In this document: piece after piece, positions 1 through 29,767 of the stretch
How the letters are laid out: every line of letters begins with the position of its first letter
Numbering within the stretch: the first letter of the stretch is position 1
IMG/VR virus record: IMGVR_UViG_2917855067_000004
Direction: 5' to 3' (one strand)
Length of the DNA: 29,767 nucleotides
DNA from: a virus
Lineage: Duplodnaviria > Heunggongvirae > Uroviricota > Caudoviricetes
Notes under the pieces: model-generated
Database searches by the model: none
Seen by the model: only the letters and a program-made list of their open reading frames with translations
Told to the model about the DNA's origin: nothing
Made by a program: the position numbers and the translations under genes

Positions 1-213
<213 letters not shown>

Positions 214-253
214 TAACGCATTCACGCCACATCCAAAGCGTGTTATTAAACAA

Positions 254-281
254 GGGGTTAGCGAATTGCTAACCCCTTTTT
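254..281 (+). terminator. Intrinsic terminator on phage-side DNA directly downstream of rplS
   Basis: Perfect 9-bp stem GGGGTTAGC/GCTAACCCC with loop GAATT followed by TTTTT; lies inside the prophage arm, so it is phage-supplied. Confidence 0.6.
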
Positions 282-334
282 GATTGGTGGTGGCGGCAAA
301 TTGGCGGCAGAGATTGACGTGATGGCTACAGATA

Positions 335-357
335 TAAAAAAACCTGCCGAAGCAGGT
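335..357 (-). terminator. Intrinsic terminator downstream of ogr
   Basis: Minus-strand hairpin CCTGC-TTCG-GCAGG followed by a U7 run, immediately after the ogr stop codon. Confidence 0.5.
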
Positions 358-576
358 TCAAAGCCAAAGTTGTTGTTGCTGGTTTCTGACGGGGTGGGGT
401 GGGGCAGGATCAATAGCACCCGGTTTCACGATAAACCTTGATAGCGTCTCAAAAGTGATAAATGTGCAGCCGCAATTGATGTTCTGGCACTGGTGATAAC
501 GTTCTTTCGTTTCGGTGCTAAGGTATCGGCTAGTGCGAGCATGCGCGGCGTTTTGGCATAACGGGCAGTGCATCAT
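358..576 (-). CDS. ogr: Late-gene transcriptional activator Ogr (C4 zinc-finger)
   Basis: 72 aa, MMHCPLCQNAAHARTSRYLSTETKERYHQCQNINCGCTFITFE...; CxxC...CxxC motif and length match P2 Ogr from memory. Confidence 0.9.
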   Translation of the reverse strand: MMHCPLCQNAAHARTSRYLSTETKERYHQCQNINCGCTFITFETLSRFIVKPGAIDPAPPHPVRNQQQQLWL

Positions 577-651
577 AATTTTTCCCCCTGCTGGCGCGTT
601 TGAGGGAATAATAAACTCTAGGGTTGCATTTGCAAGTTATGATTTGCTTTT

Positions 652-1821
652 TCAATTCATATCTTCCTCTGAACTGTACTCCACTTCCGAAAGCTGAACC
701 TCAAGCTCTAGCCCCGTCGTGAAGCCATTATTATTCAGATTGTGAGTTACCTTACTGATTAACCAAGATTGCTCGTCTATGACGCGCTTAAAGCCTGATA
801 CGCGCACTGGCGTCTCGGGAAATAAATCAGCGCGACCGAGCGCCAGCGTAATTGAAAACTCGGCAACACCTCGTTGCAGCTTATCCCACTTAGCCTGAGC
901 GGCGCGCATCGCCTGTGCCTTTGATGCGTAGACCGTCGTCAGCGCCAGCACGTTATCGGCTTCACCGGTCATGTACTCACCCTCGCGCGCTTCCTGCTCT
1001 TTTTTGGCCTTTGTCTTTTTGCTGACCGGCTTTGCTTTCGGGTGTTCCAGTGCGCGCAGGTGTTTCTCTTTTGGCTGGCGTTTCAGCGTAACTTTCTGCT
1101 TTTGCGGCTTCGGGTCTTTAGTGTGCAACCATTTAGCGGTTACGCCGGTATAAGCCCCACGGTCAGCGATAGCAAACTGATGACGGTCACCGTCGCTACG
1201 GGTCAACGTCATTTGCGGAATTGGCTTACCGCTGACCGTCGTCGCGCTCCCCGCTTTCATAAACAGCAGTTTCCCCGCTTTCACTGATACCGCAGCTCCG
1301 TTTCGGTCAGCCAGTCGGGTCAGAAATACCGAGTCGGACTCCTGCGACTGGTCGATATGCGATACTGGGATTTTTTTTAGTGCATCCGCTACGCTGGCCG
1401 TCAGTTTGTTGCGTTTCGCAATGGTGCTGACCAGTTCGTCGAGGGTGGTGTCATGCCATGATTCTTCACGCCTAGAATTGAGCGAACCGCGAAAGTCTGC
1501 ACTGCGTGCCCGGATGGTCAGGGTATCAGGCGCGCCCCGGTGCTCAATCTCATCGACCGTGAAATCACCCTTATTCAGAAGTGCCGAACCCTGCCAGCCA
1601 AGCCACAACGTTAGCACCGCCCCGCGCAGGGGTAATTCGACTTTGCCGTCAGAGTCGTCGAGCTCAATGTCGAGCTGGTCAGCTTCAAAGCCCCGGTTGT
1701 CGGTCATGGTAAGAGAAATCAGCCGGTCACTAAAATTGCTGGTAATGTCCTGGCTGTTCAGCGTCAGCATAAATGCCGGTGCAAGACTGGCACCGGCGTC
1801 AATGGTCATGCCCGTAATCAT
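652..1821 (-). CDS. D: Tail protein D (late control gene D family)
   Basis: 389 aa; MITGMTIDAGASLAPAFMLTLNSQDITSNFSDRLISLTMTDNRGFEADQLDIELDD... closely resembles P2 gpD; position after U matches P2 order. Confidence 0.92.
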   Translation of the reverse strand: MITGMTIDAGASLAPAFMLTLNSQDITSNFSDRLISLTMTDNRGFEADQLDIELDDSDGKVELPLRGAVLTLWLGWQGSALLNKGDFTVDEIEHRGAPDTLTIRARSADFRGSLNSRREESWHDTTLDELVSTIAKRNKLTASVADALKKIPVSHIDQSQESDSVFLTRLADRNGAAVSVKAGKLLFMKAGSATTVSGKPIPQMTLTRSDGDRHQFAIADRGAYTGVTAKWLHTKDPKPQKQKVTLKRQPKEKHLRALEHPKAKPVSKKTKAKKEQEAREGEYMTGEADNVLALTTVYASKAQAMRAAQAKWDKLQRGVAEFSITLALGRADLFPETPVRVSGFKRVIDEQSWLISKVTHNLNNNGFTTGLELEVQLSEVEYSSEEDMN

Positions 1822-2303
1822 GCTGTAAGTCCTCCGAGCGAACCCTGCAGCTTATCGACCACATTTCCGGCAGAGCCGAGAAGCTCACTGGCCTGTTTAT
1901 TCAGGTCGCCAAACATCGCCGTCAGTGATTCGTCGACCCGTTTAAGCGAAAGAGTGAAATCAATCTTTCTGGCTGCACCGTCGCTGAAAAACTCAGTGTG
2001 CGTGGTCGATACTCTGTCGACGATATACATCCCGAGAATGTTGCCGGTTCCCTCTATCAGCGGCCATGCTCTGCCCTCGTTAGCCATCACCTCGACAGCC
2101 TTTAAGGAAATCCAACCGCCGGTAATTGCAGGGTAAAGCGTACCGGCAAGCTGGCGAGATGTTTCCCCCTCACCAAGAAACTGATACGCAGGCGGCTTAC
2201 CGACCCGGTCATTAGATACCCAGCGGTAATCTTTCGAGTGCTGCATCGACTGATAAGGCAGGGTACGGCGTTCAAACACGAACATTCCAAGCGAAAGCAT
2301 CAT
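1818..2303 (-). CDS. U: Tail protein U
   Basis: 161 aa, overlaps D start by 4 nt; position and size match P2 gpU. Confidence 0.85.
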   Translation of the reverse strand: MMLSLGMFVFERRTLPYQSMQHSKDYRWVSNDRVGKPPAYQFLGEGETSRQLAGTLYPAITGGWISLKAVEVMANEGRAWPLIEGTGNILGMYIVDRVSTTHTEFFSDGAARKIDFTLSLKRVDESLTAMFGDLNKQASELLGSAGNVVDKLQGSLGGLTA

Positions 2304-2317
2304 CGTTTTATTCCTCC

Positions 2318-4762
2318 TCAGTAGTCGTGGGTCATACTGGCACGCTGACGGGCGCGTTTATCACGCTCAACCTGTTCGAGCGTGTCACGTAACTGTCGGT
2401 CGAGTTGATGCCCCGGCGCAACGCCACCCGGTAGAGTGATGTTATATTCGCTTTTGCTCTGGTCGATGTAAGAGCGCCCCGCCGGTGCGGTAACGGGCTG
2501 ATAAGCCTGATAGCCGCCATATGTGCTGGTTGCCGGGATGTAGGAATTACCCTGTGTGGCGGCATTGGTTTTGGCTGCGGTCTGGTCGAGACTGTCCGAC
2601 TCTTTGTTGATGATACCGAGCTTTTCGAGAAGCCAGTCGACGCCGCTGCGCAGCTTGTTAAAAACATTGAGCGGAGCCATCAAGGCAGAGGCCAGCGTCT
2701 GACCAAATATGACGCCGACATTTTTGCAGCTATCGAGCGTCTCCTGCGTGGCCTTGACTGGTGCAATCAGGTCTTTAAACCACTGCCAGACGCCACGCAG
2801 CTTCTCGCCGAGGCCGTCAAAGATGGGAGCCAGTGGTGTGAACATTTCCCCGACTGGCGCAAAGGCGCTCATGATGCCCTCAATCACCCCCGAAAAAAAT
2901 GCACTGATGGGCTCCCAATATTTACGGATGAGTAGCGCCCCGGCCACAATCGCCGCACCGACGGCCACAATCGGCCAGGTAATCGCGCCGAGTGCGGTCA
3001 CAATTGCACTGCCAACGACAGTAAAGACCGTACCTAACACGCCAGCAGCGGCGATAATGGCGTTAATTCCCATGACAACCGGCCATGCAACAAGACCAAT
3101 GCCGCCGATGATACCAATCAGAGCAAGTGCGCCACCGGCAATGATGCCGATAGTTGTCGCAAGACCTTTGTTTTTCTGGATCCAGCCGTCGAGCTTTAAC
3201 ACATATTGCGTGGCGGTTTGGGTGAGTTTACGCAGCGAGCCCTCTTGCTGGTCAAAAAGGTCGGTACCGACTGCCTCATAAGCAGACTGGAACTCTTTGA
3301 AGTCGCCGCCGAGGTTATCCTGCATAACCTTGACCAGTTCCTCGGTTTTACCGTCAGAGGCTTTAAACGCGGCGGTGAGCTGGTCGAGTTTGCCGCTTGA
3401 GGCTGCTTCCATTAGTACCGCCGCCGCCGAGCTGGCCTCCTCGCCAAAAATGGTTTTCATGTACTCGCCGCGCTGGCTTGTCCCGAGGTTGTTTTTCTCA
3501 AAGCTGCGCTGCATTTCTTTCAGGATGGAGAATATCGGGCGCGTGTTCCCCTTGCTGTCGGACGTTTTGACGCCGAGCTCCTTAATGGCCTCAAACGCTT
3601 TTCCGGTGGGAGCCTGCAGGCGACTTAGAATGGCGCGGCTACCTGTGCCCGCCATTGACCCGGTGATTTTGGCGTCGTGCAGCGCCCCGACCATTGCGGC
3701 GGTTTGCTCGATGCTCACCCCGGCATTTTTTGCCACCGGCGCGGCATAGGTCAGAGCGTCGCTCAGTCCGTCAAAATCGGCGGCGGTTTTGTTCATCGTC
3801 ATCGAGAGAACGTCGCCAATATGCGCAATCTTGTCGTTTGAAAGCTGAAACGCTGATTTCATCCCTGTCAGCAGCGCAGCGTTTTCTTCCATCGTTCGCC
3901 GGTTTGACAGTGCCATATTCAGCGTGACCGGTGTCGCCGCCTGAATGGCAGCAGCGTCACCACCGCTTTTCGCAATGATGATTTGCGCGCTCGCTGCGTC
4001 ATCTGCAGAGGCGGCAGTATTGTCGCCGAGCTGGCGCGCCTGTTTGCGTAGCGCCTGCATTTCTGGCGACTGCTTATCGACCCCGAGCACGGCCTGCAGT
4101 TCGGAATTTTTCTGCGCAAAGTCATAACCGGGCATCAGTAATTTAACCCCGGCCATCGTTCCCGCTGTCGCGATACCGACCCCGGCGGCACCTGCAGCGG
4201 CCATGTTACCGGCAAGCTCCTTGCCTGATTTATATCGCTCTTTCACCCGGACTAATTTCGCCTGCTGTGCACTGACGCGCGCCAGTGCCTCGCGCTGGCG
4301 GTTAAGCTGCGCCGTCGTTTCACTTATGCGACTTTTTAATCCTCGCTCGTCATTGGCAAGGTTGCGGGTATTAATTCCCGCCGCACCCAGCTCGCGTTGC
4401 TGACGTTTTATCGACTCGGTAAGGCTGCTGTATTTAACCTGCAGACCATCAGCTGCACGCTTTGCCGATTCAAGCACCTGCGCCTGCGCACGAGTTGGTC
4501 GCTCGGTGTTTTTAAATTGGGTAGCAAGCTCCTCGGCTTCACGCTTCGCTTTTTCAAGCGACTGTCCCGTTACGGCCAGTTGTGCACTGGCCTTACGAAA
4601 GCCGTCAATTTTTGCTGCTTGCCCGTTAAGGTCACGCAGCCCTTTTTGTGTGTCGCGAATATCCGCCGTCAGGGCTTTACTCTCAGCCTGAATGGATTTA
4701 AGCGGTCGGGTCGCCTGGTCGACCGCTTTCAGCAAAACCTCAAGCCTCAGGTTATTACTCAT
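2318..4762 (-). CDS. T: Tail tape measure protein T
   Basis: 814 aa, coiled-coil N-terminal part and Gly/Ala-rich hydrophobic segments; size matches P2 gpT; start ATG at 4760-4762. Confidence 0.92.
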   Translation of the reverse strand: MSNNLRLEVLLKAVDQATRPLKSIQAESKALTADIRDTQKGLRDLNGQAAKIDGFRKASAQLAVTGQSLEKAKREAEELATQFKNTERPTRAQAQVLESAKRAADGLQVKYSSLTESIKRQQRELGAAGINTRNLANDERGLKSRISETTAQLNRQREALARVSAQQAKLVRVKERYKSGKELAGNMAAAGAAGVGIATAGTMAGVKLLMPGYDFAQKNSELQAVLGVDKQSPEMQALRKQARQLGDNTAASADDAASAQIIIAKSGGDAAAIQAATPVTLNMALSNRRTMEENAALLTGMKSAFQLSNDKIAHIGDVLSMTMNKTAADFDGLSDALTYAAPVAKNAGVSIEQTAAMVGALHDAKITGSMAGTGSRAILSRLQAPTGKAFEAIKELGVKTSDSKGNTRPIFSILKEMQRSFEKNNLGTSQRGEYMKTIFGEEASSAAAVLMEAASSGKLDQLTAAFKASDGKTEELVKVMQDNLGGDFKEFQSAYEAVGTDLFDQQEGSLRKLTQTATQYVLKLDGWIQKNKGLATTIGIIAGGALALIGIIGGIGLVAWPVVMGINAIIAAAGVLGTVFTVVGSAIVTALGAITWPIVAVGAAIVAGALLIRKYWEPISAFFSGVIEGIMSAFAPVGEMFTPLAPIFDGLGEKLRGVWQWFKDLIAPVKATQETLDSCKNVGVIFGQTLASALMAPLNVFNKLRSGVDWLLEKLGIINKESDSLDQTAAKTNAATQGNSYIPATSTYGGYQAYQPVTAPAGRSYIDQSKSEYNITLPGGVAPGHQLDRQLRDTLEQVERDKRARQRASMTHDY

Positions 4763-5242
4763 TGTGGTTTCCGCTACGCTGCAGCGCCTTTTCGCGCCAT
4801 GTGATGAGCTCGGTCAGGCTCAGGGAATAGAGCTCTGATGGCGACCAGTGGAATATCACCGCAATATCCGCCATCAGGTCATCGGTCGACAGGTCGGGCG
4901 GGAAATCTATTCCGCCGAAGCCGGTGACAAAAAACCAATCACCTTAGCGGCCAGCGACAGCATATCGGGCAGGTTCATCGCGGTAAGCTCCTGCGCCGTG
5001 AGGGCGGGATAGGTCATGCGGGGCAGCACTTTAATCAGCGCATCGACTTCGGACTGCGCCACCGCTGCCAGACTGACACCGCGCAGGGTACCGGCGTTCG
5101 GCTCAATCAGTGTGACTTTATCAATCGTCTGACCGGCACGCTTAATCGGCTTGTCGAGAGTCACGACGTTCGGGTTTACGGTGTCTATTTCATTGCCAGC
5201 CGTATCTACAAATTCAGCGGTTTTACGTGGTACTTTTGCCAT
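4755..5242 (-). CDS. Tail assembly chaperone E+E' (-1 programmed frameshift product)
   Basis: Minus-strand T_TTT_TTG heptamer (plus coords 4928-4934) in phase with E; the -1 frame stays open to a TAA at 4755-4757, overlapping the T start, as in P2 E/E'. Confidence 0.7.
4907..5242 (-). CDS. E: Tail assembly chaperone E (zero-frame product)
   Basis: 111-aa ORF directly upstream of T; contains the slippery heptamer near its 3' end. Confidence 0.8.
   Translation of the reverse strand: MAKVPRKTAEFVDTAGNEIDTVNPNVVTLDKPIKRAGQTIDKVTLIEPNAGTLRGVSLAAVAQSEVDALIKVLPRMTYPALTAQELTAMNLPDMLSLAAKVIGFLSPASAE
4928..4934 (-). other. Slippery heptamer T_TTT_TTG for the E/E' -1 ribosomal frameshift
   Basis: Heptamer read directly in the E reading frame. 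Confidence 0.7.
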
Positions 5243-5305
5243 GATGTTTTTCTCTGCTCTGAAAGGGAATTAATAACCGGCCAGCAACACTGACCGGTCA
5301 GGGAT

Positions 5306-5824
5306 TTACAGCCCGATTGCGCGGCGGTGCTGTTCCAGACGGTCGACGCCGTTCACCTTCTCGACCATGTTGACGGTGTCGATTTCGATGACGTCGCTAC
5401 CATCAATTGTGAGGCGGTAATAGGTGCAAACGGTCGACAGTTTGGTCGAGGTGTTTTCACCCTGCTTATTCTCGCCGCCGTCGATTTCTTTATGACGGCC
5501 ACGCATGACCACCTCGACCGCGATGATTTCGCCAGTGTCGTCGCGTTGGTAAGAGCCAGCAAAACGCAGCGGCACGGCGTCAGCACCCGGCGCAGCGTAT
5601 TGCGCCCACAGCGTCACATCGGGCAGGCCACCGACAGACCATTCGACGGTTAACGCATCATCGTCGAGACCGAGGTCAATCGCCGCCGCGCCATTCATAC
5701 CACCGCCGCGATAGTTTTCGAGCTTGCGGGTCAGCTTCGGCAGCGTCACGGATTCAACAACGCCCATGTAGCTGAGGCCATCGTTGAACATGTTCAGATA
5801 TTTGAGTTTGCGGGGTAGTGCCAT
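5306..5824 (-). CDS. FII: Tail tube protein FII
   Basis: 172 aa; position between E and FI and size match P2 gpFII. Confidence 0.9.
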   Translation of the reverse strand: MALPRKLKYLNMFNDGLSYMGVVESVTLPKLTRKLENYRGGGMNGAAAIDLGLDDDALTVEWSVGGLPDVTLWAQYAAPGADAVPLRFAGSYQRDDTGEIIAVEVVMRGRHKEIDGGENKQGENTSTKLSTVCTYYRLTIDGSDVIEIDTVNMVEKVNGVDRLEQHRRAIGL

Positions 5825-5839
5825 GTTGTTTCAGGCTCC

Positions 5840-7018
5840 TTAGCTGTTGACCGATTCGGCCAGATTCACCAGATATTTATCGGTGATTCGCTGGCGCAGG
5901 GTCAGGCTTTCCAGTGGTGGAACCGGCGTATAGTCGTAGTCGATATACAGTTTCCCGGCCTTGAGGGTTTCCTTATCGTTCGATTCCTCGTCGAACCAGC
6001 ATTCACCGTCCACGATGTAGCCATTTGATTTCAGCTCGCGGAATTTGGCGTTAATGCCGTCGACAATGTCACGGATAAGCGATGCGGTGATGGGCTTATC
6101 GACCGCCCACATGTGCGCCTCTGCCATCGTGTCGGCCAGAACCTGCGCGGTGCGGGTGTAGTTCTCAAACAGGAAAAGCGGGTCATCAGAGCAGGTGCGG
6201 TTACCCCAGAAGCGGAAACCATCCTTGCGCACCAGCGTTGTGACCCCGGCCTCGTTGAGCAGGTCAGCATCGGTACCGGATGCCTGCAAATCCCAAAAGA
6301 CTGACGCACTGATGCCGGTGACACCCTGCACGCCGACGTTAGACAGGGTTTTGTGCCAGCCGACGGTTTGGTCGATGTAGGCACGCAGACCGAGTGCGCG
6401 AGCGGTGGCGTAGGCCGTTGCGGTGGCGTTCGCGGTGGTGTCCCATGCGAGGAAGTCAGGCCAGATAACCATCAGTTCGCGCTGACTGAAATTCTCGCGA
6501 TAGGCCATCGCTTCGGAAATGGTCTTACAGCCCCATGCGCTGACATAGCCAAACGCGCGCAGGTTGATACAGACCGAAGCAAGTGCGACTGCAACCTCTT
6601 TGGTATCGAGACCCGGTACGCCTAGAATGCGCGGCTTAACGCCGGTTACCGCTTCGGCAGTTAACAGCGCTTTTATACCGGTGTATTTACCGTTCTCATC
6701 CGTGCCGCCGATAATGTTAGAAATAGTCTGTGCTTCGGCGTCATCGCCAGAGCCTTCGGCAACGCGCACGACAACGGTGACAGGTTTTGACTGGTCGGCG
6801 ATGGCCTGCAGGGACGCGGCCAGCGTGCCTTTTTTTCCGGCTTTCGCAATGGCGCTCTGCACATTGGTAATCAGTACCGGCTCGTTGAGGGGAAAGGTTG
6901 CCGCATCCGCATCGCTGGCCGTGCAGACCATGCCGATGATTGCGGTTGCAACAGTGGATATGACGCGGGTGCCGTCGTTAATCTCAAGCACCTGCACGCC
7001 GTGGTGAAAATCACTCAT
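5840..7018 (-). CDS. FI: Contractile tail sheath protein FI
   Basis: 392 aa; size and position match P2 gpFI. Confidence 0.93.
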   Translation of the reverse strand: MSDFHHGVQVLEINDGTRVISTVATAIIGMVCTASDADAATFPLNEPVLITNVQSAIAKAGKKGTLAASLQAIADQSKPVTVVVRVAEGSGDDAEAQTISNIIGGTDENGKYTGIKALLTAEAVTGVKPRILGVPGLDTKEVAVALASVCINLRAFGYVSAWGCKTISEAMAYRENFSQRELMVIWPDFLAWDTTANATATAYATARALGLRAYIDQTVGWHKTLSNVGVQGVTGISASVFWDLQASGTDADLLNEAGVTTLVRKDGFRFWGNRTCSDDPLFLFENYTRTAQVLADTMAEAHMWAVDKPITASLIRDIVDGINAKFRELKSNGYIVDGECWFDEESNDKETLKAGKLYIDYDYTPVPPLESLTLRQRITDKYLVNLAESVNS

Positions 7019-7120
7019 CCGGTTAACTCCGTGGTTAGTGGGCGAGTGTTATTGTCCTGGCTGGTCTAGTGAGGGGCTATTTGTCGGCGATGGCTAGGCG
7101 ATGGCACATAAACAAATCAT

Positions 7121-7143
7121 AAAAAAAGACGGGCATCAGCCCG
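7121..7143 (-). terminator. Intrinsic terminator after the tail-fibre genes (between G and FI)
   Basis: Minus-strand hairpin CGGGC-UGAU-GCCCG followed by U7. Confidence 0.45.
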
Positions 7144-7149
7144 CCTGCA

Positions 7150-7572
7150 TTACTCCGGTTTAACCGGCCACTCGATATCCGGTGCCGTGGAAGTGTCGAC
7201 TGCGTTCAGCGCCTGAATGTATTTCATCCACGCAATGAGGCTTGCTTTGTCAGCATCGCTGATGATGCCGAGCTGCAGCTCAGTCTGCCACAGGCTTATG
7301 TGCTCTTTTGCAGAAAACAATAATTCGCTGCGCTTTGCTTCGACCTGTGCAATCAGTTGCGCTTCTGTAAGCGGAGGAATATCTATCCAGCACGGATAAC
7401 CTTTTTTATCATTACTTCTAATTTTCCCATCAGGAGGCACCCCACTGAACACCTCAAAAACCCCCTCATCAACGTCAACGCCACTTTCCGGCCAGACATC
7501 TTCTTTCAAATAATCATCTTTCAATGTCCACGGATAAAAAGCATTTGTTGCTGCGCTATATCTGTATTTCAT
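7150..7572 (-). CDS. G: Tail fibre assembly protein G
   Basis: ORF downstream of H; start placed at ATG 7570-7572 (MKYRYSAATNAFYPW...), 2 nt after the H stop and with a GGGG Shine-Dalgarno; the track's longer 7629 start overlaps H. Confidence 0.7.
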   Translation of the reverse strand: MKYRYSAATNAFYPWTLKDDYLKEDVWPESGVDVDEGVFEVFSGVPPDGKIRSNDKKGYPCWIDIPPLTEAQLIAQVEAKRSELLFSAKEHISLWQTELQLGIISDADKASLIAWMKYIQALNAVDTSTAPDIEWPVKPE

Positions 7573-7574
7573 CG

Positions 7575-8537
7575 TCAATACCCCACTGCAATATACGAGA
7601 GGTTGAATCCTCCGGCACCACTCATCCACGCCTGAAACCCTGTTCGGGTTTGTGAGGCGGTAACCACACCATAAGACATAGCTGTACTCGGTACCGCGCC
7701 ACCGGTAGTAACATCTGACCAGGTTAGGTTAACCACAGCACCTGAAGCAAACGCTACCGGGAATGTTGCACTGGATAAATTCGACCCAATTCCAAATCCA
7801 AGTGAGCCTTTTTGAATAATTAACCCGCCAACAGTTTTAACCCAGTTAGCCCCATAACTCTGATAGCTCATGTCAGGAATTTGCCCCTGACCAACACCAA
7901 CATTTTTCGTTGAGGCCGTTCCTAAACCGAGGTTTTTAATGACTTCTGTCGTTAATCCTGCGTCGGCTATTTCTTTAAGTGCATTTGCGATGAGCAAATA
8001 CTGCTTATGCGGATTCGCGGTAGCAACGTGGTTTTTCATCAGGTCATCAGCATAGGCTTTCACCTCGATAATCTTGTCGTCAACATACTGACGCGTTGCC
8101 AGCACGACCGACGGGTCGATTTTCAGGGTGATGGCCGATGTGCTCGACACAATCAGAATCATGCGAATGGTCTGTGTGCGGCCGCTTCCCTCCTGCAATT
8201 GCGGCTTGTAGGTCTCCGGGCAGTTCGCCACGGCAATCAGAATGCCGTCGTCATCGTAGAGACCAATCTCGCGGATCCAGAAACCGCCCTCATTCTCGGG
8301 AATAATCTGTTCCGCGATAATCTGGTTGGTATTGGCCGGGTCAACGGTCAGCAGGTTCAGTGGCGCGATGCGCTTTTGGTTAATGAGCTTCGTCTGCGCC
8401 GGGTCAGGGGTCGGCAGCGTACCATTCGCATCACCGACGGCCATCTGCGTCAGGTTGAGTCTGGTACCGAGAGCCGCCGCGTTCGCCAGCCGCGCCGCGC
8501 CCTGATTGGTCAGAATGGCAAAATATTTTGCGGTCAT
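7575..8537 (-). CDS. H: Tail fibre protein H (short form, 320 aa)
   Basis: N-terminal ~150 aa (…MAVGDANGTLPTPDPAQTKLINQ…GGFWIREIGLYDDDGILIAVANCPETYKPQLQEGSGRTQTIRMILIVS…) resembles the conserved P2 gpH N-domain; the C-terminal part differs. Confidence 0.8.
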   Translation of the reverse strand: MTAKYFAILTNQGAARLANAAALGTRLNLTQMAVGDANGTLPTPDPAQTKLINQKRIAPLNLLTVDPANTNQIIAEQIIPENEGGFWIREIGLYDDDGILIAVANCPETYKPQLQEGSGRTQTIRMILIVSSTSAITLKIDPSVVLATRQYVDDKIIEVKAYADDLMKNHVATANPHKQYLLIANALKEIADAGLTTEVIKNLGLGTASTKNVGVGQGQIPDMSYQSYGANWVKTVGGLIIQKGSLGFGIGSNLSSATFPVAFASGAVVNLTWSDVTTGGAVPSTAMSYGVVTASQTRTGFQAWMSGAGGFNLSYIAVGY

Positions 8538-9142
8538 GCGTTCACTCTCAGGTTATCAATCAAATGGATGGCCGAGGCCGGGTAATATTCACCGCCGACG
8601 ACAATTTCCTCGGGGGTGTAGGGGTAAACGGTCAGCGCGTCGCCGTCGTAGCATCCCGCGCCGACGTACAGCTCGCCGGTTGCACTCAGACTGATAGCCA
8701 GCCCCGTCAGGTGACGACTTGCCGGTTTGGCGTCTTCAATCAGGCGCTCAAGTTCCTGATACATTTCGTCAGTGATGCCGCTGTCGAGCACACCGACAAC
8801 GAGACGGAATGTTCCAGGCTCCTCATTGAGTTGCCACCATTCGCGCACCTCAATCAGAAAGCCGAGCGGCTCGACCACCCGACGTAATGCGCTGATGGTG
8901 CCTTTGTGCTGATGGACGAAAAACGAGGATGCGCAGACGCTGCGCTTTGTCGCCTCCGGCCACTTTTCATCCCACCGGTCGACCGATAGCGCCCACGCCA
9001 GATACGGCAGCAGGTTTACCGGGCAGGTACGCCAGTTCCACAGGGTGCGCAACGGTACCGGTACGCGCTGAATCTCAGAGAGTGCAGTAGCGGCGGCAAC
9101 TTCCAGCGGCGACGAGCCAACGGGTAACAGCCGGTCACTCAT
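8534..9142 (-). CDS. I: Baseplate protein I
   Basis: 202 aa, position between J and H; stop overlaps the H start (ATGA). Confidence 0.85.
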   Translation of the reverse strand: MSDRLLPVGSSPLEVAAATALSEIQRVPVPLRTLWNWRTCPVNLLPYLAWALSVDRWDEKWPEATKRSVCASSFFVHQHKGTISALRRVVEPLGFLIEVREWWQLNEEPGTFRLVVGVLDSGITDEMYQELERLIEDAKPASRHLTGLAISLSATGELYVGAGCYDGDALTVYPYTPEEIVVGGEYYPASAIHLIDNLRVNA

Positions 9143-10043
9143 CCGAGCCCCCGATAGTTATCTGATACTCGGTGCAGTTCGACGCCTGCGACTTACTCAG
9201 CACAATATCGGCCTGCGGTGATGCCAGCTCGACACGCTGCACCCCCTCAACATGCAGCGCCGCGTAAATGGCCGACAGACGGATATCACGCCCGAGGCGG
9301 TGCTGTGCGCTGATGTAGCTCTGCAGCTTTTGCTCTGATGCCTGCCTGATGGGCTCAGACTCGGGGCCGGGGTATACGTAGAGCATCGCGTCAATCTGGT
9401 ACGGCACAATCTCGGCTGACTGGACAGTAACCCGGTCGGCCACCGGGCGCACATCTTCGGCATTCAGCGCTTTATCAACAATCGCCAGTAAATCAGGACT
9501 GGCGGTGCCGTCACCCTCGCGTGATAACACGGTAATTGTCACGCAGGCTGGCGAAGGGCTGGCGACCGACACGTCAGCGACCCGCCCGTCGGCGCTGCGG
9601 CCGTGATACTCGTATGCGCCTACCGGACCCGCTACACTTAACCCCTCAAACGCCTGTTGTGTGCGCAGACGCAGGTCGGTATCAGACTCCATAACGGCAG
9701 GCGTCGGCGGGATGGTGGTGTCATCCGCCGGGGTGATGGTCAGGCGTTCGGTATTGTTGTTCCCGGCCACGACGTCGAGGTCGTTATCGGCGGAATAGGC
9801 CAGCGTCACCGCCTGCGCAGCTTCGTTCACCCGCTGACGCCAGATAACTTCACGGTAGGCGTTTTCCTGCAGCAGTTTAACAATCGGCTCCGACTCAAGT
9901 GCCAGTGTCCGGGCAATGGCCTCCTGCTGGTCTTCGGGATAGAGCGAAATCAGCGTCGCAATGCGCTCCGCAAGGATGGTTTCATAGTCCAGTTCCTCAA
10001 CCACGTCGGGAACGGGTAACTGACTCAGGTCAACGGTTGCCAT
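9135..10043 (-). CDS. J: Baseplate protein J
   Basis: 302 aa, same size as P2 gpJ; position matches. Confidence 0.9.
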   Translation of the reverse strand: MATVDLSQLPVPDVVEELDYETILAERIATLISLYPEDQQEAIARTLALESEPIVKLLQENAYREVIWRQRVNEAAQAVTLAYSADNDLDVVAGNNNTERLTITPADDTTIPPTPAVMESDTDLRLRTQQAFEGLSVAGPVGAYEYHGRSADGRVADVSVASPSPACVTITVLSREGDGTASPDLLAIVDKALNAEDVRPVADRVTVQSAEIVPYQIDAMLYVYPGPESEPIRQASEQKLQSYISAQHRLGRDIRLSAIYAALHVEGVQRVELASPQADIVLSKSQASNCTEYQITIGGSDE

Positions 10044-10049
10044 AGTGAT

Positions 10050-10397
10050 TTAACTCAGTGAAACAGTGGTTGAAACTGACGCACCAGTATCGGTACGCAT
10101 CCCGGTAATATCGACATACATTTCGCCAGCGCCGCTGGTCTCAAAGCTGATAGCGGTAAGCCTTATGCGCGGCTCCCACTTCTGGATAGCCGAATAGCAC
10201 GCCACCATAATTTGCAGCCTGAGCGCCGGGTTTTGCGGCATATCAATCAGCGTCGACAGCAGCGAGCCATATTCACGACGCATCACCCGCGAACCGACCG
10301 GCGTCAGCAGTATGTCGCGCATGCTCTGGCTGATGTGCTCAGTGTCGCTGATGCCGAGGCCGGTATTTCGGTTCATACCCTGATAGCGCGCCGTCAT
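10050..10397 (-). CDS. W: Baseplate wedge protein W (gp25-like)
   Basis: 115 aa, same size and position as P2 gpW. Confidence 0.88.
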   Translation of the reverse strand: MTARYQGMNRNTGLGISDTEHISQSMRDILLTPVGSRVMRREYGSLLSTLIDMPQNPALRLQIMVACYSAIQKWEPRIRLTAISFETSGAGEMYVDITGMRTDTGASVSTTVSLS

Positions 10398-11029
10398 AAC
10401 GGAGCCCCCGTTTGCCCGCCGCTGTCGCCGGGGTGTTTATGGAGGTGGAGTACCTTGCCATTAGACGACAGTGACCCGCCGGAATGTTCGACATTGCCTT
10501 TCATCGTGCCGCCCTTTTGCACCTCAAGCGTCGCCGTCGTCAGCTTATTAGTGCAAATCACCTCAGGGGTGTCGAGGGTGATACTGGTCGAGGCTTTCAC
10601 CAGTACCAGCGGCACGGTTGCGGTGATGGACTTCGATGCCGTCACGTCGGCAGTTTTGATGCCGCTGACCGTCAGCGCGCCGGTCTCGGGTTCGTACTCA
10701 ATGACCGCACCATCAGGGAAAACCACATGCCACGCATCCGCCGAGGCAGACGGGGCGGGGTTATCGTCGGAGAAAATACCCGGCAGCACGAAAGCAGTAT
10801 CGAGCTCGCCACCGATTGCCAGCAGCAGAACCTGCTCACCGACCGAGGGAGCCCACCACGTCCGCGAACGACCGGCGCGGGTGGTCAGCCAGTTCAGCCA
10901 TGTAGTCTGGATCCCGCCGCTTTGTACGCGGCACAGCCCCTGCACGGTATCAACCTCAGTCACCACACCTGAGCGGATGAGGTTGCGAATCGCGCGCGCG
11001 AGCTCCTGTATCGTGGATAACGTATTCAT
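10394..11029 (-). CDS. V: Baseplate spike/assembly protein V
   Basis: 211 aa, same size and position as P2 gpV. Confidence 0.85.
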   Translation of the reverse strand: MNTLSTIQELARAIRNLIRSGVVTEVDTVQGLCRVQSGGIQTTWLNWLTTRAGRSRTWWAPSVGEQVLLLAIGGELDTAFVLPGIFSDDNPAPSASADAWHVVFPDGAVIEYEPETGALTVSGIKTADVTASKSITATVPLVLVKASTSITLDTPEVICTNKLTTATLEVQKGGTMKGNVEHSGGSLSSNGKVLHLHKHPGDSGGQTGAPL

Positions 11030-11097
11030 AGTGCAAGGATGCCTCTGGTCTGGAGTCGCGCCAATTCGCGCGGCTCCGGTGGTGGTTCACACAATAT

Positions 11098-11547
11098 TTA
11101 TTTGCCGAGGTGCCTGATAATGACGTCTTCAATCATCTGCTCATCGTCGCGGGTGAAACCGAGTAACGGGCGCGCCTCGTACTGCACATCCCGGCTGTTG
11201 CGGTTTGGTCTGTCTTTGAGCCCGTACTGATGCACCCGCGCCATGCGCTGCACCTTGCCGGTAAACTCCACCACCGCCGCACTGTCGCTGCCTTTGGCTT
11301 TCATAAAGCGACTGGTGCGCAGTTTGGCGAACATTTCACGTTTAATCCGACCTTTCTTGCTCCGCACCGGCTGGCGCTTTCGTGCCGCATACGGGGTGCC
11401 GTCGGGTGCCTGCTGGCGCTTGATGCGCTGTTGCTGACTGGTCCGCAACTTTTTCGCAATCTCAGCCGCCATTTGCCGACGCGCCGCCGGTGACAGGCTG
11501 GCAATCAGACCGGCAAGACGTTCCTGCAGTGCGGTTAACTCACTCAT
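11098..11547 (-). CDS. S: Tail completion protein S
   Basis: 149 aa, position and size match P2 gpS. Confidence 0.8.
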   Translation of the reverse strand: MSELTALQERLAGLIASLSPAARRQMAAEIAKKLRTSQQQRIKRQQAPDGTPYAARKRQPVRSKKGRIKREMFAKLRTSRFMKAKGSDSAAVVEFTGKVQRMARVHQYGLKDRPNRNSRDVQYEARPLLGFTRDDEQMIEDVIIRHLGK

Positions 11548-12016
11548 CCCACTTACTCACCAGTTCGCCGTTAACGTACAGCCCGACCGGGCGCGCCACC
11601 GGCTCTGGCAGCGGCGGTTCAGGGGCATAGCTGACATGCAGCGCACCGTCGACCTCTTTGACGAGCGTGCGCTCGGTGAGTCTCAGGCTGATACTGATAT
11701 CGAGCGAATCGTCGTTATTGATATCAATCATCCAGGTGAATCCTTTCTCACGCCCGTCGTTGGTGGTCATAATGTCCGGCTGATGTTCACGCAGCCACGC
11801 TTGCACTGGCACGAATATCAAATCGAGGTCGCCGGTGAAGTCGGTCACCACCACGTTAAGCACATACACCTTTTCGAACGACAGCGAGTTCGCCAATCGG
11901 GAATCGGTATGGCCGTTGTCGGCAAACAGGCGCAGCATATCGGGGTTGTTTCGGAGCTGCGGCACGGCGTTAATCAGCGCTTTGCGCAGGCTTTTGTGCT
12001 TCTGCATCGAGTTCAT
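11540..12016 (-). CDS. R: Tail completion protein R
   Basis: 158 aa, position and size match P2 gpR. Confidence 0.8.
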   Translation of the reverse strand: MNSMQKHKSLRKALINAVPQLRNNPDMLRLFADNGHTDSRLANSLSFEKVYVLNVVVTDFTGDLDLIFVPVQAWLREHQPDIMTTNDGREKGFTWMIDINNDDSLDISISLRLTERTLVKEVDGALHVSYAPEPPLPEPVARPVGLYVNGELVSKWDE

Positions 12017-12260
12017 CCTGACAGTGTTTGACGGTTTTGACCTGCAGCGCGCAGGCGATCAGCGCGCCCTCAAGGCGGCGGATATCCGCGCTCAGGTCAC
12101 CATTGGTTTTCGGGGCACTTCCCGGCATCGGGCAAAGGCTCACTCTCGGGCATCCGCTGACCACAATCACCGGCGCTGGCGCAGGCGGCGCGGGTGTGCA
12201 GCCGACGCACAACATCAGGTAAAGCAGCGTTATACCAGCGGCGAAAGGCTTCATTTTCAT
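11970..12260 (-). CDS. lysC: LysC-like outer-membrane spanin lipoprotein (Rz1-type), embedded in and extending past lysB
   Basis: 96 aa; signal peptide with lipobox-like LCVGC followed by a proline-rich CTPAPPAPAPV; good Shine-Dalgarno (GAGG, 7 nt) before the ATG at 12258-12260. Confidence 0.7.
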   Translation of the reverse strand: MKMKPFAAGITLLYLMLCVGCTPAPPAPAPVIVVSGCPRVSLCPMPGSAPKTNGDLSADIRRLEGALIACALQVKTVKHCQDELDAEAQKPAQSAD

Positions 12261-12528
12261 TAAGTAACCTCGTTATTGTCTGCTCGCGGCGGTTGGCTTC
12301 CTCGCTGGCCTTTGCGAGCTGTTCACGCAGTGCCACCTGCGCAGACTCATTACGTCTGGCAAGCTGACCGGCAACACTGAGCTGATTTTTCAGCATGCCA
12401 ATCGTCGTCTTTTGTTCGCTCGCGACGCGGTTTGCTGTCTCAAAGGCGCGGGATAAATTGCCGTTCTCATGGCGCAACCACAACATCCCGAGCACAGCCA
12501 GCACCAGAAGTGTAATCAGGATTTTCAT
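12097..12528 (-). CDS. lysB: LysB-like inner-membrane spanin (Rz-type)
   Basis: Start placed at ATG 12526-12528 (MKILITLLVLAVLGMLW..., N-terminal TM then coiled-coil), overlapping the K stop as ATGA. Confidence 0.72.
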   Translation of the reverse strand: MKILITLLVLAVLGMLWLRHENGNLSRAFETANRVASEQKTTIGMLKNQLSVAGQLARRNESAQVALREQLAKASEEANRREQTITRLLNENEAFRRWYNAALPDVVRRLHTRAACASAGDCGQRMPESEPLPDAGKCPENQW

Positions 12529-13022
12529 GCCATTACCCCGCCAGCGGTGCGCCATACGGTGACCAGTTTGTCGAGGCTGTGCTCACGTTGGCCGTAACCG
12601 GCACCCGGTAACGACGCCCAGATATTGCGGCAACGTGAAATTGCCCGCTCAATACGCCCCGCCTTAATATCCTCAATGGCACCGCGCTCGCGGATTAACT
12701 GAATCGCAAGTTTGTCCTGCGACAACGGGCTGAAATCAGGCAATACGAGTTGTTTCTGATAGTGCGGCCAGTAGAGATAAAGCTGCTGGTAACGCCCTGA
12801 TGCCGTGGATTTTTCGCCGCGTCGATTAAACACTTTCGCTGGTCTGCCATGTGCGAAAGGGTGGTCGGTGTAGTCGGTGAAAATTTCCGGCTTGCCATCA
12901 AGGCCAGTGACAATGACGTCGTAACCACGATTTTTCGTCAGCGGATGCGTCGCCGTCCCTTCGGAATAGGCCAGCATGTCCAGAAACGCGGCGATATTCT
13001 GGTGAGTATTAATGACCGGCAT
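12525..13022 (-). CDS. K: Endolysin K (lysozyme)
   Basis: Start moved to ATG 13020-13022; 165 aa MPVINTHQNIAAFLDMLAYSEGTATHPLTKNRGYDVIVTG... matches P2 gpK from memory; the track's 242-aa form starts at TTG. Confidence 0.88.
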   Translation of the reverse strand: MPVINTHQNIAAFLDMLAYSEGTATHPLTKNRGYDVIVTGLDGKPEIFTDYTDHPFAHGRPAKVFNRRGEKSTASGRYQQLYLYWPHYQKQLVLPDFSPLSQDKLAIQLIRERGAIEDIKAGRIERAISRCRNIWASLPGAGYGQREHSLDKLVTVWRTAGGVMA

Positions 13023-13305
13023 CGCTATCCCCCTGCTGTGACTTAAAGCGGCGCTGAATGGCGATTTCCACCACCTGATAACCTGCAATGCCGAGCATGG
13101 ATCCAATCCCACAAACGGCAGGCAGTGACATATCTGGAAACTGCACCAGAACAACACCTGCGACCATTGAAACAAAACCGCCGAGCAGCATGCGGCCGAT
13201 AAACAGGCGCGGGGTAATGGGCTCACCACCCGCCAGCACTTTTCCGACAACAATCATCACGCCAATCACAAACAGTGACAGGACGCCTTTTTCCCCTTCT
13301 GTCAT
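13009..13305 (-). CDS. Y: Holin Y
   Basis: 98 aa with hydrophobic TM segments, MTEGEKGVLSLFVIGVMIVVGKVLAGGEPITPRLFIGRMLLGG... matches P2 gpY from memory. Confidence 0.85.
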   Translation of the reverse strand: MTEGEKGVLSLFVIGVMIVVGKVLAGGEPITPRLFIGRMLLGGFVSMVAGVVLVQFPDMSLPAVCGIGSMLGIAGYQVVEIAIQRRFKSQQGDSDAGH

Positions 13306-13308
13306 GGT

Positions 13309-13512
13309 TTACTCCCAAAGGTTGATAGTTTCTGTTACGGGTGACGATGCCACGTCGGGCAAGTCAATCTCCGTGCCATGCGGCAGAATGACGCCCAGCT
13401 CAGACAGACCGGAATTAGCCTGCAGCACCGTCTCGACCACGTTCTCAGTGCGCCCGTAATACCGGGCGCAAAGCGCGTCGAGGGTGTCGCCCTGCATCGC
13501 GTAGACTTTCAT
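13309..13512 (-). CDS. X: Tail protein X
   Basis: 67 aa, same size and position as P2 gpX. Confidence 0.85.
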   Translation of the reverse strand: MKVYAMQGDTLDALCARYYGRTENVVETVLQANSGLSELGVILPHGTEIDLPDVASSPVTETINLWE

Positions 13513-14021
13513 CAGAGCTGACCCACGATGCAGCGCGGCTTATCCTGCAGGCGCGAGACCGACCAGCGCATATCCCGCCACAGGTCATCAATGGTGGTTT
13601 CGACGCTGTCGGCTTTTTTGTCACCCTTGCCGGTGGCCTCAACCCCGCGATAACGCTCATACAGGGTGGCGGTCGCCATCGCCGTCACGGCGCTGAGGTA
13701 GTGGAAAATGCGCACATTCTCGCCGTCGATTTCCTCGGTGTCAGGCACCTCGGCCAGTGTCTTAAACCCTGCGGCAATCTGGCGCAGCCGGTAGTCGTAA
13801 AGCTCCGCATTGGTTTCCGCCATGCCGGTCTTGATGGCGTTACGCAGGCGCGCATCGGAAACCGTCTGCTCAAGGCGCATCAGTTCGCGCACCCGCTTCG
13901 GATCCACATCAGGGAAAAAGAACGTGTTTTTAATCACTGCGTCGCCCGTCTCCGGTGCGGGAATCACCACGCCCGGTACGTCCTGCGGTTCGTCGGGCTG
14001 ATTCAGTATTACTGTCGTCAT
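13512..14021 (-). CDS. L: Head completion/stabilisation protein L
   Basis: 169 aa, same size and position as P2 gpL. Confidence 0.85.
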   Translation of the reverse strand: MTTVILNQPDEPQDVPGVVIPAPETGDAVIKNTFFFPDVDPKRVRELMRLEQTVSDARLRNAIKTGMAETNAELYDYRLRQIAAGFKTLAEVPDTEEIDGENVRIFHYLSAVTAMATATLYERYRGVEATGKGDKKADSVETTIDDLWRDMRWSVSRLQDKPRCIVGQL

Positions 14022-14114
14022 GACAACCTCATTAGGTTGGGCGGTGGACGCCGGTCGCCGTCAGGGTCAAAACCCGCTTTGACCGGCGTGCCGCCCGGCT
14101 CGGGGAGCGTTTAG

Positions 14115-14864
14115 TTAACCGGCGGTTTTTACCGCCTTTGGTGGACGCCCGCGCTTTGCCGCCGGTTTGGTGGCAGGTTTGCGCGTGCGCGGTTTAGTCG
14201 TTTTACGGGGCGTGGCATCGGGCTTAGGCTTCAATGCCCGCTCCAGTCGCTCAATCTCTTTGCGCACACCGGCATTGCGGTCGAGCTGCATCGCGCGCTG
14301 AAACTGCGCCAGCGCTTCGGCACTCTGACCGGCATCTCGCAGGGTCAGGCCGGTCACCTTATGCAGGCGGGCGCGCACCATATCGGGAACGTCAGCGGTG
14401 TCGGTCAGGCTGAGGGTGGTCAGCAGTAATGCGAGGTCGACAGGCTCACCGGCATCGCGCAGGCGCAGCGCGGCAAGCGCCACTTCTTCAACCAGCATGT
14501 AAGGTGTGGTGCGACGATGGTCTGAGGTGAGGCCGTATTTCAGCGCGTAGGGCGCAATCTCCAGCGCGCCAGCGATATCACCAGCATCGAGACGCCACAG
14601 CATGACGGTCATCAGAATGTCATCCTGCGCGCCACGGCCATCAGCCAGCACACCGGCAACCCACGGCGCATAGAACGGCAGCAGTTCGCGCTTTTTCGCG
14701 GCTTTCAGTTCGTTTGAACGGATGGTTTTTAACGTGCGGCGGTCATCGGCCAGCTTTACCAGCATCTGCTCATAGGCGGTTGCATGGCGCAGCGGGGCTT
14801 GTTCCCGCTGCGCGGCTTGAGAGGCCGAGACCCGCATCATGTGACGCTGTGCGGGGCTCGTCAT
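14115..14864 (-). CDS. M: Terminase endonuclease (small) subunit M
   Basis: Start moved to ATG 14862-14864 (MTSPAQRHMMRV...) with a GGAGAG Shine-Dalgarno, 5 nt after the N stop; 249 aa, close to P2 gpM. Confidence 0.85.
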   Translation of the reverse strand: MTSPAQRHMMRVSASQAAQREQAPLRHATAYEQMLVKLADDRRTLKTIRSNELKAAKKRELLPFYAPWVAGVLADGRGAQDDILMTVMLWRLDAGDIAGALEIAPYALKYGLTSDHRRTTPYMLVEEVALAALRLRDAGEPVDLALLLTTLSLTDTADVPDMVRARLHKVTGLTLRDAGQSAEALAQFQRAMQLDRNAGVRKEIERLERALKPKPDATPRKTTKPRTRKPATKPAAKRGRPPKAVKTAG

Positions 14865-14868
14865 GGGC

Positions 14869-15936
14869 TTACTCTCCGCTTTCCGGTGTTTTTGGTGCGG
14901 TGAAATCGCCCAGGGTGATGTTTTCCAGCAGACACCCGGCGGCATATGCCTCGACCACATAGTCGATATTCATCGACTCGTAGTTTTCCACGCGGTCTTT
15001 TTTCGGGTTCTCATCAATGCTGCGGCGGTGGCTCTCATCCATGAAGTAGACAGAGAGGTTTTCCAGCGTGGTCACGAATACCGCATTCGCCGGGAAATAC
15101 GGCACACGCACGGCAGGCAGGTTGCCGATGCGCTTCTGGCTGATGATGATATCCGCCGCGAGCGACTCGGTGTTTTCCTGCTGCTTGTTCACCAGCGGGA
15201 AATATTTGTCGGCCAGCAGCTTACGGCCAACGATAGCAACGAGTTTCGGGTCATCCTGATAAATCTCGTCAATCAGGGTGTTGGTACCGTCCATCACCAG
15301 AGCGTCGAGGTTCTCATAGTCGCCATTCTTACCGACGCGAATCACGTCAGAAATAACGCTACCGCCCTCAGCGGTGATTTTGCTCATCACGCGCGCCGGG
15401 GCTTCGTTGCGGTATTTCTGCAGCCAGCCTACGGCCACATCCTGCAGCATCGGGTTTTTGCTGCGGTCAGAGGTGTCAGCACGGGTGGTACCGTTGAACC
15501 CGGCCATGATGAAATCGAGCGCCTGACGCTGGACAATAGCGTCGCGAATACGGCGCTGGAAGTCCTGGAAACGCGCCCACAGGTCAAGGCGTTTATAGGT
15601 CAGGTGGAAGTCAAAGTTAATCTGGTTGCACTCGTACTTGTTGGACTCAAGCGCGGTGAAATCTGCGGTCTGGCGCTCCTTGTCACCTGAGGTGTCGGTC
15701 GTGCTGGCGATGGTGCCGGTCACACCGACGCCGATTTTCTCGCCCTTCATTTCTGCGACCGGCAGAATGTTAATCATCTGCAGAAATGCGGATGACGCCT
15801 GTACGGTGTTCATCAGCGTTTGCGTGACGGACGGCTCAACGGTGAATTTCTTGCTGACATCATCAACGCTGATGCCGTTCAGTTTGGCGAGCTGGGTCAG
15901 ATAGGCATTGAACTTAAAACGGGTTTCCTGACGCAT
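14869..15936 (-). CDS. N: Major capsid protein N
   Basis: 355 aa; size and position match P2 gpN. Confidence 0.95.
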   Translation of the reverse strand: MRQETRFKFNAYLTQLAKLNGISVDDVSKKFTVEPSVTQTLMNTVQASSAFLQMINILPVAEMKGEKIGVGVTGTIASTTDTSGDKERQTADFTALESNKYECNQINFDFHLTYKRLDLWARFQDFQRRIRDAIVQRQALDFIMAGFNGTTRADTSDRSKNPMLQDVAVGWLQKYRNEAPARVMSKITAEGGSVISDVIRVGKNGDYENLDALVMDGTNTLIDEIYQDDPKLVAIVGRKLLADKYFPLVNKQQENTESLAADIIISQKRIGNLPAVRVPYFPANAVFVTTLENLSVYFMDESHRRSIDENPKKDRVENYESMNIDYVVEAYAAGCLLENITLGDFTAPKTPESGE

Positions 15937-16011
15937 AGTATTTCCTGTTTAAATTAATCGGTTAGTCACAGCATTGGGCGGGGTTACCGCCCGGTTTCGG
16001 TCTGCGGTTTA

Positions 16012-16866
16012 TCAGCAGTCAGTCAGCAGCTCATCGCCACCACCGCCGCTGGCTTTCGTGCGTCGCGGCTGGCTGAAACTTTCTGTTTTGTCGAGGGTGG
16101 TTTTCAGGGCGGAAAATGCCTGGCTGGTTTCTTCAACCTTGCCGGTCAGTTCCTGTTTGAAAGTGGCAAACGCGGTTTCCATAGCGGAAAGACGCTCGTC
16201 CTGTTTGGTCAGGTTAGTCTGCACATGTTCGCTGACGGTGGTCACCGCTTCATGCACATCGTTCAGGCGTGCATCGTCGCTGACCTGCTTACGGCTGAAA
16301 ATGGCTTTCACCTTATCGGCCAGGCTGTTGAGTACCGTGTCGGGAACGTCTTCAAATTCCAGCTCGGCCAGCGTGGCGGCGGAAAAGACGTTTTCAGGGT
16401 TGGCCTTAAAGCGCTGCAGCGGGTTGTGCTTCGCGTTGCGGCAGAATTCGAGGTATTCAGTGCCGAGGCTCGCCGGGTCATCGGTGACCGCAAGGCCGAC
16501 GAGGTAGCATTTGCCGGTATTGGCAAAATTCGGCTGAATTTCCATTGAGGTGTAGACCTTCTGCGCGGCTTTATTCATCGCGATAAGGTCATCGGTCGGG
16601 GTGATTTTAGCGAACAACGCCCATTTGCCGTTAAGCGCAGAATCGTCGTCAATCTTCTCGGCTTTCAGTTCGACCACATCGCCATAACGCTTGAATACGC
16701 CATCGGGCAGCAGGCCGCGCAGGTGTTCAAGGTTGATACGGCAACCGTAGACGCGCGGGTCATAGGTTTCGGCCATTTCCTGAATATCGCTGGCGCTGAT
16801 AATGCGCCCGTCGCAGGTATCACCCTCGACGCCGATGCGAAAGAACTTTGAGACTTTTTTTGCCAT
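16012..16866 (-). CDS. O: Capsid scaffold protein O
   Basis: 284 aa, same size as P2 gpO; divergent from P. Confidence 0.9.
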   Translation of the reverse strand: MAKKVSKFFRIGVEGDTCDGRIISASDIQEMAETYDPRVYGCRINLEHLRGLLPDGVFKRYGDVVELKAEKIDDDSALNGKWALFAKITPTDDLIAMNKAAQKVYTSMEIQPNFANTGKCYLVGLAVTDDPASLGTEYLEFCRNAKHNPLQRFKANPENVFSAATLAELEFEDVPDTVLNSLADKVKAIFSRKQVSDDARLNDVHEAVTTVSEHVQTNLTKQDERLSAMETAFATFKQELTGKVEETSQAFSALKTTLDKTESFSQPRRTKASGGGGDELLTDC

Positions 16867-17031
16867 TGTCAGGAGTCCTGAGGTTGGGGTTACTGGTCAC
16901 CGCCAGTTTCCAGACTCAGGACACGCCAGACCACCAATGACGACTGGACAACCGCCCACACAACAGCACCTTAGCGAATCACTGACGGCCATTAAGTAGC
17001 CTTGCCCTGAATCCACTAAGGCGAGGCATCA

Positions 17032-18801
17032 ATGACCATTTCCACCGATACAACCTTGTTGCATGACCCGCGACGGCAGGCATCGCTGCTTTACTGGCAG
17101 GGTTTTTCCGTGCCACAGATTGCCGAAATGCTGCAGGTCAAGCGCCCGACAGTGCAGAGCTGGAAGCAGCGCGACGGCTGGGACGGCATCGCACCGATTT
17201 CCCGCGTCGAAAGCAGCCTTGAGGCCAGGCTGATTCAGCTCATCGCCAAGCCGCAAAAGTCAGGCGGCGACTTCAAAGAGATTGACCTGCTCGGGCGGCA
17301 GATTGAGCGACTGGCGCGCGTTAACCGCTACAGCCAGACCGGCAACGAGGCCGACCTTAATCCCAATATCGCCAACCGCAACAAGGGCGAGCGCAAGAAG
17401 CCAAAAAAGAACTTTTTCAGCGACGAGGCTATCGAGAAACTGGAGGAACTATTTTTCGACCAGTCTTTCGAGTACCAGTTGCAGTGGTACCGTGCAGGAC
17501 TGGCGCACCGTATTCGCGATATTCTCAAATCCCGTCAGATTGGCGCGACGTTCTATTTCTCCCGCGAGGCGCTGCTGCGCGCGCTCAAGACCGGCCACAA
17601 CCAGATATTTCTGTCGGCCAGTAAAACGCAGGCTTACGTGTTCCGTGAATACATCATCCAGTTTGCGCGACTGGTCGACGTCGACCTGACCGGTGACCCG
17701 ATTGTCATCGGCAACAACGGTGCAAAGCTGATTTTTCTCGGTACCAATTCCAACACCGCGCAGAGCCATAATGGCGACCTGTATGTCGATGAAATATTCT
17801 GGATCCCGAATTTTCAGAAGCTGCGCAAAGTCGCGTCGGGCATGGCCTCGCAAAAGCACCTGCGCTCGACCTACTTTTCGACACCATCAACACTGGCGCA
17901 CGGCGCTTACCCCTTCTGGTCTGGCGAGCTGTTCAACAAGGGGCGCAGCCGTATTGCCGACCGCATCGAAATCGACATCAGCCACAGCGCGCTCGCCGGT
18001 GGTCAGCTCTGCGACGATGGCCAGTGGCGGCAGATTGTCACCATTGAGGATGCCCTTGCCGGTGGCTGCACCCTGTTCGACCTCGACCAGCTCAAACGCG
18101 AAAACAGTGATGAGGACTTTAAAAACCTGTTTATGTGCGAGTTTGTCGACGATAAAGCGTCGGTATTCCCGTTCGAGGAGCTGCAGCGCTGCATGGTCGA
18201 CGTGATGGAGGAATGGGAGGACTTTGCCCCGTTCGCCGACCATCCGTTCGGCTCGCGCCCGGTCTGGATTGGCTACGACCCGTCACACACCGGCGACAGT
18301 GCCGGGTGCGTCGTTCTCGCGCCGCCGGTGGTCTCGGGTGGCAAGTTCCGCATGCTGGAGCGCCACCAGTGGAAAGGCATGGACTTTGCCGCTCAGGCTG
18401 AGGGCATCCGTAAGCTGACCGAAAAATACAACGTCGAATACATCGGCATTGACGCAACCGGCCTCGGTCTCGGCGTGTTCCAGTTGGTGCGCTCGTTCTA
18501 CCCGGCGGCACGCGGCATCCGTTACACCCCCGAAATGAAAACCGCGATGGTGCTCAAGGCAAAAGACACCATTCGCCGTGGTTGTCTGGAGTACGACGCC
18601 GGGGCGACCGACGTCACGCAGTCGTTTATGTCCATCCGCAAAACCATGACCAGCAGCGGGCGCAGCGCCACCTACGAGGCCAGCCGCACCGAGGAAGCCA
18701 GTCACGCCGATATCGCATGGGCGACCATGCACGCCCTGTTAAACGAACCTCTTTCCGCCGGTAGCGGCATGCAGCCTAAATCTATTCTGGAGTTCAACTA
18801 A
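17032..18801 (+). CDS. P: Terminase ATPase (large) subunit P
   Basis: 589 aa; divergent from O as in P2; size matches gpP. Confidence 0.95.
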   Translation: MTISTDTTLLHDPRRQASLLYWQGFSVPQIAEMLQVKRPTVQSWKQRDGWDGIAPISRVESSLEARLIQLIAKPQKSGGDFKEIDLLGRQIERLARVNRYSQTGNEADLNPNIANRNKGERKKPKKNFFSDEAIEKLEELFFDQSFEYQLQWYRAGLAHRIRDILKSRQIGATFYFSREALLRALKTGHNQIFLSASKTQAYVFREYIIQFARLVDVDLTGDPIVIGNNGAKLIFLGTNSNTAQSHNGDLYVDEIFWIPNFQKLRKVASGMASQKHLRSTYFSTPSTLAHGAYPFWSGELFNKGRSRIADRIEIDISHSALAGGQLCDDGQWRQIVTIEDALAGGCTLFDLDQLKRENSDEDFKNLFMCEFVDDKASVFPFEELQRCMVDVMEEWEDFAPFADHPFGSRPVWIGYDPSHTGDSAGCVVLAPPVVSGGKFRMLERHQWKGMDFAAQAEGIRKLTEKYNVEYIGIDATGLGLGVFQLVRSFYPAARGIRYTPEMKTAMVLKAKDTIRRGCLEYDAGATDVTQSFMSIRKTMTSSGRSATYEASRTEEASHADIAWATMHALLNEPLSAGSGMQPKSILEFN

Positions 18802-18802
18802 A

Positions 18803-19849
18803 ATGGGTAAACAAAAATCCCGCAAAGTCGCTGCGCAGAAGGCCAGCAAGCCACAACAACTGACCGCCAGCGCACCGCCAAAAACAACTGCTTTTACCTT
18901 CGGCGAGCCGGTGCCGGTGCTCGATAAGCGCGATATTCTGGATTACGTCGAGTGCATCAGTAACGGCAAATGGTACGAGCCGCCGGTCAGCTTCTCCGGG
19001 CTGGCAAAGAGTCTGCGCTCTGCTGTACATCACAGCTCGCCGATTTACGTTAAGCGCAACGTGCTCGCGAGCACCTACATCCCGCACCCACTGCTGTCCC
19101 GTCAGGATTTCAGCCGCTTTGCGCTCGACTATCTCGTATTTGGCAACGCCTTTCTTGAGCAGCGCCACAGCGTTACCGGTCAGTTAATCAAACTGCTGGC
19201 CTCACCGGCCAAATACACCCGGCGCGGGATCGACGATTCGATTTTCTGGTTTGTGGAAAACTTCACTCTGCCGCATGAGTTCGCGCCTGATACCGTATTT
19301 CACCTGCTGGAGCCCGACATTAACCAGGAGATTTACGGTCTGCCCGAATATCTCAGCGCGCTTAATTCCGCCTGGCTGAATGAATCCGCGACGCTGTTCC
19401 GTCGCAAGTATTATCAGAACGGCGCGCACGCGGGTTACATCATGTATGTGACCGACCCGGCGCAGAGCGCGACCGACGTCGAATCGCTGCGCGAGGCGAT
19501 GCGCAACTCAAAAGGGCTCGGCAACTTTAAGAACCTGTTTTTCTACGCACCCGGCGGAAAACCGGACGGCATCAAAATCGTGCCGCTGAGCGAGGTCGCC
19601 ACAAAGGATGACTTTTTCAACATTAAAAAAGCCAGCGCTGCCGACCTGATGGACGCGCACCGCGTGCCGTTCCAGCTCATGGGCGGCAAGCCCGAGAATA
19701 TCGGTTCACTCGGTGACGTTGAGAAGGTGGCAAAGGTATTTGTGCGTAACGAGCTGTCACCCCTGCAGGACAGGTTCAGGGAGGTAAACGACTGGCTCGG
19801 CATGGAGGTCATCAGGTTCAAAGAGTACACCCTCGACAACCCGGAATAA
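18803..19849 (+). CDS. Q: Portal protein Q
   Basis: 348 aa immediately after P and adjacent to cos, as in P2. Confidence 0.9.
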   Translation: MGKQKSRKVAAQKASKPQQLTASAPPKTTAFTFGEPVPVLDKRDILDYVECISNGKWYEPPVSFSGLAKSLRSAVHHSSPIYVKRNVLASTYIPHPLLSRQDFSRFALDYLVFGNAFLEQRHSVTGQLIKLLASPAKYTRRGIDDSIFWFVENFTLPHEFAPDTVFHLLEPDINQEIYGLPEYLSALNSAWLNESATLFRRKYYQNGAHAGYIMYVTDPAQSATDVESLREAMRNSKGLGNFKNLFFYAPGGKPDGIKIVPLSEVATKDDFFNIKKASAADLMDAHRVPFQLMGGKPENIGSLGDVEKVAKVFVRNELSPLQDRFREVNDWLGMEVIRFKEYTLDNPE

Positions 19850-19857
19850 TCCCCCTC

Positions 19858-19881
19858 AAGCCGCCAGCATGGCGGCTTTTT
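19858..19881 (+). terminator. Intrinsic terminator after Q
   Basis: Hairpin AAGCCGCC-AGCAT-GGCGGCTT followed by TTTTT. Confidence 0.6.
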
Positions 19882-20025
19882 CATACCCCGCCACCATCAC
19901 GCCTCAGACGCGCCACGCGCGCACGACCACACAAGACCACCTACGAACCGACAGCATCCACTACAGCGCCATCACGACGCGCTCAGACGATAATTTTTAT
20001 TATTACGCACCACCGCTGGCGCGCA

Positions 20026-20044
20026 ATGCTTTCCCCGCCACGCC
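20026..20044. other. cos site (19-nt cohesive-end sequence of P2/186 type)
   Basis: The reverse complement reads GGCGTGGCGGGGAAAGCAT, which matches the 186 cohesive end as I remember it (P2 differs at 2 positions); it sits downstream of Q as expected. Confidence 0.75.
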
Positions 20045-20204
20045 TGCCCGCTTTATAGGGCGGTTTTAATGCAGTTGCATGATCACTCTGGATCCGCGCC
20101 AGCTCAGGCGGCGCACGGCCAGAACGGGCCCCCCCGGCGCATGCAAAACCATGCACCTGTTGCATGCACGGCTAAAAAACAGGGAAATCGCGTAAAAATG
20201 GCAT

Positions 20205-20247
20205 AAAAAAAAACCGGCATTCGCGGTGCCGGTTTCGGTCTGATTTT
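20205..20247. terminator. Bidirectional intrinsic terminator (strongest for the minus strand)
   Basis: A9 run, hairpin CCGGCA-TTCGCGG-TGCCGG, then a T-rich run; on the minus strand the hairpin is followed by U9. Confidence 0.6.
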
Positions 20248-20254
20248 GTCGCGA

Positions 20255-20356
20255 TTACTGGCCGCGCAATGCGCTGATAACACTATTGAGGCACATGCTG
20301 GCAACAATCAGCAGAAAAATTGTCGTCCACGGATTTTCATAAACGAGAGATAACAT
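20255..20356 (-). CDS. Hypothetical 33-aa single-TM peptide (MLSLVYENPWTTIFLLIVASMCLNSVISALRGQ)
   Basis: ATG at 20354-20356 with AAAGGA upstream; ~20-residue hydrophobic core; stop TAA at 20255-20257, directly followed by the strong terminator. Below the ORF-track length cutoff; not matched to a known family. Confidence 0.4.
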   Translation of the reverse strand: MLSLVYENPWTTIFLLIVASMCLNSVISALRGQ

Positions 20357-20372
20357 ATTGATATAGATCCTT

Positions 20373-20564
20373 TTATTTGTGCATTCTGATGTGGTTTAAC
20401 AGGTGTTTGATAATGGTCGTAAGCTCATCTTTACTGGCGTGCTCTACCATTTTTGCGGTGTAGCTTTCCACCTCGCGAGAGCTCAGGTCGTTATTTAAAG
20501 CCATTACAGTCAGCTTTTTTGCCCAATCGGCAAATGGGTCTATCGATGAAAGGGAATTATGCAT
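20373..20564 (-). CDS. Hypothetical 63-aa protein (MHNSLSSIDPFADWAKKLTVMALNNDLSSREVESYTAKMVEHASKDELTTIIKHLLNHIRMHK)
   Basis: Internal ATG at 20562-20564 with a GAGG Shine-Dalgarno 9 nt upstream; 16 nt upstream of the 33-aa peptide gene; AT-rich. The 91-aa track form starts at a weaker site. Confidence 0.5.
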   Translation of the reverse strand: MHNSLSSIDPFADWAKKLTVMALNNDLSSREVESYTAKMVEHASKDELTTIIKHLLNHIRMHK

Positions 20565-20995
20565 GTCCAAAAACCTCGAATTATTTAACCAGCAGACGGC
20601 GGAAATCTTTGCGGTGTTATGGGATAACTTCCCGGTGCCACAGGTCATTACCTACGAAAAATTTAAACGCCGCGCTACCTGATGACTACTTTGACCAACT
20701 TAACTCACCGGAAATGAAAGCACTGAATCAGTTGCGCAGTGTGGTTGAGGGTACATTCACTTTTCTCAGTGAAAACGGCTACATCCAGTACGGAACAGAC
20801 CACCAGACCTATTTTTATGATGTGCGCCTGACCGAGAAAGCACTCGCCGTGCTTAACAAAAAGCCCGAGGCGCTCGGCGGTAATGAAACAATGGGCGATA
20901 AGATTATCAGTGCAGTGAAAGACGGGACGCCGGGAGTGATTGCCGGTGCGGTGACAAACCTGCTTACCCTCGGTGTCAATCTGGTAACCAGTTAA
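20563..20995 (+). pseudogene. Frame-disrupted hypothetical gene: 39-aa frame-1 ORF (20563-20682) plus ~105-aa continuation in another frame to 20995
   Basis: ATG 20563 with AAGGGA 7 nt upstream gives MSKNLELFNQQTAEIFAVLWDNFPVPQVITYEKFKRRAT then tandem TGATGA; protein-like sequence continues one base out of frame (LPDDYFDQLNSPEMKALNQ...GVIAGAVTNLLTLGVNLVTS) to a TAA at 20993-20995. Confidence 0.4.
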
Positions 20996-20996
20996 C

Positions 20997-21052
20997 GCCT
21001 CGCGGGGCGTCGTTGTTCAACCCCGTCAGCACTGAAAGCGAGTTTCAGCGCT
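20997..21052. repeat. Structured repeat element R1 (GC stem-loop plus 10-bp hairpin with GCGAG loop)
   Basis: GCCTCGCGGGGCGTCGTTGTTCAACCCCGTC then AGCACTGAAA-GCGAG-TTTCAGCGCT; homologous to R2 about 405 bp away. Confidence 0.5.
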
Positions 21053-21062
21053 GAGACGTTTG

Positions 21063-21272
21063 CTATCGTCGACGTGGTGGAGGTGCGTATTTTGTCGGTC
21101 TGCTGATGCTATCCAGCTTGCCGCAATTATCCCTGACTATTTCGGCACACCCGACCAGCTCGGTGGGTGTCAAATTCTCATTGACCATTATCTGCTGCAG
21201 GCGATGAACGATAGCCATTAACTTAATATTTCTGGTCTGGTGCTGCGGTATTTCACCTGGTAGTCGATGCAT
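21063..21272 (-). CDS. Hypothetical 69-aa protein
   Basis: ATG at 21270-21272 with a GAGGG Shine-Dalgarno 7 nt upstream; lies between R2 and R1; no family recognised. Confidence 0.45.
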   Translation of the reverse strand: MHRLPGEIPQHQTRNIKLMAIVHRLQQIMVNENLTPTELVGCAEIVRDNCGKLDSISRPTKYAPPPRRR

Positions 21273-21401
21273 ATTATCACCCTCAATGAATTTTAATCAG
21301 TGCCGTCAAAACGCCACTATAAAACCCTCTCAGGTCATGCCTCATTCATCACTGGCGTGTCATCAATAGCACATTGAGAAATTTTGAAAGGCAGGACTAA
21401 A

Positions 21402-21455
21402 GCCTCGTGGGCTCGTTACTCAACCCCGTCGACGCAAAAAGCTAGTTTTTGCGCC
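21402..21455. repeat. Structured repeat element R2 (homologue of R1; hairpin with GCTAG loop)
   Basis: GCCTCGTGGGCTCGTTACTCAACCCCGTC then GACGCAAAAA-GCTAG-TTTTTGCGCC; stem differs from R1 by base changes that preserve pairing. Confidence 0.5.
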
Positions 21456-21471
21456 AACACGGTTATCATGT

Positions 21472-21702
21472 TTAACGCCAGCTATCGTCTTCCCAAATCT
21501 CTTGTAATATGCCGCTTAATGTTTCTTTGTCTGCTTCTTTATCGAATCCGATAACCTCTACACCAGTCATTGACCCTTTCTTGACGTTAACTTTTATTGC
21601 AGGAAAAACGCATTGTACTCGATGTGTTATTTCATTCTGAAAAGCATCAATGATCTGTTGCCCTAATTTTTGTTCTTTATCCAACGTGATATTGATTCTC
21701 AT
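21472..21702 (-). CDS. DinI-family protein (likely the C-terminal part of a Tum-like SOS-inducible antirepressor)
   Basis: 76 aa MRINITLDKEQKLGQQIIDAFQNEITHRVQCVFPAIKVNVKKGSMTGVEVIGFDKEADKETLSGILQEIWEDDSWR resembles E. coli DinI (MRIEVTIAK...ILQETWE) from memory. Confidence 0.8.
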   Translation of the reverse strand: MRINITLDKEQKLGQQIIDAFQNEITHRVQCVFPAIKVNVKKGSMTGVEVIGFDKEADKETLSGILQEIWEDDSWR

Positions 21703-21705
21703 AAT

Positions 21706-21888
21706 CTAATCAGCCTTATAAAAATTATCATCTTCGGTTTCGTTATTCTCGCTGTTTGCTAGGTCTGCAATGAGAGTGAGCGCGAGCTTTAAGTCTGATG
21801 GCTTGCAGTTTGCAATCAGAGATACCTCGGCAATAAATTGCACACAAGCCCACTTTTGCTGCGTTCGGCTGAAATGTTCGTCAACCAT
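21706..21888 (-). CDS. Hypothetical 60-aa protein, first gene of the LexA-box operon (possible Tum N-terminal part)
   Basis: ATG at 21886-21888 with AGGAGG 6 nt upstream; ends at a TAG that is in frame with, and one codon before, the DinI-like ATG. Confidence 0.55.
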   Translation of the reverse strand: MVDEHFSRTQQKWACVQFIAEVSLIANCKPSDLKLALTLIADLANSENNETEDDNFYKAD

Positions 21889-21907
21889 GGAATCCCTCCT
21901 ACAGGGT

Positions 21908-21927
21908 TACTGTATGTTTATACAGTA
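21908..21927. promoter_or_regulatory. LexA operator (SOS box) upstream of the orf60/DinI-like operon
   Basis: TACTGTATGTTTATACAGTA: CTGT-N8-ACAG with palindromic flanks, about 20 nt upstream of the orf60 ribosome-binding site. Confidence 0.8.
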
Positions 21928-22001
21928 GCACGTATTGGTAAAAGATGGGAAGAAAAAAAACGAATAGGGCGATTGTCGTATGTACATGATATGGATATAA
22001 A

Positions 22002-24296
22002 TTACTCTGATATTGGTTTTGATGCTTCAGCTATCGCAGCAACACGATTAAGGATTTTTCTGGCTTTAGCCTCATGCGATGGTGCTGTGGAAAATATTTC
22101 TCCTTTGGCCGTTCCGCGTAGCCATTTACCATCAAAACAACTTTTACCACCGGCCATCAGGTGCAGAGCTTCGCCCCGGCTGATATTAATGCCGGTTGTC
22201 AAATGTATCTCTTCGATAGTTTTCGCTATAGCTGCGTTTTGCTCATCCGTTCCGTGGACGAATTTTCGCCGTGCTGCTGGCTTTTGCTTCCTGAGTCGGT
22301 TGGTCAACTCTCGTCTTTCACGCCGACTCAGTGGTTTTGTTAAATCCAGTATCGGTGGATCGCTTTCGCTTCCCGTACAGTTATTGACAGAACTCCGAGG
22401 GACGGCTTTGCCGTCCTGAAGGTCAACGGCCAAATCAACAGCATGCTTCGGAACAATCTTCCACTGAGTGAGTCGGGTTAATATCGGGCTCCCTGCACCT
22501 ATGGAGGAATCGTAGACCCCCTTAATACATACCGTTTCCTCACCGTACTGATTAAGCTCGGTACGCGGTTCATACAGTGTGCGCACCTGTAAATCATCGC
22601 GACGGACAAACGGTCCACCCTGCGCATTAACATACCCAGCCCAGTCACCAGCGTCGGCGGCATCATGGACGGCGGCAAACTCAACGCTCAGTCCGTGCGC
22701 GGTTTCGGTATCAGCGAGGCGACGCAACTCACGGTAAACCGTCACCGGCGCACCACCGATAAACTGAAACTGACGGATGTGCCAGCGCGAAGCCCATGCT
22801 GAAACGGCGGGGGCTGTCTCTTTCAGCAGTTCACCACTTTCATCATCGGTTTCACCATCGAGAGCATAACCGTCGATATTTTTTGAGATGTATTTAGCAA
22901 CATAGCCGGTTGCGCTGCCTTTCTCCGGGTCAATGGACTCGGCGTGGAAACGTGCTTTTTTGGATTTATCGCTTTTCAGTTCGTGGCGGTCTTCTTTCCA
23001 TGCGTATTTACGGACGATGGAGCGAACATATTCAACATCTTCCGGCAGCATGAACATCAGCATGTGCCAGTGTGGAGTGCCGTCGTGATGGGGCTCGGCG
23101 ACACGAATACCGAAAATACGGACATCTTCCCGATGTAGTTTGGCACGGATGCGCGCCCAGATACCGGTTAGATAGTTTTGCGTGTCAGCCGGGCTGGCAC
23201 CGCTCCATTTGCTGTTACGGTAACCGGCTTTAGTTGTGGCGTGATATTTTGACGGCGCGGTTAGAGTGTAAAACTCACCGACATAACCGAGCTCATTACA
23301 GATGTTTTCAAACCCACGAATGCGGGTCATGAGCTCACAGCGGCGAATCGCAGGGTTAGCAACTGAGCCATCATATTTTTCAATTAGGCTGATACGGTTG
23401 CCGTCTTCGTCTTCGAGATCCAGACCTTTGAGAAATTCACGAGTTCGGCGCTTTTGTTCACGCCAGTCAGTCACGCAGTTTTTACTCGCATAGGTGTTTT
23501 TTTTCTTGCTGACGTTGCCGACTGCAATTTGCAGGTGTTCGCGCCATGTAGCTGCAACCCGGCGCAAACGACCACGCCACCACCCATCGTTAAACATCTT
23601 GGCGATAGCCGGTGCGATTTCATCCGCTCCGACATATTTTTTTGCAACCCGATCCCAATGGGGTGGGATAACGTTGAACTGGAGGGAAATAAAGCCAGCA
23701 CGATTATACCAAGTGTACAGCGTTTTAAGCTCGCCGAATCCGTGGTCATTAATGCTGGCAAGTTCACCACGAATGAAATTAGCAATATCGGCGGCCAACA
23801 GGTCAACATCAGCGCGCGACATATCCGGGAGGCGGTTATATCGGGCGACCATATTAACCATGCGTGACGCCAGATATTGCATAAGCTGGGTATCAAAATG
23901 ACTTCCAAAAACAGAGGTTGATACCTTGCTGTTGATACCCGCGCATTCGTATTTTTTTGCGACCAATTCAAGACGCGGCAATGCCTTTTTGCAGAAGCTG
24001 ATCAAAAAGGCATTGGCTCGTTGAATGCCCTGATTTTGCTCCAGCACTGCCGCAGTGCGATAAACATCTAACCGCACGCAGTCGGGCTGGAGAGAAAGCA
24101 CCTTTTTCGCATGCAGCAAAGCCGCGAACATACGGTCGCGGCGATGCTGTTGCTCGTAAGTAAGGTATGGGCTGGCTATAGCCGACCGTGGAGCATTCCA
24201 CGGATAAGCAAAAGTAATATCTAATGCCCCTCCGTCATGTATCATCTGTCGACTTTCTTTTTGATTCCATAACATTGGTCGTGTAGCCTCCCACAA
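22002..24296 (-). CDS. A: Replication initiation protein A (rolling-circle nickase)
   Basis: 764 aa; size and position match P2 gpA; contains a His-hydrophobic-His motif (PHWHMLMF) and a YVAKY motif consistent with rolling-circle Rep proteins. Confidence 0.93.
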   Translation of the reverse strand: MWEATRPMLWNQKESRQMIHDGGALDITFAYPWNAPRSAIASPYLTYEQQHRRDRMFAALLHAKKVLSLQPDCVRLDVYRTAAVLEQNQGIQRANAFLISFCKKALPRLELVAKKYECAGINSKVSTSVFGSHFDTQLMQYLASRMVNMVARYNRLPDMSRADVDLLAADIANFIRGELASINDHGFGELKTLYTWYNRAGFISLQFNVIPPHWDRVAKKYVGADEIAPAIAKMFNDGWWRGRLRRVAATWREHLQIAVGNVSKKKNTYASKNCVTDWREQKRRTREFLKGLDLEDEDGNRISLIEKYDGSVANPAIRRCELMTRIRGFENICNELGYVGEFYTLTAPSKYHATTKAGYRNSKWSGASPADTQNYLTGIWARIRAKLHREDVRIFGIRVAEPHHDGTPHWHMLMFMLPEDVEYVRSIVRKYAWKEDRHELKSDKSKKARFHAESIDPEKGSATGYVAKYISKNIDGYALDGETDDESGELLKETAPAVSAWASRWHIRQFQFIGGAPVTVYRELRRLADTETAHGLSVEFAAVHDAADAGDWAGYVNAQGGPFVRRDDLQVRTLYEPRTELNQYGEETVCIKGVYDSSIGAGSPILTRLTQWKIVPKHAVDLAVDLQDGKAVPRSSVNNCTGSESDPPILDLTKPLSRRERRELTNRLRKQKPAARRKFVHGTDEQNAAIAKTIEEIHLTTGINISRGEALHLMAGGKSCFDGKWLRGTAKGEIFSTAPSHEAKARKILNRVAAIAEASKPISE

Positions 24297-24318
24297 AGTT
24301 GAGTGTTAAAAAGGTGCT

Positions 24319-24624
24319 GTGATGCAACATAAATTATTCAAGATGAAAGACAGTTTGAATCTGCCGCCATATGATTCGGCCCTGTCTGCGTGGCTTGAGA
24401 ATCAGCAGGAATCCATTCCTGGAGTTCCATATAAAATCCTTGTCTGCAATGAGAATGTTTTTTACAGGGCTCTCACCTGTGATGGATTGGGAGAGTACGC
24501 CGCAGCGTGTGAATTTCTCCACTCTCTGGGTCTAGTAGATGCCTCGGATTACGGAATGGGTCTGAAAGATTACGACTCAGTATTTTTAAGTCAGGAGTAT
24601 ATTGACCGAGCATTTTCTCAATAG
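24319..24624 (+). CDS. Hypothetical 101-aa protein, opposite orientation to the early operon, AT-rich
   Basis: ATG 24319 with AAAAGG 7 nt upstream; protein-like throughout; weak hairpin plus T-run after the stop; overlaps the 3' end of the convergent 134-aa ORF by ~150 bp, so one of the two is partly spurious. Confidence 0.4.
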   Translation: MMQHKLFKMKDSLNLPPYDSALSAWLENQQESIPGVPYKILVCNENVFYRALTCDGLGEYAAACEFLHSLGLVDASDYGMGLKDYDSVFLSQEYIDRAFSQ

Positions 24625-24877
24625 CATTGGCGAATAATACGCCCATTTTTTCTATTTCTACGACCATCTCTTTAAGTGAAGTTATGGTCGAATTCTGAAT
24701 ATGACGGTGAATTAATCCTGAAATAAGTTGTTCAATTTTTGGGTAATATCCGATGGCATCAAGCCATTCCTCGCCAGATTTTTTCCCGGATTGAGCGACT
24801 TTCTTTTCATTAAGGATAAATTGATACTGGTCGCTAGTAATAATCCATTTGTCACCTATTTCGATTCGAAAACTCAT
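24473..24877 (-). CDS. Hypothetical protein (134-aa ORF; the first ~90 aa look most protein-like)
   Basis: ATG 24875-24877 with AGGGG 7 nt upstream, immediately after the TraR-like stop; the C-terminal ~45 aa are Pro/Arg/His-rich and overlap the plus-strand ORF. Confidence 0.5.
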   Translation of the reverse strand: MSFRIEIGDKWIITSDQYQFILNEKKVAQSGKKSGEEWLDAIGYYPKIEQLISGLIHRHIQNSTITSLKEMVVEIEKMGVLFANAIEKMLGQYTPDLKILSRNLSDPFRNPRHLLDPESGEIHTLRRTLPIHHR

Positions 24878-25099
24878 TTACACGCCCCTGTAGTGTTTTG
24901 ATTTGAGCTCGGCGATTTGCTGACAAGTCACGCAAAATGCCACCCCCTGAATTGCCGCACGGCGGGCTTCCTGGATTGGTGCGTCACATTCTTCGCATAG
25001 GAAAGGAGAGGTCGCTGCAATACGGCAGCGCGCGTTGCTGATGTGGCGTTCGCGGTCTTCCTGCTCGCGCAGTTGTGCTAAATCCATTGCGTCGGCCAT
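24878..25099 (-). CDS. TraR/DksA-family C4 zinc-finger protein
   Basis: 73 aa with CEECDAPIQEARRAAIQGVAFCVTCQ (two CxxC pairs), as in the phage/plasmid TraR-like small zinc-finger proteins. Confidence 0.8.
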   Translation of the reverse strand: MADAMDLAQLREQEDRERHISNARCRIAATSPFLCEECDAPIQEARRAAIQGVAFCVTCQQIAELKSKHYRGV

Positions 25100-25326
25100 T
25101 AGTGCAGCTCCTGTGATTCGTTTTCGTAGCGGTTGGCTTCACGTCGCAGCAGTTCAGCGGCTTCGGTGCCGTTCATGCCCTCTTTAGTGATATGGATAGC
25201 CAGCGCCTCAAGACGGATTGAAACGGCGAGTGCGCGGTCTTTGCGTTCTTCTTTTTTGGCATCTGTCAGCAGCACGGCCAGAGTATCACTATCAGTATTA
25301 AAACTACGGGATTCGGTATTACGCAT
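25099..25326 (-). CDS. Hypothetical 75-aa early protein
   Basis: ATG 25324-25326 with AGGAG 8 nt upstream; stop overlaps the TraR-like start (TAATG). Confidence 0.5.
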   Translation of the reverse strand: MRNTESRSFNTDSDTLAVLLTDAKKEERKDRALAVSIRLEALAIHITKEGMNGTEAAELLRREANRYENESQELH

Positions 25327-25378
25327 AACTAACTCTCCTGATTTTGGGCAATAAAATGCCCGACGGGTTTACGCCAGA

Positions 25379-25398
25379 TAATTAATTGTGATTAATTA
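25379..25398. promoter_or_regulatory. Perfect AT-rich palindrome TAATTAAT-TGTG-ATTAATTA (candidate operator)
   Basis: 8-4-8 inverted repeat in the intergenic region between two early genes, overlapping the upstream stop codon. Confidence 0.4.
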
Positions 25399-25596
25399 GC
25401 TATAGCCAAATACAACGGCAGGTTTACTTTTTAACTGGCTGATAATCTCAGCTTTCAGGCCATCCTTAAACTCTTTGCAGCACTCCCACTCAGGGTCAAC
25501 GCGAAGTATTGCACCATCGCGGGTTTTAATTTCAAAACCGTCTTCCATATTCGGAATCATGGCTCCTAAAACAATTCTTAATTCATCACGTGACAT
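25396..25596 (-). CDS. Hypothetical 66-aa early protein
   Basis: Start moved to ATG 25594-25596 (MSRDELRIVLGAMIPNMEDGFEIKTRDG...) with AAGGGA 6 nt upstream; the track's longer form starts at TTG. Confidence 0.45.
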   Translation of the reverse strand: MSRDELRIVLGAMIPNMEDGFEIKTRDGAILRVDPEWECCKEFKDGLKAEIISQLKSKPAVVFGYS

Positions 25597-25810
25597 GCTT
25601 AATCCCTTTAATAATAAAGTGGACAATACGAATAATTAAAAAGCCTGACGACTTCGACTGCTTAGATTTCAGCCCTTTTAATAATTCGGACTGAGAGCGG
25701 CACGGGTGCCAGCGCTTACCATCTTTACCTGCGATCCAGCCGTGACCGTAATGCATACCTGGACTTTGCTTAACGAGCAGAGATGCGAATGAGGGTTCAT
25801 TTTTCAGCAT
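25586..25810 (-). CDS. Hypothetical 74-aa early protein
   Basis: Start moved to ATG 25808-25810 (MLKNEPSFASLLVKQ...), 8 nt after the cII stop with a GAGG Shine-Dalgarno. Confidence 0.45.
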   Translation of the reverse strand: MLKNEPSFASLLVKQSPGMHYGHGWIAGKDGKRWHPCRSQSELLKGLKSKQSKSSGFLIIRIVHFIIKGIKHVT

Positions 25811-25817
25811 AAACACC

Positions 25818-26327
25818 TCATACCAAACCAAATGTTGCGCCGATGCCGGTCATGGTATCAACCACGCTCGACATTGCCGGGTTAGCCTGTAGACGCGCCT
25901 GTAACGCCAGCGCCGACAGAGACAACATGCGGATGCCTGCATTAACACTCTCAACCATGTTGTGTTTGCGGTCAGAGGTCATACGTTCATTTGATACCGC
26001 ACCGCTCGCCAGTTCGCCGAGTTCACTCATTGCGCGCATCACATAAGACTGCAATTTCTCTTTAGCCAGCTCATTAACTGGCACGCATGGCAGACAATGT
26101 ATCTGCGCCAGAAAGCCATCAACGAGGGTTGAGTCTTCGGTCAGGTCAGTCAGCAGCCACAATTCAGGCGGTGTGAATTGGTGAGGCTGTTCTGGGTTGA
26201 GCTTGTTACGTAACGTTTGAACGTTCATACCCGCACGCTCGGCCAGCTTCGCCATGTTGTGACGCTGCGCAAAAGCCCGGCACGCTTCGTCATAGTGAGG
26301 ATGTTTAGAAATCTGAAAATCAAACAT
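25818..26327 (-). CDS. cII: CII-like transcriptional activator (186 type)
   Basis: Start moved to ATG 26325-26327 with GAGGG 9 nt upstream, giving 169 aa MFDFQISKHPHYDEACRAFAQRHNMAKLAERAGMNVQTLRNKL...; matches 186 CII length and my recollection of its N-terminus. Confidence 0.8.
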   Translation of the reverse strand: MFDFQISKHPHYDEACRAFAQRHNMAKLAERAGMNVQTLRNKLNPEQPHQFTPPELWLLTDLTEDSTLVDGFLAQIHCLPCVPVNELAKEKLQSYVMRAMSELGELASGAVSNERMTSDRKHNMVESVNAGIRMLSLSALALQARLQANPAMSSVVDTMTGIGATFGLV

Positions 26328-26359
26328 GGTTAAATTCCCTCTAACTTGCATAATCAAAT

Positions 26360-26731
26360 TCAGTTAAGAGCGATGCGGTGGTCGATGTAGCGACAATCAA
26401 TCGCTTGCTGGGTTAGTTTGTCGCGCCATGCTTTCACGTTTACGAGGGTGCGGCTTCGTTTTCCAGCCTCTTCCTTGTTGGAAAAGTCTTTAGTTGGAGC
26501 TTTGAGGAGGATTCCCTCATCAAGCCATTGCCAGACCAGCCGCTCGCTTACACCGCGAGTGGCGGCAAAGTCTTTCACTGTCATTGTGTCTGACATAGCG
26601 GAGCGGATCATTGTCTGCAGAGCTGGCAGCATAGCGGTAACGATCGCATCAAACTGAGCCGGATCTAACAGCACAGTTTGATTTTGTGAGTTTTGCGAAT
26701 CATGCGTCGAGATTGATTTTGCATCTGACAT
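26360..26731 (-). CDS. apl: Apl/Cox-like excisionase and transcriptional regulator (start uncertain)
   Basis: Divergent from cI; HTH-like ...MTVKDFAATRGVSERLVWQWLDEGILLKAP...; the 123-aa ORF is longer than 186 Apl (87 aa), so an internal start is possible. Confidence 0.65.
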   Translation of the reverse strand: MSDAKSISTHDSQNSQNQTVLLDPAQFDAIVTAMLPALQTMIRSAMSDTMTVKDFAATRGVSERLVWQWLDEGILLKAPTKDFSNKEEAGKRSRTLVNVKAWRDKLTQQAIDCRYIDHRIALN

Positions 26732-26844
26732 ATCGCATTATCTCCTGTTGTTTGAAATGTTGTGCAGTGGTGTGCATCTTGGTCGATGAACACCAATATA
26801 GATCGCTAAATTTTTGTTGTAAACAAAATTCTTGTTGGTGCTAT

Positions 26845-27690
26845 ATGTCTAAAAATGATGTCAATGCGTCTGCCGCTTTAGAGCGAGTCCTTTCTGCATA
26901 CGGTTTTAAGCAGCAAAAAGAACTAGCTGAAAGGCTTGGTATTCATGCGAACAACGTAAGTAGTTGGCTTGCAAGAAACGTGATCCCAAGCAACGTTTTC
27001 GTTGAGTGCGCTCTTGATACAGGGGCTGACCTGCGATGGCTTGTTAATGGTGAACTTGCAAATACAAAATATGACGAGAGGCAAGTAAATCTCAAAGGTA
27101 AGCAACTCTATGATGAAATCATGGCTAATGGAGGAAGGGCGGTTCTGCGTCGTATTCTCGATGCGTATGGTTTTACTATGCAAAAAGAGTTGGGAGATTT
27201 ATTAGGCATATCCTCTGGTACTATAAGCACTTGGGTCAGACGCGATTTTTTCCCTGGTGATGTGGTTGTAACCTGCGCCCTCGATACAGGCGTATCGTTA
27301 GAATGGTTATCTACGGGAAAAGGCCAGATGCGTAACAGCAAGGATGGTGAGTCAGCTAATTCTTTAACGATTAGAAAATGCCGCCTTGAGGCAGGTGAAC
27401 TCAAGGATATCGGGCGTTGGACTCCTGATGTCTCTATGGTTCCGGCAAACACTGATGATTTAGTCTTTATTGATGGCGTGAGTGCATCTTGGCTTGTTGA
27501 TTGTTCTAACTCAAAGATAGGAAATGGTCGTTGGCTTATTGGTATTGATGGTGCGCTCGATATTTTTGACGTAATCAGATTGCCCGGAGGAAAGGTCAGG
27601 CTATCAAATAAGTCTGTTGAGTTTGAATGTAATCTTTCTGATATCACACCATCAGGTGCCGTTTTCTTTACTTTGGAAAAGCATGTTTAA
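26845..27690 (+). CDS. cI: CI immunity repressor (186 type) with tandemly duplicated N-terminal DNA-binding domain
   Basis: Start placed at ATG 26845 (MSKNDV...); two homologous ~65-aa segments (...LSAYGFKQQKELAERLGI...CALDTGADLRWLVNGE and ...LDAYGFTMQKELGDLLGI...CALDTGVSLEWLSTGKG) followed by a ~125-aa C-terminal domain. Confidence 0.75.
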   Translation: MSKNDVNASAALERVLSAYGFKQQKELAERLGIHANNVSSWLARNVIPSNVFVECALDTGADLRWLVNGELANTKYDERQVNLKGKQLYDEIMANGGRAVLRRILDAYGFTMQKELGDLLGISSGTISTWVRRDFFPGDVVVTCALDTGVSLEWLSTGKGQMRNSKDGESANSLTIRKCRLEAGELKDIGRWTPDVSMVPANTDDLVFIDGVSASWLVDCSNSKIGNGRWLIGIDGALDIFDVIRLPGGKVRLSNKSVEFECNLSDITPSGAVFFTLEKHV

Positions 27691-27699
27691 GGGGCAGTA

Positions 27700-27963
27700 A
27701 TGAAAAAGTTTTTATTTGGAATGGTCTGTATTGCACTTTCTTCCTCAACATTTGCTGCTGAAAAGTTCAAAGAGATTGATAGTAAATCTTTTGGTGGTAA
27801 ATGGCCGCTAACCTTTGAGCATGCAAAGGTATCTTGTGTAAATCGTCACTACGTTTTTGTTTATGATATTGATACTGATGAACGATATCCCCTAAGCGGT
27901 ATGGCTAAAAAACGCCGTCAAATCAGGAAAAATGGAAGGGCGAGATTTAAAAGAAGTGCTTAA
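27700..27963 (+). CDS. Small secreted protein (signal peptide; tentative YebY/DUF2511-like), between cI and int
   Basis: AAGGGG Shine-Dalgarno 5 nt before the ATG; MKKFLFGMVCIALSSSTFA signal peptide; mature part ...GGKWPLTFEHAKVSCVNRHYVFVYDIDTDERYPLSGMA... and a basic tail; AT-rich. Confidence 0.6.
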   Translation: MKKFLFGMVCIALSSSTFAAEKFKEIDSKSFGGKWPLTFEHAKVSCVNRHYVFVYDIDTDERYPLSGMAKKRRQIRKNGRARFKRSA

Positions 27964-28063
27964 AAAAAGACCCTGACGATCCATTAGAAAGCGCTGATAT
28001 AGGCCCGGTTTTCAGTGAAGCTATAGCGCTGTGTGAATAATATTTTTTTGTCTCGGTGTAGCT

Positions 28064-29113
28064 ATGACAGTAAGTAAGCAAAAAAATGGTAAATGGTTAT
28101 GCGAGCTTTATCCAAATGGCCGGGAAGGACGGCGTATACGTCGTCAATTTAATACCAAAGGTGAGGCCGAGGCATTCGAATCATTTACCAAAAGCGAGAG
28201 TGAATATAAGCCGTGGCTCGGCAAGAAAGAAGACCGCCGACGCTTAAGTGAGATTATCCAGCTTTGGAACAATTTGCACGGTCAGGCGTTAGTCGCCAGT
28301 AAGTCGCGGTTGGCAAAGCTTCAAATCGTGTGTAATGGTTTAGGTGACCCTATCGCATCCCGCCTTACTGCTAAAGATTGGGCTCACTATCGTGATAAAC
28401 GGCTTCGTGGTGAAATAGATAATGGATATCACAAAGACCCTGCAAAATGGATCGCCAAACCGATAACCGTCAACCGTGAGCAGCAGTATTTAGAAGCTGT
28501 TTTCAATGAGCTAAAGCGGCTAGGGGAATGGACCCAACCTAACCCGCTTGATGGTATTCGTATATTTAAAGAAGCTGAGAAGGAAATGTCATGGCTGACG
28601 CTTGAACAAATCCCGCAGCTTTTATCGGCATGTCATCAGTATGGACATGAAGACCTTACGCAGATTGTCGAGGTTTGTTTGGCGACTGGTGCCCGATGGG
28701 GTGAGGCCGAACGAATAACCCGTCCTCAACTTTCGCCCTACAAACTTACTTTCACAAAAACTAAAGGCAAAAAAAATCGCACAGTCCCGATCCCAAAATG
28801 GCTTTACGAAAAGTTATCTACGCGTCAGGGGCGAATGTTTAAGCCTTGCTATCAGGAGTTCAAAAAAATGCTTTTGCTTACTGATATCGAGCTGACTGAA
28901 GGGCAGAAAACGCACGTTTTACGTCACACCTTTGGTGCGCATTTTATGATGAATGGCGGCAATATCCTTGTACTCCAGAAGATACTCGGTCACGCAAATA
29001 TTCGTGAAACAATGAAGTATGCGCACTTTGCTCCTGACCATCTTGAACAAGCTGTCACCTTAAATCCGTTGTCACTGTGTATTGGCGACAACGTGGCGGC
29101 AGAGGTTGCGTAA
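28064..29113 (+). CDS. int: Tyrosine integrase (P2 family)
   Basis: 349 aa; C-terminal catalytic region ...HVLRHTFGAHFMMNGGNILVLQKILGHANIRETMKYAHF (R/H-x-x-R...Y); adjacent to attR. Confidence 0.93.
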   Translation: MTVSKQKNGKWLCELYPNGREGRRIRRQFNTKGEAEAFESFTKSESEYKPWLGKKEDRRRLSEIIQLWNNLHGQALVASKSRLAKLQIVCNGLGDPIASRLTAKDWAHYRDKRLRGEIDNGYHKDPAKWIAKPITVNREQQYLEAVFNELKRLGEWTQPNPLDGIRIFKEAEKEMSWLTLEQIPQLLSACHQYGHEDLTQIVEVCLATGARWGEAERITRPQLSPYKLTFTKTKGKKNRTVPIPKWLYEKLSTRQGRMFKPCYQEFKKMLLLTDIELTEGQKTHVLRHTFGAHFMMNGGNILVLQKILGHANIRETMKYAHFAPDHLEQAVTLNPLSLCIGDNVAAEVA

Positions 29114-29194
29114 CGCTGCAATTCACTGCATTAAAAATTGCATTAACTAATTGTTTTATATGGTAAGTGTTTGTTTGTTATGGGGTGTTAATAG

Positions 29195-29207
29195 GAGCGT
29201 CTTAACT
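29195..29207. other. attR core (13-nt identity with attL)
   Basis: GAGCGTCTTAACT followed by AAG, which would restore a native ...AAC TAA rplS ending in the uninterrupted host site. Confidence 0.55.
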
Positions 29208-29239
29208 AAGATTTCGCTTAAGCGACATCCTGTTAAGAA

Positions 29240-29268
29240 GGGCTGGCCAATTGGCTGGCCCTTTTTTT
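29240..29268. terminator. Host bidirectional intrinsic terminator between rplS (native position) and yfiB
   Basis: GGGCTGGCC-AATT-GGCCAGCCC perfect stem followed by T7 on the plus strand. Confidence 0.6.
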
Positions 29269-29285
29269 ATTTATTGAAATTGCGT

Positions 29286-29767
29286 TTACGGTGCACTAAT
29301 CACCACAGCGACGCGGCGGTTCTCGGCGCGACCCTGTGCGGTCTTGTTACTGGCGATGGGGTATTTTTTCCCTAAGCCTGAGTGGTGAGATTGCTGCGAG
29401 GAATTTGTCCACCTTCTGCCCACGCATCGGCGACGACATTTGCCCGCTTCAGCGATAAAGCTTCGTTGTAACTGTCTTCGCCGTAATTGTCGGTATGTCC
29501 ATCCATACGGGCATGGGTTAAGCCCGTGGAGGTCAGTTTTGCGGCCATGGTCTGGATCTGTTGCTGACTTTCCGGGAGCAGTTTGTAGTCATTTTTAGCA
29601 AACAGAATGGTATCAGATAAGCCCAGCGACCAGTCGCCAGCGGATTCAGTAAAACCATAAGACTGCATAGCGGCGACTTGTTCTGGAGTAAACTTCCCTT
29701 GTGGTGACTGGCAGCCAGTCAGTATCAGTGAAGAGAACACCAGGGGAACTACCAGTTGCTTTATCAT
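29286..29767 (-). pseudogene. yfiB: OmpA-family lipoprotein YfiB, disrupted by a 1-nt deletion (or homopolymer sequencing error) near 29376-29378
   Basis: ORF 29372-29767 gives MIKQLVVPLVFSSLILTGCQSPQGKF...SNLTTQA then stop; shifting one base continues GLGKKYPIASNKTAQGRAENRRVAVVISAP to a TAA at 29286-29288, matching the expected OmpA-like C-terminus. Confidence 0.75.

What the first reader, a model, noticed from the sequence alone, without database searches (positions are those of the whole stretch)
20045..22001. AT-richer accessory island between cos and gene A, made only of small genes and structured repeats
In P2-family phages the cos-to-A interval is a known variable cargo site, carrying old/tin in P2 and defence systems in other prophages. 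Here it holds no large enzyme gene. It contains, in order: a terminator, a 33-aa TM peptide gene, a 63-aa protein gene, a frame-disrupted gene, repeat R1, a 69-aa ORF, repeat R2, a DinI-like gene, a 60-aa ORF and a LexA box. The island is visibly AT-richer than the structural genes (not computed). Apart from the DinI-like/LexA part, none of it matches a family I recognise.
Basis: partly seen in the sequence, partly recalled or inferred. Interest (0 to 1): 0.7.

Follow-up and report, generated by a model that had tools for sequence, protein, structure and literature searches.

The report
Phage SOS operon plus cargo slot
This stretch is mostly the ordinary right end of a 186/PSP3-type prophage (its DNA-damage-triggered induction operon plus a small, partly decayed cargo module), but its two "repeats" are copies of a strongly conserved, unannotated hairpin element that sits next to the cargo hotspot across this phage family.

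Summary
GC is 0.459 here against 0.563 in the structural genes. The interval is not one accessory island.

- **21465-22001:** the conserved LexA-controlled SOS operon of PSP3/186-type phages (p95-type promoter, tumA, DinI-like tumB).
- **21063-21272:** a homologue of PSP3 gp37, found widely in P2-like phages.
- **20045-20236:** the conserved cos flank and the t95b terminator.
- **20237-20991:** the only true cargo, about 0.75 kb. It holds a frameshifted 143-aa gene from a large uncharacterised prophage "moron" family, a 63-aa gene and a conserved 33-aa membrane peptide. Function is unknown, with no match to a known defence family.

R1 and R2 are the interesting part. They are two copies of a ~70-nt element found in 186, PSP3, Wphi, and Klebsiella, Yersinia and Erwinia phages. 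It is always on gene A's strand, between A and Q, and in 129 of 148 copies directly follows tumB, orf37 or orf97.

- Its hairpin shows compensatory changes at 10 of 18 pairs.
- G·U pairs outnumber A·C mismatches 113 to 14.
- Its 3' tail is nearly invariant.
- It is absent from Rfam and from every phage record's annotation.

Its function is inferred only: probably an mRNA 3' stabiliser or insulator that also serves as a recombination anchor.

The parts
20026..20044 (.). cos cohesive-end core (19 nt, 186 type)
   Evidence: The sequence is ATGCTTTCCCCGCCACGCC. It aligns with the 81EVA prophage cos junction, and the linear 186 record ends immediately before it.
20045..20209 (.). Conserved cos-flanking region (right end of the phage genome). 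This is backbone, not cargo.
   Evidence: It aligns along its whole length with the last ~190 bp of phage 186 and with the cargo-less prophage 81EVA; the alignment as a whole has 84% mean column identity.
20210..20236 (-). Terminator homologous to 186 t95b, the end of the SOS operon transcript. It is hairpin-plus-U on the minus strand and weaker on the plus strand.
   Evidence: The terminator scan finds 10 pairs followed by a T run. It aligns to the annotated 186 t95b.
20255..20356 (-). p33: a 33-aa single-TM peptide gene, the most persistently retained part of the cargo module.
   Evidence: ORF. It is intact at exactly 33 codons in 22 of 22 unique DNA variants, and variable sites by codon position are 15/9/23. 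It is annotated as a CDS in the Klebsiella phage ST147-VIM1phi7.1. It has no family match.
20373..20564 (-). p63: a 63-aa helical protein of unknown function.
   Evidence: It matches phrog_2454 at 9e-38. There are 58 homologue clusters, all in Enterobacterales and all named hypothetical. Variable sites by codon position are 4/3/16.
20563..20995 (+). p143 pseudogene, inactivated by a +1 A frameshift at about 20665-20667. It belongs to a large uncharacterised family of prophage moron proteins with a winged-helix-like N-domain and a hydrophobic C-terminal helix.
   Evidence: - Frameshift shown; match to phrog_2266.
- AF2 model with pLDDT 88.8.
- Only weak winged-helix hits in the PDB.
- 773 representative clusters at E<=1e-3.
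- Distant members sit as morons in unrelated prophages.
- Its start codon overlaps the p63 start in ATGCAT.
20992..21061 (-). R1: the terminal copy of the conserved hairpin-plus-tail element, directly after the orf37 stop codon and abutting the cargo.
   Evidence: The covariance model hit is 20984-21069 at 75.5 bits. The minus-strand RNA fold has z=-3.35, against -1.18 for the plus strand. Family-wide covariation is shown.
21063..21272 (-). orf37 homologue (69 aa), equivalent to PSP3 gp37, Wphi orf92 and P2-EC58 ORF85. It is the commonest gene immediately upstream of R.
   Evidence: It matches phrog_11386 at 2e-44. It lies upstream of R in 59 of 148 copies. AF2 predicts a two-helix hairpin with a disordered Pro/Arg tail.
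21395..21464 (-). R2: the internal copy of the element, directly after the tumB stop codon. The hairpin is kept and the 3' tail is degenerate.
   Evidence: The covariance model hit is 21389-21473 at 63.7 bits. The minus-strand fold has z=-3.92, against -0.74 for the plus strand. Three compensatory pair changes relative to R1 can be read.
21472..21702 (-). tumB: a DinI-like protein.
   Evidence: Pfam DinI 1.4e-18. It is 66% identical to residues 71-146 of 186 Tum. PSP3 annotates the equivalent gene as tumB.
21706..21888 (-). tumA: the predicted SOS-induced antirepressor.
   Evidence: It is 97% identical to PSP3 TumA, which is annotated 'UV induction of prophage'. It matches phrog_1993. There is no BLASTP similarity to the 186 Tum N-terminal half.
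21889..21960 (-). p95-type promoter with an overlapping LexA box (21908-21927). By alignment to 186, the -10 is at 21922-27 and the -35 at 21946-51.
   Evidence: It aligns with the annotated 186 p95 promoter and LexA site and with PSP3. The box reads CTGT-N8-ACAG.

Best explanation
The interval is the right end of a PSP3/186-type (Eganvirus-like) prophage and has three layers.

**(1) A LexA-repressed SOS operon, read on the minus strand.** It runs promoter plus LexA box -> tumA -> tumB -> R2 -> orf37 -> R1. DNA damage removes LexA. TumA, the antirepressor, then inactivates the CI repressor and induces the prophage, and the DinI-like TumB modulates RecA. The identity of the genes and sites is shown by homology; their activity is inferred from 186 and PSP3.

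**(2) A conserved ~70-nt element, R, placed directly after the stop codon of the distal genes of this operon (tumB and orf37 here; orf97 in 186).** It is a long hairpin whose stem sequence drifts while pairing is kept, followed by a nearly invariant tail, GGGGTTGAACAACGAGC-nnn-GCGAGGCGTTAG. It works as a single strand with the polarity of the operon mRNA. The structure, strand, position and conservation are shown.

My inferred mechanism is that R is an mRNA 3' element. It would protect or process the 3' end of the core-gene message and insulate it from whatever cargo lies downstream. Because it is the last conserved sequence before the cargo slot, it would also be the left homology anchor for cargo swapping and for gain or loss of 'gene-R' modules.

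**(3) A 0.75-kb cargo slot between R1 and the t95b terminator.** It holds a decaying three-gene moron: p143 (here a frameshift pseudogene), p63 and p33. Its function is unknown. It is most likely a lysogenic-conversion or exclusion function, of which the small membrane peptide p33 is the persistently retained part (inferred).
For: **Operon**
- The promoter and LexA box align with the annotated p95 of 186 and with PSP3.
- tumB matches DinI at 1.4e-18 and is 66% identical to the 186 Tum C-terminal half.
- tumA is 97% identical to PSP3 TumA.
- The window encodes a CI-like repressor, a CII-like protein and an integrase.
- In the 186-like Salmonella prophage BTP5, tum is the most highly expressed prophage transcript (PMC7067206).

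**R element**
- The window has two copies and no others.
- Across 50 diverse copies, 92% of hairpin cells are paired, against 38-48% when the partners are slid. Ten of 18 pairs show double changes.
- There are 113 G·U cells against 14 A·C cells, and the sense-strand hairpin is more stable in 49 of 50 copies (mean -25.1 against -16.8 kcal/mol).
- All 120 copies with gene A on the same locus are on A's strand, and all 86 with both A and Q lie between them.
- The gene ending just upstream is orf37 (59), tumB (41) or orf97 (29).
- The tail is kept in phages whose A and Q proteins are only 31-35% identical to the window's.
- Sequences diverge sharply right after ...GCGTTAG.
- Midge has tumB-R-cargo without orf37, and L026 has orf37-R-orf97-R.

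**Cargo**
- The arrangement varies among relatives.
- Decay is nested: p143 is intact, frameshifted or cut to 19 codons, and p63 is lost in some loci, while p33 is kept.
Against: - No experiment or transcript map was available, so R's function is purely inferred.
- 186 annotation places the transcript end at t95b, so R is not itself shown to be a 3' end.
- The near-invariant tail implies sequence-specific recognition by something I could not identify. A simple stabiliser hairpin would not need it.
- Canonical P2 lacks R altogether and is viable, so any role is dispensable.
- Retrieval of most copies used a 16-base pattern inside the tail. Part of its apparent invariance is therefore ascertainment. 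Copies found independently by the covariance model or by blastn show occasional single changes.
- TumA has no detectable similarity to the 186 Tum N-terminal half.
- The cargo proteins match no defence or toxin family.
Confidence: 0.7

Rival explanations
1. One reading: the whole cos-to-A interval is one horizontally acquired accessory or defence island made of small genes.
For: The locus is the known P2-family hotspot. GC is below that of the structural genes. Content varies among relatives.
Against: - Two thirds of the interval is conserved backbone: the SOS operon, orf37, R, t95b and the cos flank. These are shared with 186, PSP3 or Wphi.
- GC equals that of the rest of the early region, and the lowest-GC part is the conserved tum operon.
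- There are no PADLOC or Pfam defence hits.
- The largest cargo gene is a pseudogene here.
Confidence: 0.12
2. R is an attC-like folded single-strand recombination site. On this view tumB-R, orf37-R and orf97-R are cassettes captured site-specifically downstream of a fixed promoter, as in an integron.
For: - The stem is structure-conserved and sequence-variable, with strong strand bias.
- AAC/GTT pairs at the hairpin base do not vary, and GTTGAAC fits GTTRRRY. The GTT half was fixed by the retrieval pattern.
- Same-orientation gene-R units occur in tandem behind one promoter.
- The junctions with flanking DNA are sharp.
Against: - Sequence divergence starts after ...GCGTTAG, 27 nt 3' of the hairpin, not at G|TT.
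- The 5' flank does not fit RYYYAAC and does not pair outward.
- No integrase lies next to the array. The only one in the window is the phage Int, about 6 kb away.
- The invariant tail has no attC counterpart.
- Plain homologous recombination through R explains the same patterns.
Confidence: 0.08
3. R is a transcriptional boundary rather than a stabiliser. It would be a non-canonical terminator or pause site for the sense transcript, or a terminator for antisense transcription coming out of the cargo, and would shield the core operon.
For: - R sits exactly at the boundary between core genes and cargo.
- On the plus strand the hairpin is followed by GTTT-rich sequence, and cargo genes such as p143 end inside R and use its CTAA/TTAA as their stop codon.
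- Northern-scale mapping in 186 could not separate R from t95b, which lie about 50 nt apart (my inference).
Against: - On the sense strand there is no U tract after the hairpin (GGGGUUGAACAAC).
- Selection acts on the sense strand. The antisense hairpin carries A·C mismatches and is 8 kcal/mol weaker.
- 186 annotation has p95 transcripts ending at t95b, beyond R.
Confidence: 0.15
4. R is a single-stranded DNA signal used in rolling-circle replication, for example a lagging-strand priming site on the displaced strand or a secondary site for the A protein.
For: The strand-specific hairpin has the polarity of gene A's coding strand and lies 1-2 kb downstream of ori. A hairpin followed by a conserved single-stranded tail resembles the sites recognised by HUH nucleases (from general knowledge).
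Against: - Canonical P2 replicates without R.
- The tail has no similarity to the ori nick region; the best score of 11 is below the shuffle mean of 12.4.
- The abundance of G·U pairs fits RNA better than DNA.
- Internal copies lose the tail and keep the hairpin.
Confidence: 0.04
5. The retained cargo pair p63-p33 is an SOS-linked membrane toxin system. p33 would be a TisB/DinQ-like small toxic peptide expressed by read-through of the SOS operon, and p63 or p143 its modulator.
For: - p33 is a 33-aa single-TM peptide and is under coding constraint.
- It is the last gene before the operon terminator and has the same orientation as p95.
- 186 orf97, at the equivalent position, blocks 186 infection when expressed (annotation).
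- p143 is repeatedly lost while p63 and p33 are kept.
Against: - There is no homology to any toxin family.
- No promoter or antisense RNA was identified.
- The 0.43-kb antisense p143 gene and R1 lie between the operon and p63.
- No data on expression or toxicity were available.
Confidence: 0.15

Closest known systems
SOS operon of coliphage 186 (p95-tum-t95a-orf97-t95b) and its split form in Salmonella phage PSP3 (tumA, tumB, gp37)
   Same: - Same position after gene A.
- Homologous promoter and LexA box.
- DinI-like module 66% identical to the 186 Tum C-terminal half.
- tumA 97% identical to the PSP3 gene, and the same tumA-tumB-gp37 order.
- Homologous t95b and cos flank.
   Different: - tum is split into two genes, as in PSP3.
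- tumB is a different allele from PSP3's (47% identity).
- There is no t95a and no orf97.
- The cargo after gp37 differs: PSP3 has gp38, and this window has p143, p63 and p33.
P2-like gpA-gpQ cos-proximal hotspot of anti-phage systems (Rousset et al. 2022, PMC9122126)
   Same: Same locus. The tumA/DinI/hypothetical arrangements of close relatives appear in their Table S5A. Gene content is highly variable.
   Different: - This window has no recognisable defence system and no large enzyme.
- These small genes were not among the systems they tested.
- That paper, and the 2026 follow-up preprint, do not mention a conserved hairpin at the hotspot edge.
mRNA 3' stabiliser and processing hairpins (REP/BIME elements, T7 RNase III sites, lambda sib retroregulation)
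   Same: A long imperfect hairpin of about 18 bp, rich in G·U pairs, placed right after stop codons inside or at the end of an operon. It is strand-specific.
   Different: R carries a nearly invariant 27-32-nt tail and is confined to one phage family. No processing has been shown. It has no sequence similarity to REP or sib.
Integron attC sites
   Same: A structure-conserved, sequence-variable, strand-biased hairpin with AAC/GTT at its base, following each gene in a same-orientation array.
   Different: The junction is not at G|TT, there is no RYYYAAC, no adjacent integron integrase, and there is an extra invariant tail.
Prophage 'morons' (independently inserted lysogenic-conversion genes)
   Same: Members of the p143 family sit as small opposite-strand inserts in unrelated prophages: between tail genes, in a lysis/Nin region, and next to ogr.
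   Different: The family has no Pfam or NCBIfam model and no known function. The copy in this window is frameshifted.

Membership tests
186/PSP3-type SOS (tum) operon | LexA box overlapping a promoter immediately downstream of replication gene A | tested here: met
   The box at 21908-21927 (CTGT-N8-ACAG) and its flanks align to the annotated p95 promoter and LexA site of 186 and to PSP3.
186/PSP3-type SOS (tum) operon | DinI-like module (Tum C-terminal half, or TumB) | tested here: met
   Pfam DinI 1.4e-18. It is 66% identical to residues 71-146 of 186 Tum.
186/PSP3-type SOS (tum) operon | Antirepressor module homologous to PSP3 TumA | tested here: met
   tblastn gives 97% identity over 60 aa to PSP3 tumA.
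186/PSP3-type SOS (tum) operon | Sequence similarity of the antirepressor module to the N-terminal half of 186 Tum | tested here: not met
   BLASTP finds no alignment at E<=100. The PSP3 record's note of similarity could not be reproduced at this sensitivity.
186/PSP3-type SOS (tum) operon | Tum inactivates CI and induces the prophage after DNA damage | not testable with these tools
   This needs induction assays. A CI-like repressor gene is present in the window.
P2-like gpA-gpQ defence hotspot | Located between gene A and portal gene Q, next to cos | tested here: met
   Q ends at 19849, cos is at 20026-20044, and A starts at 24296 and ends at 22002.
P2-like gpA-gpQ defence hotspot | Gene content differs among otherwise related phages | tested here: met
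   E66, Midge, 613R3, SW9, PSP3, CX21, 81EVA, the Klebsiella and Yersinia phages all differ here.
P2-like gpA-gpQ defence hotspot | Cargo confers anti-phage activity | not testable with these tools
   There are no significant PADLOC hits; the best is PtuB at E=0.0056, 14 bits. The proteins are absent from the tested set of Rousset 2022.
Integron attC site | Imperfect hairpin with conserved structure, variable sequence and single-strand (strand-biased) function | tested here: met
   Ten of 18 pairs have double changes, 92% of cells are paired, and G·U outnumbers A·C 113 to 14.
Integron attC site | Paired RYYYAAC / GTTRRRY core sites at the outer end of the stem | tested here: not met
   AAC and GTTGAAC are present. 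The four bases 5' of AAC are purine- and A-rich (for example GCAA, ATAA) and do not pair with GAAC.
Integron attC site | Cassette junction inside the core site (G|TT) | tested here: not met
   Flanking sequences diverge only after ...GCGTTAG, 27 nt 3' of the hairpin's GTT.
Integron attC site | Adjacent integron integrase (IntI) | tested here: inconclusive
   No integrase lies next to the array. The only one in the window, at 28064-29113, matches general phage integrase PHROGs. IntI-specific features were not examined.
Intrinsic (Rho-independent) terminator | GC-rich hairpin immediately followed by a U tract on the transcribed strand | tested here: not met
   On the sense strand the R hairpin is followed by GGGGUUGAACAAC. 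The terminator scan reports t95b but neither R copy.
Any Rfam 15 family | Covariance-model match | tested here: not met
   A cmscan of 19000-23000 at E<=5 gives only chance-level hits, none on R1 or R2.
Small SOS-induced membrane toxins (TisB/DinQ type), considered for p33 | Homology to a known toxin family, or a cognate antisense RNA | tested here: not met
   p33 has no Pfam, PHROG, NCBIfam or PADLOC hit. An antisense RNA was not tested.

The most novel reading that the evidence does not exclude
R is a previously undescribed, family-wide functional element of enterobacterial P2/186-like phages that acts as a folded single strand. On this reading it defines, and possibly mediates, capture of 'gene-R' cassettes behind the early/SOS promoter and at the edge of the defence hotspot. 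That would be an integron-like cassette system carried by a phage, using a recombinase not yet identified.
Probability: 0.08. Interest if true: 0.85.

Novelty: new variant of a known kind. Interest (0 to 1): 0.45.

Why it matters
The island itself is ordinary. It shows that much of what looks like accessory DNA at the P2-family hotspot is in fact the conserved SOS induction operon, and that AT-richness is not a guide to cargo here.

Three things may matter.

- **The R element.** It is a strongly covarying, strand-specific structure with a nearly invariant tail. That tail is kept in phages whose A and Q proteins are only 31-35% identical to this window's. It sits next to one of the best-studied reservoirs of anti-phage systems, is unannotated in every record examined, and is absent from Rfam. 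If it insulates core-gene expression from arbitrary cargo, or anchors cargo exchange, it would help explain mechanistically why this site can turn over defence systems so fast. It would also give a precise sequence landmark for delimiting hotspot cargo.
- **The p143 family.** With 773 representative clusters and no existing model, it is a widespread uncharacterised prophage moron worth testing.
- **The p33 peptide.** It is a conserved 33-aa membrane peptide that most genome annotations miss.

Tried and rejected
- **Rfam 15 at E<=5:** nothing on R.
- **R as t95a or t95b of 186:** rejected. 186 has both terminators plus a separate, unannotated R.
- **R tail similar or complementary to another part of the window, or to the ori nick region in gene A:** rejected. 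The best scores equal the shuffle means.
- **R in P4, phiCTX or canonical P2:** absent with filters off. R is therefore not part of cos and is not essential.
- **Pseudoknot between the hairpin loop CUCGC and the tail GCGAG:** 86-91% of cells pair, but only through one-sided C/U changes, and the pairing is lost in the most divergent copies. This is unresolved.
- **orf37 as a TumA paralogue:** no similarity.
- **Homology for p33, p63, orf37, tumA and p143:** Pfam, NCBIfam, PADLOC and PDB sequence searches all failed to name a function.
- **Foldseek of the p143 model against the PDB:** only weak winged-helix hits, E>=0.2.
- **orf37 model:** a bare two-helix hairpin, so I did not run a fold search on it.
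- **Small genes next to distant p143 relatives as p63 homologues:** no similarity.
- **Literature:** Nilsson et al. 2004 (MBE 21:1), Odegrip et al. 2006 and Christie & Calendar 2016 are not held. I could not check whether the 'site-specific recombination' proposed for this region in 2004 refers to R. No held paper contains the R core sequence.

Full report
**1. Observation check**

The window is a P2/186-family prophage read through its joined cos site.

- Portal gene Q ends at 19849 on the plus strand.
- The 19-nt core ATGCTTTCCCCGCCACGCC lies at 20026-20044. It aligns with the cos junction of prophage 81EVA, and the linear 186 record stops exactly before it.
- Replication gene A occupies 22002-24296 on the minus strand.
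- GC is 0.459 for 20045-22001, 0.563 for the structural genes and 0.470 for the whole early region. Within the interval the cargo is 0.464 and the tum operon is lowest at 0.389.

Every listed feature is present:

- the terminator at 20210-20236;
- the 33-aa ORF at 20255-20356;
- the 63-aa ORF at 20373-20564;
- a gene at 20563-20995 broken by a single extra A relative to three intact homologues;
- repeats of 59 nt at 71% identity, 403 nt apart;
- the 69-aa ORF at 21063-21272;
- the DinI-like gene at 21472-21702 (Pfam 1.4e-18);
- the 60-aa ORF at 21706-21888;
- a LexA box at 21908-21927.

**2. What is backbone**

Region 21889-22001 aligns with the annotated p95 promoter and LexA site of phage 186 and with PSP3.

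- The 60-aa ORF is 97% identical to PSP3 TumA, which is annotated 'UV induction of prophage'. BLASTP does not link it to the 186 Tum N-terminal half.
- The DinI-like ORF is 66% identical to residues 71-146 of 186 Tum, which makes it TumB.
- The 69-aa ORF is the homologue of PSP3 gp37. tblastn also finds it in Wphi (orf92 region), in P2-EC58 (ORF85 region) and in dozens of viral contigs whose A protein is only 36-45% identical. Its AF2 model is a two-helix hairpin with a disordered Pro/Arg-rich tail.
- Region 20045-20236 aligns with the last ~190 bp of 186, including terminator t95b, and with the cargo-less prophage 81EVA.

So only 20237-20991 is cargo.

**3. The cargo**

*p143.* This gene (phrog_2266) is intact in E66, Midge, the Klebsiella phage ST147-VIM1phi7.1 and the closest viral contig, L038. 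The frameshift is specific to this sequence, or is a sequencing error.

- A close-homologue search finds 72 clusters, all named hypothetical and with no Pfam domain.
- A profile search of 1.84 billion representatives finds 773 hits at E<=1e-3. The 150 best (E<=1e-10) are mostly 125-170 aa and matched over nearly their full length, and 10 sampled members have no Pfam family above threshold.
- The AF2 model (pLDDT 88.8) has a winged-helix-like N-domain and two C-terminal helices, the last one hydrophobic. Foldseek against the PDB gives only weak winged-helix matches.
- Distant members sit as small inserts in unrelated prophages: next to ogr, in a lambdoid lysis/Nin region, between tail tube and tail chaperone genes, and beside a holin remnant. 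It behaves as a classic moron.

*p63.* It matches phrog_2454, has 58 clusters, and is helical.

*p33.* It shows coding constraint. All 22 unique DNA variants keep a 33-codon ORF, and variable sites by codon position are 15/9/23.

Across loci the module decays in a nested way. p143 is intact, frameshifted or cut down to 19 codons (SW9, CX21 and others). p63 is lost in a few loci. p33 is retained.

No library names a function. None of these proteins is in the tested set of Rousset et al.. Arrangements of close relatives are listed as 'hypothetical + DinI + ...' in their Table S5A.

**4. The repeats**

R1 (20992-21061) and R2 (21395-21464) each lie, on the minus strand, directly after a stop codon: orf37 and tumB respectively. 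The minus-strand RNA folds far better than shuffles (z=-3.35 and -3.92). The plus strand does not (-1.18 and -0.74).

The same element follows tumB and/or orf37 in E66, 613R3, SW9, PSP3, CX21 and 81EVA. Midge has a single copy after tumB and no orf37. 186 has one copy after orf97, distinct from t95a and t95b and not annotated.

*Distribution.* A pattern scan of IMG/VR returned 120 loci. blastn finds the element in 67 phage records from Escherichia, Salmonella, Yersinia, Klebsiella and Erwinia; most of the rows listed have no annotated feature under the match and none has an RNA or regulatory feature.

*Anatomy, in the sense of gene A:*
- a stop codon, then 0-8 nt;
- AAC-[about 18-bp hairpin]-GTT;
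- a tail, GAACAACGAGC-nnn-GCGAGGCGTTAG;
- abrupt divergence after that.

*Structure, measured on 50 diverse copies:*
- 92% of hairpin cells pair, against 38-48% when the partners are slid.
- Ten of 18 pairs carry double changes, and 0 of 500 shuffles reach the observed score.
- G·U cells outnumber A·C cells 113 to 14.
- The sense hairpin is more stable in 49 of 50 copies.

Together these indicate a single-stranded, most likely RNA, form with the polarity of the operon transcript.

*Position and copy number.*
- A covariance model finds exactly two copies in the window (75.5 and 63.7 bits) and one or two per related locus.
- All 120 copies with A on the same locus are on A's strand, and all 86 with both A and Q lie between them.
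- The gene ending just upstream is orf37 (59), tumB (41), orf97 (29) or another gene (19).
- L026 shows orf37-R-orf97-R-cargo.

*Conservation.*
- The tail persists in phages whose A and Q proteins are only 31-35% identical to the window's, while their hairpin sequences have drifted.
- Internal copies (R2 type) keep the hairpin but have degenerate tails.
- Canonical P2, P4 and phiCTX lack R.

*Caveat.* Sixteen tail bases were fixed by my retrieval pattern. The GCGAGGCGTTAG block, the AAC, and the copies found by the covariance model or by blastn are independent of it. Those copies show only occasional single changes.

**5. How it most likely works**

*Shown by homology.* This is an SOS operon of the 186/PSP3 type. 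LexA cleavage opens the promoter, TumA acts as antirepressor on CI, and TumB is a DinI-like RecA modulator. In the 186-like prophage BTP5, tum is the most abundant prophage transcript (PMC7067206).

*Inferred for R.* I propose an mRNA 3' element that blocks 3' exonucleases or is a processing site. It would keep expression of the last core genes independent of whatever cargo is inserted between it and t95b. As the last conserved sequence before the slot, it would also be the left homology arm for cargo exchange and for gain or loss of gene-R modules. The right arm would be t95b and the cos flank.

The invariant tail implies recognition by a conserved, probably host, factor that I could not identify. 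The tail is neither similar nor complementary to the ori or to any other part of the window. Because P2 lacks R, the role is dispensable.

*Rivals.*
- A transcriptional boundary or terminator. There is no U tract on the selected strand.
- An attC-like recombination site. The junction and core-site tests fail.
- An ssDNA replication signal. P2 lacks R, and G·U richness favours RNA.

*Cargo.* Function is unknown. p33 as an SOS-linked membrane peptide, and the p143 family as an exclusion or conversion factor, are leads rather than findings.

**6. Comparison with what is known, and novelty**

- The locus is the published P2-family hotspot.
- The operon is a PSP3-type variant of the 186 SOS operon.
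- R matches no Rfam family, is not annotated as an RNA or regulatory feature in any phage record listed, and is not mentioned in the two hotspot papers I could read. No held paper contains its core sequence.
- Two older papers on this region could not be read, so prior description cannot be excluded.

**7. Verdict**

The island as described is mostly ordinary and already explained. The R element, and to a lesser degree the p143 family and p33, are real, well-supported and apparently undescribed features whose function remains to be shown.

Interest is 0.45. Novelty: a new variant of a known kind.

Noticed in passing
L001 (E. coli E66 prophage) 814-2393: A two-gene insert (a P-loop NTPase plus a hypothetical protein) lies between portal gene Q and cos. 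This is the other side of cos from the usual cargo slot and may be a second cargo site.
   Followed up: no
L009 (Klebsiella phage ST147-VIM1phi7.1) 3619-5047: The same p33/p63/p143 module lies next to cos. Beyond the adjoining R copy, a reverse transcriptase, an XRE regulator and a small gene are inserted between that R and the DinI-like gene. Cargo can therefore also enter upstream of R.
   Followed up: partly
window 20560-20565: The start codons of p63 (minus strand) and p143 (plus strand) overlap by 2 nt within the palindrome ATGCAT. No intergenic region is left for the promoters of this divergent pair.
   Followed up: no
L026 1703-2755: A homologue of 186 orf97 (257 aa) is flanked by two R copies 967 nt apart (orf37-R-orf97-R). 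A 220-aa membrane protein follows as cargo. The arrangement looks cassette-like.
   Followed up: partly
L005 1006-1090, L006 2676-2761, L019 7975-8060, L042 5920-6005: In internal R copies of the PSP3/CX21 type, the tail segment AACGAGCnnnGCGAG is replaced by AACTCGCACCGCGAG. This forms a perfect local 5-bp hairpin (CTCGC/GCGAG) and hints that GCGAG needs a CUCGC partner, either the hairpin loop or this local stem.
   Followed up: partly
window 21612-21641 (minus strand): The only sigma-70-like promoter match in 19800-22100 lies inside tumB (TTCAGA-18-TACAAT), about 340 nt upstream of orf37. One match is fewer than the 3.4 expected by chance.
   Followed up: no
window 19869-20069 and 20069-20206 (plus strand): ORFs crossing the cos region are annotated as hypothetical or 'aI' proteins in some relatives (CX21, E66, SW9). 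They have no family match and overlap conserved cos-flank DNA, so they are probably not genes.
   Followed up: partly
window 7501-8000 and 27501-28000: Local GC dips to 0.45 inside the structural region and to 0.38 next to the repressor and integrase genes. These may be further moron or variable sites.
   Followed up: no
L004 (SW9) 725-860; L006 (CX21) 2215-2350: In these common relatives, p143 is reduced by an internal deletion to its first ~19 codons fused to its last few bases, while p63 and p33 stay intact. Their p63 clusters are seen on 1000 or more contigs.
   Followed up: partly

What the first reader, a model, noticed from the sequence alone, without database searches (positions are those of the whole stretch)
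20255..20564. Two-gene module: 63-aa hydrophilic protein followed by a 33-aa single-TM peptide and a strong terminator
Both genes have recognisable ribosome-binding sites and are 16 nt apart. The distal product, MLSLVYENPWTTIFLLIVASMCLNSVISALRGQ, is a single hydrophobic helix and is followed by a hairpin plus U9. The layout resembles small membrane-toxin, superinfection-exclusion or abortive-infection modules, but that role is inference only. The peptide gene is below the ORF-track cutoff and would be missed by standard annotation.
Basis: partly seen in the sequence, partly recalled or inferred. Interest (0 to 1): 0.7.

Follow-up and report, generated by a model that had tools for sequence, protein, structure and literature searches.

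The report
Conserved small membrane peptide in prophage
A 33-codon gene for a single-helix membrane peptide, mostly unannotated, sits beside the DNA-packaging (cos) site of a 186/P2-type prophage; it is real and conserved, but it is not tied to the 63-residue gene next to it, and its function is unknown.

Summary
On the minus strand there is a 63-aa ORF (20564-20373), a 16-nt spacer with a ribosome-binding site, a 33-aa ORF (20356-20255), and a hairpin plus U9 (20236-20201).

The window is a 186-like prophage. The module lies in the known cos-proximal accessory hotspot, 165 bp from cos. It sits at the 3' end of the LexA-controlled tum/dinI unit, and its terminator is in the place of 186's t95b.

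The peptide ORF is conserved at exactly 33 codons across Escherichia, Salmonella, Klebsiella and Enterobacter prophages. Purifying selection acts in its own frame (omega about 0.28). It has one predicted transmembrane helix with invariant polar residues. RefSeq annotation usually misses it and calls an opposite-strand shadow ORF instead.

The "two-gene toxin module" reading is only partly supported. The peptide occurs without the 63-aa gene. The 63-aa gene occurs with a decayed peptide in about 29% of loci. The 63-aa gene is instead always paired with a divergent 143-aa winged-helix-like gene, which is frameshifted in this window.

No homology or fold evidence assigns a function to any of the three. 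The most likely reading is an accessory inner-membrane peptide of a prophage. This is a new member of a known kind, of modest interest.

The parts
20255..20356 (-). 33-aa single-TM peptide gene (MLSLVYENPWTTIFLLIVASMCLNSVISALRGQ)
   Evidence: ORF. Same length and start in more than 45 loci. Omega of about 0.28 in its own frame, p = 9e-16. Kyte-Doolittle mean 2.17 over residues 12-30. Present in the public protein collection as unnamed or hypothetical proteins of Salmonella, E. coli and Klebsiella.
20357..20372 (-). 16-nt spacer holding the peptide's Shine-Dalgarno sequence (AAGGA, overlapping the 63-aa stop codon)
   Evidence: Spacing is 15-16 nt in every locus that has both genes. Homology with SEN1-type loci, which lack the 63-aa gene, begins exactly here at ATAAAAGGA. 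The SD is mutated (AAAATGA, CAGAGA) in lineages where the ORF is decaying.
20373..20564 (-). 63-aa soluble protein gene, PHROG family phrog_2454 (unknown function)
   Evidence: Matches phrog_2454 at E = 9e-38 over its full length. Homologues are found only in Enterobacterales P2-family prophages, with no Pfam domain. Only 12 representative clusters match among 1.84 billion proteins. AlphaFold2 gives a three-helix bundle at pLDDT 76. No informative fold match.
20201..20236 (-). Intrinsic terminator (10-bp stem plus U9), positional homologue of phage 186 t95b
   Evidence: Pattern scan and fold. The stem is invariant and the loop variable across phages. The 186 record annotates t95b, the 'p95 transcript terminator', at the same distance from cos with the same downstream sequence.
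20563..20995 (+). Divergent 143-aa gene (phrog_2266), frameshifted in this window by an extra A at 20665-20667. Its ATG overlaps the 63-aa ATG within CATG at 20562-20565.
   Evidence: ORFs of 39 aa plus the remainder in another frame. The Midge orthologue matches phrog_2266 at E = 3.4e-61. All relatives, including 99.9%-identical L114, read TTTAACGCC where the window reads TTTAAACGCC. The gene, or its first-19-codon remnant, accompanies every 63-aa gene. The model has pLDDT 79 and only weak winged-helix-like matches, with best E = 0.05.
20026..20044 (-). cos cohesive-end sequence (GGCGTGGCGGGGAAAGCAT, the 186 type as I recall it)
   Evidence: One exact match, none in shuffles. The ends of the SEN1 and Midge phage records map here.
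21003..21061 (-). Junction element (long hairpin plus GGGGTTGAACAACGA) bounding the cassette. A second, diverged copy lies at 21406-21464.
   Evidence: Direct repeat, 71% identical. A hairpin of about 16 bp, with 6 pairs kept through changes on both sides across 7 copies from 6 phages. The same element directly precedes the peptide in SEN1 and precedes t95b in 186.
21910..21925 (-). LexA box CTGTATAAACATACAG upstream of the tum-like gene (the p95 equivalent)
   Evidence: Palindromic CTGT-N8-ACAG match. The 186 record annotates a LexA site in p95 at the equivalent place.
21063..21888 (-). Upstream genes of the same transcription direction: tum-like 60 aa (21888-21706), DinI 76 aa (21702-21472), 69-aa phrog_11386 (21272-21063)
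   Evidence: ORFs, PHROG matches, and annotations of related phages.

Best explanation
The 33-codon ORF is a genuine, conserved gene for a single-pass inner-membrane peptide. Its topology is probably N-terminus out and C-terminal Arg in.

It is the last cistron before the t95b-type terminator. That terminator closes the cos-proximal accessory unit, which in this phage begins at a LexA-controlled promoter and encodes tum and dinI. The peptide is an anchored accessory (moron-type) gene at the cos edge of the P2-family hotspot. It is not half of a toxin-antidote pair with the 63-aa gene.

The 63-aa three-helix protein belongs to a separate cassette with the divergent 143-aa winged-helix-like gene. 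That cassette is inserted between a hairpin junction element and the peptide.

Inferred mechanism: the peptide is made when transcription reads in from the 63-aa gene or from the SOS operon. It inserts into the inner membrane. It then acts through its conserved polar helix face (T11, T12, S20, C22, N24, S25, G28) and its YENPW juxtamembrane motif, either by self-association or by binding a membrane protein. The effect would be to perturb or block a membrane process, with superinfection exclusion or damage-triggered membrane perturbation as the leading options.

Shown: the gene is real, it is conserved, it has TM character, it is separable from the 63-aa gene, and its genomic position is as described. 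Inferred: transcription, topology, mode of action and phenotype.
For: Gene reality:
- Fixed ATG, stop and 33-codon length in 47 of 58 regions.
- Omega of about 0.28, p = 9e-16, the best of six frames.
- pN/pS of 0.29-0.35.
- Amino-acid changes are conservative (V/I, L/M, A/T/V), while YENPWTT, C22, L23, N24, S25 and R31 are nearly fixed.
- Hydropathy fits one TM helix.

Anchoring at cos:
- The ORF lies directly upstream of the conserved terminator and cos in 186-type phages and in phages with a P2-type A protein, whatever cargo lies upstream.
- It is the most conserved block of the region, on a par with the cos core.

Separability from the 63-aa gene.

Link to the SOS unit:
- A perfect LexA box lies before tum.
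- All genes from tum to the peptide are on one strand, and no canonical terminator was predicted until 20236 except one weak 5-bp candidate at 20877-20865.
- 186 annotates p95, tum, orf97 and t95b in the same layout, and notes that orf97 'blocks 186 infection' when expressed from a plasmid.
- In the related prophage BTP5, the tum transcript is the most highly expressed prophage transcript (PMC7067206).

Hotspot identity: the gpA-to-gpQ region next to cos is the documented P2 anti-phage hotspot. The E. coli 64-aa and 145-aa orthologues are listed there as 'hypothetical' (PMC9122126).
Against: - There are no transcription or translation data for this ORF in any strain. The model strains checked do not carry it.
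- No consensus promoter was found for the 63-aa or 33-aa genes.
- The SD-to-ATG spacing of 11 nt is long.
- The ORF is dead or replaced in 15 of 52 loci that keep the 63-aa gene, and phage 186 lacks it entirely. It is therefore dispensable, and selection on it is weak or conditional.
- The codon-position test on the unbiased set is not significant (p = 0.13).
- Part of the DNA conservation may reflect hitch-hiking with the cos flank, and part of it comes from how loci were collected, since the search pattern lies inside the ORF.
- Nothing ties the peptide to any particular membrane target or phenotype.
Confidence: 0.45

Rival explanations
1. Two-gene toxin-antitoxin or abortive-infection module. 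The 33-aa peptide is a membrane toxin and the 63-aa protein neutralises it.
For: The two genes are adjacent on one strand, 16 nt apart, in most loci. The peptide is small and hydrophobic like Hok, TisB or DinQ. It lies in a prophage hotspot rich in defence genes. The peptide is often inactivated while the 63-aa gene survives, which is the usual decay order for a toxin and its antidote.
Against: An intact peptide with intact SD occurs with no 63-aa gene in SEN1-type loci and L011, and with only a 3' remnant of that gene in P2-type loci. That would be lethal for a true toxin without its antidote. Neither protein matches any TA or defence family in Pfam, NCBIfam or PADLOC. At most 3-9 peptide residues are exposed to the cytoplasm, so a soluble binder has little to hold (inference).
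Confidence: 0.1
2. Three-gene system. The 143-aa winged-helix-like protein, the 63-aa protein and the peptide act together. This could be a regulator or sensor plus a membrane effector acting in defence or counter-defence. It could also be a face-to-face transcriptional switch, in which SOS read-through turns the 63-aa and 33-aa genes on and the 143-aa gene off.
For: The 143-aa gene, or its remnant, accompanies every 63-aa gene. The two start codons overlap within CATG, so each promoter must lie inside the other gene. The 40 nt upstream of the 63-aa ATG stay identical even where the 143-aa gene is deleted. The 143-aa model has a winged-helix-like core and a hydrophobic C-terminal helix. In most sampled loci all three genes are present.
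Against: The 143-aa gene is cleanly deleted in SW9-type and TW10598-type phages, which keep an intact 64-aa gene and peptide. It is frameshifted in this window. The peptide occurs without the other two genes. Fold matches are below significance, with best E = 0.05. There is no PADLOC hit.
Confidence: 0.15
3. The ORF is a conserved but functionless passenger. The cos-proximal flank is kept for packaging or as a recombination arm for cargo exchange, and the open frame survives only because of that.
For: The block is as conserved as the cos core, including many synonymous sites at its 5' end. The ORF has decayed in many lineages and is absent from 186 without loss of phage viability. No expression evidence exists.
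Against: Substitutions are strongly skewed to synonymous changes in this frame only. Start, stop and length are kept across genera at 75% nucleotide identity. 186 packages its DNA without this block, so cos function does not need it. The spacer between the ORF's stop and the terminator diverges freely.
Confidence: 0.15
4. The real gene is the 65-90-aa ORF on the plus strand that PGAP and some phage annotations call across this region, and the 33-aa ORF is its shadow.
For: It is annotated in the RefSeq E. coli loci inspected and in phages Midge, SEN1 and SW9. It is listed as WP_001177885 in the hotspot table of PMC9122126.
Against: It is broken into 38-aa and 35-aa pieces in this window. Its length and start differ between records. 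It runs through the terminator hairpin. Omega in the antisense frames is 0.47-1.45, against 0.28 for the peptide frame.
Confidence: 0.03

Closest known systems
SOS operon of coliphage 186 (p95-tum-orf97-t95b; Brumby et al. 1996, as annotated in NC_001317)
   Same: Same place between gene A and cos and same strand. A LexA box lies before tum. The terminator sits at the same distance from cos and has the same downstream sequence. The same hairpin junction element is present.
   Different: 186 has orf97 and no peptide. This phage has dinI, a 69-aa gene, the 143/63-aa cassette and the 33-aa peptide instead. Read-through to the peptide is inferred, not shown.
cos-proximal anti-phage hotspot of P2-like phages (old/tin locus; Rousset et al. 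2022, PMC9122126)
   Same: The module lies between gpA and gpQ next to cos. In relatives it sits beside retron RT, Fic and other cargo. The 64-aa and 145-aa orthologues appear in that paper's hotspot table as 'hypothetical'.
   Different: The peptide is not swapped like cargo. It stays fixed at the cos edge in different phage lineages. It has no defence-domain match and is not in that catalogue, because it is unannotated.
LexA-regulated small membrane toxins TisB and DinQ, and type I toxins in general (established knowledge)
   Same: A single hydrophobic helix of about 30 residues, and a possible SOS link through the upstream LexA box.
   Different: No sequence similarity. No antisense RNA or promoter was detected. 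The SD is ordinary and exposed. The peptide has a conserved polar motif rather than a charge zipper. Toxicity is untested.
Small regulatory inner-membrane proteins that bind larger membrane proteins (MgrB, AcrZ, MgtS, MgtR; established knowledge)
   Same: Size, single TM helix, and conserved polar or small residues inside the helix (N24, S25, G28, A29), consistent with helix-helix packing.
   Different: No homology, no known partner, and prophage-borne rather than chromosomal.
PHROG families phrog_2454 (63 aa) and phrog_2266 (143 aa)
   Same: Full-length HMM matches.
   Different: Both families are annotated 'unknown function', so membership gives a name but no mechanism. The peptide matches no PHROG convincingly (best E = 0.18).

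Membership tests
phrog_2454 (63-aa protein) | Full-length match to the family HMM | tested here: met
   E = 9e-38, residues 1-63 against profile positions 1-64 of 64.
phrog_2266 (143-aa protein) | Full-length match to the family HMM and an intact reading frame | tested here: inconclusive
   The Midge orthologue matches at E = 3.4e-61. The window copy is 93% identical over residues 32-143 but carries a +1 frameshift at 20665-20667.
Intrinsic terminator / 186 t95b homologue | G+C-rich hairpin followed by a U tract, at the position of t95b relative to cos | tested here: met
   10-bp stem plus U9. The stem is conserved in all phages aligned. 186 t95b lies at the equivalent distance from cos with the shared downstream sequence TTTTTTTATGCCA.
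186-type SOS operon | LexA operator in the promoter upstream of tum | tested here: met
   CTGTATAAACATACAG at 21910-21925, just upstream of the tum-like ORF.
186-type SOS operon | One transcript running from p95 to the terminal terminator that includes the peptide | not testable with these tools
   All genes except the 143-aa gene are on the same strand, and no strong terminator was predicted in between. No RNA data are available.
Type II-like toxin-antitoxin pair | Obligate co-occurrence of the two genes | tested here: not met
   The peptide occurs without the 63-aa gene (L005, L011, L015, L017, L019, L042 and others). The 63-aa gene occurs with a dead or replaced peptide in 15 of 52 loci.
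Type II-like toxin-antitoxin pair | Homology to a known toxin or antitoxin family | tested here: not met
   No Pfam, NCBIfam or PADLOC hit above threshold.
Type I toxin (Hok/TisB/DinQ-like) | Small hydrophobic single-TM peptide | tested here: met
   Kyte-Doolittle mean 2.17 over 19 residues, against 2.5-2.85 for TisB, DinQ and HokB.
Type I toxin (Hok/TisB/DinQ-like) | Antisense RNA gene overlapping or adjacent to the toxin mRNA | tested here: inconclusive
   No Rfam family. No consensus promoter on the plus strand in the window. A promoter-like site on the opposite strand at the peptide's 5' end appears in L015 and L017 but points away from the ORF.
Type I toxin (Hok/TisB/DinQ-like) | Toxicity or membrane depolarisation on expression | not testable with these tools
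   This needs an experiment.
Known anti-phage defence systems (PADLOC-DB 2.0) | Match to a defence-system protein model | tested here: not met
   The only hit is PtuB at E = 0.0056 and 14 bits for the 63-aa protein. The peptide and the 143-aa protein have no hit.
Holin / lysis-cassette membrane protein | Located in the lysis gene cluster, with a charged C-terminal tail | tested here: not met
   The gene lies at the opposite end of the genome map from the late and lysis genes, next to cos. The C-terminal tail is only RGQ.

The most novel reading that the evidence does not exclude
The peptide is a prophage-encoded, DNA-damage-triggered membrane effector. It would be a phage counterpart of TisB or DinQ, made from the 3' end of the LexA-controlled tum operon. 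It would depolarise or remodel the inner membrane, either to time induction or to exclude or abort incoming phage. Its expression would be gated by a face-to-face transcriptional switch with the divergent 143-aa winged-helix gene.
Probability: 0.12. Interest if true: 0.6.

Novelty: new member of a known kind. Interest (0 to 1): 0.33.

Why it matters
The peptide family is carried by P2/186-type prophages of E. coli, Salmonella, Klebsiella and Enterobacter; four of its sequence variants are each recorded on more than 900 contigs. It is nevertheless absent from RefSeq annotation and from the published catalogues of the P2 defence hotspot. Those sources list an opposite-strand shadow ORF in its place.

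Correcting this changes how the cos-side boundary of that hotspot is drawn. It also adds a small, testable membrane protein to the accessory repertoire of these prophages.

If the peptide proves to be SOS-driven and membrane-active, it would link prophage induction to membrane physiology. If it has no phenotype, it is a clean example of a conserved small ORF that hitch-hikes on a packaging-site flank.

Tried and rejected
- **Family searches.** Pfam, NCBIfam, PADLOC and PHROGs gave no function for any of the three proteins.
- **Solved structures, by sequence.** PDB searches with the 63-aa profile, the 143-aa profile and the peptide found nothing with E < 0.4.
- **Exhaustive profile search.** The 63-aa family has only 12 representative clusters and no distant annotated relative.
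- **Peptide homology search.** I replaced it with an exact cluster look-up and a DNA pattern scan.
- **Rfam.** No family reached its gathering score. The 'Thr_leader' match over the ORF and terminator (E = 0.43) is chance, and there is no downstream gene to attenuate.
- **Paralogy.** The idea that the 63-aa and 69-aa proteins are paralogues was rejected (hhalign probability 0.2%).
- **Internal hairpin.** A hairpin plus U5 inside the 5' end of the peptide ORF (20346-20323) was rejected as a structure. The common ACG-to-ACA synonymous variant breaks a C-G pair.
- **Literature.** Searches for the peptide or 63-aa sequence motifs returned no papers.
- **Expression data.** I looked for a model strain with Ribo-seq or RNA-seq that carries the locus. 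O157:H7 Sakai and EDL933 were not among the 60 of 76 carriers listed (16 records were not shown), and no model strain with such data turned up.
- **Complex prediction.** AlphaFold prediction of a 63-aa/33-aa or 143-aa/63-aa complex was not possible, because the tool takes single chains from the window only.

Full report
**Setting**

The window is a 186/PSP3-like member of the P2 family.
- On the plus strand lie the terminase (17032-18801) and portal (18803-19849) genes. They are followed by a terminator and by the 19-nt cohesive-end sequence GGCGTGGCGGGGAAAGCAT at 20026-20044. That is one exact match with none in shuffles. That this is the 186-type sequence is from my memory. It is supported by the SEN1 and Midge phage records ending at this point.
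- On the minus strand, reading towards cos, lie replication gene A (24296-22002), a perfect LexA box (21910-21925), a tum-like 60-aa gene, dinI, a 69-aa gene, the finding itself, and a terminator.
- Phage 186 has the same layout, annotated as p95 (LexA-controlled), tum, orf97 and t95b.
- The gpA-to-gpQ interval next to cos is the published anti-phage hotspot of P2-like phages (PMC9122126).

**The observation**

- The 63-aa ORF runs 20564-20373.
- A 16-nt spacer with AAGGA follows.
- The 33-aa ORF runs 20356-20255.
- A 10-bp hairpin at 20236-20210 is followed by U9.

The hairpin folds at -14.7 kcal/mol. The z-score against shuffles is only -1.35. Its identification as a terminator therefore rests on the pattern, on its invariant stem across phages, and on its correspondence to 186's t95b.

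**Is the peptide a gene?**

The same ORF, with the same start and 33 codons, is present in phages Midge, FSL SP-004, SW9, SI22 and SEN1, and at 75% nucleotide identity in Klebsiella phage ST147-VIM1phi7.1. The Klebsiella record annotates it.

A degenerate DNA pattern for YENPWTT found it in 45 of 47 viral-contig hits. Exact look-ups place the window's peptide and its variants in three clusters of 32, 4 and 55 sequences. These come from Salmonella, E. coli and Klebsiella. Four of the listed variants are seen on more than 900 contigs each, and all are unnamed or 'hypothetical'.

Substitutions favour this frame.
- pN/pS is 0.29 in the pattern-derived set and 0.35 in a set collected without reference to the peptide.
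- On a minimum spanning tree of 38 intact alleles, 47% of changes are non-synonymous against 76% expected. This gives omega of about 0.28 and p = 9e-16.
- The next-best frame is the antisense 'shadow' frame, at omega 0.47.
- The simple count of variable sites by codon position is significant only in the biased set. In the unbiased set it is 15/14/25, p = 0.13.

Residues 12-30 have a Kyte-Doolittle mean of 2.17. Applying the positive-inside rule (established knowledge), the acidic N-terminal nonapeptide should face out and Arg31 should face in. YENPWTT, C22, L23, N24, S25 and R31 are nearly fixed, while the hydrophobic positions vary conservatively.

**Annotation**

RefSeq/PGAP omits the peptide in every E. 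coli locus I opened. It often calls a 65-90-aa ORF on the other strand that runs through the terminator. That ORF is split in this window and has higher omega. It appears as WP_001177885 in the hotspot table of PMC9122126, alongside the 64-aa and 145-aa orthologues, all labelled 'hypothetical'.

The peptide-terminator block is in 99 of 5426 complete E. coli genomes. The block including the 63-aa gene is in 60.

**Are the two genes a module?**

They are syntenic, but they are separable in both directions.

Peptide without the 63-aa gene:
- In SEN1-type loci (L005, L019, L042), homology starts exactly at the peptide's ribosome-binding site. What lies upstream is the hairpin junction element.
- L011 has unrelated upstream sequence.
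- Phages with a P2-type A protein (L015, L017 and relatives) keep only the last 20 or so codons of the 63-aa gene, plus a 334-aa cargo gene on the other strand.

63-aa gene without a working peptide, in 15 of 52 loci:
- Start-codon loss in L077, L078, L085, L092, L095 and L098.
- Heavy decay in L109.
- W10 changed to a stop, with loss of the SD, in Serratia (L058-L060).
- Frameshifts or a premature stop in L076, L083 and L107.
- Replacement by a 69-aa-like gene in L104 and L108.
- E. coli 4/1-1 shows the same decay.

Phage 186 lacks the peptide altogether.

**The real partner of the 63-aa gene**

Every 63-aa gene is accompanied on the other strand by the 143-aa gene (phrog_2266) or by its first 19 codons. 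The two ATGs share a CATG.

In SW9-type and TW10598-type phages the 143-aa gene is deleted cleanly between the junction element and a point 55 nt upstream of the 63-aa ATG. The proximal 40 nt remain identical to the window. This suggests a promoter or leader for the 63-aa gene there (inference).

The 143-aa protein is 88-94% conserved in Klebsiella and Serratia, where the 63-aa protein is only 62-69% conserved.

In this window the 143-aa gene carries an extra A at 20665-20667. That insertion is absent from all relatives, including a 99.9%-identical contig.

**What the proteins look like**

- The 63-aa protein belongs to phrog_2454, of unknown function. It has no Pfam domain. Only 12 representative clusters match among 1.84 billion proteins.
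- It is predicted as a three-helix bundle at pLDDT 76, with only generic helical matches. It is not basic (8 K/R, 8 D/E).
- The 143-aa model (pLDDT 79, pTM 0.73) has a helix-strand core that weakly resembles winged-helix proteins such as MukE, MarR, ArsR/HlyU and SSV1 F-93. The best E is 0.05 and none reaches 0.001. It also has a hydrophobic C-terminal helix.

**How it most likely works**

What is shown:
- The peptide is a conserved single-TM small-protein gene fixed at the cos edge of the hotspot.
- It is the last ORF before the t95b-type terminator.
- It lies on the same strand as a LexA-controlled tum-dinI unit.
- No canonical terminator is predicted in between, apart from one weak 5-bp candidate.

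What is inferred:
- The peptide is translated from read-through of that unit, or from a weak promoter before the 63-aa gene.
- It inserts N-out/C-in.
- It acts by helix-helix association, either with itself or with a membrane protein. Asn and small-xxx-small motifs in TM helices favour such packing (established knowledge).
- The outcome could be exclusion of incoming phage DNA or membrane perturbation during SOS.

The precedent at this exact position is 186 orf97, which blocks 186 infection when expressed from a plasmid. In the related prophage BTP5, tum is the most highly expressed prophage transcript (PMC7067206).

My confidence for each step is about:

| Claim | Confidence |
|---|---|
| The ORF is a real gene | 0.85 |
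| It is separable from the 63-aa gene | 0.9 |
| It is co-transcribed with upstream genes | 0.5 |
| It has an exclusion or membrane-perturbing role | 0.3 |

**Rivals**

- A 63/33 toxin-antitoxin pair is unlikely, because an intact peptide exists without the 63-aa gene.
- A three-gene system with the 143-aa protein remains possible. It is weakened by clean deletions of that gene and by peptide-only loci.
- A functionless hitch-hiking ORF is not excluded, given the frequent decay. It conflicts with the frame-specific excess of synonymous change.

**Verdict**

The finding is an uncharacterised but ordinary kind of prophage accessory gene. Its practical value is in correcting annotation and in offering a small, easily tested candidate.

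Noticed in passing
window 21003-21061 and 21406-21464 (minus strand); also L010 2838-2912, L005 325-405, L002 775-855, L009 2925-3005, L004 2300-2375: A junction element of about 60-75 nt, repeated twice in the window at 71% identity. It forms a hairpin of about 16 bp, kept through compensatory changes (6 pairs changed on both sides among 7 copies). A conserved GGGGTTGAACAACGA follows, with no U tract. It sits after dinI and after the 69-aa gene. In 186 it sits after orf97, and in SEN1 directly before the peptide, so it marks cassette boundaries in the SOS operon. It could be an RNA processing or stability element, or a recombination joint. There is no Rfam match.
   Followed up: partly
window 20563-20995 (+), insertion at 20665-20667: The divergent 143-aa gene (phrog_2266) is frameshifted by one extra A (TTTAAACGCC against TTTAACGCC in all relatives, including a 99.9%-identical contig). 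This is either a recent inactivation or a sequencing error.
   Followed up: yes
window 20562-20565: The start codons of the 63-aa gene (minus strand) and the 143-aa gene (plus strand) overlap within the palindrome CATG. Each gene's promoter and leader must therefore lie inside the other's coding region. This face-to-face arrangement could give mutual transcriptional interference.
   Followed up: partly
window about 20069-20353 (+); L007 2381-2578, L008 2377-2646, L001 44-316: Annotation pipelines call a 65-90-aa ORF on the plus strand. It starts near cos, runs through the terminator hairpin, and lies antisense to the peptide. It is broken in this window and shows no coding signal, so it is probably a shadow-ORF artefact. 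It has nevertheless propagated into RefSeq and into published hotspot tables.
   Followed up: yes
window 19850-20025; L007 644-2223, L059 4752-5347, L112 6549-7553: The short interval between the portal gene and cos is a second cargo site in relatives. It holds a P-loop NTPase plus a hypothetical gene in E. coli E66, HicA/HicB in Serratia, and a 334-aa gene in a near-identical contig. It is empty in this window.
   Followed up: no
window 21910-21925: A perfect palindromic LexA box, CTGTATAAACATACAG, lies immediately upstream of the tum-like gene. This equivalent of 186 p95 marks the phage as SOS-inducible through an antirepressor.
   Followed up: partly
L004 2437-3404, L008 3432-4668: In Klebsiella phage ST147-VIM1phi7.1 and in E. 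coli O157:H7 FRIK strains, a reverse transcriptase with an HTH protein lies directly beyond the 143-aa gene. The conserved 143/63/33 block therefore stays on the cos side while defence cargo is inserted on the gene-A side.
   Followed up: no
L015 709-736 and L017 5571-5598 (+); equivalent to window about 20358-20390 (+): A promoter-like site on the opposite strand (TTGATA, 16 nt, TG-TACATT) uses the peptide's SD-to-ATG spacer as its -35 region and points into the upstream cargo. It is strong in the P2-type loci and weaker in the window (TGCATT). This could explain part of the nucleotide conservation around the peptide's start.
   Followed up: no

What the first reader, a model, noticed from the sequence alone, without database searches (positions are those of the whole stretch)
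20563..20995. Frame-disrupted gene whose start codon overlaps the divergent 63-aa gene at a CATG palindrome
A 39-aa ORF with a good Shine-Dalgarno ends in tandem stops (TGATGA), and protein-like sequence continues one base out of frame for ~105 more codons. The C-terminal segment GVIAGAVTNLLTLGVNL is hydrophobic and glycine-zipper-like. This is either a recent inactivating indel, a sequencing error, or a non-canonical recoding site. The plus ATG (20563-20565) and minus ATG (20562-20564) overlap, so each gene's ribosome-binding site lies inside the other's coding region.
Basis: seen in the sequence. Interest (0 to 1): 0.55.

Follow-up and report, generated by a model that had tools for sequence, protein, structure and literature searches.

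The report
Sequencing-error frameshift in a prophage gene
The broken reading frame is real in this sequence file but is almost certainly a one-base Ion Torrent sequencing or assembly error in an otherwise intact, uncharacterised 143-aa prophage gene, so it is neither a recoding signal nor a pseudogene of interest.

Summary
The features described are all present. A 39-codon ORF (20563-20682) is followed by about 109 codons of the same protein in the +1 frame (20666-20995), and its ATG overlaps the ATG of a divergent 63-aa gene at CATG 20562-20565. The cause is one extra A (AAA at 20665-20667). All 19 other fetched copies have AA and encode a single-frame protein of about 143 aa (phrog_2266).

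The window is identical to contig PDIE01000013.1 of Escherichia sp. E3356. That draft genome was made from 40x single-end Ion Torrent reads. An independent re-assembly of run SRR6148328 matches the window over 5.3 kb with 0 substitutions and only 5 one-base length differences, and it carries the intact gene. It also shares the window's private C deletion at 21054, so it is the same lineage. The window is the outlier at three of the five sites and the re-assembly at the other two. That pattern is what homopolymer-call noise looks like.

No +1 slippery site, stimulator or long homopolymer is present. TGATGA is simply conserved CCT-GAT-GAC read out of frame.

The conserved gene pair is real. It is an uncharacterised accessory pair in the P2/186 cos-proximal hotspot: a winged-helix protein with a hydrophobic C-terminal helix, and a 63-aa partner.

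The parts
20563..20682 (+). 5' segment of the 143-aa gene as it reads in this file: codons 1-34 are authentic, followed by 5 out-of-frame codons (KRRAT) and TGA
   Evidence: ORF list. tblastn of the Midge homologue places residues 1-34 in frame 1 at 20563-20664. DNA alignment.
20665..20667 (+). Site of the frame break: AAA here, AA in all other copies (one extra A)
   Evidence: AAA is found only in the PDIE01000013.1 contig. AA is found in 19 other fetched loci, including the re-assembly L023, which has no substitution differences from the window.
20666..20995 (+). 3' segment of the same gene in the +1 frame: codons 35-143 plus TAA. It carries the rest of the winged-helix domain, the linker and the conserved hydrophobic C-terminal helix.
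   Evidence: tblastn places residues 32-143 in frame 2. Third-position bias is 9/6/42. Structure model.
20373..20564 (-). Intact divergent 63-aa gene (phrog_2454), the conserved partner of the 143-aa gene
   Evidence: phrog_2454 at E = 9e-38. Annotated in relatives. Coding-type substitution pattern 19/11/45. Present with the same start overlap down to 39% identity.
20562..20565 (.). CATG palindrome holding both start codons, with a 2-nt overlap
   Evidence: Read directly. CATG is present at the start of the 143-aa gene in 19 of 20 distinct loci, and a 60-64-aa minus ORF starts there in 15 of them.
20550..20555 (+). Shine-Dalgarno-like AAGGGA for the 143-aa gene, lying inside the 63-aa gene's coding sequence
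   Evidence: Read directly. The same position is annotated as a ribosome-binding site in phage Midge.
20574..20577 (-). Shine-Dalgarno-like GAGG for the 63-aa gene, lying inside the 143-aa gene's coding sequence
   Evidence: Read directly. The equivalent site is annotated as a ribosome-binding site in Midge.
20210..20236 (-). Intrinsic-terminator-like hairpin followed by a T-run. It ends the minus-strand unit (63-aa gene plus a possible 33-aa ORF). Its T-run is the A-run 20205-20213 on the plus strand.
   Evidence: Terminator scan: 10-pair stem followed by TTTTTTTTT.
20026..20044 (-). Context: exact match to the 186-type cos core 19-mer, which places the gene pair about 330-950 nt from cos
   Evidence: Exact match, 0 expected by chance. 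The 19-mer itself is recalled from memory of the 186/P2 literature. The ends of Midge's linear genome map to this place.

Best explanation
The frame break is a single-base over-call (AA read as AAA at 20665-20667) introduced by Ion Torrent sequencing or consensus building in the draft assembly of Escherichia sp. E3356. In the cell the gene is most likely an intact, single-frame 143-aa gene.

That gene belongs to a conserved divergent pair carried as accessory cargo in the cos-proximal variable region of P2/186-like prophages. One member is a 143-aa protein made of a winged-helix domain, a flexible linker and a conserved hydrophobic C-terminal helix. The other is a 63-aa helical-looking partner whose start codon overlaps at CATG.

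**Shown:** the insertion, its uniqueness to one contig, the sequencing platform, the disagreement between two assemblies, and the fold.

**Inferred:** that the reads actually support AA, and any function of the pair. My working guess for function is a DNA-binding protein tethered to the membrane, or oligomerised, through its C-terminal helix. The 5' ends of the two transcripts necessarily overlap, so expression of the two genes is probably coupled or antagonistic.
For: 1. The window is 100% identical over 6,192 nt to GCA_004745295.1 contig PDIE01000013.1. PDIE00000000 is strain E3356, sequenced on Ion Torrent with single-end 35-400-nt reads at 40x, assembled with MIRA and SPAdes with manual gap closure (PMC6639607).

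2. The Logan re-assembly of run SRR6148328 (L023) aligns to window 18939-24274 with 0 mismatches and 5 one-base gaps. It encodes the intact 143-aa gene. It shares the window's otherwise private C deletion at 21054, so it is the same strain or lineage.

3. Against the relatives, the window is the lone outlier at 20205 (A9 vs A8), 20665 (AAA vs AA) and 21009 (extra G right after GGGGC). L023 is the lone outlier at 21409 (GG vs GGG) and 23609 (C vs CC, which splits its gene A). Five length-call disagreements with no substitutions is the signature of homopolymer or phasing error, not of divergence.

4. All 19 other fetched loci have AA. The repaired protein is 100% identical to the protein of Escherichia sp. 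E1V33 and is present in the protein collection under several accessions. None of the tested candidate products of the broken allele is in the collection, apart from a 93-aa RefSeq remnant.

5. All other roughly 40 genes of the prophage are single-frame, so this is not a decaying element.
Against: - I could not inspect reads, so which length call the reads favour is inferred.
- The link between SRR6148328 and E3356 is not documented in the paper, which gives SRX3260348 only. It is inferred from 0 substitutions and a shared private deletion.
- The re-assembly is itself wrong at two sites, so it is not an arbiter on its own.
- A 2-to-3-base run is a less error-prone context than long homopolymers.
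- Three window-specific errors cluster within about 800 bp, while the other roughly 27 kb of coding sequence shows no frameshift. That needs a local cause, such as low coverage, a contig joint or a manually closed gap, which I did not demonstrate.
Confidence: 0.85

Rival explanations
1. A genuine, very recent 1-nt insertion in strain E3356 has inactivated the 143-aa gene, producing a true pseudogene in a non-essential prophage accessory gene.
For: The gene is accessory, and sporadic frame-broken copies with breaks at other positions exist in other assemblies (P0051, P0055, P0064, P0069, P0072). Pseudogenes of unknown-function genes are reported as common at P2 and P4 hotspot loci (PMC13586616). 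The C deletion at 21054 is shared by both assemblies and is probably real, so this lineage does carry real indels nearby.
Against: A re-assembly with no substitution differences carries the intact allele. For the insertion to be real, that assembly would have to err at exactly this base and in the restoring direction, and do the same at 20205 and 21009. All five differences between the two assemblies are 1-nt length calls. The platform is Ion Torrent.
Confidence: 0.12
2. A programmed +1 ribosomal frameshift, or transcriptional slippage, fuses the two frames into a full-length protein.
For: Only the geometry. The +1 frame is open across the whole 39-codon ORF, so a +1 shift at ACC-U-GA (20677-20682) would give a 143-aa protein differing in only 5 residues (KRRAT in place of NAALP).
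Against: The break is not conserved. It occurs in 1 contig against 19 other fetched loci, and the wider family is single-frame. There is no prfB-like slippery codon: the codon before the stop is ACC, and its tRNA re-pairs poorly on CCU. There is no Shine-Dalgarno-like stimulator upstream in CGC CGC GCT ACC, and no rare codon. The longest homopolymers nearby are A5, T3 and A3, far below what transcriptional slippage needs, as I recall it. There is no Rfam hit in the window.
Confidence: 0.01
3. Two independent genes: a 39-aa peptide, and a 93-aa protein initiated at ATG 20714, as RefSeq annotates it (WP_240781956.1).
For: RefSeq lists a 93-aa product with exactly this sequence for E3356.
Against: No homologue has this arrangement. 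ATG 20714 is the internal Met51 of the single-frame protein. The sequence upstream of it (caccggaaATG) has no good Shine-Dalgarno. The split cuts the winged-helix domain after its first helix and strand. The 93-aa call is a by-product of annotating the broken sequence.
Confidence: 0.02

Closest known systems
Homopolymer or phasing indel errors in Ion Torrent draft assemblies, which produce artefactual frameshifted genes
   Same: A single-base length miscall in or next to short runs (AA to AAA, A8 to A9, an extra G after GGGGC). Two assemblies differ only by such calls.
   Different: The errors cluster within about 800 bp, while the rest of the prophage is clean. One of the four indels that separate the window from its relatives (21054) is shared by both assemblies and is probably real.
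phrog_2266 / phrog_2454 gene pair, for example phage Midge CPTMidge_045/046, Salmonella phage FSL SP-004 SP004_00195/00200 and Klebsiella phage ST147-VIM1phi7.1 QBQ71542/QBQ71543
   Same: Same proteins at 95-97% identity for the 143-aa member, same divergent arrangement with a 2-nt start overlap, and same position next to cos.
   Different: Only the extra A. No function is known for any member. Midge's annotators record only a weak HHpred resemblance to T7 5.5/5.7, which I could not reproduce by sequence or fold search.
prfB-type programmed +1 frameshift (CUU UGA C with an upstream Shine-Dalgarno)
   Same: A 0-frame stop with the continuing frame at +1.
   Different: No slippery codon, no stimulator and no conservation.
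Accessory or defence cargo of the P2 gpQ-cos-gpA hotspot (old, tin and others; Rousset et al. 2022)
   Same: It lies between portal/cos and replication gene A. In relatives it neighbours varying defence-like cargo: a reverse transcriptase, Fic, a YobI-ATPase, AAA_15 or AAA_13.
   Different: It is retained while the neighbouring cargo changes. It matches no PADLOC model. No anti-phage activity has been shown.
Winged-helix DNA-binding proteins (MarR-like fold). By architecture only, membrane-tethered wHTH regulators such as ToxR and CadC (from memory).
   Different: No sequence match to MarR or any Pfam family. There is no periplasmic domain, because the helix is at the extreme C-terminus. Membrane insertion is not established (KD 1.57, borderline).

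Membership tests
phrog_2266 (uncharacterised 143-144-aa phage protein) | Full-length match to the family profile | tested here: met
It is 100% identical to the E1V33 protein.
phrog_2266 (uncharacterised 143-144-aa phage protein) | Encoded in one continuous reading frame | tested here: not met
   As written in the window it is split by +1 at 20665. It is continuous in all 19 other loci, and in the re-assembly that has no substitution differences from the window.
Programmed +1 ribosomal frameshift site | The frame break is conserved among homologues | tested here: not met
   AAA occurs in 1 contig only and AA in 19 loci. Family members are single-frame proteins of about 125-160 aa.
Programmed +1 ribosomal frameshift site | A slippery P-site codon that re-pairs in +1, next to a stop or hungry codon, usually with an upstream Shine-Dalgarno-like stimulator | tested here: not met
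   The sequence CGC CGC GCT ACC TGA TGA has no CUU/CCC/UUU-type slippery codon before the stop and no AGGGGG-like element upstream. The criteria are from established knowledge of prfB.
Transcriptional slippage site | A long A or T homopolymer, about 8 or more (threshold from memory) | tested here: not met
   The runs near the site are A5, T3 and A3.
Winged-helix (MarR-like fold) DNA-binding proteins | Winged-helix fold | tested here: met
Winged-helix (MarR-like fold) DNA-binding proteins | Sequence membership of a curated wHTH family, and actual DNA binding | tested here: not met
   No Pfam or NCBIfam hit above threshold. The best PDB profile hit has E = 0.71. DNA binding cannot be tested here.
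P2-like cos-proximal hotspot cargo (Rousset et al. 2022) | Located between portal gpQ/cos and replication gene gpA of a P2-like prophage | tested here: met
   Portal 18803-19849, cos 20026-20044, gene A 22002-24296. Definition from PMC9122126.
P2-like cos-proximal hotspot cargo (Rousset et al. 2022) | Recognisable as, or shown to be, an anti-phage system | tested here: not met
   No PADLOC model matches the 143-aa protein. The 63-aa protein has only a sub-threshold PtuB hit at E = 0.0056. Activity cannot be tested here.

The most novel reading that the evidence does not exclude
The frameshift aside, the conserved pair would be a new kind of small accessory module of the P2/186 cos-proximal defence hotspot. 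The pair consists of the 63-aa gene and the 143-aa winged-helix protein with its conserved hydrophobic C-terminal helix, with their start codons interlocked at CATG.

One possibility is a membrane-tethered DNA-binding exclusion or immunity factor. Another is a regulator of the neighbouring cargo, with the two genes controlled by mutually overlapping 5' transcripts.

The 143-aa protein belongs to an unannotated, apparently phage-associated superfamily of at least 759 sequence clusters. Phage context was checked for only a few members.
Probability: 0.15. Interest if true: 0.45.

Novelty: not a real feature. Interest (0 to 1): 0.1.

Why it matters
The main value is as a cautionary result. The apparent frameshift or recoding candidate, and the 93-aa RefSeq protein WP_240781956.1 derived from it, are by-products of a homopolymer miscall in an Ion Torrent draft. 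They should not be counted as a pseudogene, a recoding site or a new small gene.

A secondary point is that the underlying gene pair is a genuine, widespread and wholly uncharacterised occupant of the P2/186 defence hotspot. It has an unusual, conserved start-codon interlock and could be worth a simple phage-challenge experiment. Nothing found here shows a function for it.

Tried and rejected
- **Exact 36-mer search:** a 36-mer spanning the inserted A gave 0 hits in viral contigs.
- **Exact-product look-ups:** six candidate products of the broken allele were tested. Only the 93-aa RefSeq remnant exists, and it is not in the contig index.
- **A misreading I made and then rejected:** I first took adjacent accessions (RZM90282/RZM90283) to mean that a second E3356 assembly had an intact gene. 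The accession lists fit better if the E3356 63-aa entry is TGB94541.1, which has no adjacent 143-aa entry. Contig PDIE01000013.1 has no gene call at that place.
- The afdb50 fold library was unavailable.
- **No informative family or fold match:** Pfam, NCBIfam, PADLOC, the PDB sequence profile and the BFVD fold search gave nothing beyond a generic winged helix. Midge's T7 5.5/5.7 resemblance was not reproduced.
- **Promoter scan:** no sigma-70-like site near the interlocked starts. My reading by eye found only weak candidates, so promoters remain unassigned.
- **Embedded regulatory elements:** I looked for extra synonymous-site constraint in the first 34 codons of the 143-aa gene. There was no clear excess: 11 of 34 third positions vary, against 42 of 109 downstream.
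- **Rfam:** no family in the window.
- **Downstream hairpin:** the folding energy is not distinguishable from shuffles, z = -0.4 and -1.4.
- **33-aa ORF against hyp47:** codon-position counts could not decide between the 33-aa minus ORF and Midge's hyp47 on the opposite strand.

Full report
**What is in the sequence.** The described features are all present.
- ATG 20563-20565 is preceded by AAGGGA (20550-20555).
- It opens a 39-codon ORF that stops at TGA 20680-20682, followed directly by a second TGA.
- The +1 frame stays open to TAA 20993-20995.
- The minus-strand ATG at 20564-20562 starts a 63-aa ORF (20373-20564), so the two start codons share two bases inside CATG 20562-20565.

**Where it is.** The window is a 186/P2-like (Peduoviridae) prophage.
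- ogr is at 361-576, and tail and head genes run on the minus strand to 16866.
- Terminase is at 17032-18801 and portal at 18803-19849.
- An exact 186-type cos 19-mer is at 20026-20044.
- Replication gene A is at 22002-24296, and CI and integrase lie at 26845-29113.

The finding therefore lies in the cos-proximal region between gpQ and gpA. Rousset et al. describe this region as a hotspot of variable, often anti-phage, cargo (PMC9122126).

**What the gene is.** In E. coli D3, phage Midge, Salmonella phage FSL SP-004 and Klebsiella phage ST147-VIM1phi7.1 the homologous gene is one uninterrupted 432-nt ORF of 143 aa. It has the same 2-nt start overlap with a 192-195-nt divergent gene.

Aligning the DNA shows one difference that matters. 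The window reads TTTAAAC (AAA at 20665-20667) where every relative reads TTTAAC.
- Removing one A gives a protein that matches phrog_2266 over its full length (E = 5.6e-61).
- That protein is 100% identical to the protein of Escherichia sp. E1V33.
- TGATGA is just the conserved codons CCT-GAT-GAC (P-D-D) read out of frame.
- Both halves show third-position-biased substitution, each counted in its own frame: 2/0/11 and 9/6/42.

So this is a real gene split by a +1 insertion.

**Is the break biological?**
- A wide protein search found 72 homologues. Most of them are 142-149 aa long and span the whole query in one frame. A few sporadic broken copies have their breaks at other positions.
- A profile search found 759 cluster representatives, nearly all full-length proteins of 125-160 aa.
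- Across all loci fetched, AAA occurs only in one contig. The AA allele occurs in 19 loci.
- A +1 shift would be needed to restore the frame. The sequence between the insertion and the stop (AAA CGC CGC GCT ACC TGA) has no slippery codon, no rare codon and no Shine-Dalgarno-like stimulator.
- The nearby homopolymers (A5, T3, A3) are too short for transcriptional slippage, by the length threshold as I recall it.
- Rfam finds nothing in the window.

Recoding is therefore rejected.

**Source of the sequence.**
- The exact 63-aa partner protein led to GCA_004745295.1 contig PDIE01000013.1, which is 100% identical to the window over 6,192 nt and has no gene call at the broken locus.
- RefSeq lists only a 93-aa remnant starting at ATG 20714, WP_240781956.1 from Escherichia sp. 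E3356.
- The genome announcement for PDIE00000000 (E3356) states that the strains were sequenced on Ion Torrent with single-end 35-400-nt reads. E3356 had 40x coverage. Assembly used MIRA and SPAdes with reference-guided ordering and manual gap closure (PMC6639607).

**The decisive comparison.** Looking up neighbouring intact window proteins retrieved a Logan re-assembly of run SRR6148328 (L023).
- It aligns to window 18939-24274 with 0 mismatches and 5 one-base gaps.
- The next closest relative has 47 mismatches over a similar span.

| Position | Window | L023 | Other relatives | Outlier |
|---|---|---|---|---|
| 20205 | A9 | A8 | A8, A7 or A6 | window |
| 20665 | AAA | AA | AA | window |
| 21009 | extra G after GGGGC | absent | absent | window |
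| 21409 | GGG | GG | GGG or GGT | L023 |
| 23609 | CC | C | CC | L023 (splits its gene A into 267 + 490 aa) |

The window and L023 alone share a private C deletion at 21054, which marks them as the same lineage.

Five length-call disagreements and no substitutions, with errors on both sides, is the pattern expected from Ion Torrent homopolymer and phasing noise resolved differently by two assemblers. The argument holds even if L023 were a sister isolate rather than the same read set. Real divergence that consisted of five indels and no substitutions is very unlikely.

**Remaining uncertainty.**
- I could not see reads.
- The link between the SRR run and the strain is inferred.
- The three window-specific errors cluster within about 800 bp, while about 40 other genes are clean. 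That needs a local cause I did not demonstrate.

I put the artefact at 0.85, a real recent insertion at 0.12, and recoding or two separate genes at about 0.01-0.02 each.

**The protein.**
- An AlphaFold model of a 94%-identical family member (mean pLDDT 82) shows a winged-helix domain over residues 1-96 with pLDDT 88-94.
- A disordered linker at 100-106 follows, then helices at 110-120 and 123-142.
- There is no Pfam, NCBIfam, PADLOC, PDB-sequence or BFVD match of note.
- The C-terminal GVIAGAVTNLLTLGVNL segment is the most conserved part of the family. It is borderline for a membrane helix, with a KD mean of 1.57.
- The insertion at codon 35 would cut the winged-helix domain after its first helix and strand.

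**The pair and its context.**
- The CATG interlock with a 60-64-aa partner is conserved in the Escherichia, Salmonella, Klebsiella phage and Serratia copies, down to 39% and 65% identity for the two proteins.
- The partner is missing in Kluyvera and in a remote member, and its frame is broken in Klebsiella aerogenes. So the 143-aa gene can stand alone.
- The pair stays next to cos while the neighbouring cargo changes: a reverse transcriptase with XRE, Fic, a YobI-ATPase, or AAA_15 with a partner.
- In K. aerogenes the gene sits beside an AAA_13 protein in three different island contexts.
- Remote members are also found in phage settings.

Because the start codons interlock, each promoter and ribosome-binding site must lie inside the other gene and the 5' transcript ends must overlap. 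I found no convincing promoters. Function remains unknown. The membrane-tethered DNA-binding idea is inference only.

**Verdict.** The frame break is most probably not real. The recoding reading is rejected. The conserved overlapping gene pair is real but ordinary in the sense that it is already catalogued, without a function, as phrog_2266 and phrog_2454. Interest is low.

Noticed in passing
window 20205-20213: The A-run is A9 here. It is A8 in the re-assembly L023 and in E1V33, and A7 or A6 in other relatives. The extra A splits the plus-strand ORF that Midge annotates as hyp47 (90 aa). This run is also the T-tail of the minus-strand terminator at 20210-20236. It is probably a second miscall of the same kind.
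   Followed up: yes
window 21009: An extra G directly after GGGGC. It is found only in this contig and is absent from L023 and from the other 22 fetched loci that span the site. It looks like a phasing or carry-forward type error. The position is non-coding, just downstream of the 143-aa gene's stop.
   Followed up: yes
window 21024-21056 (C missing after 21054): A hairpin downstream of the 143-aa gene lies in a segment that is conserved as far as phage 186. In the relatives I aligned, the two arms change together (GTCAGC/GCTGAC against GCCGGC/ACCGGC). The window and L023 share a private C deletion that shortens the stem. The folding energy is not better than shuffled sequence, so its role (terminator or something else) is open.
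   Followed up: partly
window 20255-20356 (-): A 33-aa strongly hydrophobic ORF (KD 2.17) lies 16 nt downstream of the 63-aa gene, with an AGGA upstream. It is conserved at 73-97% aa identity in relatives and is annotated in the Klebsiella phage. Midge instead annotates a 90-aa ORF on the opposite strand. Codon-position counts (10/1/8 against 8/1/10) cannot decide which is real.
   Followed up: partly
L023 (Logan SRR6148328), equivalent to window 23609 and 21409: The re-assembly has its own one-base deletions. One of them splits replication gene A into 267 + 490 aa, while the window's gene A is intact. This is the mirror image of the artefact in the window.
   Followed up: yes
L019/L005 (E1V33) 3757-4761; L020 and L022 4360-4673: There is a second small variable spot between the portal gene and cos. 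E1V33 carries an extra 334-aa ORF there, and other relatives carry a 103-aa DUF2188 gene. The window has nothing there.
   Followed up: no
L015, L016, L017 (Klebsiella aerogenes) 3226-10434: The same block appears in three different surroundings: a CbtA/CbeA-RadC-antirestriction island, next to smpB, and next to a P4-type primase. The block is IS3, a remnant of the 63-aa gene, the 143-aa homologue, a 742-aa AAA_13 protein and three further genes.
   Followed up: no
L036 844-1269: A remote superfamily member (141 aa) is inserted between GpU and tail protein X of a P2-like tail module in a metagenome contig. So the family also occurs as a moron outside the cos hotspot.
   Followed up: no
window 20714-20995: RefSeq protein WP_240781956.1 (93 aa, Escherichia sp. 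E3356) is the annotation by-product of the broken frame. It starts at the internal Met51 of the true protein.
   Followed up: yes
window 7150-8537 (-): The tail-fibre gene H and its assembly gene G are the most divergent structural genes compared with Midge, at 76% and 35% aa identity. This is the usual host-range mosaic of P2-like phages.
   Followed up: no

What the first reader, a model, noticed from the sequence alone, without database searches (positions are those of the whole stretch)
20997..21455. Two homologous ~55-nt structured elements (R1, R2) with compensatory stem changes, each directly after a gene
R1 (20997-21052) and R2 (21402-21455) share a GCCTCG-G-run-loop-CAACCCCGTC segment followed by a 10-bp hairpin with a 5-nt GC(G/T)AG loop. 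The two hairpin stems differ in sequence but both keep pairing (for example T-A in one versus A-T in the other), which argues for a conserved structure. Neither is followed by a U-tract on either strand, so they are not canonical intrinsic terminators. R1 follows the frame-disrupted gene and orf69; R2 follows the DinI-like gene. A further shared 9-mer, GCTATCGTC, lies a few nt beyond each element inside the adjacent gene's 3' end. They could be RNA stability or processing elements, protein-binding sites, or recombination sites that let cassettes swap in this hotspot.
Basis: seen in the sequence. Interest (0 to 1): 0.6.

Follow-up and report, generated by a model that had tools for sequence, protein, structure and literature searches.

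The report
Conserved RNA hairpin element after SOS-operon genes
The two repeats are real copies of a widespread, previously uncatalogued ~70-nt structured element that sits right after the DinI-type SOS-operon genes of many P2/186-like phages and marks the exact edge of the phage's swappable cargo (defence-gene) hotspot; it most likely works as an RNA on the minus strand.

Summary
R1 (20992-21060) and R2 (21397-21464) are two copies of one ~70-nt element. It was found in at least 170 distinct sequence variants in P2/186/PSP3-like phages and prophages. It is absent from Rfam, from the genome annotations inspected, and from the searchable literature.

The element has two parts:
- An 18-19-bp hairpin (HP1) whose sequence drifts while pairing is kept. 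About 93-94% of cells are paired, and 10-15 of 18 pairs show compensatory changes.
- A nearly invariant 3' tail, GAACAACGAGC-loop-GCGAGGCGUUAG.

G·U pairs outnumber A·C mismatches 5-9 to 1 on the window's minus strand. The folding strand is therefore the sense strand of the LexA-controlled tumA-dinI-orf69 operon. HP1 usually starts 1-8 nt after a stop codon of a DinI/Tum, orf97 or orf69-family gene.

In phage 186 the element lies upstream of the mapped terminator t95b, so it is not the terminator. Cargo of 0.2-3.2 kb is always inserted just 3' of the tail.

Best reading, at moderate confidence: a cis-acting RNA module at an operon end or between cistrons, acting in 3'-end protection or processing and carrying a start-site-like tail. 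It also serves as a homology anchor for cargo exchange. It fails the tests for integron attC sites, REP elements, ops sites and canonical terminators.

The parts
20992..21060 (-). R1, whole element (hairpin HP1 plus conserved tail). It is a slightly degenerate copy: 1-nt deletion in the 5' arm, 1-nt insertion in the tail, and UUAA instead of UUAG.
   Evidence: Covariance-model hit 21068..20989(-), 72 bits, E=6e-20; sequence read.
21019..21060 (-). R1 hairpin HP1 (AAC...GUU; loop CUCGC at 21042..21038). It starts 2 nt after the orf69 stop codon UAG (21065..21063).
20992..21018 (-). R1 conserved tail, GAACAACGAcGCCCCGCGAGGCGUUAA. The stop codon TAA (20993-20995) of the plus-strand cargo gene lies inside it.
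21397..21464 (-). R2, whole element. It belongs to the subfamily with tail GAGUAACGAGCCCACGAGGCUUUAG.
   Evidence: Covariance-model hit 21472..21394(-), 69 bits, E=4e-19. The same subtype, spaced about 404 nt upstream of a second copy, occurs in several other contigs.
21422..21464 (-). R2 hairpin HP1 (loop CUAGC at 21445..21441). It starts 7 nt after the dinI stop codon UAA (21474..21472).
   Evidence: (inverted repeat I3)
21397..21421 (-). R2 conserved tail.
21472..21702 (-). dinI/tumB-like gene, immediately upstream of R2.
   Evidence: Pfam DinI PF06183, E=1.4e-18; phrog_189.
21063..21272 (-). orf69 (PSP3 gp37 family, phrog_11386), flanked by R2 and R1.
21706..21888 (-). tumA-like gene, the first gene of the SOS operon.
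   Evidence: phrog_1993; PSP3 annotation.
21908..21927 (.). LexA-box-like palindrome TACTGTATGTTTATACAGTA upstream of tumA, at the position of p95/LexA in phage 186.
   Evidence: Sequence; 186 annotation. The CTGT-N8-ACAG consensus is from general knowledge.
20201..20236 (-). Homologue of the 186 terminator t95b (hairpin plus T9). This is the true intrinsic terminator of the operon and the far edge of the cargo slot.
   Evidence: Terminator scan; alignment with 186.
20237..20991 (.). Cargo inserted between R1 and the t95b homologue: a frame-disrupted phrog_2266 gene (plus strand, 20563-20995) and a divergent phrog_2454 gene (minus strand, about 20373-20564).

Best explanation
R1 and R2 are two copies of a conserved cis-acting RNA module. 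It is transcribed as part of the LexA-controlled tumA-dinI-orf69 operon on the window's minus strand.

Each copy has two parts:
- A stable 18-19-bp hairpin that begins a few nucleotides after the stop codon of the upstream gene.
- A sequence-conserved, mostly single-stranded tail (GAACAACGAGC-loop-GCGAGGCGUUAG). It carries a Shine-Dalgarno-like GAGG and may form a weak second hairpin.

**Most likely mechanism (inferred, not shown).** RNA polymerase reads through the hairpin. The hairpin then defines or protects the 3' end of the upstream dinI/tum or orf69 message. It could do this by blocking 3' exonucleases, or by acting as an RNase III-type processing site. Either way the core SOS genes would be insulated from whatever is downstream. 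In some phages the tail serves as the translation start region of a gene placed 2-3 nt after it.

**By-product.** The element is the last conserved sequence before the variable region. It therefore marks the left edge of the cargo hotspot and offers about 70 bp of homology for cargo exchange. It also allows gain or loss of the R-flanked orf69 by homologous recombination.
For: **Shown**
1. Structure under selection. HP1 is 93.9% paired with 10 of 18 pairs compensatory in 54 sequences. It is 93.4% paired with 15 of 18 compensatory in 68 independent sequences. Slid controls give 31-49%.
2. Strand. There are 121 G·U cells against 13 A·C cells, and 103 against 20 in the second set. The sense strand folds better in 54 of 54 sequences (whole element) and 54 of 68 (HP1 region). 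In the window the minus strand has z = -3.4 and -3.9.
3. Position. In 92 of 98 contexts a sense ORF of at least 40 codons ends within 36 nt upstream of HP1. In 75 of these it ends within 8 nt, and the commonest distance is 2 nt. The upstream genes belong to only 3-4 families: DinI/Tum, orf97 and orf69/gp37.
4. It is transcribed through. In the phage 186 record the element (30356-30411) lies between the orf97 stop and t95b, which is annotated as the 'p95 transcript terminator'.
5. The order 'element, then a short spacer, then an intrinsic terminator' recurs in lineages whose proteins are only 30-37% identical to the window's.
6. The tail stays nearly invariant even at positions that the search pattern did not constrain.
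7. In 38 of 191 contexts an ORF (phrog_2100 or UmuD-like) starts at an ATG 2-3 nt after ...GAGGCGUUAG.
8. Cargo of 0.2-3.2 kb always begins right after the tail. Thirty of 110 loci are 'empty'.

**Inferred:** the stabiliser or processing role itself, and any RNase III involvement.
Against: - No transcript-end, stability or cleavage data exist for this element.
- A plain exonuclease barrier does not need a 19-bp stem or an invariant 28-nt tail, so part of the function is unexplained.
- In 'empty' phages the t95b hairpin about 25 nt downstream already supplies a 3' hairpin, which makes a pure stabiliser role look redundant.
- The element is dispensable. Only about 18 of 80 species-representative P2-like prophages have it, and the reference P2 genome lacks it.
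- The second hairpin (HP2) has only weak covariation support.
- G·T pairs would also be tolerated in single-stranded DNA, so the strand asymmetry does not strictly prove an RNA role.
Confidence: 0.5

Rival explanations
1. DNA-level recombination element. The repeats would be sites at which cassettes are inserted, excised or swapped. This could be site-specific (integron attC-like), or the repeats could be maintained mainly as homology anchors for homologous recombination.
For: - The element sits exactly at the left edge of the cargo slot, and many unrelated cargos start right after the tail.
- Two direct copies flank orf69 (also in SW9, PSP3 and 613R3).
- The orf69-R unit occurs in phages whose replication protein gpA is only about 38% identical.
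- The tail is identical in phages with 30-37% protein identity.
- AAC...GTT at the hairpin base, and GTTGAAC, fit the attC R' consensus GTTRRRY. That consensus is recalled from memory.
Against: - No R'' box (RYYYAAC) pairs with GTTGAAC.
- The stem has a 1x1 mismatch, not extrahelical bases.
- The favoured folding strand is the sense (top) strand, whereas attC uses the bottom strand.
- A conserved 28-nt tail follows GTT, where an integron would have the next cassette.
- The cargo has no second copy at its far end.
- The far junction is variable, and a 20-nt deletion scar exists (L045).
- 'Empty' sites keep the element.
- HP1 keeps its pairing while its sequence drifts, which a mere homology anchor would not need.
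- At most 3 copies occur per genome.
Confidence: 0.17
2. Transcription-level signal. One version is a hairpin-stabilised RNA polymerase pause or attenuator at the end of each SOS-operon gene. The GC-rich part of HP1 ends 11 nt before a G(-10)...C(-1)G(+1) pause-like site, GGUUGAACAAC|G. An ops-like GGCGUUAG follows and might recruit a NusG/RfaH-type factor. The other version is a weak terminator for converging plus-strand transcripts.
For: - The spacing and sequence fit the consensus pause as recalled from the literature.
- The tail's GGCGTTAG matches 7 of 8 bases of the ops core, and up to 10 of 12 of ops12 (GGCGGTAGCGTG) in the 186 type.
- On the plus strand the hairpin is followed by GTTTG(C/T).
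- Terminator t95a of phage 186 occupies the same position after tum as R2 does after dinI.
Against: - The ops position G5 is T in nearly all copies, and G5A abolishes RfaH recruitment (PMC5995543).
- No NusG paralogue was noticed among the genes looked at, but none was searched for.
- The pause match has low information content and was found after the fact.
- The 186 p95 transcript ends at t95b, not at the element.
- The plus-strand fold is poor because of A·C mismatches.
- The terminator scan calls nothing at either copy.
Confidence: 0.13
3. Trans-acting or otherwise specialised RNA. Examples are a small RNA derived from the 3' UTR whose conserved tail is a seed for a host or phage target, or a specific binding site for a host RNA-binding protein.
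For: - The tail is extremely conserved in sequence across distant phages, as sRNA seeds and protein operators are.
- In 'empty' phages the element plus the terminator forms a compact, well-folding 3' end of about 130 nt (z = -3.5).
Against: - In most loci, including this window, cargo separates the element from any terminator.
- No complementary target in the window beats shuffled controls.
- There is no Rfam match.
Confidence: 0.1
4. Single-stranded DNA signal for rolling-circle replication: a lagging-strand origin, a primosome assembly site, or a secondary site for the gpA nickase.
For: - The fold is strand-specific.
- The element lies 1-3 kb from the gpA origin, in a phage family that replicates by a rolling circle. 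The replication mode is general knowledge.
Against: - The element is absent from most P2-like prophages and from P2 itself, so it cannot be an essential replication signal.
- It has no similarity to the 186 ori nick region beyond chance.
Confidence: 0.04

Closest known systems
Intercistronic or 3'-UTR stabiliser stem-loops (for example REP elements between malE and malF)
   Same: A stable hairpin directly after a stop codon, inside or at the end of an operon. It has no U-tract, is read through by RNA polymerase, and could block 3' exonucleases. Hairpins within about 15 nt of a stop codon can also damp translation. These REP properties are from general knowledge.
   Different: - It is not a REP sequence.
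- At most 3 copies occur per genome, and only in P2-like prophages.
- The stem is longer.
- It carries an invariant 28-nt tail that REP elements lack.
RNase III processing hairpins of phages (T7 intergenic sites, lambda sib)
   Same: A double-stranded stem of about 20 bp with a small internal mismatch, placed after successive genes of one phage transcript. Such hairpins can leave a protective structure on the upstream message.
   Different: No cleavage data exist. The proximal and distal box rules were not evaluated. There is no sequence similarity.
Intrinsic terminators t95a and t95b of the phage 186 SOS operon
   Same: Same operon and same positions. Terminator t95a follows tum, where R2 follows dinI. 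Terminator t95b follows the element in 186 and is conserved in the window at 20201-20236.
   Different: The element has no U-tract (it continues ...GGGGUU GAACAACG), and the 186 annotation places the transcript end downstream of it.
Integron attC sites
   Same: - An imperfect hairpin at the 3' end of accessory genes.
- Structure is conserved more than sequence.
- AAC/GTT lies at the stem base.
- Folding is strand-biased.
- The operon is SOS-controlled.
   Different: - No R'' box.
- No extrahelical bases.
- The wrong strand folds.
- A conserved tail lies where the next cassette should begin.
- No integron integrase was noticed near the element, but none was searched for.
- Junctions are imprecise.
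ops / JUMPStart element recognised by RfaH
   Same: GGCGTTAG in the non-template (sense) strand, just upstream of horizontally acquired genes. It matches 7 of 8 bases of GGCGGTAG.
   Different: The critical base G5 is T (PMC5995543), and many cargos are convergent, so they could not benefit from antitermination.

Membership tests
Intrinsic (Rho-independent) terminator | GC-rich hairpin immediately followed by a U-tract on the transcribed strand. | tested here: not met
   On the sense strand the hairpin is followed by GAACAACG. On the plus strand it is followed by GUUUGCUAU (R1) or by GGUUAUCAUGUUU (R2). The consensus scan calls neither copy on either strand, but it does call the t95b homologue.
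Intrinsic (Rho-independent) terminator | Transcripts end at the element. | tested here: not met
   This rests on annotation only. The phage 186 record places the 'p95 transcript terminator' t95b downstream of the element. No data exist for this window.
Integron attC site | A 7-bp R box in which R'' (RYYYAAC) pairs with R' (GTTRRRY). | tested here: not met
   GTTGAAC fits R'. The 4 nt before AAC (AGCA, GACA, AATA, TGAT and others) do not pair with GAAC.
Integron attC site | Extrahelical bases and an unpaired central spacer, with bottom-strand folding favoured. | tested here: not met
   There is only a 1x1 mismatch at stem position 4. The G·U excess lies on the strand that is sense to the ORFs.
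Integron attC site | The cassette boundary lies inside GTT, each cassette carries its own site, and an integron integrase with attI is nearby. | tested here: not met
   A conserved 28-nt tail follows GTT. The cargo after R1 has no second copy. The far junctions are variable. Integrase was not searched for specifically.
REP / BIME elements | REP consensus palindrome present in hundreds of extragenic copies per genome. | tested here: not met
   The element was found in 530 of 5426 E. coli genomes, with a median of 1 and at most 3 places per genome. Where context was checked, the loci are P2-like prophages.
ops site (RfaH recruitment) | GGCGGTAG core with invariant G5 and T6, a C3:G8 pair, and a TG pause at positions 11-12. 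| tested here: not met
   The tail reads GGCGTTAG, with T at position 5 in nearly all copies. G5A abolishes recruitment (PMC5995543). TG at positions 11-12 is present only in the 186-type flank.
RNase III processing site | About two turns of double-stranded RNA, and cleavage by RNase III. | not testable with these tools
   The stem length of 18-19 bp fits. Cleavage cannot be assessed computationally here.
Any curated RNA family (Rfam 15) | Covariance-model match at or near the gathering score. | tested here: not met
   There is no match at gathering thresholds in the window. Only snoRNA or miRNA noise appears at E up to 10 around the element and in the 186 homologue.
Structured RNA motif (generic: conserved secondary structure with covariation) | Compensatory base changes across many independent sequences, with strand specificity. 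| tested here: met

The most novel reading that the evidence does not exclude
The element may be a new, dedicated regulatory RNA of P2/186-like phages. It would be a two-part 'gatekeeper' at the boundary between the SOS antirepressor module and the defence-cargo slot. Its invariant tail would be read by a conserved host factor such as RNA polymerase, the ribosome or an RNase. That reading would set how much transcription and translation passes from the SOS operon into whatever cargo is inserted. The same conserved sequence would also guide modular cargo exchange between distantly related phages.
Probability: 0.15. Interest if true: 0.75.

Novelty: new variant of a known kind. Interest (0 to 1): 0.55.

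Why it matters
P2-like prophages are a major vehicle of anti-phage defence genes, and the slot between cos and the replication/SOS genes is one of their two known hotspots. Recent surveys describe rapid swapping at this slot but do not mention any conserved non-coding element at its edge (text searches of PMC9122126 and PMC13586616).

This element gives three things:
- A precise, searchable left boundary for the slot.
- A candidate cis-regulator of the antirepressor/DinI genes and of cargo expression.
- A well-supported new RNA motif with strong covariation (more than 170 variants) that could be added to RNA family databases and tested directly.

Tried and rejected
1. **Rfam.** Scans at gathering and at permissive thresholds found nothing relevant, for the window and for the 186 homologue.
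2. **Literature.** Searches by sequence strings found only unrelated PCR primers. Nilsson 2004 and Odegrip 2006 are not held. According to a citing review, Nilsson 2004 concerns inverted repeats at the other hotspot, Z/fun.
3. **Similarity to the gpA origin or nick site.** It is no better than shuffled sequence.
4. **G-run/C-run hairpin and three-way junction** (the predicted fold of R1). The 'loop' between AACGAGC and GCGAGG varies freely, and the CGGGG/CCCCG pairing is not kept.
5. **Pseudoknot between the HP1 loop (CUYGY) and GCGAG.** It is 89% paired in the 186/PSP3 subfamily, but the loop is not conserved in the wider family. It is therefore at most a subfamily feature.
6. **Stop codon supplied to converging cargo genes by the tail.** This holds only for the phrog_2266 family: at most 18 of 115 contexts, and 9 with an ORF of at least 100 codons.
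7. **Trans target within the window.** No duplex is better than shuffled controls.
8. **Orphan tails in prophages without the element.** Only one case was found, L132.
9. **Universality.** The element is absent from most species-representative P2-like prophages and from the reference P2 genome.

Full report
**Context**

The window is a 186/PSP3-like member of the P2 phage family. Its layout is as follows:
- The portal gene Q lies at 18803-19849(+).
- A 186-type cos site follows. The right end of the 186 record aligns to about 20045.
- A homologue of the 186 terminator t95b lies at 20201-20236(-).
- On the minus strand come gpA (24296..22002), a LexA-box-like palindrome (21908-21927), tumA (21888..21706), dinI/tumB (21702..21472, Pfam DinI E=1.4e-18), R2, orf69 (21272..21063, PSP3 gp37 family) and R1.
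- Between R1 and the t95b homologue lie 747 nt of cargo. It consists of a frame-disrupted phrog_2266 gene on the plus strand and a small divergent phrog_2454 gene.

Yes. R1 and R2 are 71-76% identical. A covariance model built only from other phages finds exactly these two sites in the window, at 72 and 69 bits (E about 1e-19 to 1e-20).

It has 18-19 bp, from an invariant AAC to an invariant GUU, with a frequent 1x1 mismatch at the fourth position.

The minus strand folds far better than the plus strand (z = -3.4 and -3.9 against -1.2 and -0.7). The reason is that several pairs are G·U on the minus strand and would be A·C on the plus strand.

**The family**

- BLAST finds the R1 type in about 60 phage records, including 186, PSP3, P2-EC58 and P2-EC67, and phages of Yersinia, Klebsiella and Erwinia.
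- Three pattern scans of IMG/VR each stopped at the 120-locus limit. Together they yielded 91 and then 81 further distinct variants.
- At least 530 of 5426 complete E. coli genomes carry the element, with a median of 1 and at most 3 copies, none annotated.
- It is not universal. Only about 18 of 80 species-representative P2-like prophages have it, even though the whole Q-to-gpA interval was in hand for nearly all of them. The reference P2 genome lacks it. There, a DUF3850 gene (orf91) abuts tin.

**Structure**

- In a 54-sequence alignment the long hairpin is 93.9% paired, with 10 of 18 pairs showing compensatory double changes in 60 cells. No shuffle out of 500 reaches this, and sliding the 3' partner by 1-3 columns gives 31-49% paired.
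- In an independent 68-sequence set, retrieved by anchoring only on the 3' end of the tail, 15 of 18 pairs show double changes (148 cells) at 93.4% paired. This includes the lower stem, for example CC/GG changing to UU/AA.
- G·U cells outnumber A·C cells 121 to 13 and 103 to 20. Selection therefore acts on the strand that is sense to the SOS operon.
- After the hairpin comes GAACAACGAGC, then 2-5 variable nt, then GCGAGGCGUUAG. This tail is almost invariant. That holds at positions my patterns did not constrain. It also holds in phages whose gpA, portal and terminase are only 30-37% identical to the window's.
- RNAalifold proposes a weak second hairpin in the tail (AAC..C..GC[loop]GC..G..GUU, with tandem G·A). 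It would explain why only the 2-5-nt segment varies, but covariation support is thin.
- A loop-tail pseudoknot looks good in the 186/PSP3 subfamily (89% paired) but not in the wider family.

**Position**

- In 92 of 98 distinct contexts a sense-strand ORF ends just upstream of the hairpin. In 75 of these it ends within 8 nt, and the commonest distance is 2 nt.
- These ORFs fall into only three main families: DinI/Tum, orf97 and orf69/gp37. The element therefore belongs to the SOS/antirepressor module, not to arbitrary cassettes.
- In the phage 186 record the element lies between the orf97 stop and t95b, which is annotated as the terminator of the p95 transcript. The different terminator t95a follows tum. 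In 186, then, RNA polymerase reads through the element.
- The arrangement 'element, short spacer, intrinsic terminator, cos' recurs in at least three divergent lineages. It is probably the basic state.

**Relation to the cargo hotspot**

- In 110 loci with recognisable cos-proximal homology, 30 are 'empty'. In these about 25 nt separate the element from t95b.
- The other 80 carry 0.2-3.2 kb of unrelated cargo that begins immediately after the tail.
- The far junction is variable. Homology to the cos side resumes at several different points.
- One contig keeps a 20-nt scar of the window's cargo gene between the element and t95b (L045).
- One prophage without the element keeps only a tail-like remnant (L132).

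This is the pattern expected from illegitimate or homologous recombination combined with selection to keep the element intact. It is not the pattern of precise site-specific exchange.

Two direct copies flanking orf69 (71-76% identical here) could mediate its loss or gain. The orf69-R unit also occurs in phages with a very different gpA.

In 38 of 191 contexts a co-directional gene (phrog_2100, or a UmuD-like gene) starts at an ATG 2-3 nt after ...GAGGCGUUAG. The tail can therefore act as that gene's ribosome-binding region.

**Interpretation**

The best-supported reading is a cis-acting RNA module of the SOS-operon transcript. It would combine a stable hairpin next to the stop codon, which protects or processes the 3' end of the upstream message and insulates it from the downstream region, with a conserved tail that resembles a translation start region.

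The structure, the strand, the position and the read-through are shown. The stabiliser or processing mechanism is inferred. The reason for the tail's extreme conservation remains unexplained.

Rivals:
- A DNA recombination site. It fails the attC tests I could apply, but the homology-anchor role is plausible as a by-product.
- A transcriptional pause or ops-like signal. The spacing fits the consensus pause, but the critical ops base G5 is T.
- A trans-acting sRNA or a protein operator. No target was found in the window.
- A single-stranded DNA replication signal. The element is dispensable and unlike ori.

**Novelty**

There is no Rfam family. No record I inspected annotates it. No sequence-string hit turned up in the literature. 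Text searches for 'terminator', 'hairpin', 'stem-loop' and 'palindrom' in the two papers on P2 hotspots found nothing, and 'repeat' turned up only in unrelated senses. Classical subscription papers on 186 and P2 could not be read, so an older passing mention cannot be excluded.

Noticed in passing
window 20563-20995 (+): The cargo gene next to R1 (phrog_2266) is frame-disrupted near 20680. Its N-terminal 39 codons and C-terminal 106 codons lie in different frames. Intact 176-codon homologues that end at the same TAA inside the element's tail occur in L051, L059, L067, L077, L133 and L138. SW9 and L012 carry an internally deleted version.
   Followed up: partly
window 20373-20564 (-) and 20563 (+): A small phrog_2454 gene and the phrog_2266 gene are divergent, with start codons overlapping in TGCATG. 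Together they form a two-gene cargo module of unknown function in the defence hotspot.
   Followed up: no
window 21908-21927: LexA-box-like palindrome TACTGTATGTTTATACAGTA upstream of tumA, at the position of the LexA site in p95 of phage 186. R2 and R1 therefore lie in an SOS-induced transcript.
   Followed up: partly
window 20026-20044 (-) and 20201-20236 (-): A 186-type cohesive-end sequence GGCGTGGCGGGGAAAGCAT; the right end of the 186 record aligns to about 20045. A strong hairpin with a T9 run is the homologue of the 186 terminator t95b. On the plus strand that hairpin is preceded by an A-run, so it may be bidirectional.
   Followed up: partly
L254 (dinI-R-phrog_2100-terminator-cos) versus L238 (same backbone, empty); L278: In about 20% of contexts an ORF (phrog_2100, unknown function, or a UmuD-like gene, phrog_3469) starts at an ATG 2-3 nt after the tail. 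GAGG then lies 9-10 nt upstream and could act as its Shine-Dalgarno sequence.
   Followed up: partly
alignment A2 columns 32-36 with 72-76; window R1 loop 21042..21038 with 21003..20999: In the 186/PSP3 subfamily the hairpin loop CUYGY is complementary to GCGAG of the tail (89% of cells paired). This would be a pseudoknot that excludes the second hairpin. It is not conserved in the wider family.
   Followed up: yes
tail of the element, e.g. window 20992-20999 (-), and L003 2546-2557: GGCGTTAG resembles the RfaH ops core GGCGGTAG. The 186-type flank GGCGTTAGCCTG matches ops12 at 10 of 12 positions. Three rare variants read GGCGGTAG exactly. The critical G5 is T in almost all copies.
   Followed up: partly
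L090 5225-5340 and L092: A distant P2-like phage (gpA 33%, portal 30% identical to the window's) carries the element with an identical tail. Ten nt later comes a bidirectional intrinsic terminator (A8-CCGC-TTTC-GCGG-GGTTTCTGTTTT) and then a converging gene.
   Followed up: partly
L003 1690-1721 (phage 186 t95a): Terminator t95a after tum ends ...CAUGGGGUUGUUUUGU. It shares GGGGUUG with the 3' arm and linker of the element (GGCGGGGUUGAACAACG). It may be a derived copy that gained a U-tract, or this may be coincidence.
   Followed up: no
E. coli chromosomes (hits at about 2623-3015): Several 'complete' E. coli assemblies have the element about 2.6-3.0 kb from coordinate 1. This suggests that the chromosomes were rotated to start at the prophage gpA replication gene rather than at dnaA.
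   Followed up: no

What the first reader, a model, noticed from the sequence alone, without database searches (positions are those of the whole stretch)
21472..21927. SOS-controlled Tum-like antirepressor module split by an in-frame TAG
A near-consensus LexA box overlaps the putative promoter of a two-ORF operon: a 60-aa ORF, then TAG, one codon, and the ATG of a DinI-like 76-aa ORF, all in the same frame. In phage 186, prophage induction runs through a LexA-repressed antirepressor, Tum; my recollection that Tum carries a DinI-like C-terminal part is not verified. The in-frame TAG suggests either an ancestral single gene now split by a nonsense mutation, amber read-through, or two products. 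The DinI-like ORF has only a weak ribosome-binding site of its own.
Basis: partly seen in the sequence, partly recalled or inferred. Interest (0 to 1): 0.55.

Follow-up and report, generated by a model that had tools for sequence, protein, structure and literature searches.

The report
Known tumA/tumB SOS prophage-induction operon
This is the already described LexA-controlled tumA/tumB operon of a PSP3/186-like prophage, a small antirepressor gene followed by a DinI-like gene; the in-frame TAG is an ordinary gene boundary, not a broken gene or a recoding signal.

Summary
On the minus strand there is a LexA box (21908-21927, 2 mismatches to consensus, the only one in the window). It is followed by a 60-aa ORF (21706-21888), TAG, one codon, and the ATG of a 76-aa DinI-family ORF (21472-21702).

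The arrangement is already known. GenBank AY135486 (phage PSP3) annotates the same pair as tumA and tumB. Lemire et al. [quoted passage not shown] They report that the upstream PSP3 gene carries the antirepressor activity.

My survey shows TumA is a stable stand-alone family of about 60 aa (207 clusters, no fused member). A LexA box lies upstream in all 28 species-level genomes examined. The stop codon varies (TAG, TAA, TGA). The DinI gene is absent, out of frame or in frame depending on lineage. The tumB start aligns with the internal start of 186 Tum95.5.

The best reading is two genes and two products, with tumB probably translated by termination-reinitiation coupling. A recent nonsense mutation is contradicted by the survey, and conserved amber read-through finds no support. 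Novelty: already known. Interest: low.

The parts
21946..21951 (-). -35 hexamer TTCCCA of the p95-like SOS promoter
   Evidence: Aligns without gaps to the annotated -35 (TTCACA) of 186 p95. Inferred by homology; the consensus scan did not call it.
21908..21927 (-). LexA box TACTGTATAAACATACAGTA. Its first six bases (21922-21927, TACTGT) are the -10 of the p95-like promoter.
   Evidence: It has 2 mismatches to consensus, is unique in the window, and 0 of 100 shuffles matched. It is homologous to the annotated LexA site of 186. A LexA box lies 35-46 nt upstream of tumA in all 28 genome loci.
21895..21899 (-). Shine-Dalgarno GGAGG of tumA, 6 nt before the ATG
   Evidence: Read directly from the sequence.
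21706..21888 (-). tumA: 60-aa antirepressor homologue (stop TAG at 21706-21708)
   Evidence: It is 97-98% identical to PSP3 TumA and the 613R3 'UV induction of prophage' protein. It matches phrog_1993. It is similar to 186 Tum residues 14-52 at about 9 sd above shuffles. The family has 207 clusters, typically of 60-61 aa. It is predicted to be a two-helix hairpin with a disordered acidic tail, mean pLDDT 68.
21700..21708 (-). Junction TAG-ATT-ATG: tumA stop, one codon, tumB start, all in one frame
   Evidence: The same junction occurs in PSP3, 613R3, 4 genome loci and 60 IMG/VR contigs. The ATG aligns with the GTG start of 186 Tum95.5.
21472..21702 (-). tumB: 76-aa DinI-like protein
   Evidence: Pfam DinI at 1.4e-18. 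It matches E. coli DinI 1GHH over its full length at 6e-9. It is 66% identical to 186 Tum residues 71-146. It is below the NCBIfam equivalog cutoff for chromosomal DinI.
21422..21464 (-). Long stem-loop directly 3' of tumB without a U-tract, at the position of 186 terminator t95a. Its role is inferred (3' end or partial terminator).
   Evidence: Fold. An equivalent hairpin with a different stem sequence lies behind both tumB types in 63 loci. 186 has a canonical terminator at this position.
26845..27690 (+). cI: 186/PSP3-type immunity repressor, the inferred target of TumA
   Evidence: It has 2x Phage_CI_repr HTH plus Phage_CI_C and no hit to any peptidase or autocleavage family. It matches 186 CI 2FJR at 6.6e-21 and is 72% identical to PSP3 CI.

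Best explanation
This is the tumA-tumB SOS operon of a PSP3/186-like (Peduoviridae, Eganvirus-type) prophage. It sits directly downstream of replication gene A.

In uninduced lysogens, host LexA binds the box that overlaps the -10 of a p95-type promoter and keeps the operon off. DNA damage leads to LexA self-cleavage and transcription of the operon.

TumA is a 60-aa protein predicted to be a two-helix hairpin. It acts as the antirepressor: it binds the phage's non-cleavable 186-type CI repressor and stops it binding its operators, so the lytic promoter fires.

TumB is a DinI-like protein made from the same mRNA. It probably acts on RecA filaments to tune the SOS and induction signal, like the truncated Tum95.5 product of 186.

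tumB has only a weak, distant Shine-Dalgarno element, and its ATG lies 3 nt after the tumA stop. It is therefore most likely translated by ribosomes that terminate at TAG and reinitiate (translational coupling).

The TAG is an ordinary gene boundary. The single 146-aa Tum of 186 is more likely a fusion of such a gene pair that kept the internal start.

Shown here: the sequence anatomy, the homologies, and the conservation of the LexA box and of the stand-alone TumA.
Taken from the literature: the antirepressor activity of 186 Tum and of PSP3 TumA.
Inferred: translational coupling, the role of TumB, and the direction of the fusion.
For: - Anatomy.
- Same gene pair annotated elsewhere: tumA and tumB in PSP3, and 'UV induction of prophage' plus DinI in 613R3.
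- 186 reference: the record annotates p95, the LexA site, Tum and the internal-start products Tum95.2, 95.4 and 95.5. The window's promoter and box align to it without gaps.
- Literature: Lemire et al. [quoted passage not shown] They cite Bunny et al. 2002 and a personal communication from G. E. Christie. Murchland et al. 2020 (PMC7708051) use p95-tum as a UV-inducible anti-CI module.
- Homology: TumA versus the Tum N-terminal region scores 60 against 21.9 +/- 4.0 in shuffles. TumB is 66% identical to the Tum C-terminal part.
- Stable two-gene state: nearly all of the 120 listed of 207 TumA clusters are about 60 aa, and none carries a DinI domain. Searching with the artificial read-through fusion finds only 186-type 146-aa Tum at 44-52% identity.
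- LexA box: present upstream of tumA in 28 of 28 species-level genome loci.
- Target: CI has 186-type CI domains and no match to any protease or autocleavage family.
- tumB start: equals the 186 Tum95.5 start, which keeps a strong AAGGAGG Shine-Dalgarno.
- Prevalence: the locus is present in 80 of 5426 complete E. coli genomes, annotated as 'hypothetical protein' plus 'DinI-like family protein'.
Against: - No experiment on this particular TumA is available. The PSP3 antirepressor assignment reaches the literature only as a personal communication.
- BLASTP alone finds no TumA-to-Tum alignment. The homology rests on Smith-Waterman with a shuffle test, on a tblastn alignment that runs across the stop, and on synteny.
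- The promoter is weak by consensus and was not called by the scan.
- Translational coupling is inferred only from the spacing. The local mRNA fold that pairs the tumB AUG is not better than shuffles (z = -1.2).
- The TumA structure model has only moderate confidence (pLDDT 68).
Confidence: 0.85

Rival explanations
1. A single ancestral tum gene was recently inactivated or split by a nonsense mutation in this prophage, so the module is a decaying pseudogene.
For: The two ORFs are in the same frame and collinear with the single 146-aa Tum of 186.
Against: The identical junction is found in PSP3, 613R3, four species-level genomes and 60 IMG/VR contigs. TumA is about 60 aa in nearly all listed clusters down to 70% identity, with a near-invariant core, which indicates purifying selection. 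No fused PSP3-type protein exists in the collection. Both ORFs are intact with their own start codons.
Confidence: 0.02
2. Programmed amber read-through: a fraction of ribosomes read TAG as sense and make a 138-aa TumA-TumB fusion equivalent to full-length 186 Tum, and this fusion is functionally required.
For: The arrangement is in frame, with only one codon between stop and start. TAG is invariant in all 60 IMG/VR contigs and 7 other close loci although the flanking codons vary. 186 makes both a fused product and a separate DinI-like product.
Against: Among more distant homologues the stop is TAA or TGA, and the DinI gene is out of frame or absent. Examples: L024 TAGATATG; L028 TAA + 13 nt; Fels-2 TGA + 10 nt; ST437phi4.1 TAA + 11 nt. 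The DinI gene is absent in 19 of 28 genomes. In the close clade only 7 of 15 comparable A/G two-fold sites are polymorphic, so an unchanged TAG is expected about half the time by chance. No significant RNA structure lies at the junction. An in-frame arrangement has a prior chance of 1 in 3.
Confidence: 0.05
3. Opposite evolutionary direction: the fused 186-type Tum is ancestral, and the PSP3-type pair arose from an ancient split that is now fixed as two functional genes.
For: Collinearity and a shared frame with 186 Tum, with the start of tumB at exactly the Tum95.5 internal start.
Against: Stand-alone N-domain genes without any DinI partner occur in both subfamilies: 19 of 28 TumA loci, and ENT90 for the 186 type. 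DinI genes sit behind tumA in all three frames and with different spacers. 186 retains a full Shine-Dalgarno plus GTG inside its ORF, as expected of a fused former gene start. None of this is a rooted phylogeny, so the direction remains an inference.
Confidence: 0.2

Closest known systems
tumA/tumB of Salmonella phage PSP3 (GenBank AY135486; Eganvirus PsP3)
   Same: Same position after gene A. Same LexA box and promoter. TumA is 97% identical. The TAG-ATT-ATG junction is identical. A DinI-like gene follows, then an orf37-like gene.
   Different: The window's tumB is the 186-like 76-aa type (66% identical to the 186 Tum C-terminal part) rather than PSP3's 77-aa type. This indicates a mosaic joined at the conserved start of tumB, and both types occur behind the same tumA in IMG/VR contigs. 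CI is 72% identical to PSP3 CI.
Tum antirepressor of coliphage 186 (p95 SOS operon; Lamont 1989, Brumby 1996, Shearwin 1998, as cited in PMC3121763 and PMC7708051)
   Same: LexA-repressed promoter of the same architecture. The N-terminal antirepressor region is homologous. The DinI-like C-terminal part is 66% identical. A separate DinI-like product starts at the same codon (Tum95.5).
   Different: 186 has one 146-aa ORF with a longer linker and internal starts, where the window has two ORFs. 186 CI has a single HTH domain, the window's CI has two. 186 has a canonical terminator t95a and orf97 downstream. The window has a U-less hairpin and an unrelated 69-aa ORF.
Fels-2 STM2728 / STM2726.1 (Salmonella LT2) and related Klebsiella prophages
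   Same: LexA box, then a ~62-aa Tum-N-like protein with the same conserved pattern (a hydrophobic helix, a Cys, then an L-A-L-x-hydrophobic-hydrophobic motif), then a DinI-like gene.
   Different: The genes are in different frames, separated by TGA plus 10 nt with their own GGTGA ribosome-binding site. The N-domain sequence is a third, divergent type.
Gifsy-1/2/3 LexA-controlled dinI-antirepressor operons (GfoA, GftA, GfhA; Lemire et al. 2011)
   Same: A LexA-controlled operon that combines a DinI homologue with a small antirepressor acting on a non-cleavable repressor.
   Different: The gene order is reversed (dinI first). The antirepressors and repressors are unrelated in sequence, and the phages are lambdoid.

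Membership tests
Tum/TumA LexA-controlled antirepressor of 186/PSP3-like phages | Gene lies immediately downstream of replication gene A in a P2/186-like genome | tested here: met
   gpA (Pfam Phage_GPA, 5e-131) is at 22002-24296(-), directly upstream. The order is the same in PSP3, 186, 613R3 and Fels-2.
Tum/TumA LexA-controlled antirepressor of 186/PSP3-like phages | LexA operator overlapping the promoter | tested here: met
   The box at 21908-21927 has 2 mismatches and is unique in the window. It aligns to the annotated LexA site and p95 of 186. It is conserved in 28 of 28 genome loci. Actual LexA binding was not tested.
Tum/TumA LexA-controlled antirepressor of 186/PSP3-like phages | Sequence homology to PSP3 TumA and to the N-terminal region of 186 Tum | tested here: met
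   97% identical to PSP3 TumA. Smith-Waterman score 60 against shuffles at 21.9 +/- 4.0 for 186 Tum residues 1-70. BLASTP alone found nothing.
Tum/TumA LexA-controlled antirepressor of 186/PSP3-like phages | Cognate 186-type CI repressor that lacks a self-cleavage domain | tested here: met
   CI has Phage_CI_repr x2 plus Phage_CI_C and no match to any peptidase or autocleavage family. It matches the 186 CI structure 2FJR.
Tum/TumA LexA-controlled antirepressor of 186/PSP3-like phages | Protein binds CI, blocks operator binding, and is required for UV induction | not testable with these tools
   Known for 186 Tum (Shearwin 1998) and stated for PSP3 TumA by personal communication (both via PMC3121763).
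DinI family (RecA-filament-binding SOS modulator) | Matches the Pfam DinI model above the gathering score, over the full domain | tested here: met
   67.4 bits against a cutoff of 24.2, covering profile positions 2-62 of 63.
DinI family (RecA-filament-binding SOS modulator) | Full-length similarity to the solved E. coli DinI, including the acidic C-terminal helix | tested here: met
   1GHH at E=6e-9, residues 1-75 against 1-77. ILQEIWEDDSW aligns to ILQETWESADDW.
DinI family (RecA-filament-binding SOS modulator) | Equivalog of chromosomal DinI (NCBIfam NF007893 cutoff) | tested here: not met
   56.6 bits against a cutoff of 111. It is a phage DinI-like paralogue, not the host DinI equivalog.
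DinI family (RecA-filament-binding SOS modulator) | Binds RecA filaments and modulates SOS | not testable with these tools
The 186 record says the truncated Tum products 'modulate SOS induction'.
Programmed stop-codon read-through | Stop-codon identity and in-frame downstream ORF conserved across diverged homologues | tested here: not met
   TAG, TAA and TGA all occur. The DinI gene is out of frame in L024, L028, Fels-2 and ST437phi4.1, and absent in 19 of 28 loci. TAG invariance in the close clade is not significant.
Programmed stop-codon read-through | Stimulatory RNA structure or context at the stop | tested here: inconclusive
   The local fold is -12 kcal/mol with z = -1.2. No recognised signal was found. 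Context rules were not evaluated quantitatively.
Nonsense-split pseudogene | Close relatives carry an uninterrupted ORF | tested here: not met
   No fused PSP3-type protein was found among the hits. All 60 IMG/VR junctions carry the stop.

The most novel reading that the evidence does not exclude
Low-level read-through of the tumA TAG, or high-level read-through in supE-type hosts, yields a TumA-TumB fusion that mimics full-length 186 Tum. PSP3-type phages would then make the same three kinds of product as 186 (antirepressor, DinI-like protein, fusion) by a different mechanism, with the fusion tethering CI inactivation to RecA filaments. My data do not exclude this for the close clade, where TAG is invariant in 67 of 67 loci. 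They do show that it is not conserved in the wider family and that the invariance is not statistically meaningful.
Probability: 0.05. Interest if true: 0.4.

Novelty: already known. Interest (0 to 1): 0.1.

Why it matters
It matters little as a discovery. The split tum arrangement has been in GenBank since the PSP3 genome record (tumA and tumB) and is discussed in Lemire et al. 2011 and Bunny et al. 2002.

It is useful for annotation. TumA is labelled 'hypothetical protein' by PGAP and 'unknown function' in PHROGs (phrog_1993), and it has no Pfam or NCBIfam model. Prophages of this type are therefore not recognised as SOS-inducible through an antirepressor.

The survey adds modest comparative points. 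The roughly 60-aa N-domain with its LexA box is the constant unit. The DinI module is optional and is attached in every possible way. This supports the view that 186 Tum is a gene fusion.

Tried and rejected
- BLASTP of TumA against 186 Tum gave no alignment. I replaced it with Smith-Waterman and a shuffle test.
- The generic promoter and terminator scan called neither the p95-like promoter nor a terminator after tumB. It gave only one internal promoter-like site and one plus-strand terminator-like site, both within chance expectation.
- A profile search of TumA against PDB sequences found nothing. Pfam and NCBIfam have no TumA family.
- Rfam found nothing credible in 21000-22050.
- Bunny et al. 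2002 (PMC151935) is not held in the library, so it is cited only through Lemire et al. 2011.
- The Eganvirus comparative paper PMC11126057 and the P2-like regulatory-gene paper PMC3448106 do not discuss tum.
- I considered whether invariant TAG in the close clade signals selection. I rejected this after counting polymorphism at comparable two-fold sites (7 of 15).
- I considered L004 (Escherichia sp. E1V33, tumA and tumB 100% identical) as the source of the window. I rejected this because its CI is only 67% identical.
- I did not run a fold search on the TumA model. A 60-residue two-helix hairpin at pLDDT 68 would give uninformative matches.

Full report
**1. What is in the sequence**

All features are on the minus strand, directly downstream of the 764-aa replication protein gene A (22002-24296; Pfam Phage_GPA, 5e-131). 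The order reads as follows.

- -35 hexamer TTCCCA at 21946-21951, followed by an 18-nt spacer.
- TACTGT at 21922-21927. This is both the -10 hexamer and the first six bases of a LexA box, TACTGTATAAACATACAGTA (21908-21927).
- GGAGG at 21895-21899.
- ATG at 21886-21888, opening a 60-codon ORF that ends in TAG at 21706-21708.
- One codon, ATT.
- ATG at 21700-21702, opening a 76-codon ORF that ends at 21472.

The LexA box has 2 mismatches to the 20-mer consensus. It is the only match within 3 mismatches in the 29.8-kb window, and none of 100 shuffles produced one. The 76-aa ORF is a clear DinI-family protein: Pfam at 1.4e-18 and E. coli DinI 1GHH at 6e-9 over its full length. Its only Shine-Dalgarno-like element is AAGG, 11 nt upstream of the ATG.

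**2. What it is**

The window is a PSP3/186-like (Peduoviridae) prophage. It carries a 186-type cI, a cII (CP76) and an integrase, and it ends in an OmpA-family host gene.

The 60-aa ORF is 97-98% identical to TumA of phage PSP3 and to the 'UV induction of prophage' protein of phage vB_EcoM-613R3. GenBank AY135486 annotates the same pair as follows:
- tumA: 'similar to 5' end 186 tum; UV induction of prophage'
- tumB: 'similar to dinI and 3' end of 186 tum'

The TAG-ATT-ATG junction in PSP3 is identical to the window's.

The phage 186 record annotates promoter p95, a LexA site, the 146-aa Tum ('expression repressed by LexA; inhibits CI DNA binding') and three internal-start products. One of these is Tum95.5, a 76-aa product with a GTG start that 'modulates SOS induction'. 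The window's promoter and box region aligns to 186 p95 without gaps.

TumB is 66% identical to Tum residues 71-146. TumA aligns to Tum residues 14-52 with a Smith-Waterman score of 60. Shuffles gave 21.9 +/- 4.0, with a maximum of 44 in 2000. BLASTP alone misses this similarity.

**3. It is already described**

Lemire et al. 2011 (PMC3121763) make four relevant statements:
[quoted passage not shown] E. Christie).

Murchland et al. 2020 (PMC7708051) use p95-tum as a UV-responsive anti-CI module. Bunny et al. itself is not held in the library.

**4. Is the TAG a lesion, a recoding site or a gene boundary?**

*Protein survey.* A search with TumA returned 207 clusters across Escherichia, Salmonella, Klebsiella, Citrobacter, Cronobacter, Kosakonia, Yokenella, Pluralibacter and others. 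Nearly all of the 120 listed are 56-66 aa (mostly 60-61), down to 70% identity, and none has a DinI domain. The 75-93 aa entries inspected are ORF-calling extensions upstream through the LexA box; a few 63-66 aa ones have slightly longer C-termini. The core KWACVQFIAEVSLIANCKPSDLKLALxLIADLA is nearly invariant.

A search with the artificial read-through fusion found only separate TumA or TumB proteins, plus 186-type 146-aa Tum at 44-52% identity. No fused PSP3-type protein exists in that collection.

*Genome survey.* In 28 species-representative genome loci, every tumA has a LexA box 35-46 nt upstream. The stop codon is TAG, TAA or TGA. A DinI-like gene follows directly in only 9 of the 28 loci. 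The arrangements fall into these classes:
- In frame behind TAG plus one codon: a close clade only (L004-L007; also the window, PSP3 and 613R3).
- In frame behind TAA: L013, where tumB is itself disrupted.
- Out of frame: L024 (TAGATATG) and L028 (TAA + 13 nt).
- Fels-2: TGA + 10 nt with its own GGTGA ribosome-binding site, in a different frame.
- Klebsiella phage ST437-OXA245phi4.1: TAA + 11 nt.
- Erwinia phage ENT90: a 186-type N-domain gene with no DinI partner.

*Close clade.* All 60 IMG/VR contigs that match the junction flanks carry TAG. The neighbouring codons vary: GAT or GAA before it, and ATT, GTT, TTT or ATC after it. Only 7 of 15 comparable A/G two-fold sites in the same sequences are polymorphic. 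An unchanged TAG is therefore expected about half the time.

*Conclusion.* The pair is a stable two-gene operon, not a fresh nonsense mutation. There is no comparative support for conserved amber read-through. An in-frame arrangement has a 1-in-3 chance anyway.

**5. Relationship to 186 Tum**

The tumB ATG aligns codon for codon with the GTG start of Tum95.5. In 186 that start is preceded by a strong AAGGAGG inside the tum ORF.

Three observations favour the fusion view of Lemire et al., in which 186 Tum is a fusion that kept the former tumB start:
- Stand-alone N-domain genes occur in both subfamilies.
- DinI genes are attached in all three frames.
- 186 retains the internal ribosome-binding site and start.

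This direction is an inference. No rooted phylogeny was made, and I give the opposite direction about 0.2.

**6. How it most likely works**

- *Shown.* The anatomy, the homologies, the conservation of the LexA box, and a CI of the 186 type. CI has two Phage_CI_repr HTH domains plus Phage_CI_C, no match to any protease family, and a match to 2FJR.
- *From the literature.* LexA represses p95. DNA damage de-represses it. Tum or TumA binds CI and prevents operator binding.
- *Inferred.* TumA is modelled as a two-helix hairpin with a disordered acidic tail (pLDDT 68). TumB is translated by termination-reinitiation, because its ATG is 3 nt after the TAG and its Shine-Dalgarno is weak and distant. 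A local stem pairs the AUG with the end of tumA, but it is not better than shuffles (z = -1.2). TumB modulates RecA filaments and the SOS signal, by analogy with DinI and Tum95.5.

**7. Prevalence**

The locus occurs in 80 of 5426 complete E. coli genomes. In 27 of them the match covers at least 80% of the query. PGAP labels it 'hypothetical protein' plus 'DinI-like family protein'.

**8. Verdict**

This is a known feature of a known phage group, so interest is low. The residual novel possibility is a functional low-level read-through fusion in the close clade. I rate it at about 5%.

Noticed in passing
window 26845-27690 (+): The CI repressor has two tandem Phage_CI_repr HTH domains plus the 186-type C-terminal domain. 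186 CI (2FJR) aligns only to residues 100-273. In 18 CI homologues that sit next to a tumA gene, the second HTH (residues 101-160) is about 90% conserved per column, whereas HTH1 and the C-domain are 50-70% conserved. TumA's near-invariant core might therefore target HTH2, with HTH1 setting immunity specificity.
   Followed up: partly
L004 (Escherichia sp. E1V33, NZ_RHJI01000004.1) versus window 21472-21888 and 26845-27690: tumA and tumB are 100% identical to the window, but the neighbouring CI is only 67% identical. In general TumA is more conserved than CI across loci. This hints that one TumA type can act on several immunity types, giving cross-induction between prophages.
   Followed up: partly
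window 21422-21464 (-): A long stem-loop (14-19 bp, loop CUNGC) lies directly after tumB, with no U-tract, at the position where 186 has terminator t95a. Loci with the 77-aa tumB type have a different stem sequence that folds the same way, and a few have the canonical 186 terminator. There is no Rfam match. Its function is unknown: partial terminator, 3'-end stabiliser or processing site.
   Followed up: partly
window 21472-21702 (-) and L036-L095: Two tumB types follow the same tumA and junction: a PSP3-like 77-aa type and a 186-like 76-aa type. The window and 613R3 carry the 186-like type. This implies recombination at the conserved first ~35 nt of tumB (ATGAGAATCAATATCACGTTGGATAAAGAACAAAA).
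   Followed up: partly
proteins P0001, P0002, P0011, P0020, P0030, P0061, P0062, P0083: Gene callers often extend TumA upstream through the LexA box, giving 75-93-aa artefacts that contain 'LLYKYTV', the translation of the box. TumA itself has no Pfam or NCBIfam model and is 'unknown function' in PHROGs (phrog_1993).
   Followed up: yes
window 27700-27963 (+): A small signal-peptide-bearing DUF2511 protein is encoded between cI and int. It is a possible lysogenic-conversion 'moron'.
   Followed up: no
window 26360-26731 (-): A 123-aa protein sits at the Apl/Cox position (phrog_3554, with only a weak Cox-like match at 1.6e-4). This matches the published remark that the PSP3 Apl/Cox analogue is a singleton without recognisable domains (PMC3448106).
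   Followed up: no
window 29151-29767: The window ends in an OmpA-family lipoprotein gene (29372-29767, minus strand; YfiB-like from memory) just beyond the integrase (28064-29113). This is presumably host flank, with the attachment site in between. ARAGORN finds no tRNA gene anywhere in the window.
   Followed up: no
L013 (MAG Atlantibacter sp.) 6501-6920: This locus has an in-frame TAA-GCG-ATG junction, but the tumB behind it matches DinI in two pieces in different frames. It is an apparently decaying tumB behind an intact tumA.
   Followed up: no

What the first reader, a model, noticed from the sequence alone, without database searches (positions are those of the whole stretch)
24297..24880. 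AT-rich island inside the early operon with two convergent, overlapping ORFs
A plus-strand 101-aa ORF with a good ribosome-binding site runs opposite to the early operon just upstream of gene A. It overlaps the last ~150 bp of a minus-strand 134-aa ORF whose final ~45 residues look non-protein-like. A gene oriented against the lytic operon would be expressed from the prophage, which is typical for exclusion or defence morons. The true extent of each ORF is unresolved, and a frameshift in the minus ORF is possible.
Basis: seen in the sequence. Interest (0 to 1): 0.5.

Follow-up and report, generated by a model that had tools for sequence, protein, structure and literature searches.

The report
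Backward-facing small gene beside phage replication gene
Inside the early operon of a 186/P2-like prophage, a real but uncharacterised 100-residue gene points the opposite way, head-to-head with replication gene A, and the neighbouring early gene has lost its stop codon and reads 44 meaningless codons into it; this is an unusual placement for an accessory gene, and its function is still unknown.

Summary
The plus ORF (ATG 24322 to 24624, 100 aa) and the minus ORF (24473-24877, 134 aa) overlap by 152 bp in an island of 40% GC, against 53% for the window.

The plus ORF is a real gene. It matches phrog_19905 (E 4e-34), shows purifying selection (pN/pS 0.24 in the overlap), and gives a confident AlphaFold model with no fold relative. 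The family is rare. In every P2/186-like context examined it lies head-to-head with gpA and antisense to the early operon, from Enterobacterales to Vibrio.

The minus ORF is a complete DUF5405 (P2 Orf83) protein plus a 44-residue read-through tail, not a frameshift. The family is normally 89-93 aa, and the tail evolves neutrally (pN/pS 1.31). The same tail is fused to Dam methylase or to short leaders in other phages.

A phage whose gpA is 97% identical lacks the whole island, so the island is accessory.

The plus gene looks like its own transcription unit. A TTGATT-17-TAGCCT motif and the RBS are invariant in seven loci, and a weak hairpin with a U-run follows the stop.

It matches no known defence, toxin-antitoxin or regulator family. 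The best reading is a prophage-expressed accessory gene of unknown function. A role in controlling gpA, and selection for translation across the antisense region, remain open.

The parts
24322..24624 (+). Plus-strand gene, 100 aa plus stop. It encodes an acidic (pI 4.5), cytoplasmic alpha/beta protein of family phrog_19905.
   Evidence: PHROG match E 4e-34 over profile positions 4-94 of 94. Twelve homologues at 62-89% identity. pN/pS 0.24. AF2 pLDDT 86.8. pI.
24310..24316 (+). Ribosome-binding site AAAGGTG of the plus gene.
   Evidence: Sequence. AAAAGGT is invariant in seven group-I loci.
24261..24289 (+). Putative sigma-70-type promoter of the plus gene: -35 TTGATT (24261-24266), 17-nt spacer, -10 TAGCCT (24284-24289). 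It overlaps the first codons and the SD of gpA on the other strand.
   Evidence: Both hexamers and the spacer length are invariant in seven loci whose flanks diverge. It matches only 7 of 12 consensus positions and was not picked up by the consensus scans. This part is inferred, not shown.
24629..24651 (+). Weak terminator-like hairpin GGCG-N7-CGCC followed by U6, just after the plus-gene stop and inside the DUF5405 coding sequence.
   Evidence: Fold energy -5 kcal/mol, z-score -0.8. Better hairpin-plus-U-run sites sit at the same place in L007 and L030.
24608..24877 (-). Complete DUF5405 / P2 Orf83-like early gene, residues 1 to about 90 of the 134-aa ORF.
   Evidence: Pfam PF17399, 62.5 bits against a cut-off of 21.6, residues 5-88 matching profile positions 1-86 of 88. 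Aligned with 90-aa relatives.
24473..24607 (-). Read-through tail of 44 codons plus the stop, antisense to codons 51-96 of the plus gene.
   Evidence: Absent from nearly all DUF5405 proteins. The same tail is fused to Dam methylase in L016 and L017 and to short leaders elsewhere. pN/pS 1.31. pLDDT below 50.
24473..24624 (.). Convergent overlap of the two ORFs, 152 bp.
22002..24275 (-). Replication gene A (gpA). The likely start is ATG 24275, with SD GGGAGG at 24287-24292. The first ~20 codons belong to the island.
   Evidence: Pfam Phage_GPA E 5e-131. The 46-bp spacing matches the called gene in L005. Homology to relatives starts at about 24215.
24216..24877 (.). Accessory island: DUF5405, the plus gene and a new gpA N-terminus. 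It is an indel relative to the nearest relative.
   Evidence: In L047 (gpA 97% identical) the TraR stop is followed 2 nt later by the gpA start. Midge and RCIP0057 carry DUF5405 plus an in-line orf91-like gene instead.

Best explanation
The window is a 186-like prophage. An accessory island lies between the TraR-like gene and replication gene A.

Shown:
1. The plus ORF is a genuine protein-coding gene of a rare, uncharacterised family. It encodes a small acidic soluble alpha/beta protein.
2. In every P2/186-like context examined, this gene lies head-to-head with gpA and antisense to the early lytic operon.
3. The minus ORF is an intact DUF5405 (P2 Orf83-like) gene. Its stop codon was lost at the junction with the plus-gene cassette, so early-operon ribosomes read 44 further codons through the antisense of the plus gene's 3' half. 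They stop at a position fixed by the conserved Leu/Ile51-Thr52 codons of the plus gene. The tail has no sequence-level function.

Inferred:
4. The plus gene is an autonomous transcription unit, with a weak promoter overlapping the gpA start, its own RBS, and a hairpin with a U-run after the stop.
5. It is transcribed when CI keeps the convergent early operon silent. That would make it a prophage-expressed accessory (moron-type) gene.
6. Its protein most likely acts in the lysogen on phage-related processes, either exclusion of incoming phages or restraint of the gpA replication module. The target is unknown.
For: Gene reality:
- phrog_19905 match, E 4e-34.
- Twelve homologues at 62-89% identity and about 15 distant ones.
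- pN/pS is 0.24 in the plus frame and 1.31 in the minus frame of the overlap.
- AF2 pLDDT 86.8, pTM 0.80.

Position:
- The gene is head-to-head with gpA in the loci fetched. The right-hand neighbour varies: DUF5405, Dam methylase or small ORFs.
- The same holds for a member 27% identical in the family alignment (L035).
- It also holds in a Vibrio phage at about 35% identity.

Accessory nature:
- L047, with 97% identical gpA, lacks the island.
- Only 1 of the roughly 70 IMG/VR gpA loci with enough upstream sequence carries a member.
- None of 5,426 complete E. coli genomes has it, and only 1 phage record does.
- GC is 0.40 against 0.53.
- Plus-protein identity and gpA identity are poorly correlated (Spearman 0.25).

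Transcription unit:
- TTGATT-17-TAGCCT and the RBS are invariant in seven loci.
- Hairpins with U-runs follow the stop.

Lysogenic-side linkage:
- In the non-P2 element L042, a distant member sits on the same strand as, and upstream of, an HTH gene and an integrase gene. It is divergent from a GPA-like operon.

Tail:
- DUF5405 proteins are 89-93 aa.
- The same tail is attached to Dam methylase in L016 and L017 and to Dam remnants or short leaders elsewhere.
Against: - There is no expression data. The promoter-like motif is weak (7 of 12 consensus positions) and no scan reported it.
- Group-II loci have a different motif (CATTTATAAC/A) with no -35 element.
- The window's terminator is marginal.
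- Nothing links the protein to defence or exclusion (PADLOC none). No fold relative was found.
- The same family sits at the same place down to 27-35% identity. That differs from typical moron hotspots, which hold diverse cargo, and could point to a role tied to gpA or the operon rather than a free-standing moron.
Confidence: 0.6

Rival explanations
1. The module regulates replication. Transcription of the plus gene, its protein, or both restrain gene A. The mechanism would be convergent-promoter interference or antisense pairing with the early mRNA just before gpA, or direct antagonism of the gpA nickase. This would act as a safeguard in lysogeny and would incidentally exclude related phages.
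For: - The gene is strictly adjacent to gpA, head-to-head, in all P2/186-like members.
- The putative promoter overlaps the gpA start codon and SD. In group II the -10-like TATAAC/A abuts the gpA ATG.
- A distant member is divergent from a GPA-like operon in a different integrative element.
- Precedents exist: 186 pR/pE convergent-promoter interference (PMC6593788) and the prophage antisense RNA STnc6030, which excludes its own phage type (PMC7067206).
Against: - The island is dispensable. L047 has 97% identical gpA and lacks it.
- Plus-protein divergence and gpA divergence are nearly uncorrelated.
- Strong purifying selection on the protein shows that the product matters, not only the RNA.
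- No 186-CII, LexA or Ogr site lies upstream of the plus gene, although a CII-type inverted repeat is found elsewhere at 26301-26327.
Confidence: 0.2
2. The overlap is selected rather than accidental. Phages carrying the reversed gene keep an open reading frame on the operon strand across its antisense. Ribosomes then stay on the early mRNA, which avoids Rho-dependent polarity and restores coupling to gpA. The 134-aa ORF would be one instance of this translation bridge.
For: - In relatives without the reversed gene, gpA overlaps the upstream gene by 4-11 nt, which suggests translational coupling.
- The frame entering the plus gene is open to the same stop (plus start +151) in 14 of 16 distinct homologues. 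Per-sequence probabilities are 0.03-0.5. Some sequences keep the frame open by using Ile ATA at codon 94.
- The tail is fused in frame to DUF5405, to full-length Dam methylase, to two different in-frame Dam remnants and to leaders with coupled starts, such as the ATGA overlap in L011.
- ORFs span the whole antisense in L019, L035 (ATGA onto gpA), L109 (ends 7 nt before gpA) and Vibrio L001.
Against: - With the best of three frames, synonymous resampling already gives 165-200 nt of stop-free antisense. Per-locus P is 0.05-0.7.
- The sequences are phylogenetically related, so the low joint probabilities are overstated.
- In the window the bridge stops 197 nt before the gpA ATG, and gpA has its own SD.
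Confidence: 0.2
3. The plus ORF is spurious, and the true gene is a longer DUF5405 variant whose C-terminal extension is functional.
For: NCBI annotates the 134-aa product as a DUF5405 family protein (HDZ8014075.1). No NCBI record was found for the window's plus protein cluster.
Against: - pN/pS is 1.31 in the minus frame and 0.24 in the plus frame.
- The plus family extends to members at 24-36% identity that are not next to DUF5405.
- The same tail is attached to unrelated proteins.
- The tail has pLDDT below 50.
Confidence: 0.02
4. The 134-aa ORF results from a frameshift, a sequencing error or an assembly error in a normal DUF5405 gene.
For: The length (134 aa against 89-93 aa) and the odd composition of the tail prompted this idea.
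Against: - The DUF5405 domain is complete and the ORF continues in the same frame.
- 134-aa products at 90% identity or more occur in independent assemblies, in clusters of 10 and 45 members.
- They also occur in L005, L006, L020 and L026.
Confidence: 0.02
5. The two overlapping genes form a toxin-antitoxin or similar two-gene module.
For: The genes are convergent, overlapping and small, and they lie in a mobile element.
Against: - The partner is not conserved. The plus gene occurs next to Dam methylase or small unrelated ORFs, without DUF5405.
- DUF5405 occurs in hundreds of phages without the plus gene.
- PADLOC and Pfam give no match for the plus protein.
Confidence: 0.03

Closest known systems
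PHROG family phrog_19905 (unknown function)
   Same: The plus protein matches the profile almost end to end (E 4e-34). Length and conserved motifs are the same: P-x-Y/F-D, Y-R, G-L-G-E-Y and D-S-V-F.
   Different: The family has no described function, structure or genomic-context analysis. The head-to-head position with gpA and the overlap with early genes are reported here from the loci examined.
P2 Orf83 / 186 Orf83 (Pfam DUF5405)
   Same: Residues 1 to about 90 of the minus ORF are 65-76% identical to the homologues in 186, Midge and RCIP0057. They occupy the same place after the TraR-like gene.
   Different: The family is 89-93 aa. This copy has lost its stop and carries a 44-residue antisense-derived tail.
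P2 lysogenic-conversion / exclusion genes old, tin and fun(Z), and the gpA-gpQ hotspot of P2-like prophages (Rousset et al. 2022, PMC9122126)
   Same: An AT-rich accessory gene with patchy distribution in a P2-like prophage. It is plausibly expressed from the repressed prophage.
   Different: It lies upstream of gpA inside the early operon, not between gpA and gpQ. The slot holds the same family across distant phages rather than diverse cargo. It matches no known defence protein. Anti-phage activity has not been tested.
Convergent-transcription control in temperate phages: 186 pR/pL and pR/pE interference (PMC6593788); the antisense RNA STnc6030 of prophage BTP1 (PMC7067206); lambda paQ and OOP (my own knowledge)
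   Same: A lysogeny-side transcript runs antisense to a lytic operon. Here it would start on top of the gpA translation start.
   Different: This transcript encodes a protein under strong purifying selection. No CII-type activator site is present. No expression or interference data exist.

Membership tests
phrog_19905 | Significant full-length match to the family profile HMM. | tested here: met
   E 4e-34, 117.9 bits, residues 8-96 against profile positions 4-94 of 94.
DUF5405 (PF17399; P2 Orf83) | Score above the Pfam gathering threshold over the whole domain. | tested here: met
   62.5 bits against a cut-off of 21.6. Residues 5-88 match profile positions 1-86 of 88.
DUF5405 (PF17399; P2 Orf83) | Single-domain protein of about 90 aa that ends shortly after the last helix. 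| tested here: not met
   This ORF is 134 aa. Almost all of the 120 homologues listed are 89-93 aa, and only two near-identical clusters share the tail.
Moron / prophage accessory transcription unit | Present in some closely related phages and absent from others, with deviant base composition. | tested here: met
   L047, with 97% identical gpA, lacks it. Only 1 of about 70 IMG/VR gpA loci has a member. GC is 0.40 against 0.53.
Moron / prophage accessory transcription unit | Own promoter and terminator flanking the gene. | tested here: inconclusive
   The TTGATT-17-TAGCCT motif is conserved in seven loci but is weak and was not found by the scans. The window's hairpin plus U6 is marginal (-5 kcal/mol).
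Moron / prophage accessory transcription unit | Expressed from the repressed prophage. | not testable with these tools
   This needs strand-specific RNA-seq or TSS mapping of the lysogen.
Known anti-phage defence systems (PADLOC-DB v2) | Match to any defence-protein HMM. | tested here: not met
   No family at E <= 1 for either ORF.
P2-like gpA-gpQ defence hotspot (Rousset 2022) | Located between gpA and the portal gene gpQ. | tested here: not met
   The gene lies upstream of gpA, on the early-operon side.
Type II toxin-antitoxin pair | Two co-conserved adjacent genes. | tested here: not met
   The neighbour of the plus gene varies: DUF5405, Dam methylase or small ORFs. DUF5405 mostly occurs without the plus gene.
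CII-activated antisense promoter (lambda paQ / 186 pE type) | A CII-type inverted repeat (ATGTTTA-N13-CAAACAT geometry, as found in this window at 26301-26327) upstream of the promoter. | tested here: not met
   No such repeat occurs in 24150-24330. The half-site geometry is taken from PMC6593788.

The most novel reading that the evidence does not exclude
The reversed gene, its promoter on top of the gpA start, and the obligatory run of early-operon ribosomes into its antisense form one conserved device. In the lysogen it would block stray transcription or translation from reaching gpA, and its protein might also antagonise the gpA nickase. After induction, early transcription and bridging translation would override it. 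This would be a previously undescribed replication safeguard, or self-exclusion switch, shared by elements that use gpA-type rolling-circle initiators.
Probability: 0.12. Interest if true: 0.65.

Novelty: new member of a known kind. Interest (0 to 1): 0.4.

Why it matters
- P2/186-like prophages are a main model for lysogenic-conversion and defence hotspots. The described hotspots lie outside the early operon. A conserved reverse-oriented gene head-to-head with the replication gene would be an extra, unstudied accessory slot.
- The family has no fold or sequence relatives, so it may hide a new activity.
- The locus is also a practical warning for annotation. No NCBI record was found for the window's plus protein cluster. 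The neighbouring DUF5405 gene is recorded with an artefactual 44-residue tail.
- The locus offers a clean natural system for asking whether operons compensate for an inserted antisense gene by keeping it translatable on the other strand.

Tried and rejected
- **Homology searches.** Pfam, NCBIfam and PADLOC gave nothing for the plus protein. A profile search against PDB sequences gave nothing.
- **Giant surface proteins.** Apparent hits to P0019, P0027 and P0028 are sums of 2-6-bit matches to MBG or Ig-like repeats. I rejected them as spurious.
- **RNA families.** Rfam has no match in 23800-25400.
- **Regulatory sites upstream of the plus gene.** There is no Ogr/Delta site (TGT-N12-ACA), no LexA box and no 186-CII inverted repeat. 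No sigma-70 site reaches 8 of 12 matches in most loci.
- **gpA-specific partner.** Co-divergence of the plus protein and gpA is weak (Spearman 0.25).
- **Selection for an open antisense frame.** A frame-specific test was suggestive. A best-of-three-frames null removed the significance.
- **P2 Orf83 alignment to residue 109.** This tblastn hit is an over-extension, because P2 Orf83 is 91 aa.
- **AF2 model of the 134-aa ORF.** Confidence was low overall (mean pLDDT 51). It supports a disordered tail only weakly.
- **Literature.** No paper mentions DUF5405. Searches on P2-like hotspots and prophage transcriptomes did not mention this slot.

Full report
**Setting.** The window is a 186-like (Peduoviridae) prophage. 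The early operon lies on the minus strand. It contains:
- a CP76/CII gene (25818-26357);
- Fil (25586-25831);
- a DUF2732 gene (25099-25326);
- a TraR/DksA zinc-finger gene (24878-25099);
- a DUF5405 ORF (24473-24877);
- replication gene A (22002 to about 24275), followed by a DinI-like gene.

CI and integrase lie on the plus strand further right. Large parts of the region are 84-91% identical to Salmonella phages SW9 and SEN1, Escherichia phage Midge and phage 186. The plus protein is 100% identical to one encoded in Escherichia sp. E1V33 (L020).

- The plus ORF runs from GTG 24319 or ATG 24322 to 24624. Homologues start M-Q/E-H-K and are 100-102 aa, so ATG 24322 is the start. It is preceded by AAAGGTG.
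- The minus ORF 24473-24877 is 134 aa, and the overlap is 152 bp.
- GC over 24297-24880 is 0.401 against 0.532 for the window, in the lowest 1.6% of equal-sized windows.
- The plus start lies 46 bp from the gpA ATG at 24275. That gpA start is preceded on the minus strand by GGGAGG at 24287-24292. The spacing matches the called gene in L005.

**The plus ORF is a real gene.**
- It matches phrog_19905 end to end (E 4e-34).
- A search of 5.8 billion proteins gave 12 homologues at 62-89% identity. A profile search of 1.84 billion representatives gave only 19 hits. Apart from three very long repeat proteins treated below as spurious, these are stand-alone proteins of 56-116 aa. The family is small and rare.
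- Across 14 distinct sequences, pN/pS is 0.22/0.72 for codons 1-50 and 0.16/0.64 for codons 51-96.
- Within the overlap, the plus frame gives pN/pS 0.24 and the minus frame 1.31. Only the plus frame is under protein-level selection.
- AlphaFold gives a confident compact alpha/beta model (pLDDT 86.8, pTM 0.80).
- The protein is acidic (pI 4.5), and I see no signal peptide or membrane segment on inspection.

**Its position is conserved.** In every P2/186-like context I could fetch, the gene sits antisense to the early operon with its start facing the start of gpA. The gap is roughly 35-140 bp.
- The gene on the other side varies: DUF5405 (window, L005, L006), Dam methylase (L007, L015, L016), or small unrelated ORFs (L011, L019).
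- The same holds for a member 27% identical in the family alignment (L035).
- It holds for a member found by scanning gpA loci (L109).
- It holds in a Vibrio cyclitrophicus phage at about 35% identity (PQ189330).
- Plus-protein identity and gpA identity are nevertheless poorly correlated (Spearman 0.25). For example, one pair shows 86% against 48%, and another 32% against 64%. The gene and its immediate flanks therefore recombine independently of the body of gpA.

**The island is accessory.**
- An IMG/VR phage with 97% identical gpA (L047) has the TraR stop followed 2 nt later by the gpA start. It has neither DUF5405 nor the plus gene. The island 24216-24877 is therefore an indel that also supplies the first ~20 codons of gpA.
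- Midge and RCIP0057 have DUF5405 plus an in-line orf91-like gene at this place. Their similarity to the window breaks at about 24210 and resumes at about 24629, right after the plus-gene stop. SW9 has a queuine tRNA-ribosyltransferase gene there, and 186 has other genes.
- Only 1 of the roughly 70 IMG/VR gpA loci with enough upstream sequence carries a family member.
- No complete E. coli genome has it, and only one phage record does.

**The minus ORF is DUF5405 with a read-through tail.**
- The Pfam domain covers residues 5-88. Of the 120 best of 304 homologues listed, nearly all are 89-93 aa. Only two near-identical 134-aa clusters have the tail. P2 Orf83 is 91 aa.
- The tail begins exactly where the plus gene's stop codon lies.
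- Its sequence (YTPD...SDPFRNP.HLLDPESGEIHTLRR...) reappears in L016 and L017 on the end of a Dam methylase (340 aa against about 276 aa). It reappears in L021, L027 and L028 on in-frame Dam remnants, and in L007, L011, L030 and L034 on 79-81-aa ORFs with their own start codons.
- The tail always ends at plus start +151. There the conserved Leu/Ile51-Thr52 codons create an antisense stop.
- The tail is basic, rich in Pro, His and Arg, has pLDDT below 50, and evolves neutrally.
- This is not a frameshift or an error, because 134-aa products at 90% identity or more occur in many independent assemblies.

**Is the overlap selected?**
- In relatives without the reversed gene, gpA overlaps the preceding gene by 4-11 nt. 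The cassette breaks this coupling.
- In the cassette-bearing phages, an operon-strand ORF almost always enters the antisense of the plus gene.
- In L019, L035, L109 and the Vibrio phage, one or two ORFs span the whole antisense and end at or within 11 nt of a candidate gpA start. L035 has an ATGA overlap.
- Frame-specific synonymous resampling gave per-sequence probabilities of 0.03-0.5. Some lineages keep the frame open with Ile ATA.
- When the best of three frames is allowed, 165-200 nt of stop-free antisense is expected by chance, and per-locus P is 0.05-0.7.
- I therefore treat a translation bridge that protects gpA expression from polarity as an open hypothesis, not a finding.

**Expression signals.**
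- Seven group-I loci share an invariant TTGATT, a 17-nt spacer, TAGCCT and AAAAGGT upstream of the ATG, while the surrounding sequence diverges. In three of these loci the motif is intergenic. In the window it lies at 24261-24289, over the gpA start and SD.
- Group-II loci instead share CATTTATAAC/A, a -10-like hexamer that abuts the gpA ATG.
- Neither motif is a strong consensus promoter.
- Hairpins followed by U-runs sit just after the stop in L007 and L030. The window's version is weak.
- No Ogr, LexA or CII-type site is present upstream.
- In L042, a non-P2 integrative element, a distant member sits on the same strand as, and upstream of, an HTH gene and an integrase gene. It is divergent from a GPA-like operon. 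This fits expression on the lysogenic side.

**Interpretation.**
- Firmly supported: the anatomy. A reversed accessory gene sits head-to-head with gpA, and DUF5405 carries a junction-derived tail.
- Inferred: prophage expression, from the orientation inside a CI-repressed operon and from the conserved motif.
- Unknown: function. I rank the readings as follows:
  1. a lysogen-expressed accessory protein (combined confidence 0.6);
  2. a regulator or antagonist of the gpA module (0.2);
  3. selection for bridging translation, which is not exclusive of the other two (0.2).
- Essentially excluded: a spurious plus ORF, a frameshift, or a toxin-antitoxin pair.

**Comparison with known systems.**
- The described accessory hotspot of P2-like prophages lies between gpA and gpQ (PMC9122126). 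This slot is on the other side of gpA, inside the early operon.
- The closest functional analogies are the lysogenic-conversion genes of P2 and antisense or convergent-transcription devices: 186 pR/pE (PMC6593788) and STnc6030 of BTP1 (PMC7067206). None shares sequence or a tested feature with this gene.
- The gene is a new member of an already catalogued but uncharacterised family. Its conserved placement and its overlap with early genes appear not to have been described.

Noticed in passing
window 26301-26327: An inverted repeat ATGTTTA-N13-CAAACAT, 20 bp centre to centre, lies at the 5' end of the CII-like gene. This matches the half-site geometry described for 186 CII at pE (PMC6593788), so it is probably this phage's pE activator site.
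   Followed up: partly
L047 3287-3520 (IMG/VR UViG_3300045988_123514): A near-isogenic phage with 97% identical gpA. Its TraR-like gene is followed 2 nt later by a TTG-initiated gpA. It has neither DUF5405 nor the reversed gene, so it is a natural 'empty site' control.
   Followed up: yes
L021 3652-3861, L027 3652-3912, L028 2788-3048, L035 3962-4549 (minus strand): Dam methylase remnants. Each keeps the N-terminal 10-45 residues and is joined in frame to the antisense of the reversed gene. Their start codons are still coupled to the upstream gene. In L035 the ORF ends in an ATGA overlap with the gpA start.
   Followed up: partly
L019 2986-3345 (-), L109 2334-2636 (+), L001 3961-4215 (-): Operon-strand ORFs cover all or nearly all of the antisense of the family gene and stop within 7-11 nt of a candidate gpA start. 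They use different frames in different lineages, so they do not encode a conserved protein.
   Followed up: partly
window 24235-24330 (-) and 24338-24430 (-): Two small minus-strand ORFs of 31 and 30 aa start at ATGs created by the antisense of the conserved His3 and Pro36-Tyr37 codons of the plus gene. Together with the tail they leave only about 45 nt untranslated before the gpA start. The same pair recurs in group-I loci. Significance was not assessed.
   Followed up: no
window 24322-24624 and public records: The exact plus protein and its 90% cluster (12 members) have no NCBI or UniRef accession. The overlapping 134-aa product is deposited as a DUF5405 family protein (HDZ8014075.1). Where there is no overlap (Rahnella), the family is annotated as hypothetical. 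Annotation pipelines probably drop the plus gene when it overlaps.
   Followed up: partly
L042 3791-6241 (NCBI GCA_000389825.1, KB944443.1): A distant family member (P0022) lies on the same strand as, and upstream of, an HTH gene and an integrase gene. It is divergent from an operon that holds a 601-aa GPA-like protein, in what looks like a small non-P2 integrative element. The two 5' coding ends overlap by 6 nt.
   Followed up: partly
L037 / L038 3172-4291: A borderline family member (P0024, E 4e-4) lies downstream of a DnaE2-like polymerase gene and an S24 peptidase (LexA/UmuD-like) gene, not next to gpA.
   Followed up: no
window 19900-21900: The gpA-to-portal region, which is the known P2-like accessory hotspot, holds a DinI-like gene (21472-21702, minus strand). 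It also holds several small ORFs without Pfam matches, including a 180-aa plus-strand ORF at 20453-20995.
   Followed up: no
window 26686-27690 (+): This 334-aa ORF carries the CI repressor domains only in residues 152-321. Its first ~150 codons overlap the Apl-position gene (26360-26731, minus strand) and give weak HTH hits. The true CI start is probably internal, near 27100.
   Followed up: no
P0019, P0027, P0028 (2,100-2,600-aa proteins): The family profile gives summed E-values down to 4e-8 against giant proteins with MBG or Ig-like repeats. Each repeat scores only 2-6 bits. This is a repeat-summing artefact, not homology.
   Followed up: yes

What the first reader, a model, noticed from the sequence alone, without database searches (positions are those of the whole stretch)
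26845..27690. CI repressor carrying two tandem copies of the 186-type N-terminal DNA-binding domain
The 281-aa repressor contains two adjacent ~65-aa segments that align with each other at roughly half identity (AYGF...KEL...LGI...S.W...CALDTG..L.WL..G), followed by one C-terminal domain. 186 CI is about 192 aa with a single such domain. An intragenic duplication would make a repressor with a built-in pair of DNA-binding modules, which may change operator spacing or immunity specificity. The CI-operated switch region is 26732-26844.
Basis: partly seen in the sequence, partly recalled or inferred. Interest (0 to 1): 0.6.

Follow-up and report, generated by a model that had tools for sequence, protein, structure and literature searches.

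The report
Phage repressor with two DNA-binding heads
The prophage's immunity repressor really does carry two copies of the phage-186-type DNA-binding domain, and comparison with relatives suggests the two have split the work: a variable one that sets immunity and an invariant one that reads a conserved DNA site, one copy of which lies inside the repressor gene itself.

Summary
The ORF at 26845-27690 (+) encodes a 281-aa CI with two Pfam Phage_CI_repr domains (48% identical, E=1e-24) and one 186-type C-terminal domain. Phage 186 CI aligns only to the second domain plus the C-terminal domain. It is not unique: phage PSP3 cI (sequenced 2002), SW9, SEN1, Midge and over 100 Enterobacterales protein clusters share the architecture. 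At least two other lineages doubled the domain separately. I found no paper that describes it; a 2011 study read the extra length as a longer C-terminal domain.

Both domains are translated and under purifying selection. NTD2 is nearly invariant, recognition helix included. NTD1 is hypervariable and is swapped together with the pR promoter DNA.

Single-domain relatives that carry the NTD2 helix have the palindrome TTGCA-N2-TGCAA in pR. In the double-domain phages that motif lies:
- over the late-activator promoter (621-638);
- at the apl/cII junction (26343-26360);
- in the codons of the NTD1-NTD2 linker (27053-27070), where synonymous sites are conserved and the motif occurs in two reading frames.

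Inferred, untested model: NTD1 reads immunity-specific pR operators, and NTD2 reads family-wide distal and late-gene operators. I rate it a new variant of a known kind.

The parts
26845..27690 (+). cI gene, 281 aa, architecture NTD1-linker-NTD2-linker-CTD
   Evidence: ORF and translation; Pfam finds 2x PF07022 plus PF16452; best PDB match is 186 CI 2FJR
26866..27051 (+). NTD1 (aa 8-69): the extra, hypervariable HTH domain; recognition helix HANNVSSWLARN
   Evidence: pN/pS is 0.02-0.07 within the same immunity type. DNA identity to Midge and PSP3 falls to 46-68% here
27052..27132 (+). Inter-domain linker (aa 70-96). Residues 72-83 are predicted disordered; a short helix at 85-94 resembles the N-terminus of single-domain relatives
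   Evidence: AlphaFold2 pLDDT below 50 at 72-83; alignment of the linker with MQLDELEGGKAVL of single-domain CIs
27053..27070 (.). FL-like operator inside cI: AACTTGCAAATACAAAAT (core 27056-27067 is TTGCAAATACAA, 1 mismatch to TTGCANNTGCAA). It encodes E-L-A-N-T-K
   Evidence: The motif is present with <=1 mismatch in the linker of 38/51 dereplicated double-domain loci, against 0.08 expected, and in two reading frames. The Ala72 codon is GCA in 38/39 loci
27133..27318 (+). NTD2 (aa 97-158): the domain that corresponds to the single 186 domain; recognition helix SSGTISTWVRRD is invariant across the family
   Evidence: pN is 0.01-0.11 in every pair compared, with pS 0.75-0.87 in all pairs except SW9
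27361..27687 (+). 186-type C-terminal (oligomerisation) domain, aa 173-281
   Evidence: PF16452; Foldseek TM 0.88, rmsd 1.8 A to 2FKD
26795..26823 (-). Putative lytic promoter pR: -35 TTTACA (26823-26818), 17-nt spacer, -10 TATATT (26800-26795)
   Evidence: Promoter scan, 10 of 12 matches; same position as annotated pR in phage 186; hexamers conserved in relatives
26812..26828 (.). Immunity-type-specific palindrome TTTTGTT-GTA-AACAAAA centred on the pR -35; candidate NTD1 operator. Overlapping direct repeats AAATTYTTGTTG lie at 26808-26819 and 26826-26837
   Evidence: only perfect copy in the window. TTTTG-N7-CAAAA is shared by SW9, L010 and L032, which have the same NTD1 helix type. It is replaced by other palindromes in other NTD1 types
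26713..26741 (+). Putative lysogenic promoter pL, facing pR: -35 TTGATT (26713-26718), 17-nt spacer, -10 CATTAT (26736-26741). It overlaps the apl-like start codon
   Evidence: Read by eye. An equivalent TTGCAW-17-CAWTAT is conserved in divergent loci, and the arrangement matches the 186 annotation
26768..26795 (.). Conserved 28-bp palindrome TGGTGTGCATC-N6-GATGAACACCA between pL and pR; binder unknown (the Apl-like protein is a candidate)
   Evidence: I12; invariant core across six phages of three immunity types
26360..26731 (-). apl/cox-like gene (123 aa), first gene of the lytic operon
   Evidence: phrog_3554, weak match to Cox-like phrog_575; no Pfam match; annotated as Cox in phage Midge
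26343..26360 (.). FR-like site AACTTGCATAATCAAATT between the apl-like stop and the cII start. It contains CATAAT (26349-26354), a possible -10 of the CII-dependent promoter pE
   Evidence: same position as FR/pE in the 186 annotation
25818..26327 (-). cII (169 aa from ATG 26327)
   Evidence: PF06892; start codon read; 510 nt, the same length as in 186 and PSP3
621..638 (.). pB-type operator GGGTTGCATTTGCAAGTT (perfect core at 624-635). It overlaps the -35 (TTGCAA, 635-630) of a TTGCAA-16-TATTAT promoter for the ogr/pag-like late activator gene
   Evidence: The same AACTTGCAAATGCAA lies at this promoter in PSP3, SW9, Midge and SEN1, whatever the NTD1 type
358..576 (-). ogr/pag/B-like zinc-finger late activator gene (72 aa)
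   Evidence: phrog_603; PSP3 Pag occupies the same position

Best explanation
This is the immunity repressor of a complete 186/PSP3-type (Eganvirus-like) prophage. It is a 186-type CI: an HTH domain plus a C-terminal domain of the kind that forms the 14-subunit wheel in 186. A second, paralogous HTH domain (NTD1) is attached to its N-terminus through a flexible linker.

Shown by sequence: both domains are translated and constrained, NTD2 is nearly invariant across the family, and NTD1 is hypervariable and exchanged as one cassette with the pR -10/-35 DNA.

Inferred: the two heads have divided the work that the single HTH of 186 CI does alone.
- NTD1 dimers read immunity-specific palindromes over pR (here TTTTGTT-GTA-AACAAAA at 26812-26828) and so set immunity.
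- NTD2 dimers read a family-wide operator, TTGCA-N2-TGCAA. It lies over the -35 of the late-activator promoter (621-638), at the apl/cII junction (26343-26360, an FR/pE equivalent) and inside the NTD1-NTD2 linker codons of cI (27053-27070, an FL equivalent).

By analogy with 186, the distal sites would loop to a repressor oligomer at pR, and the promoter site would keep late genes off. The linker-encoded operator probably descends from the pR operator of a single-domain ancestor. It would have been drawn into the reading frame when the upstream NTD was added.
For: Architecture.

Translation of NTD1: 18 synonymous against 1 non-synonymous difference with SW9.

Asymmetry between the domains: the NTD2 helix is invariant down to 40% overall identity, whereas the NTD1 helix varies. 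NTD2 pN is 0.01-0.11 in every pair compared, with pS 0.75-0.87 in all pairs except SW9.

Cassette exchange: window against Midge is 86-98% identical over 25850-26800, drops to 46-64% over 26800-27150, then returns to 74-82% in NTD2 (alignment). L032 shares the window's NTD1 type and the TTTTG-N7-CAAAA palindrome but has a different pL-side region. NTD1 identity tracks pR-proximal DNA (rho 0.33) and not pL-side DNA (0.08). NTD2 and the C-terminal domain show the reverse pattern.

NTD2 motif: 14 single-domain relatives with the NTD2 helix carry AACTTGCATTTGCAAGTT in the pR spacer.

FL site: the same core occurs in the linker of 38/51 double-domain loci against 0.08 expected, in two reading frames. 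The Ala72 codon is GCA in 38/39 loci, against 27-69% for the commonest third base at 49 other conserved four-fold codons.

Late-activator promoter: the motif sits over its -35 in five phages of three immunity types.

FR site: the motif occurs at the position equivalent to FR in 186.

Phage 186 comparison: its FL and FR sites (ATTCAC-N5-GTGAAT) sit at the same two kinds of position, with FL also in linker codons. This fits its different recognition helix.

Spacing: operator to the GG[KR]AVL codon is 77 nt in four of five single-domain genes and in five of six double-domain genes.
Against: Nothing here is experimental, and no binding has been shown for either domain.

NTD1 and the pR DNA are physically adjacent, so co-inheritance alone could produce their co-variation. 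The k-mer correlation is modest (rho 0.33).

I assigned the pR operators by eye, and they are heterogeneous. Some types show direct repeats rather than palindromes. Some (L009, the Serratia types L033 and L045) have NTD2-like TTGCA/TGCAA sequences at pR, which blurs a clean split.

In this window the FL core has one mismatch and the FR core two. The count of the core motif in the whole window (3, against 2.07 expected) is not significant on its own. The argument rests on positions and on conservation in relatives.

NTD2's invariance could instead reflect a protein partner such as an antirepressor.

The AlphaFold2 model has pTM 0.39 and says nothing about how the domains are arranged. Wheel assembly is assumed from fold similarity only.
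Confidence: 0.6

Rival explanations
1. Only NTD2 binds operators, as the single domain of 186 CI does. NTD1 is an accessory module, for example a sensor or decoy for an antirepressor, or a steric modulator. Its variability would reflect an arms race with anti-immunity proteins rather than operator specificity.
For: NTD2 plus the C-terminal domain is a complete 186-like CI. NTD2 matches a conserved DNA motif. A DinI-like gene with an upstream small ORF, possibly a split Tum-type antirepressor, is present.
Against: The pR region carries type-specific palindromes, and in the window's own type (window, SW9, L010, L032) no NTD2-type motif. With an invariant NTD2 helix, all these phages would then share immunity and their pR operators should be conserved; they are not. 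NTD1 keeps the HTH fold and the family's conserved core residues (Y19, W41, R44, C55, T59, W65).
Confidence: 0.12
2. Only NTD1 binds DNA. NTD2 is a conserved structural spacer or protein-interaction domain. The conserved TTGCA-N2-TGCAA sites would be bound by something else, or would be conserved for promoter or other reasons.
For: TTGCAA doubles as a -35 hexamer at the late-activator promoter and resembles the pL -35. No binding data exist.
Against: The full palindrome, not just a hexamer, is conserved. In the linker it is followed by no -10 element and is kept at synonymous sites and in two reading frames. Single-domain relatives whose only HTH has the NTD2 helix place the same palindrome in their pR spacer, where a repressor must act. 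NTD2's recognition helix is the most conserved stretch of the protein.
Confidence: 0.1
3. The two domains of one chain work together at every operator, each contacting an adjacent sub-site of a composite operator (as in POU or paired domains), rather than serving different operators.
For: In the Serratia-type loci a type-specific palindrome (ATCGCAAAATGCGA) and an NTD2-like site (CTTGTAAATGCAAAT) lie side by side at pR. The flexible linker would allow it.
Against: At the late-activator promoter the sequence flanking the NTD2 motif is the same in three immunity types, so there is no type-specific sub-site there. The window's pR shows no NTD2-type half-site.
Confidence: 0.15

Closest known systems
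Phage 186 CI repressor (PDB 2FJR and 2FKD; Dodd, Egan, Shearwin and colleagues)
   Same: Same two domain families (PF07022 and PF16452). The C-terminal domain has the same fold (TM 0.88). Gene order int-cI / apl-cII is the same, as are the facing pR/pL promoters. Operator-like sites sit inside cI, at the apl/cII junction and at the late-activator promoter. PMC3675496 describes the 14-subunit wheel, three pR operators and the distal FL/FR sites that loop to pR.
   Different: 186 CI has one N-domain (192 aa), and its single HTH is reported to bind two distinct recognition sequences (Shearwin et al. 2002, cited in PMC3675496). Here there are two N-domains, one invariant and one variable. The operator sequences differ (TTGCA-N2-TGCAA against ATTCAC-N5-GTGAAT). 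The site inside the gene lies in the NTD1-NTD2 linker rather than the NTD-CTD linker.
Salmonella phage PSP3 CI (AAN08403.1) and the CI proteins of SW9, SI22, SEN1, Midge and RCIP0057
   Same: Same double-NTD architecture, 67-93% identical, with the same neighbouring genes and the same conserved sites. The window's protein is a new allele of this group.
   Different: NTD1 and the pR DNA belong to different immunity types. These proteins are annotated only as 'CI' or 'repressor'. The one comparative paper I found attributes the extra length of PSP3 CI to a longer C-terminal domain (PMC3448106).
Single-domain CI of Rahnella/Ewingella prophages (196 aa; loci L071-L087)
   Same: Their only N-domain is up to 84% identical to NTD2 of the double-domain proteins (P0133; 51% identical to the window's protein overall) and has the same recognition helix. 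Their N-terminus resembles the end of the linker. Their pR operator is the motif found at the distal sites here.
   Different: They have no NTD1, and the motif sits in the pR spacer rather than at distal sites.
Tandem-HTH XRE-type phage regulators (e.g. phiCDKH01_17 of a Clostridioides difficile phage, PMC11172241) and eukaryotic bipartite HTH proteins (POU, paired; from general knowledge)
   Same: Two HTH modules on one polypeptide.
   Different: These are unrelated families with no 186-type C-terminal domain. In POU and paired proteins the two modules read adjacent sub-sites of one element, whereas here the evidence favours separate operators.

Membership tests
186-type CI immunity repressor | N-terminal Phage_CI_repr (PF07022) HTH domain | tested here: met
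   E=8.4e-49, two copies
186-type CI immunity repressor | C-terminal Phage_CI_C (PF16452) domain with the 186 CI C-terminal fold | tested here: met
   E=6.6e-19; Foldseek TM 0.88, rmsd 1.8 A to 2FKD
186-type CI immunity repressor | One N-domain per chain (about 190 aa), as in 186 CI | tested here: not met
   Two N-domains, 281 aa. Among the best 150 family representatives, 72 have one N-domain plus the C-terminal domain and 12 have two plus it
186-type CI immunity repressor | [quoted passage not shown] | tested here: met
186-type CI immunity repressor | Face-to-face pR and pL promoters with operators over pR | tested here: inconclusive
   Consensus hexamers lie at the positions expected from 186, with a palindrome on the pR -35. 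There are no transcript or binding data
186-type CI immunity repressor | Distal operators inside cI (FL) and at the apl/cII junction (FR), and an operator at the late-activator promoter | tested here: met
   Met at the sequence level only: conserved motif at all three positions
186-type CI immunity repressor | Assembly into a wheel of seven dimers | not testable with these tools
   Only the fold of the monomer's C-terminal domain could be compared
186-type CI immunity repressor | Induction through a LexA-controlled Tum antirepressor | not tested
   A DinI-like ORF (21472-21702) and an adjacent 60-aa ORF (phrog_1993) are present. No LexA box was sought
P2-type C repressor | About 100-aa single-domain protein that binds direct repeats | tested here: not met
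   281 aa, different Pfam families
LexA / lambda CI self-cleaving repressors | S24 peptidase C-terminal domain with a Ser-Lys dyad and an Ala-Gly cleavage site | not tested
   Only distant fold resemblance (Foldseek E about 1e-4 to LexA); no Pfam S24 match

The most novel reading that the evidence does not exclude
One repressor chain carries two paralogous HTH heads that have sub-functionalised. A fast-evolving head, swapped as a cassette with pR, sets immunity. A frozen head reads a family-wide operator that controls the late-activator promoter and the looping sites. One of those operators is written in the codons of the disordered linker between the heads. That operator would be a fossil of the ancestral gene's leader, made coding when the extra head was added, and kept by selection on the DNA rather than on the peptide. 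The same kind of doubling arose at least three times in the family.
Probability: 0.45. Interest if true: 0.75.

Novelty: new variant of a known kind. Interest (0 to 1): 0.62.

Why it matters
Phage 186 CI is a textbook alternative to the lambda switch. A long-noted oddity is that its single HTH reads two different operator sequences. A natural relative that carries two heads offers several things.
- It is a direct test of how operator classes are partitioned.
- It suggests how immunity can change by swapping a cassette of about 340 bp (pR operators plus NTD1) while late-gene control, looping sites and oligomerisation stay fixed.
- It is a clear example of a protein-coding linker constrained by a DNA-binding site embedded in it.

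The family is common in Klebsiella, Enterobacter, Salmonella and E. coli prophages, so the rules would also help to predict superinfection immunity groups from sequence.

Tried and rejected
1. I first took the TTGCA near the apl-like start codon, conserved in divergent loci, for an NTD2 half-site. Its fixed 17-nt distance to a CAWTAT hexamer shows it is the pL -35.
2. I first wrote the motif as AACTTG-N6-CAAGTT. The conserved part turned out to be the inner TTGCA-N2-TGCAA.
3. I tested whether the linker motif could be an internal promoter for a short CI, or whether Met93 could be an internal start. There is no -10 at a suitable distance, and the Met is not conserved.
4. Counting the core motif in the window alone is not informative: 3 matches against 2.07 expected.
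5. The type-specific palindrome and the direct repeat have no other copies in the window.
6. I could not retrieve the primary papers that define the A-type and B-type operators of 186. From memory I had the late-promoter sites as B-type; PMC3675496 says they are A-type. I therefore draw no A/B equivalence.
7. A search for an att core repeat between the two prophage ends found no exact repeat of 12 nt or more.
8. AlphaFold2 gave no usable inter-domain geometry (pTM 0.39).
9. Two hits with many matched stretches (P0221, P0240) are unrelated multi-HTH_3 proteins, not CI.

Full report
**What is there.** The window is a complete P2/186-like prophage lying between host rplS (1-213) and yfiB (29372-29767). 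Near its right end the gene order is cII (25818-26327, minus strand), an apl/cox-like gene (26360-26731, minus strand), cI (26845-27690, plus strand), a DUF2511 gene and int. This is the order found in phages 186 and PSP3.

The cI product is 281 aa. Pfam finds two Phage_CI_repr domains and one Phage_CI_C domain. The two N-domains are 48% identical over 71 residues, E=1e-24. Phage 186 CI (2FJR) aligns only with residues 100-273, so NTD1 is the addition. AlphaFold2 gives three folded domains joined by low-confidence linkers at 72-83 and 161-172, with pTM 0.39. The C-terminal domain superposes on the 186 C-terminal domain with TM 0.88.

**Is NTD1 translated?** Yes. Between the window and SW9, NTD1 has 18 synonymous and 1 non-synonymous differences (pN/pS 0.02). 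Against L010 the ratio is 0.07. The internal Met93 is not conserved.

**How common is it?**
- Phage PSP3 cI (286 aa, deposited 2002), SW9, SI22, SEN1, Midge and RCIP0057 have the same architecture.
- All of the best 120 of 1017 homologues are 267-287 aa and come from Klebsiella, Enterobacter, Salmonella, E. coli, Kosakonia and others.
- Among the best 150 representatives at 50% identity, 12 clusters have two N-domains plus the C-terminal domain and 72 have one plus it.
- A scan of genomes returned 63 double-domain and 14 single-domain loci.
- Two further lineages also have two N-domains plus the C-terminal domain: Klebsiella phage Kp4860-7 with P0138, and P0180/P0191/P0195. In two of their members (P0138, P0180) the two N-domains of one protein resemble each other (64% and 69%) more than they resemble the window's type. 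This points to separate duplications.
- I found no paper describing the doubling. A 2011 comparative study says PSP3 CI has 'a longer C-terminal domain' (PMC3448106).

**The two domains behave differently.** In an alignment reaching down to 40% identity, NTD2 is the most conserved part of the protein. Its recognition helix (SSGTISTWVRR) is essentially invariant, whereas the NTD1 helix differs between phages. NTD2 has pN 0.04-0.11 where pS is 0.75-0.87. NTD1 reaches pN 0.19-0.31 between immunity types.

At the DNA level the window is 86-98% identical to Midge over 25850-26800. Identity falls to 46-64% over 26800-27150 and recovers to 74-82% in NTD2. The break falls between the pR -10 and a conserved palindrome. 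NTD1 and the pR -10/-35 DNA therefore form one exchangeable cassette. L032 shares the window's NTD1 type and the palindrome TTTTG-N7-CAAAA on the pR -35, yet it has a different pL-side region. NTD1 identity correlates with pR-proximal DNA (rho 0.33) and not with pL-side DNA (0.08). NTD2 and the C-terminal domain show the reverse.

**A conserved operator that matches NTD2.** Fourteen single-domain relatives (196 aa, Rahnella and Ewingella) carry the NTD2 helix. They have one palindrome, AACTTGCATTTGCAAGTT, in the spacer of their pR. Its core, TTGCA-N2-TGCAA, recurs in the double-domain phages at three fixed places.

1. *Over the -35 of the promoter of the ogr/pag-like late activator.* In the window this is 621-638, with a perfect core. 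It is also present in PSP3, SW9, Midge and SEN1, whatever the NTD1 type.
2. *At the apl/cII junction.* In the window this is 26343-26360. It is the position of FR and pE in 186.
3. *Inside cI, in the codons of the NTD1-NTD2 linker.* In the window this is 27053-27070, with one mismatch in the core.

The third site is present with at most one mismatch in 38 of 51 dereplicated loci (17 perfect), against 0.08 expected from the background rate in the same loci. It is encoded in two reading frames: E-L/F-A-N-A-N in 32 loci and N-S-H-L-Q in 6. The Ala72 codon is GCA in 38 of 39 loci. At 49 other conserved four-fold codons the commonest third base reaches only 27-69%. The peptide it encodes is predicted to be disordered. 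The DNA, not the peptide, is what is conserved.

Phage 186 has the same layout with a different sequence. Its FL and FR sites are ATTCAC-N5-GTGAAT, and FL lies in the NTD-CTD linker codons.

**Origin of the linker.** The end of the linker (KGKxLYDEIMxxGGKxVL) resembles the N-terminus of the single-domain proteins (MQLDELEGGKAVL). The distance from the operator to the GG[KR]AVL codon is 77 nt in four of five single-domain genes (pR operator) and in five of six double-domain genes (linker operator). This fits a history in which an upstream N-domain was joined in frame to a complete single-domain gene, so that its operator and leader became coding sequence. Whether that was a tandem duplication or a fusion between two phages cannot be decided. 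NTD2 is 82-93% identical to single domains, whereas NTD1 is about 50% identical to everything else.

**Most likely mechanism (inferred).**
- The protein oligomerises through its 186-type C-terminal domain.
- NTD1 reads the immunity-specific operators over pR. In the window pR has -35 at 26823-18 and -10 at 26800-795, with the palindrome at 26812-26828.
- NTD2 reads the family-wide sites at the late-activator promoter, FL and FR.
- In 186, the equivalent sites assist pR repression and activate pL by looping, and CI binds the late-activator (B gene) promoter pB with high affinity (PMC3675496).

I put this at about 0.6. The rivals are: NTD2 alone binds DNA, NTD1 alone binds DNA, or the two heads act jointly at every operator. 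Their evidence is set out in the Rival explanations section.

Weak points of the model:
- There are no binding data.
- I assigned the pR operators by eye, and they are heterogeneous.
- Some types have NTD2-like sequences at pR.
- NTD1 and pR are physically linked, so co-inheritance could explain their co-variation.
- The window's own FL and FR copies are imperfect.

**Verdict.** It belongs to a known repressor family and is already present in sequenced phages, but as far as I could find its architecture is undescribed. It shows a clear signature of two DNA-binding heads with different roles and an operator embedded in coding sequence. I rate it a new variant of a known kind, of moderate to high interest.

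Noticed in passing
window 1-213 and 29372-29767: The window holds a whole prophage of about 29 kb between host rplS (ribosomal protein L19, 3' end) and yfiB. The yfiB side matches all 5426 complete E. coli genomes, but the best match to the prophage's regulatory region there is only 83-86% identical. I found no exact att repeat of 12 nt or more between the two ends.
   Followed up: partly
window 21472-21702 (-) and 21706-21888 (-): A DinI-like ORF (phrog_189, matching profile positions 72-148 of 151) lies directly downstream of a 60-aa ORF of unknown function (phrog_1993). Together they may be a split form of a Tum-type antirepressor. I did not look for a LexA box.
   Followed up: partly
window 26768-26795: A 28-bp palindrome, TGGTGTGCATC-N6-GATGAACACCA, lies between the putative pL and pR start sites. 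Its core is identical in six phages of three immunity types. The binder is unknown; the Apl/Cox-like protein is a candidate.
   Followed up: partly
window 26801-26804: A GATC (Dam site) immediately upstream of the pR -10 is conserved in nearly all double-domain loci, whatever the immunity type (TAGATCG). Methylation-dependent control or a shared half-site is possible.
   Followed up: no
window 27700-27963: The DUF2511 gene between cI and int encodes 87 aa here, against 112 aa (339 nt) in PSP3, SW9, SEN1 and Midge. Identity to those phages drops at both ends of the gene. It may be truncated or frameshifted.
   Followed up: no
L006 (Klebsiella phage Kp4860-7) 1474-2330; pR region about 1380-1470; linker about 1755-1805: This is an independently doubled CI whose own N-domains are 62% identical, joined by a linker of about 45 aa. 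GTTCAC/TTCAC half-sites, like ATTCAC of 186, occur 20 nt apart at pR. They occur again at 20-24-nt spacing inside the linker codons. The linker may therefore also derive from an operator array. The counts are small (4 GTTCAC in 3.9 kb).
   Followed up: partly
window 26719-26730: TTGCATCTGACA (2 mismatches to the NTD2-type core) lies in the pL spacer over the apl-like start codon. It is conserved in PSP3, SW9, SEN1, Midge and RCIP0057. It could be a weak autoregulatory site, or it could be conserved only because it is coding and promoter sequence.
   Followed up: no
proteins P0221 (525 aa) and P0240 (1170 aa): These two metagenomic proteins have 7 and 8 tandem HTH_3 domains. They matched the query only through the HTH and are not CI relatives.
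   Followed up: partly
window 26360-26731 (-): The apl/cox-like protein is 123 aa and has no Pfam match. It belongs to phrog_3554, with only a weak Cox-like match. The 2011 paper (PMC3448106) called its PSP3 counterpart a singleton. It co-occurs with the double-domain CI in many, but not all, loci.
   Followed up: partly
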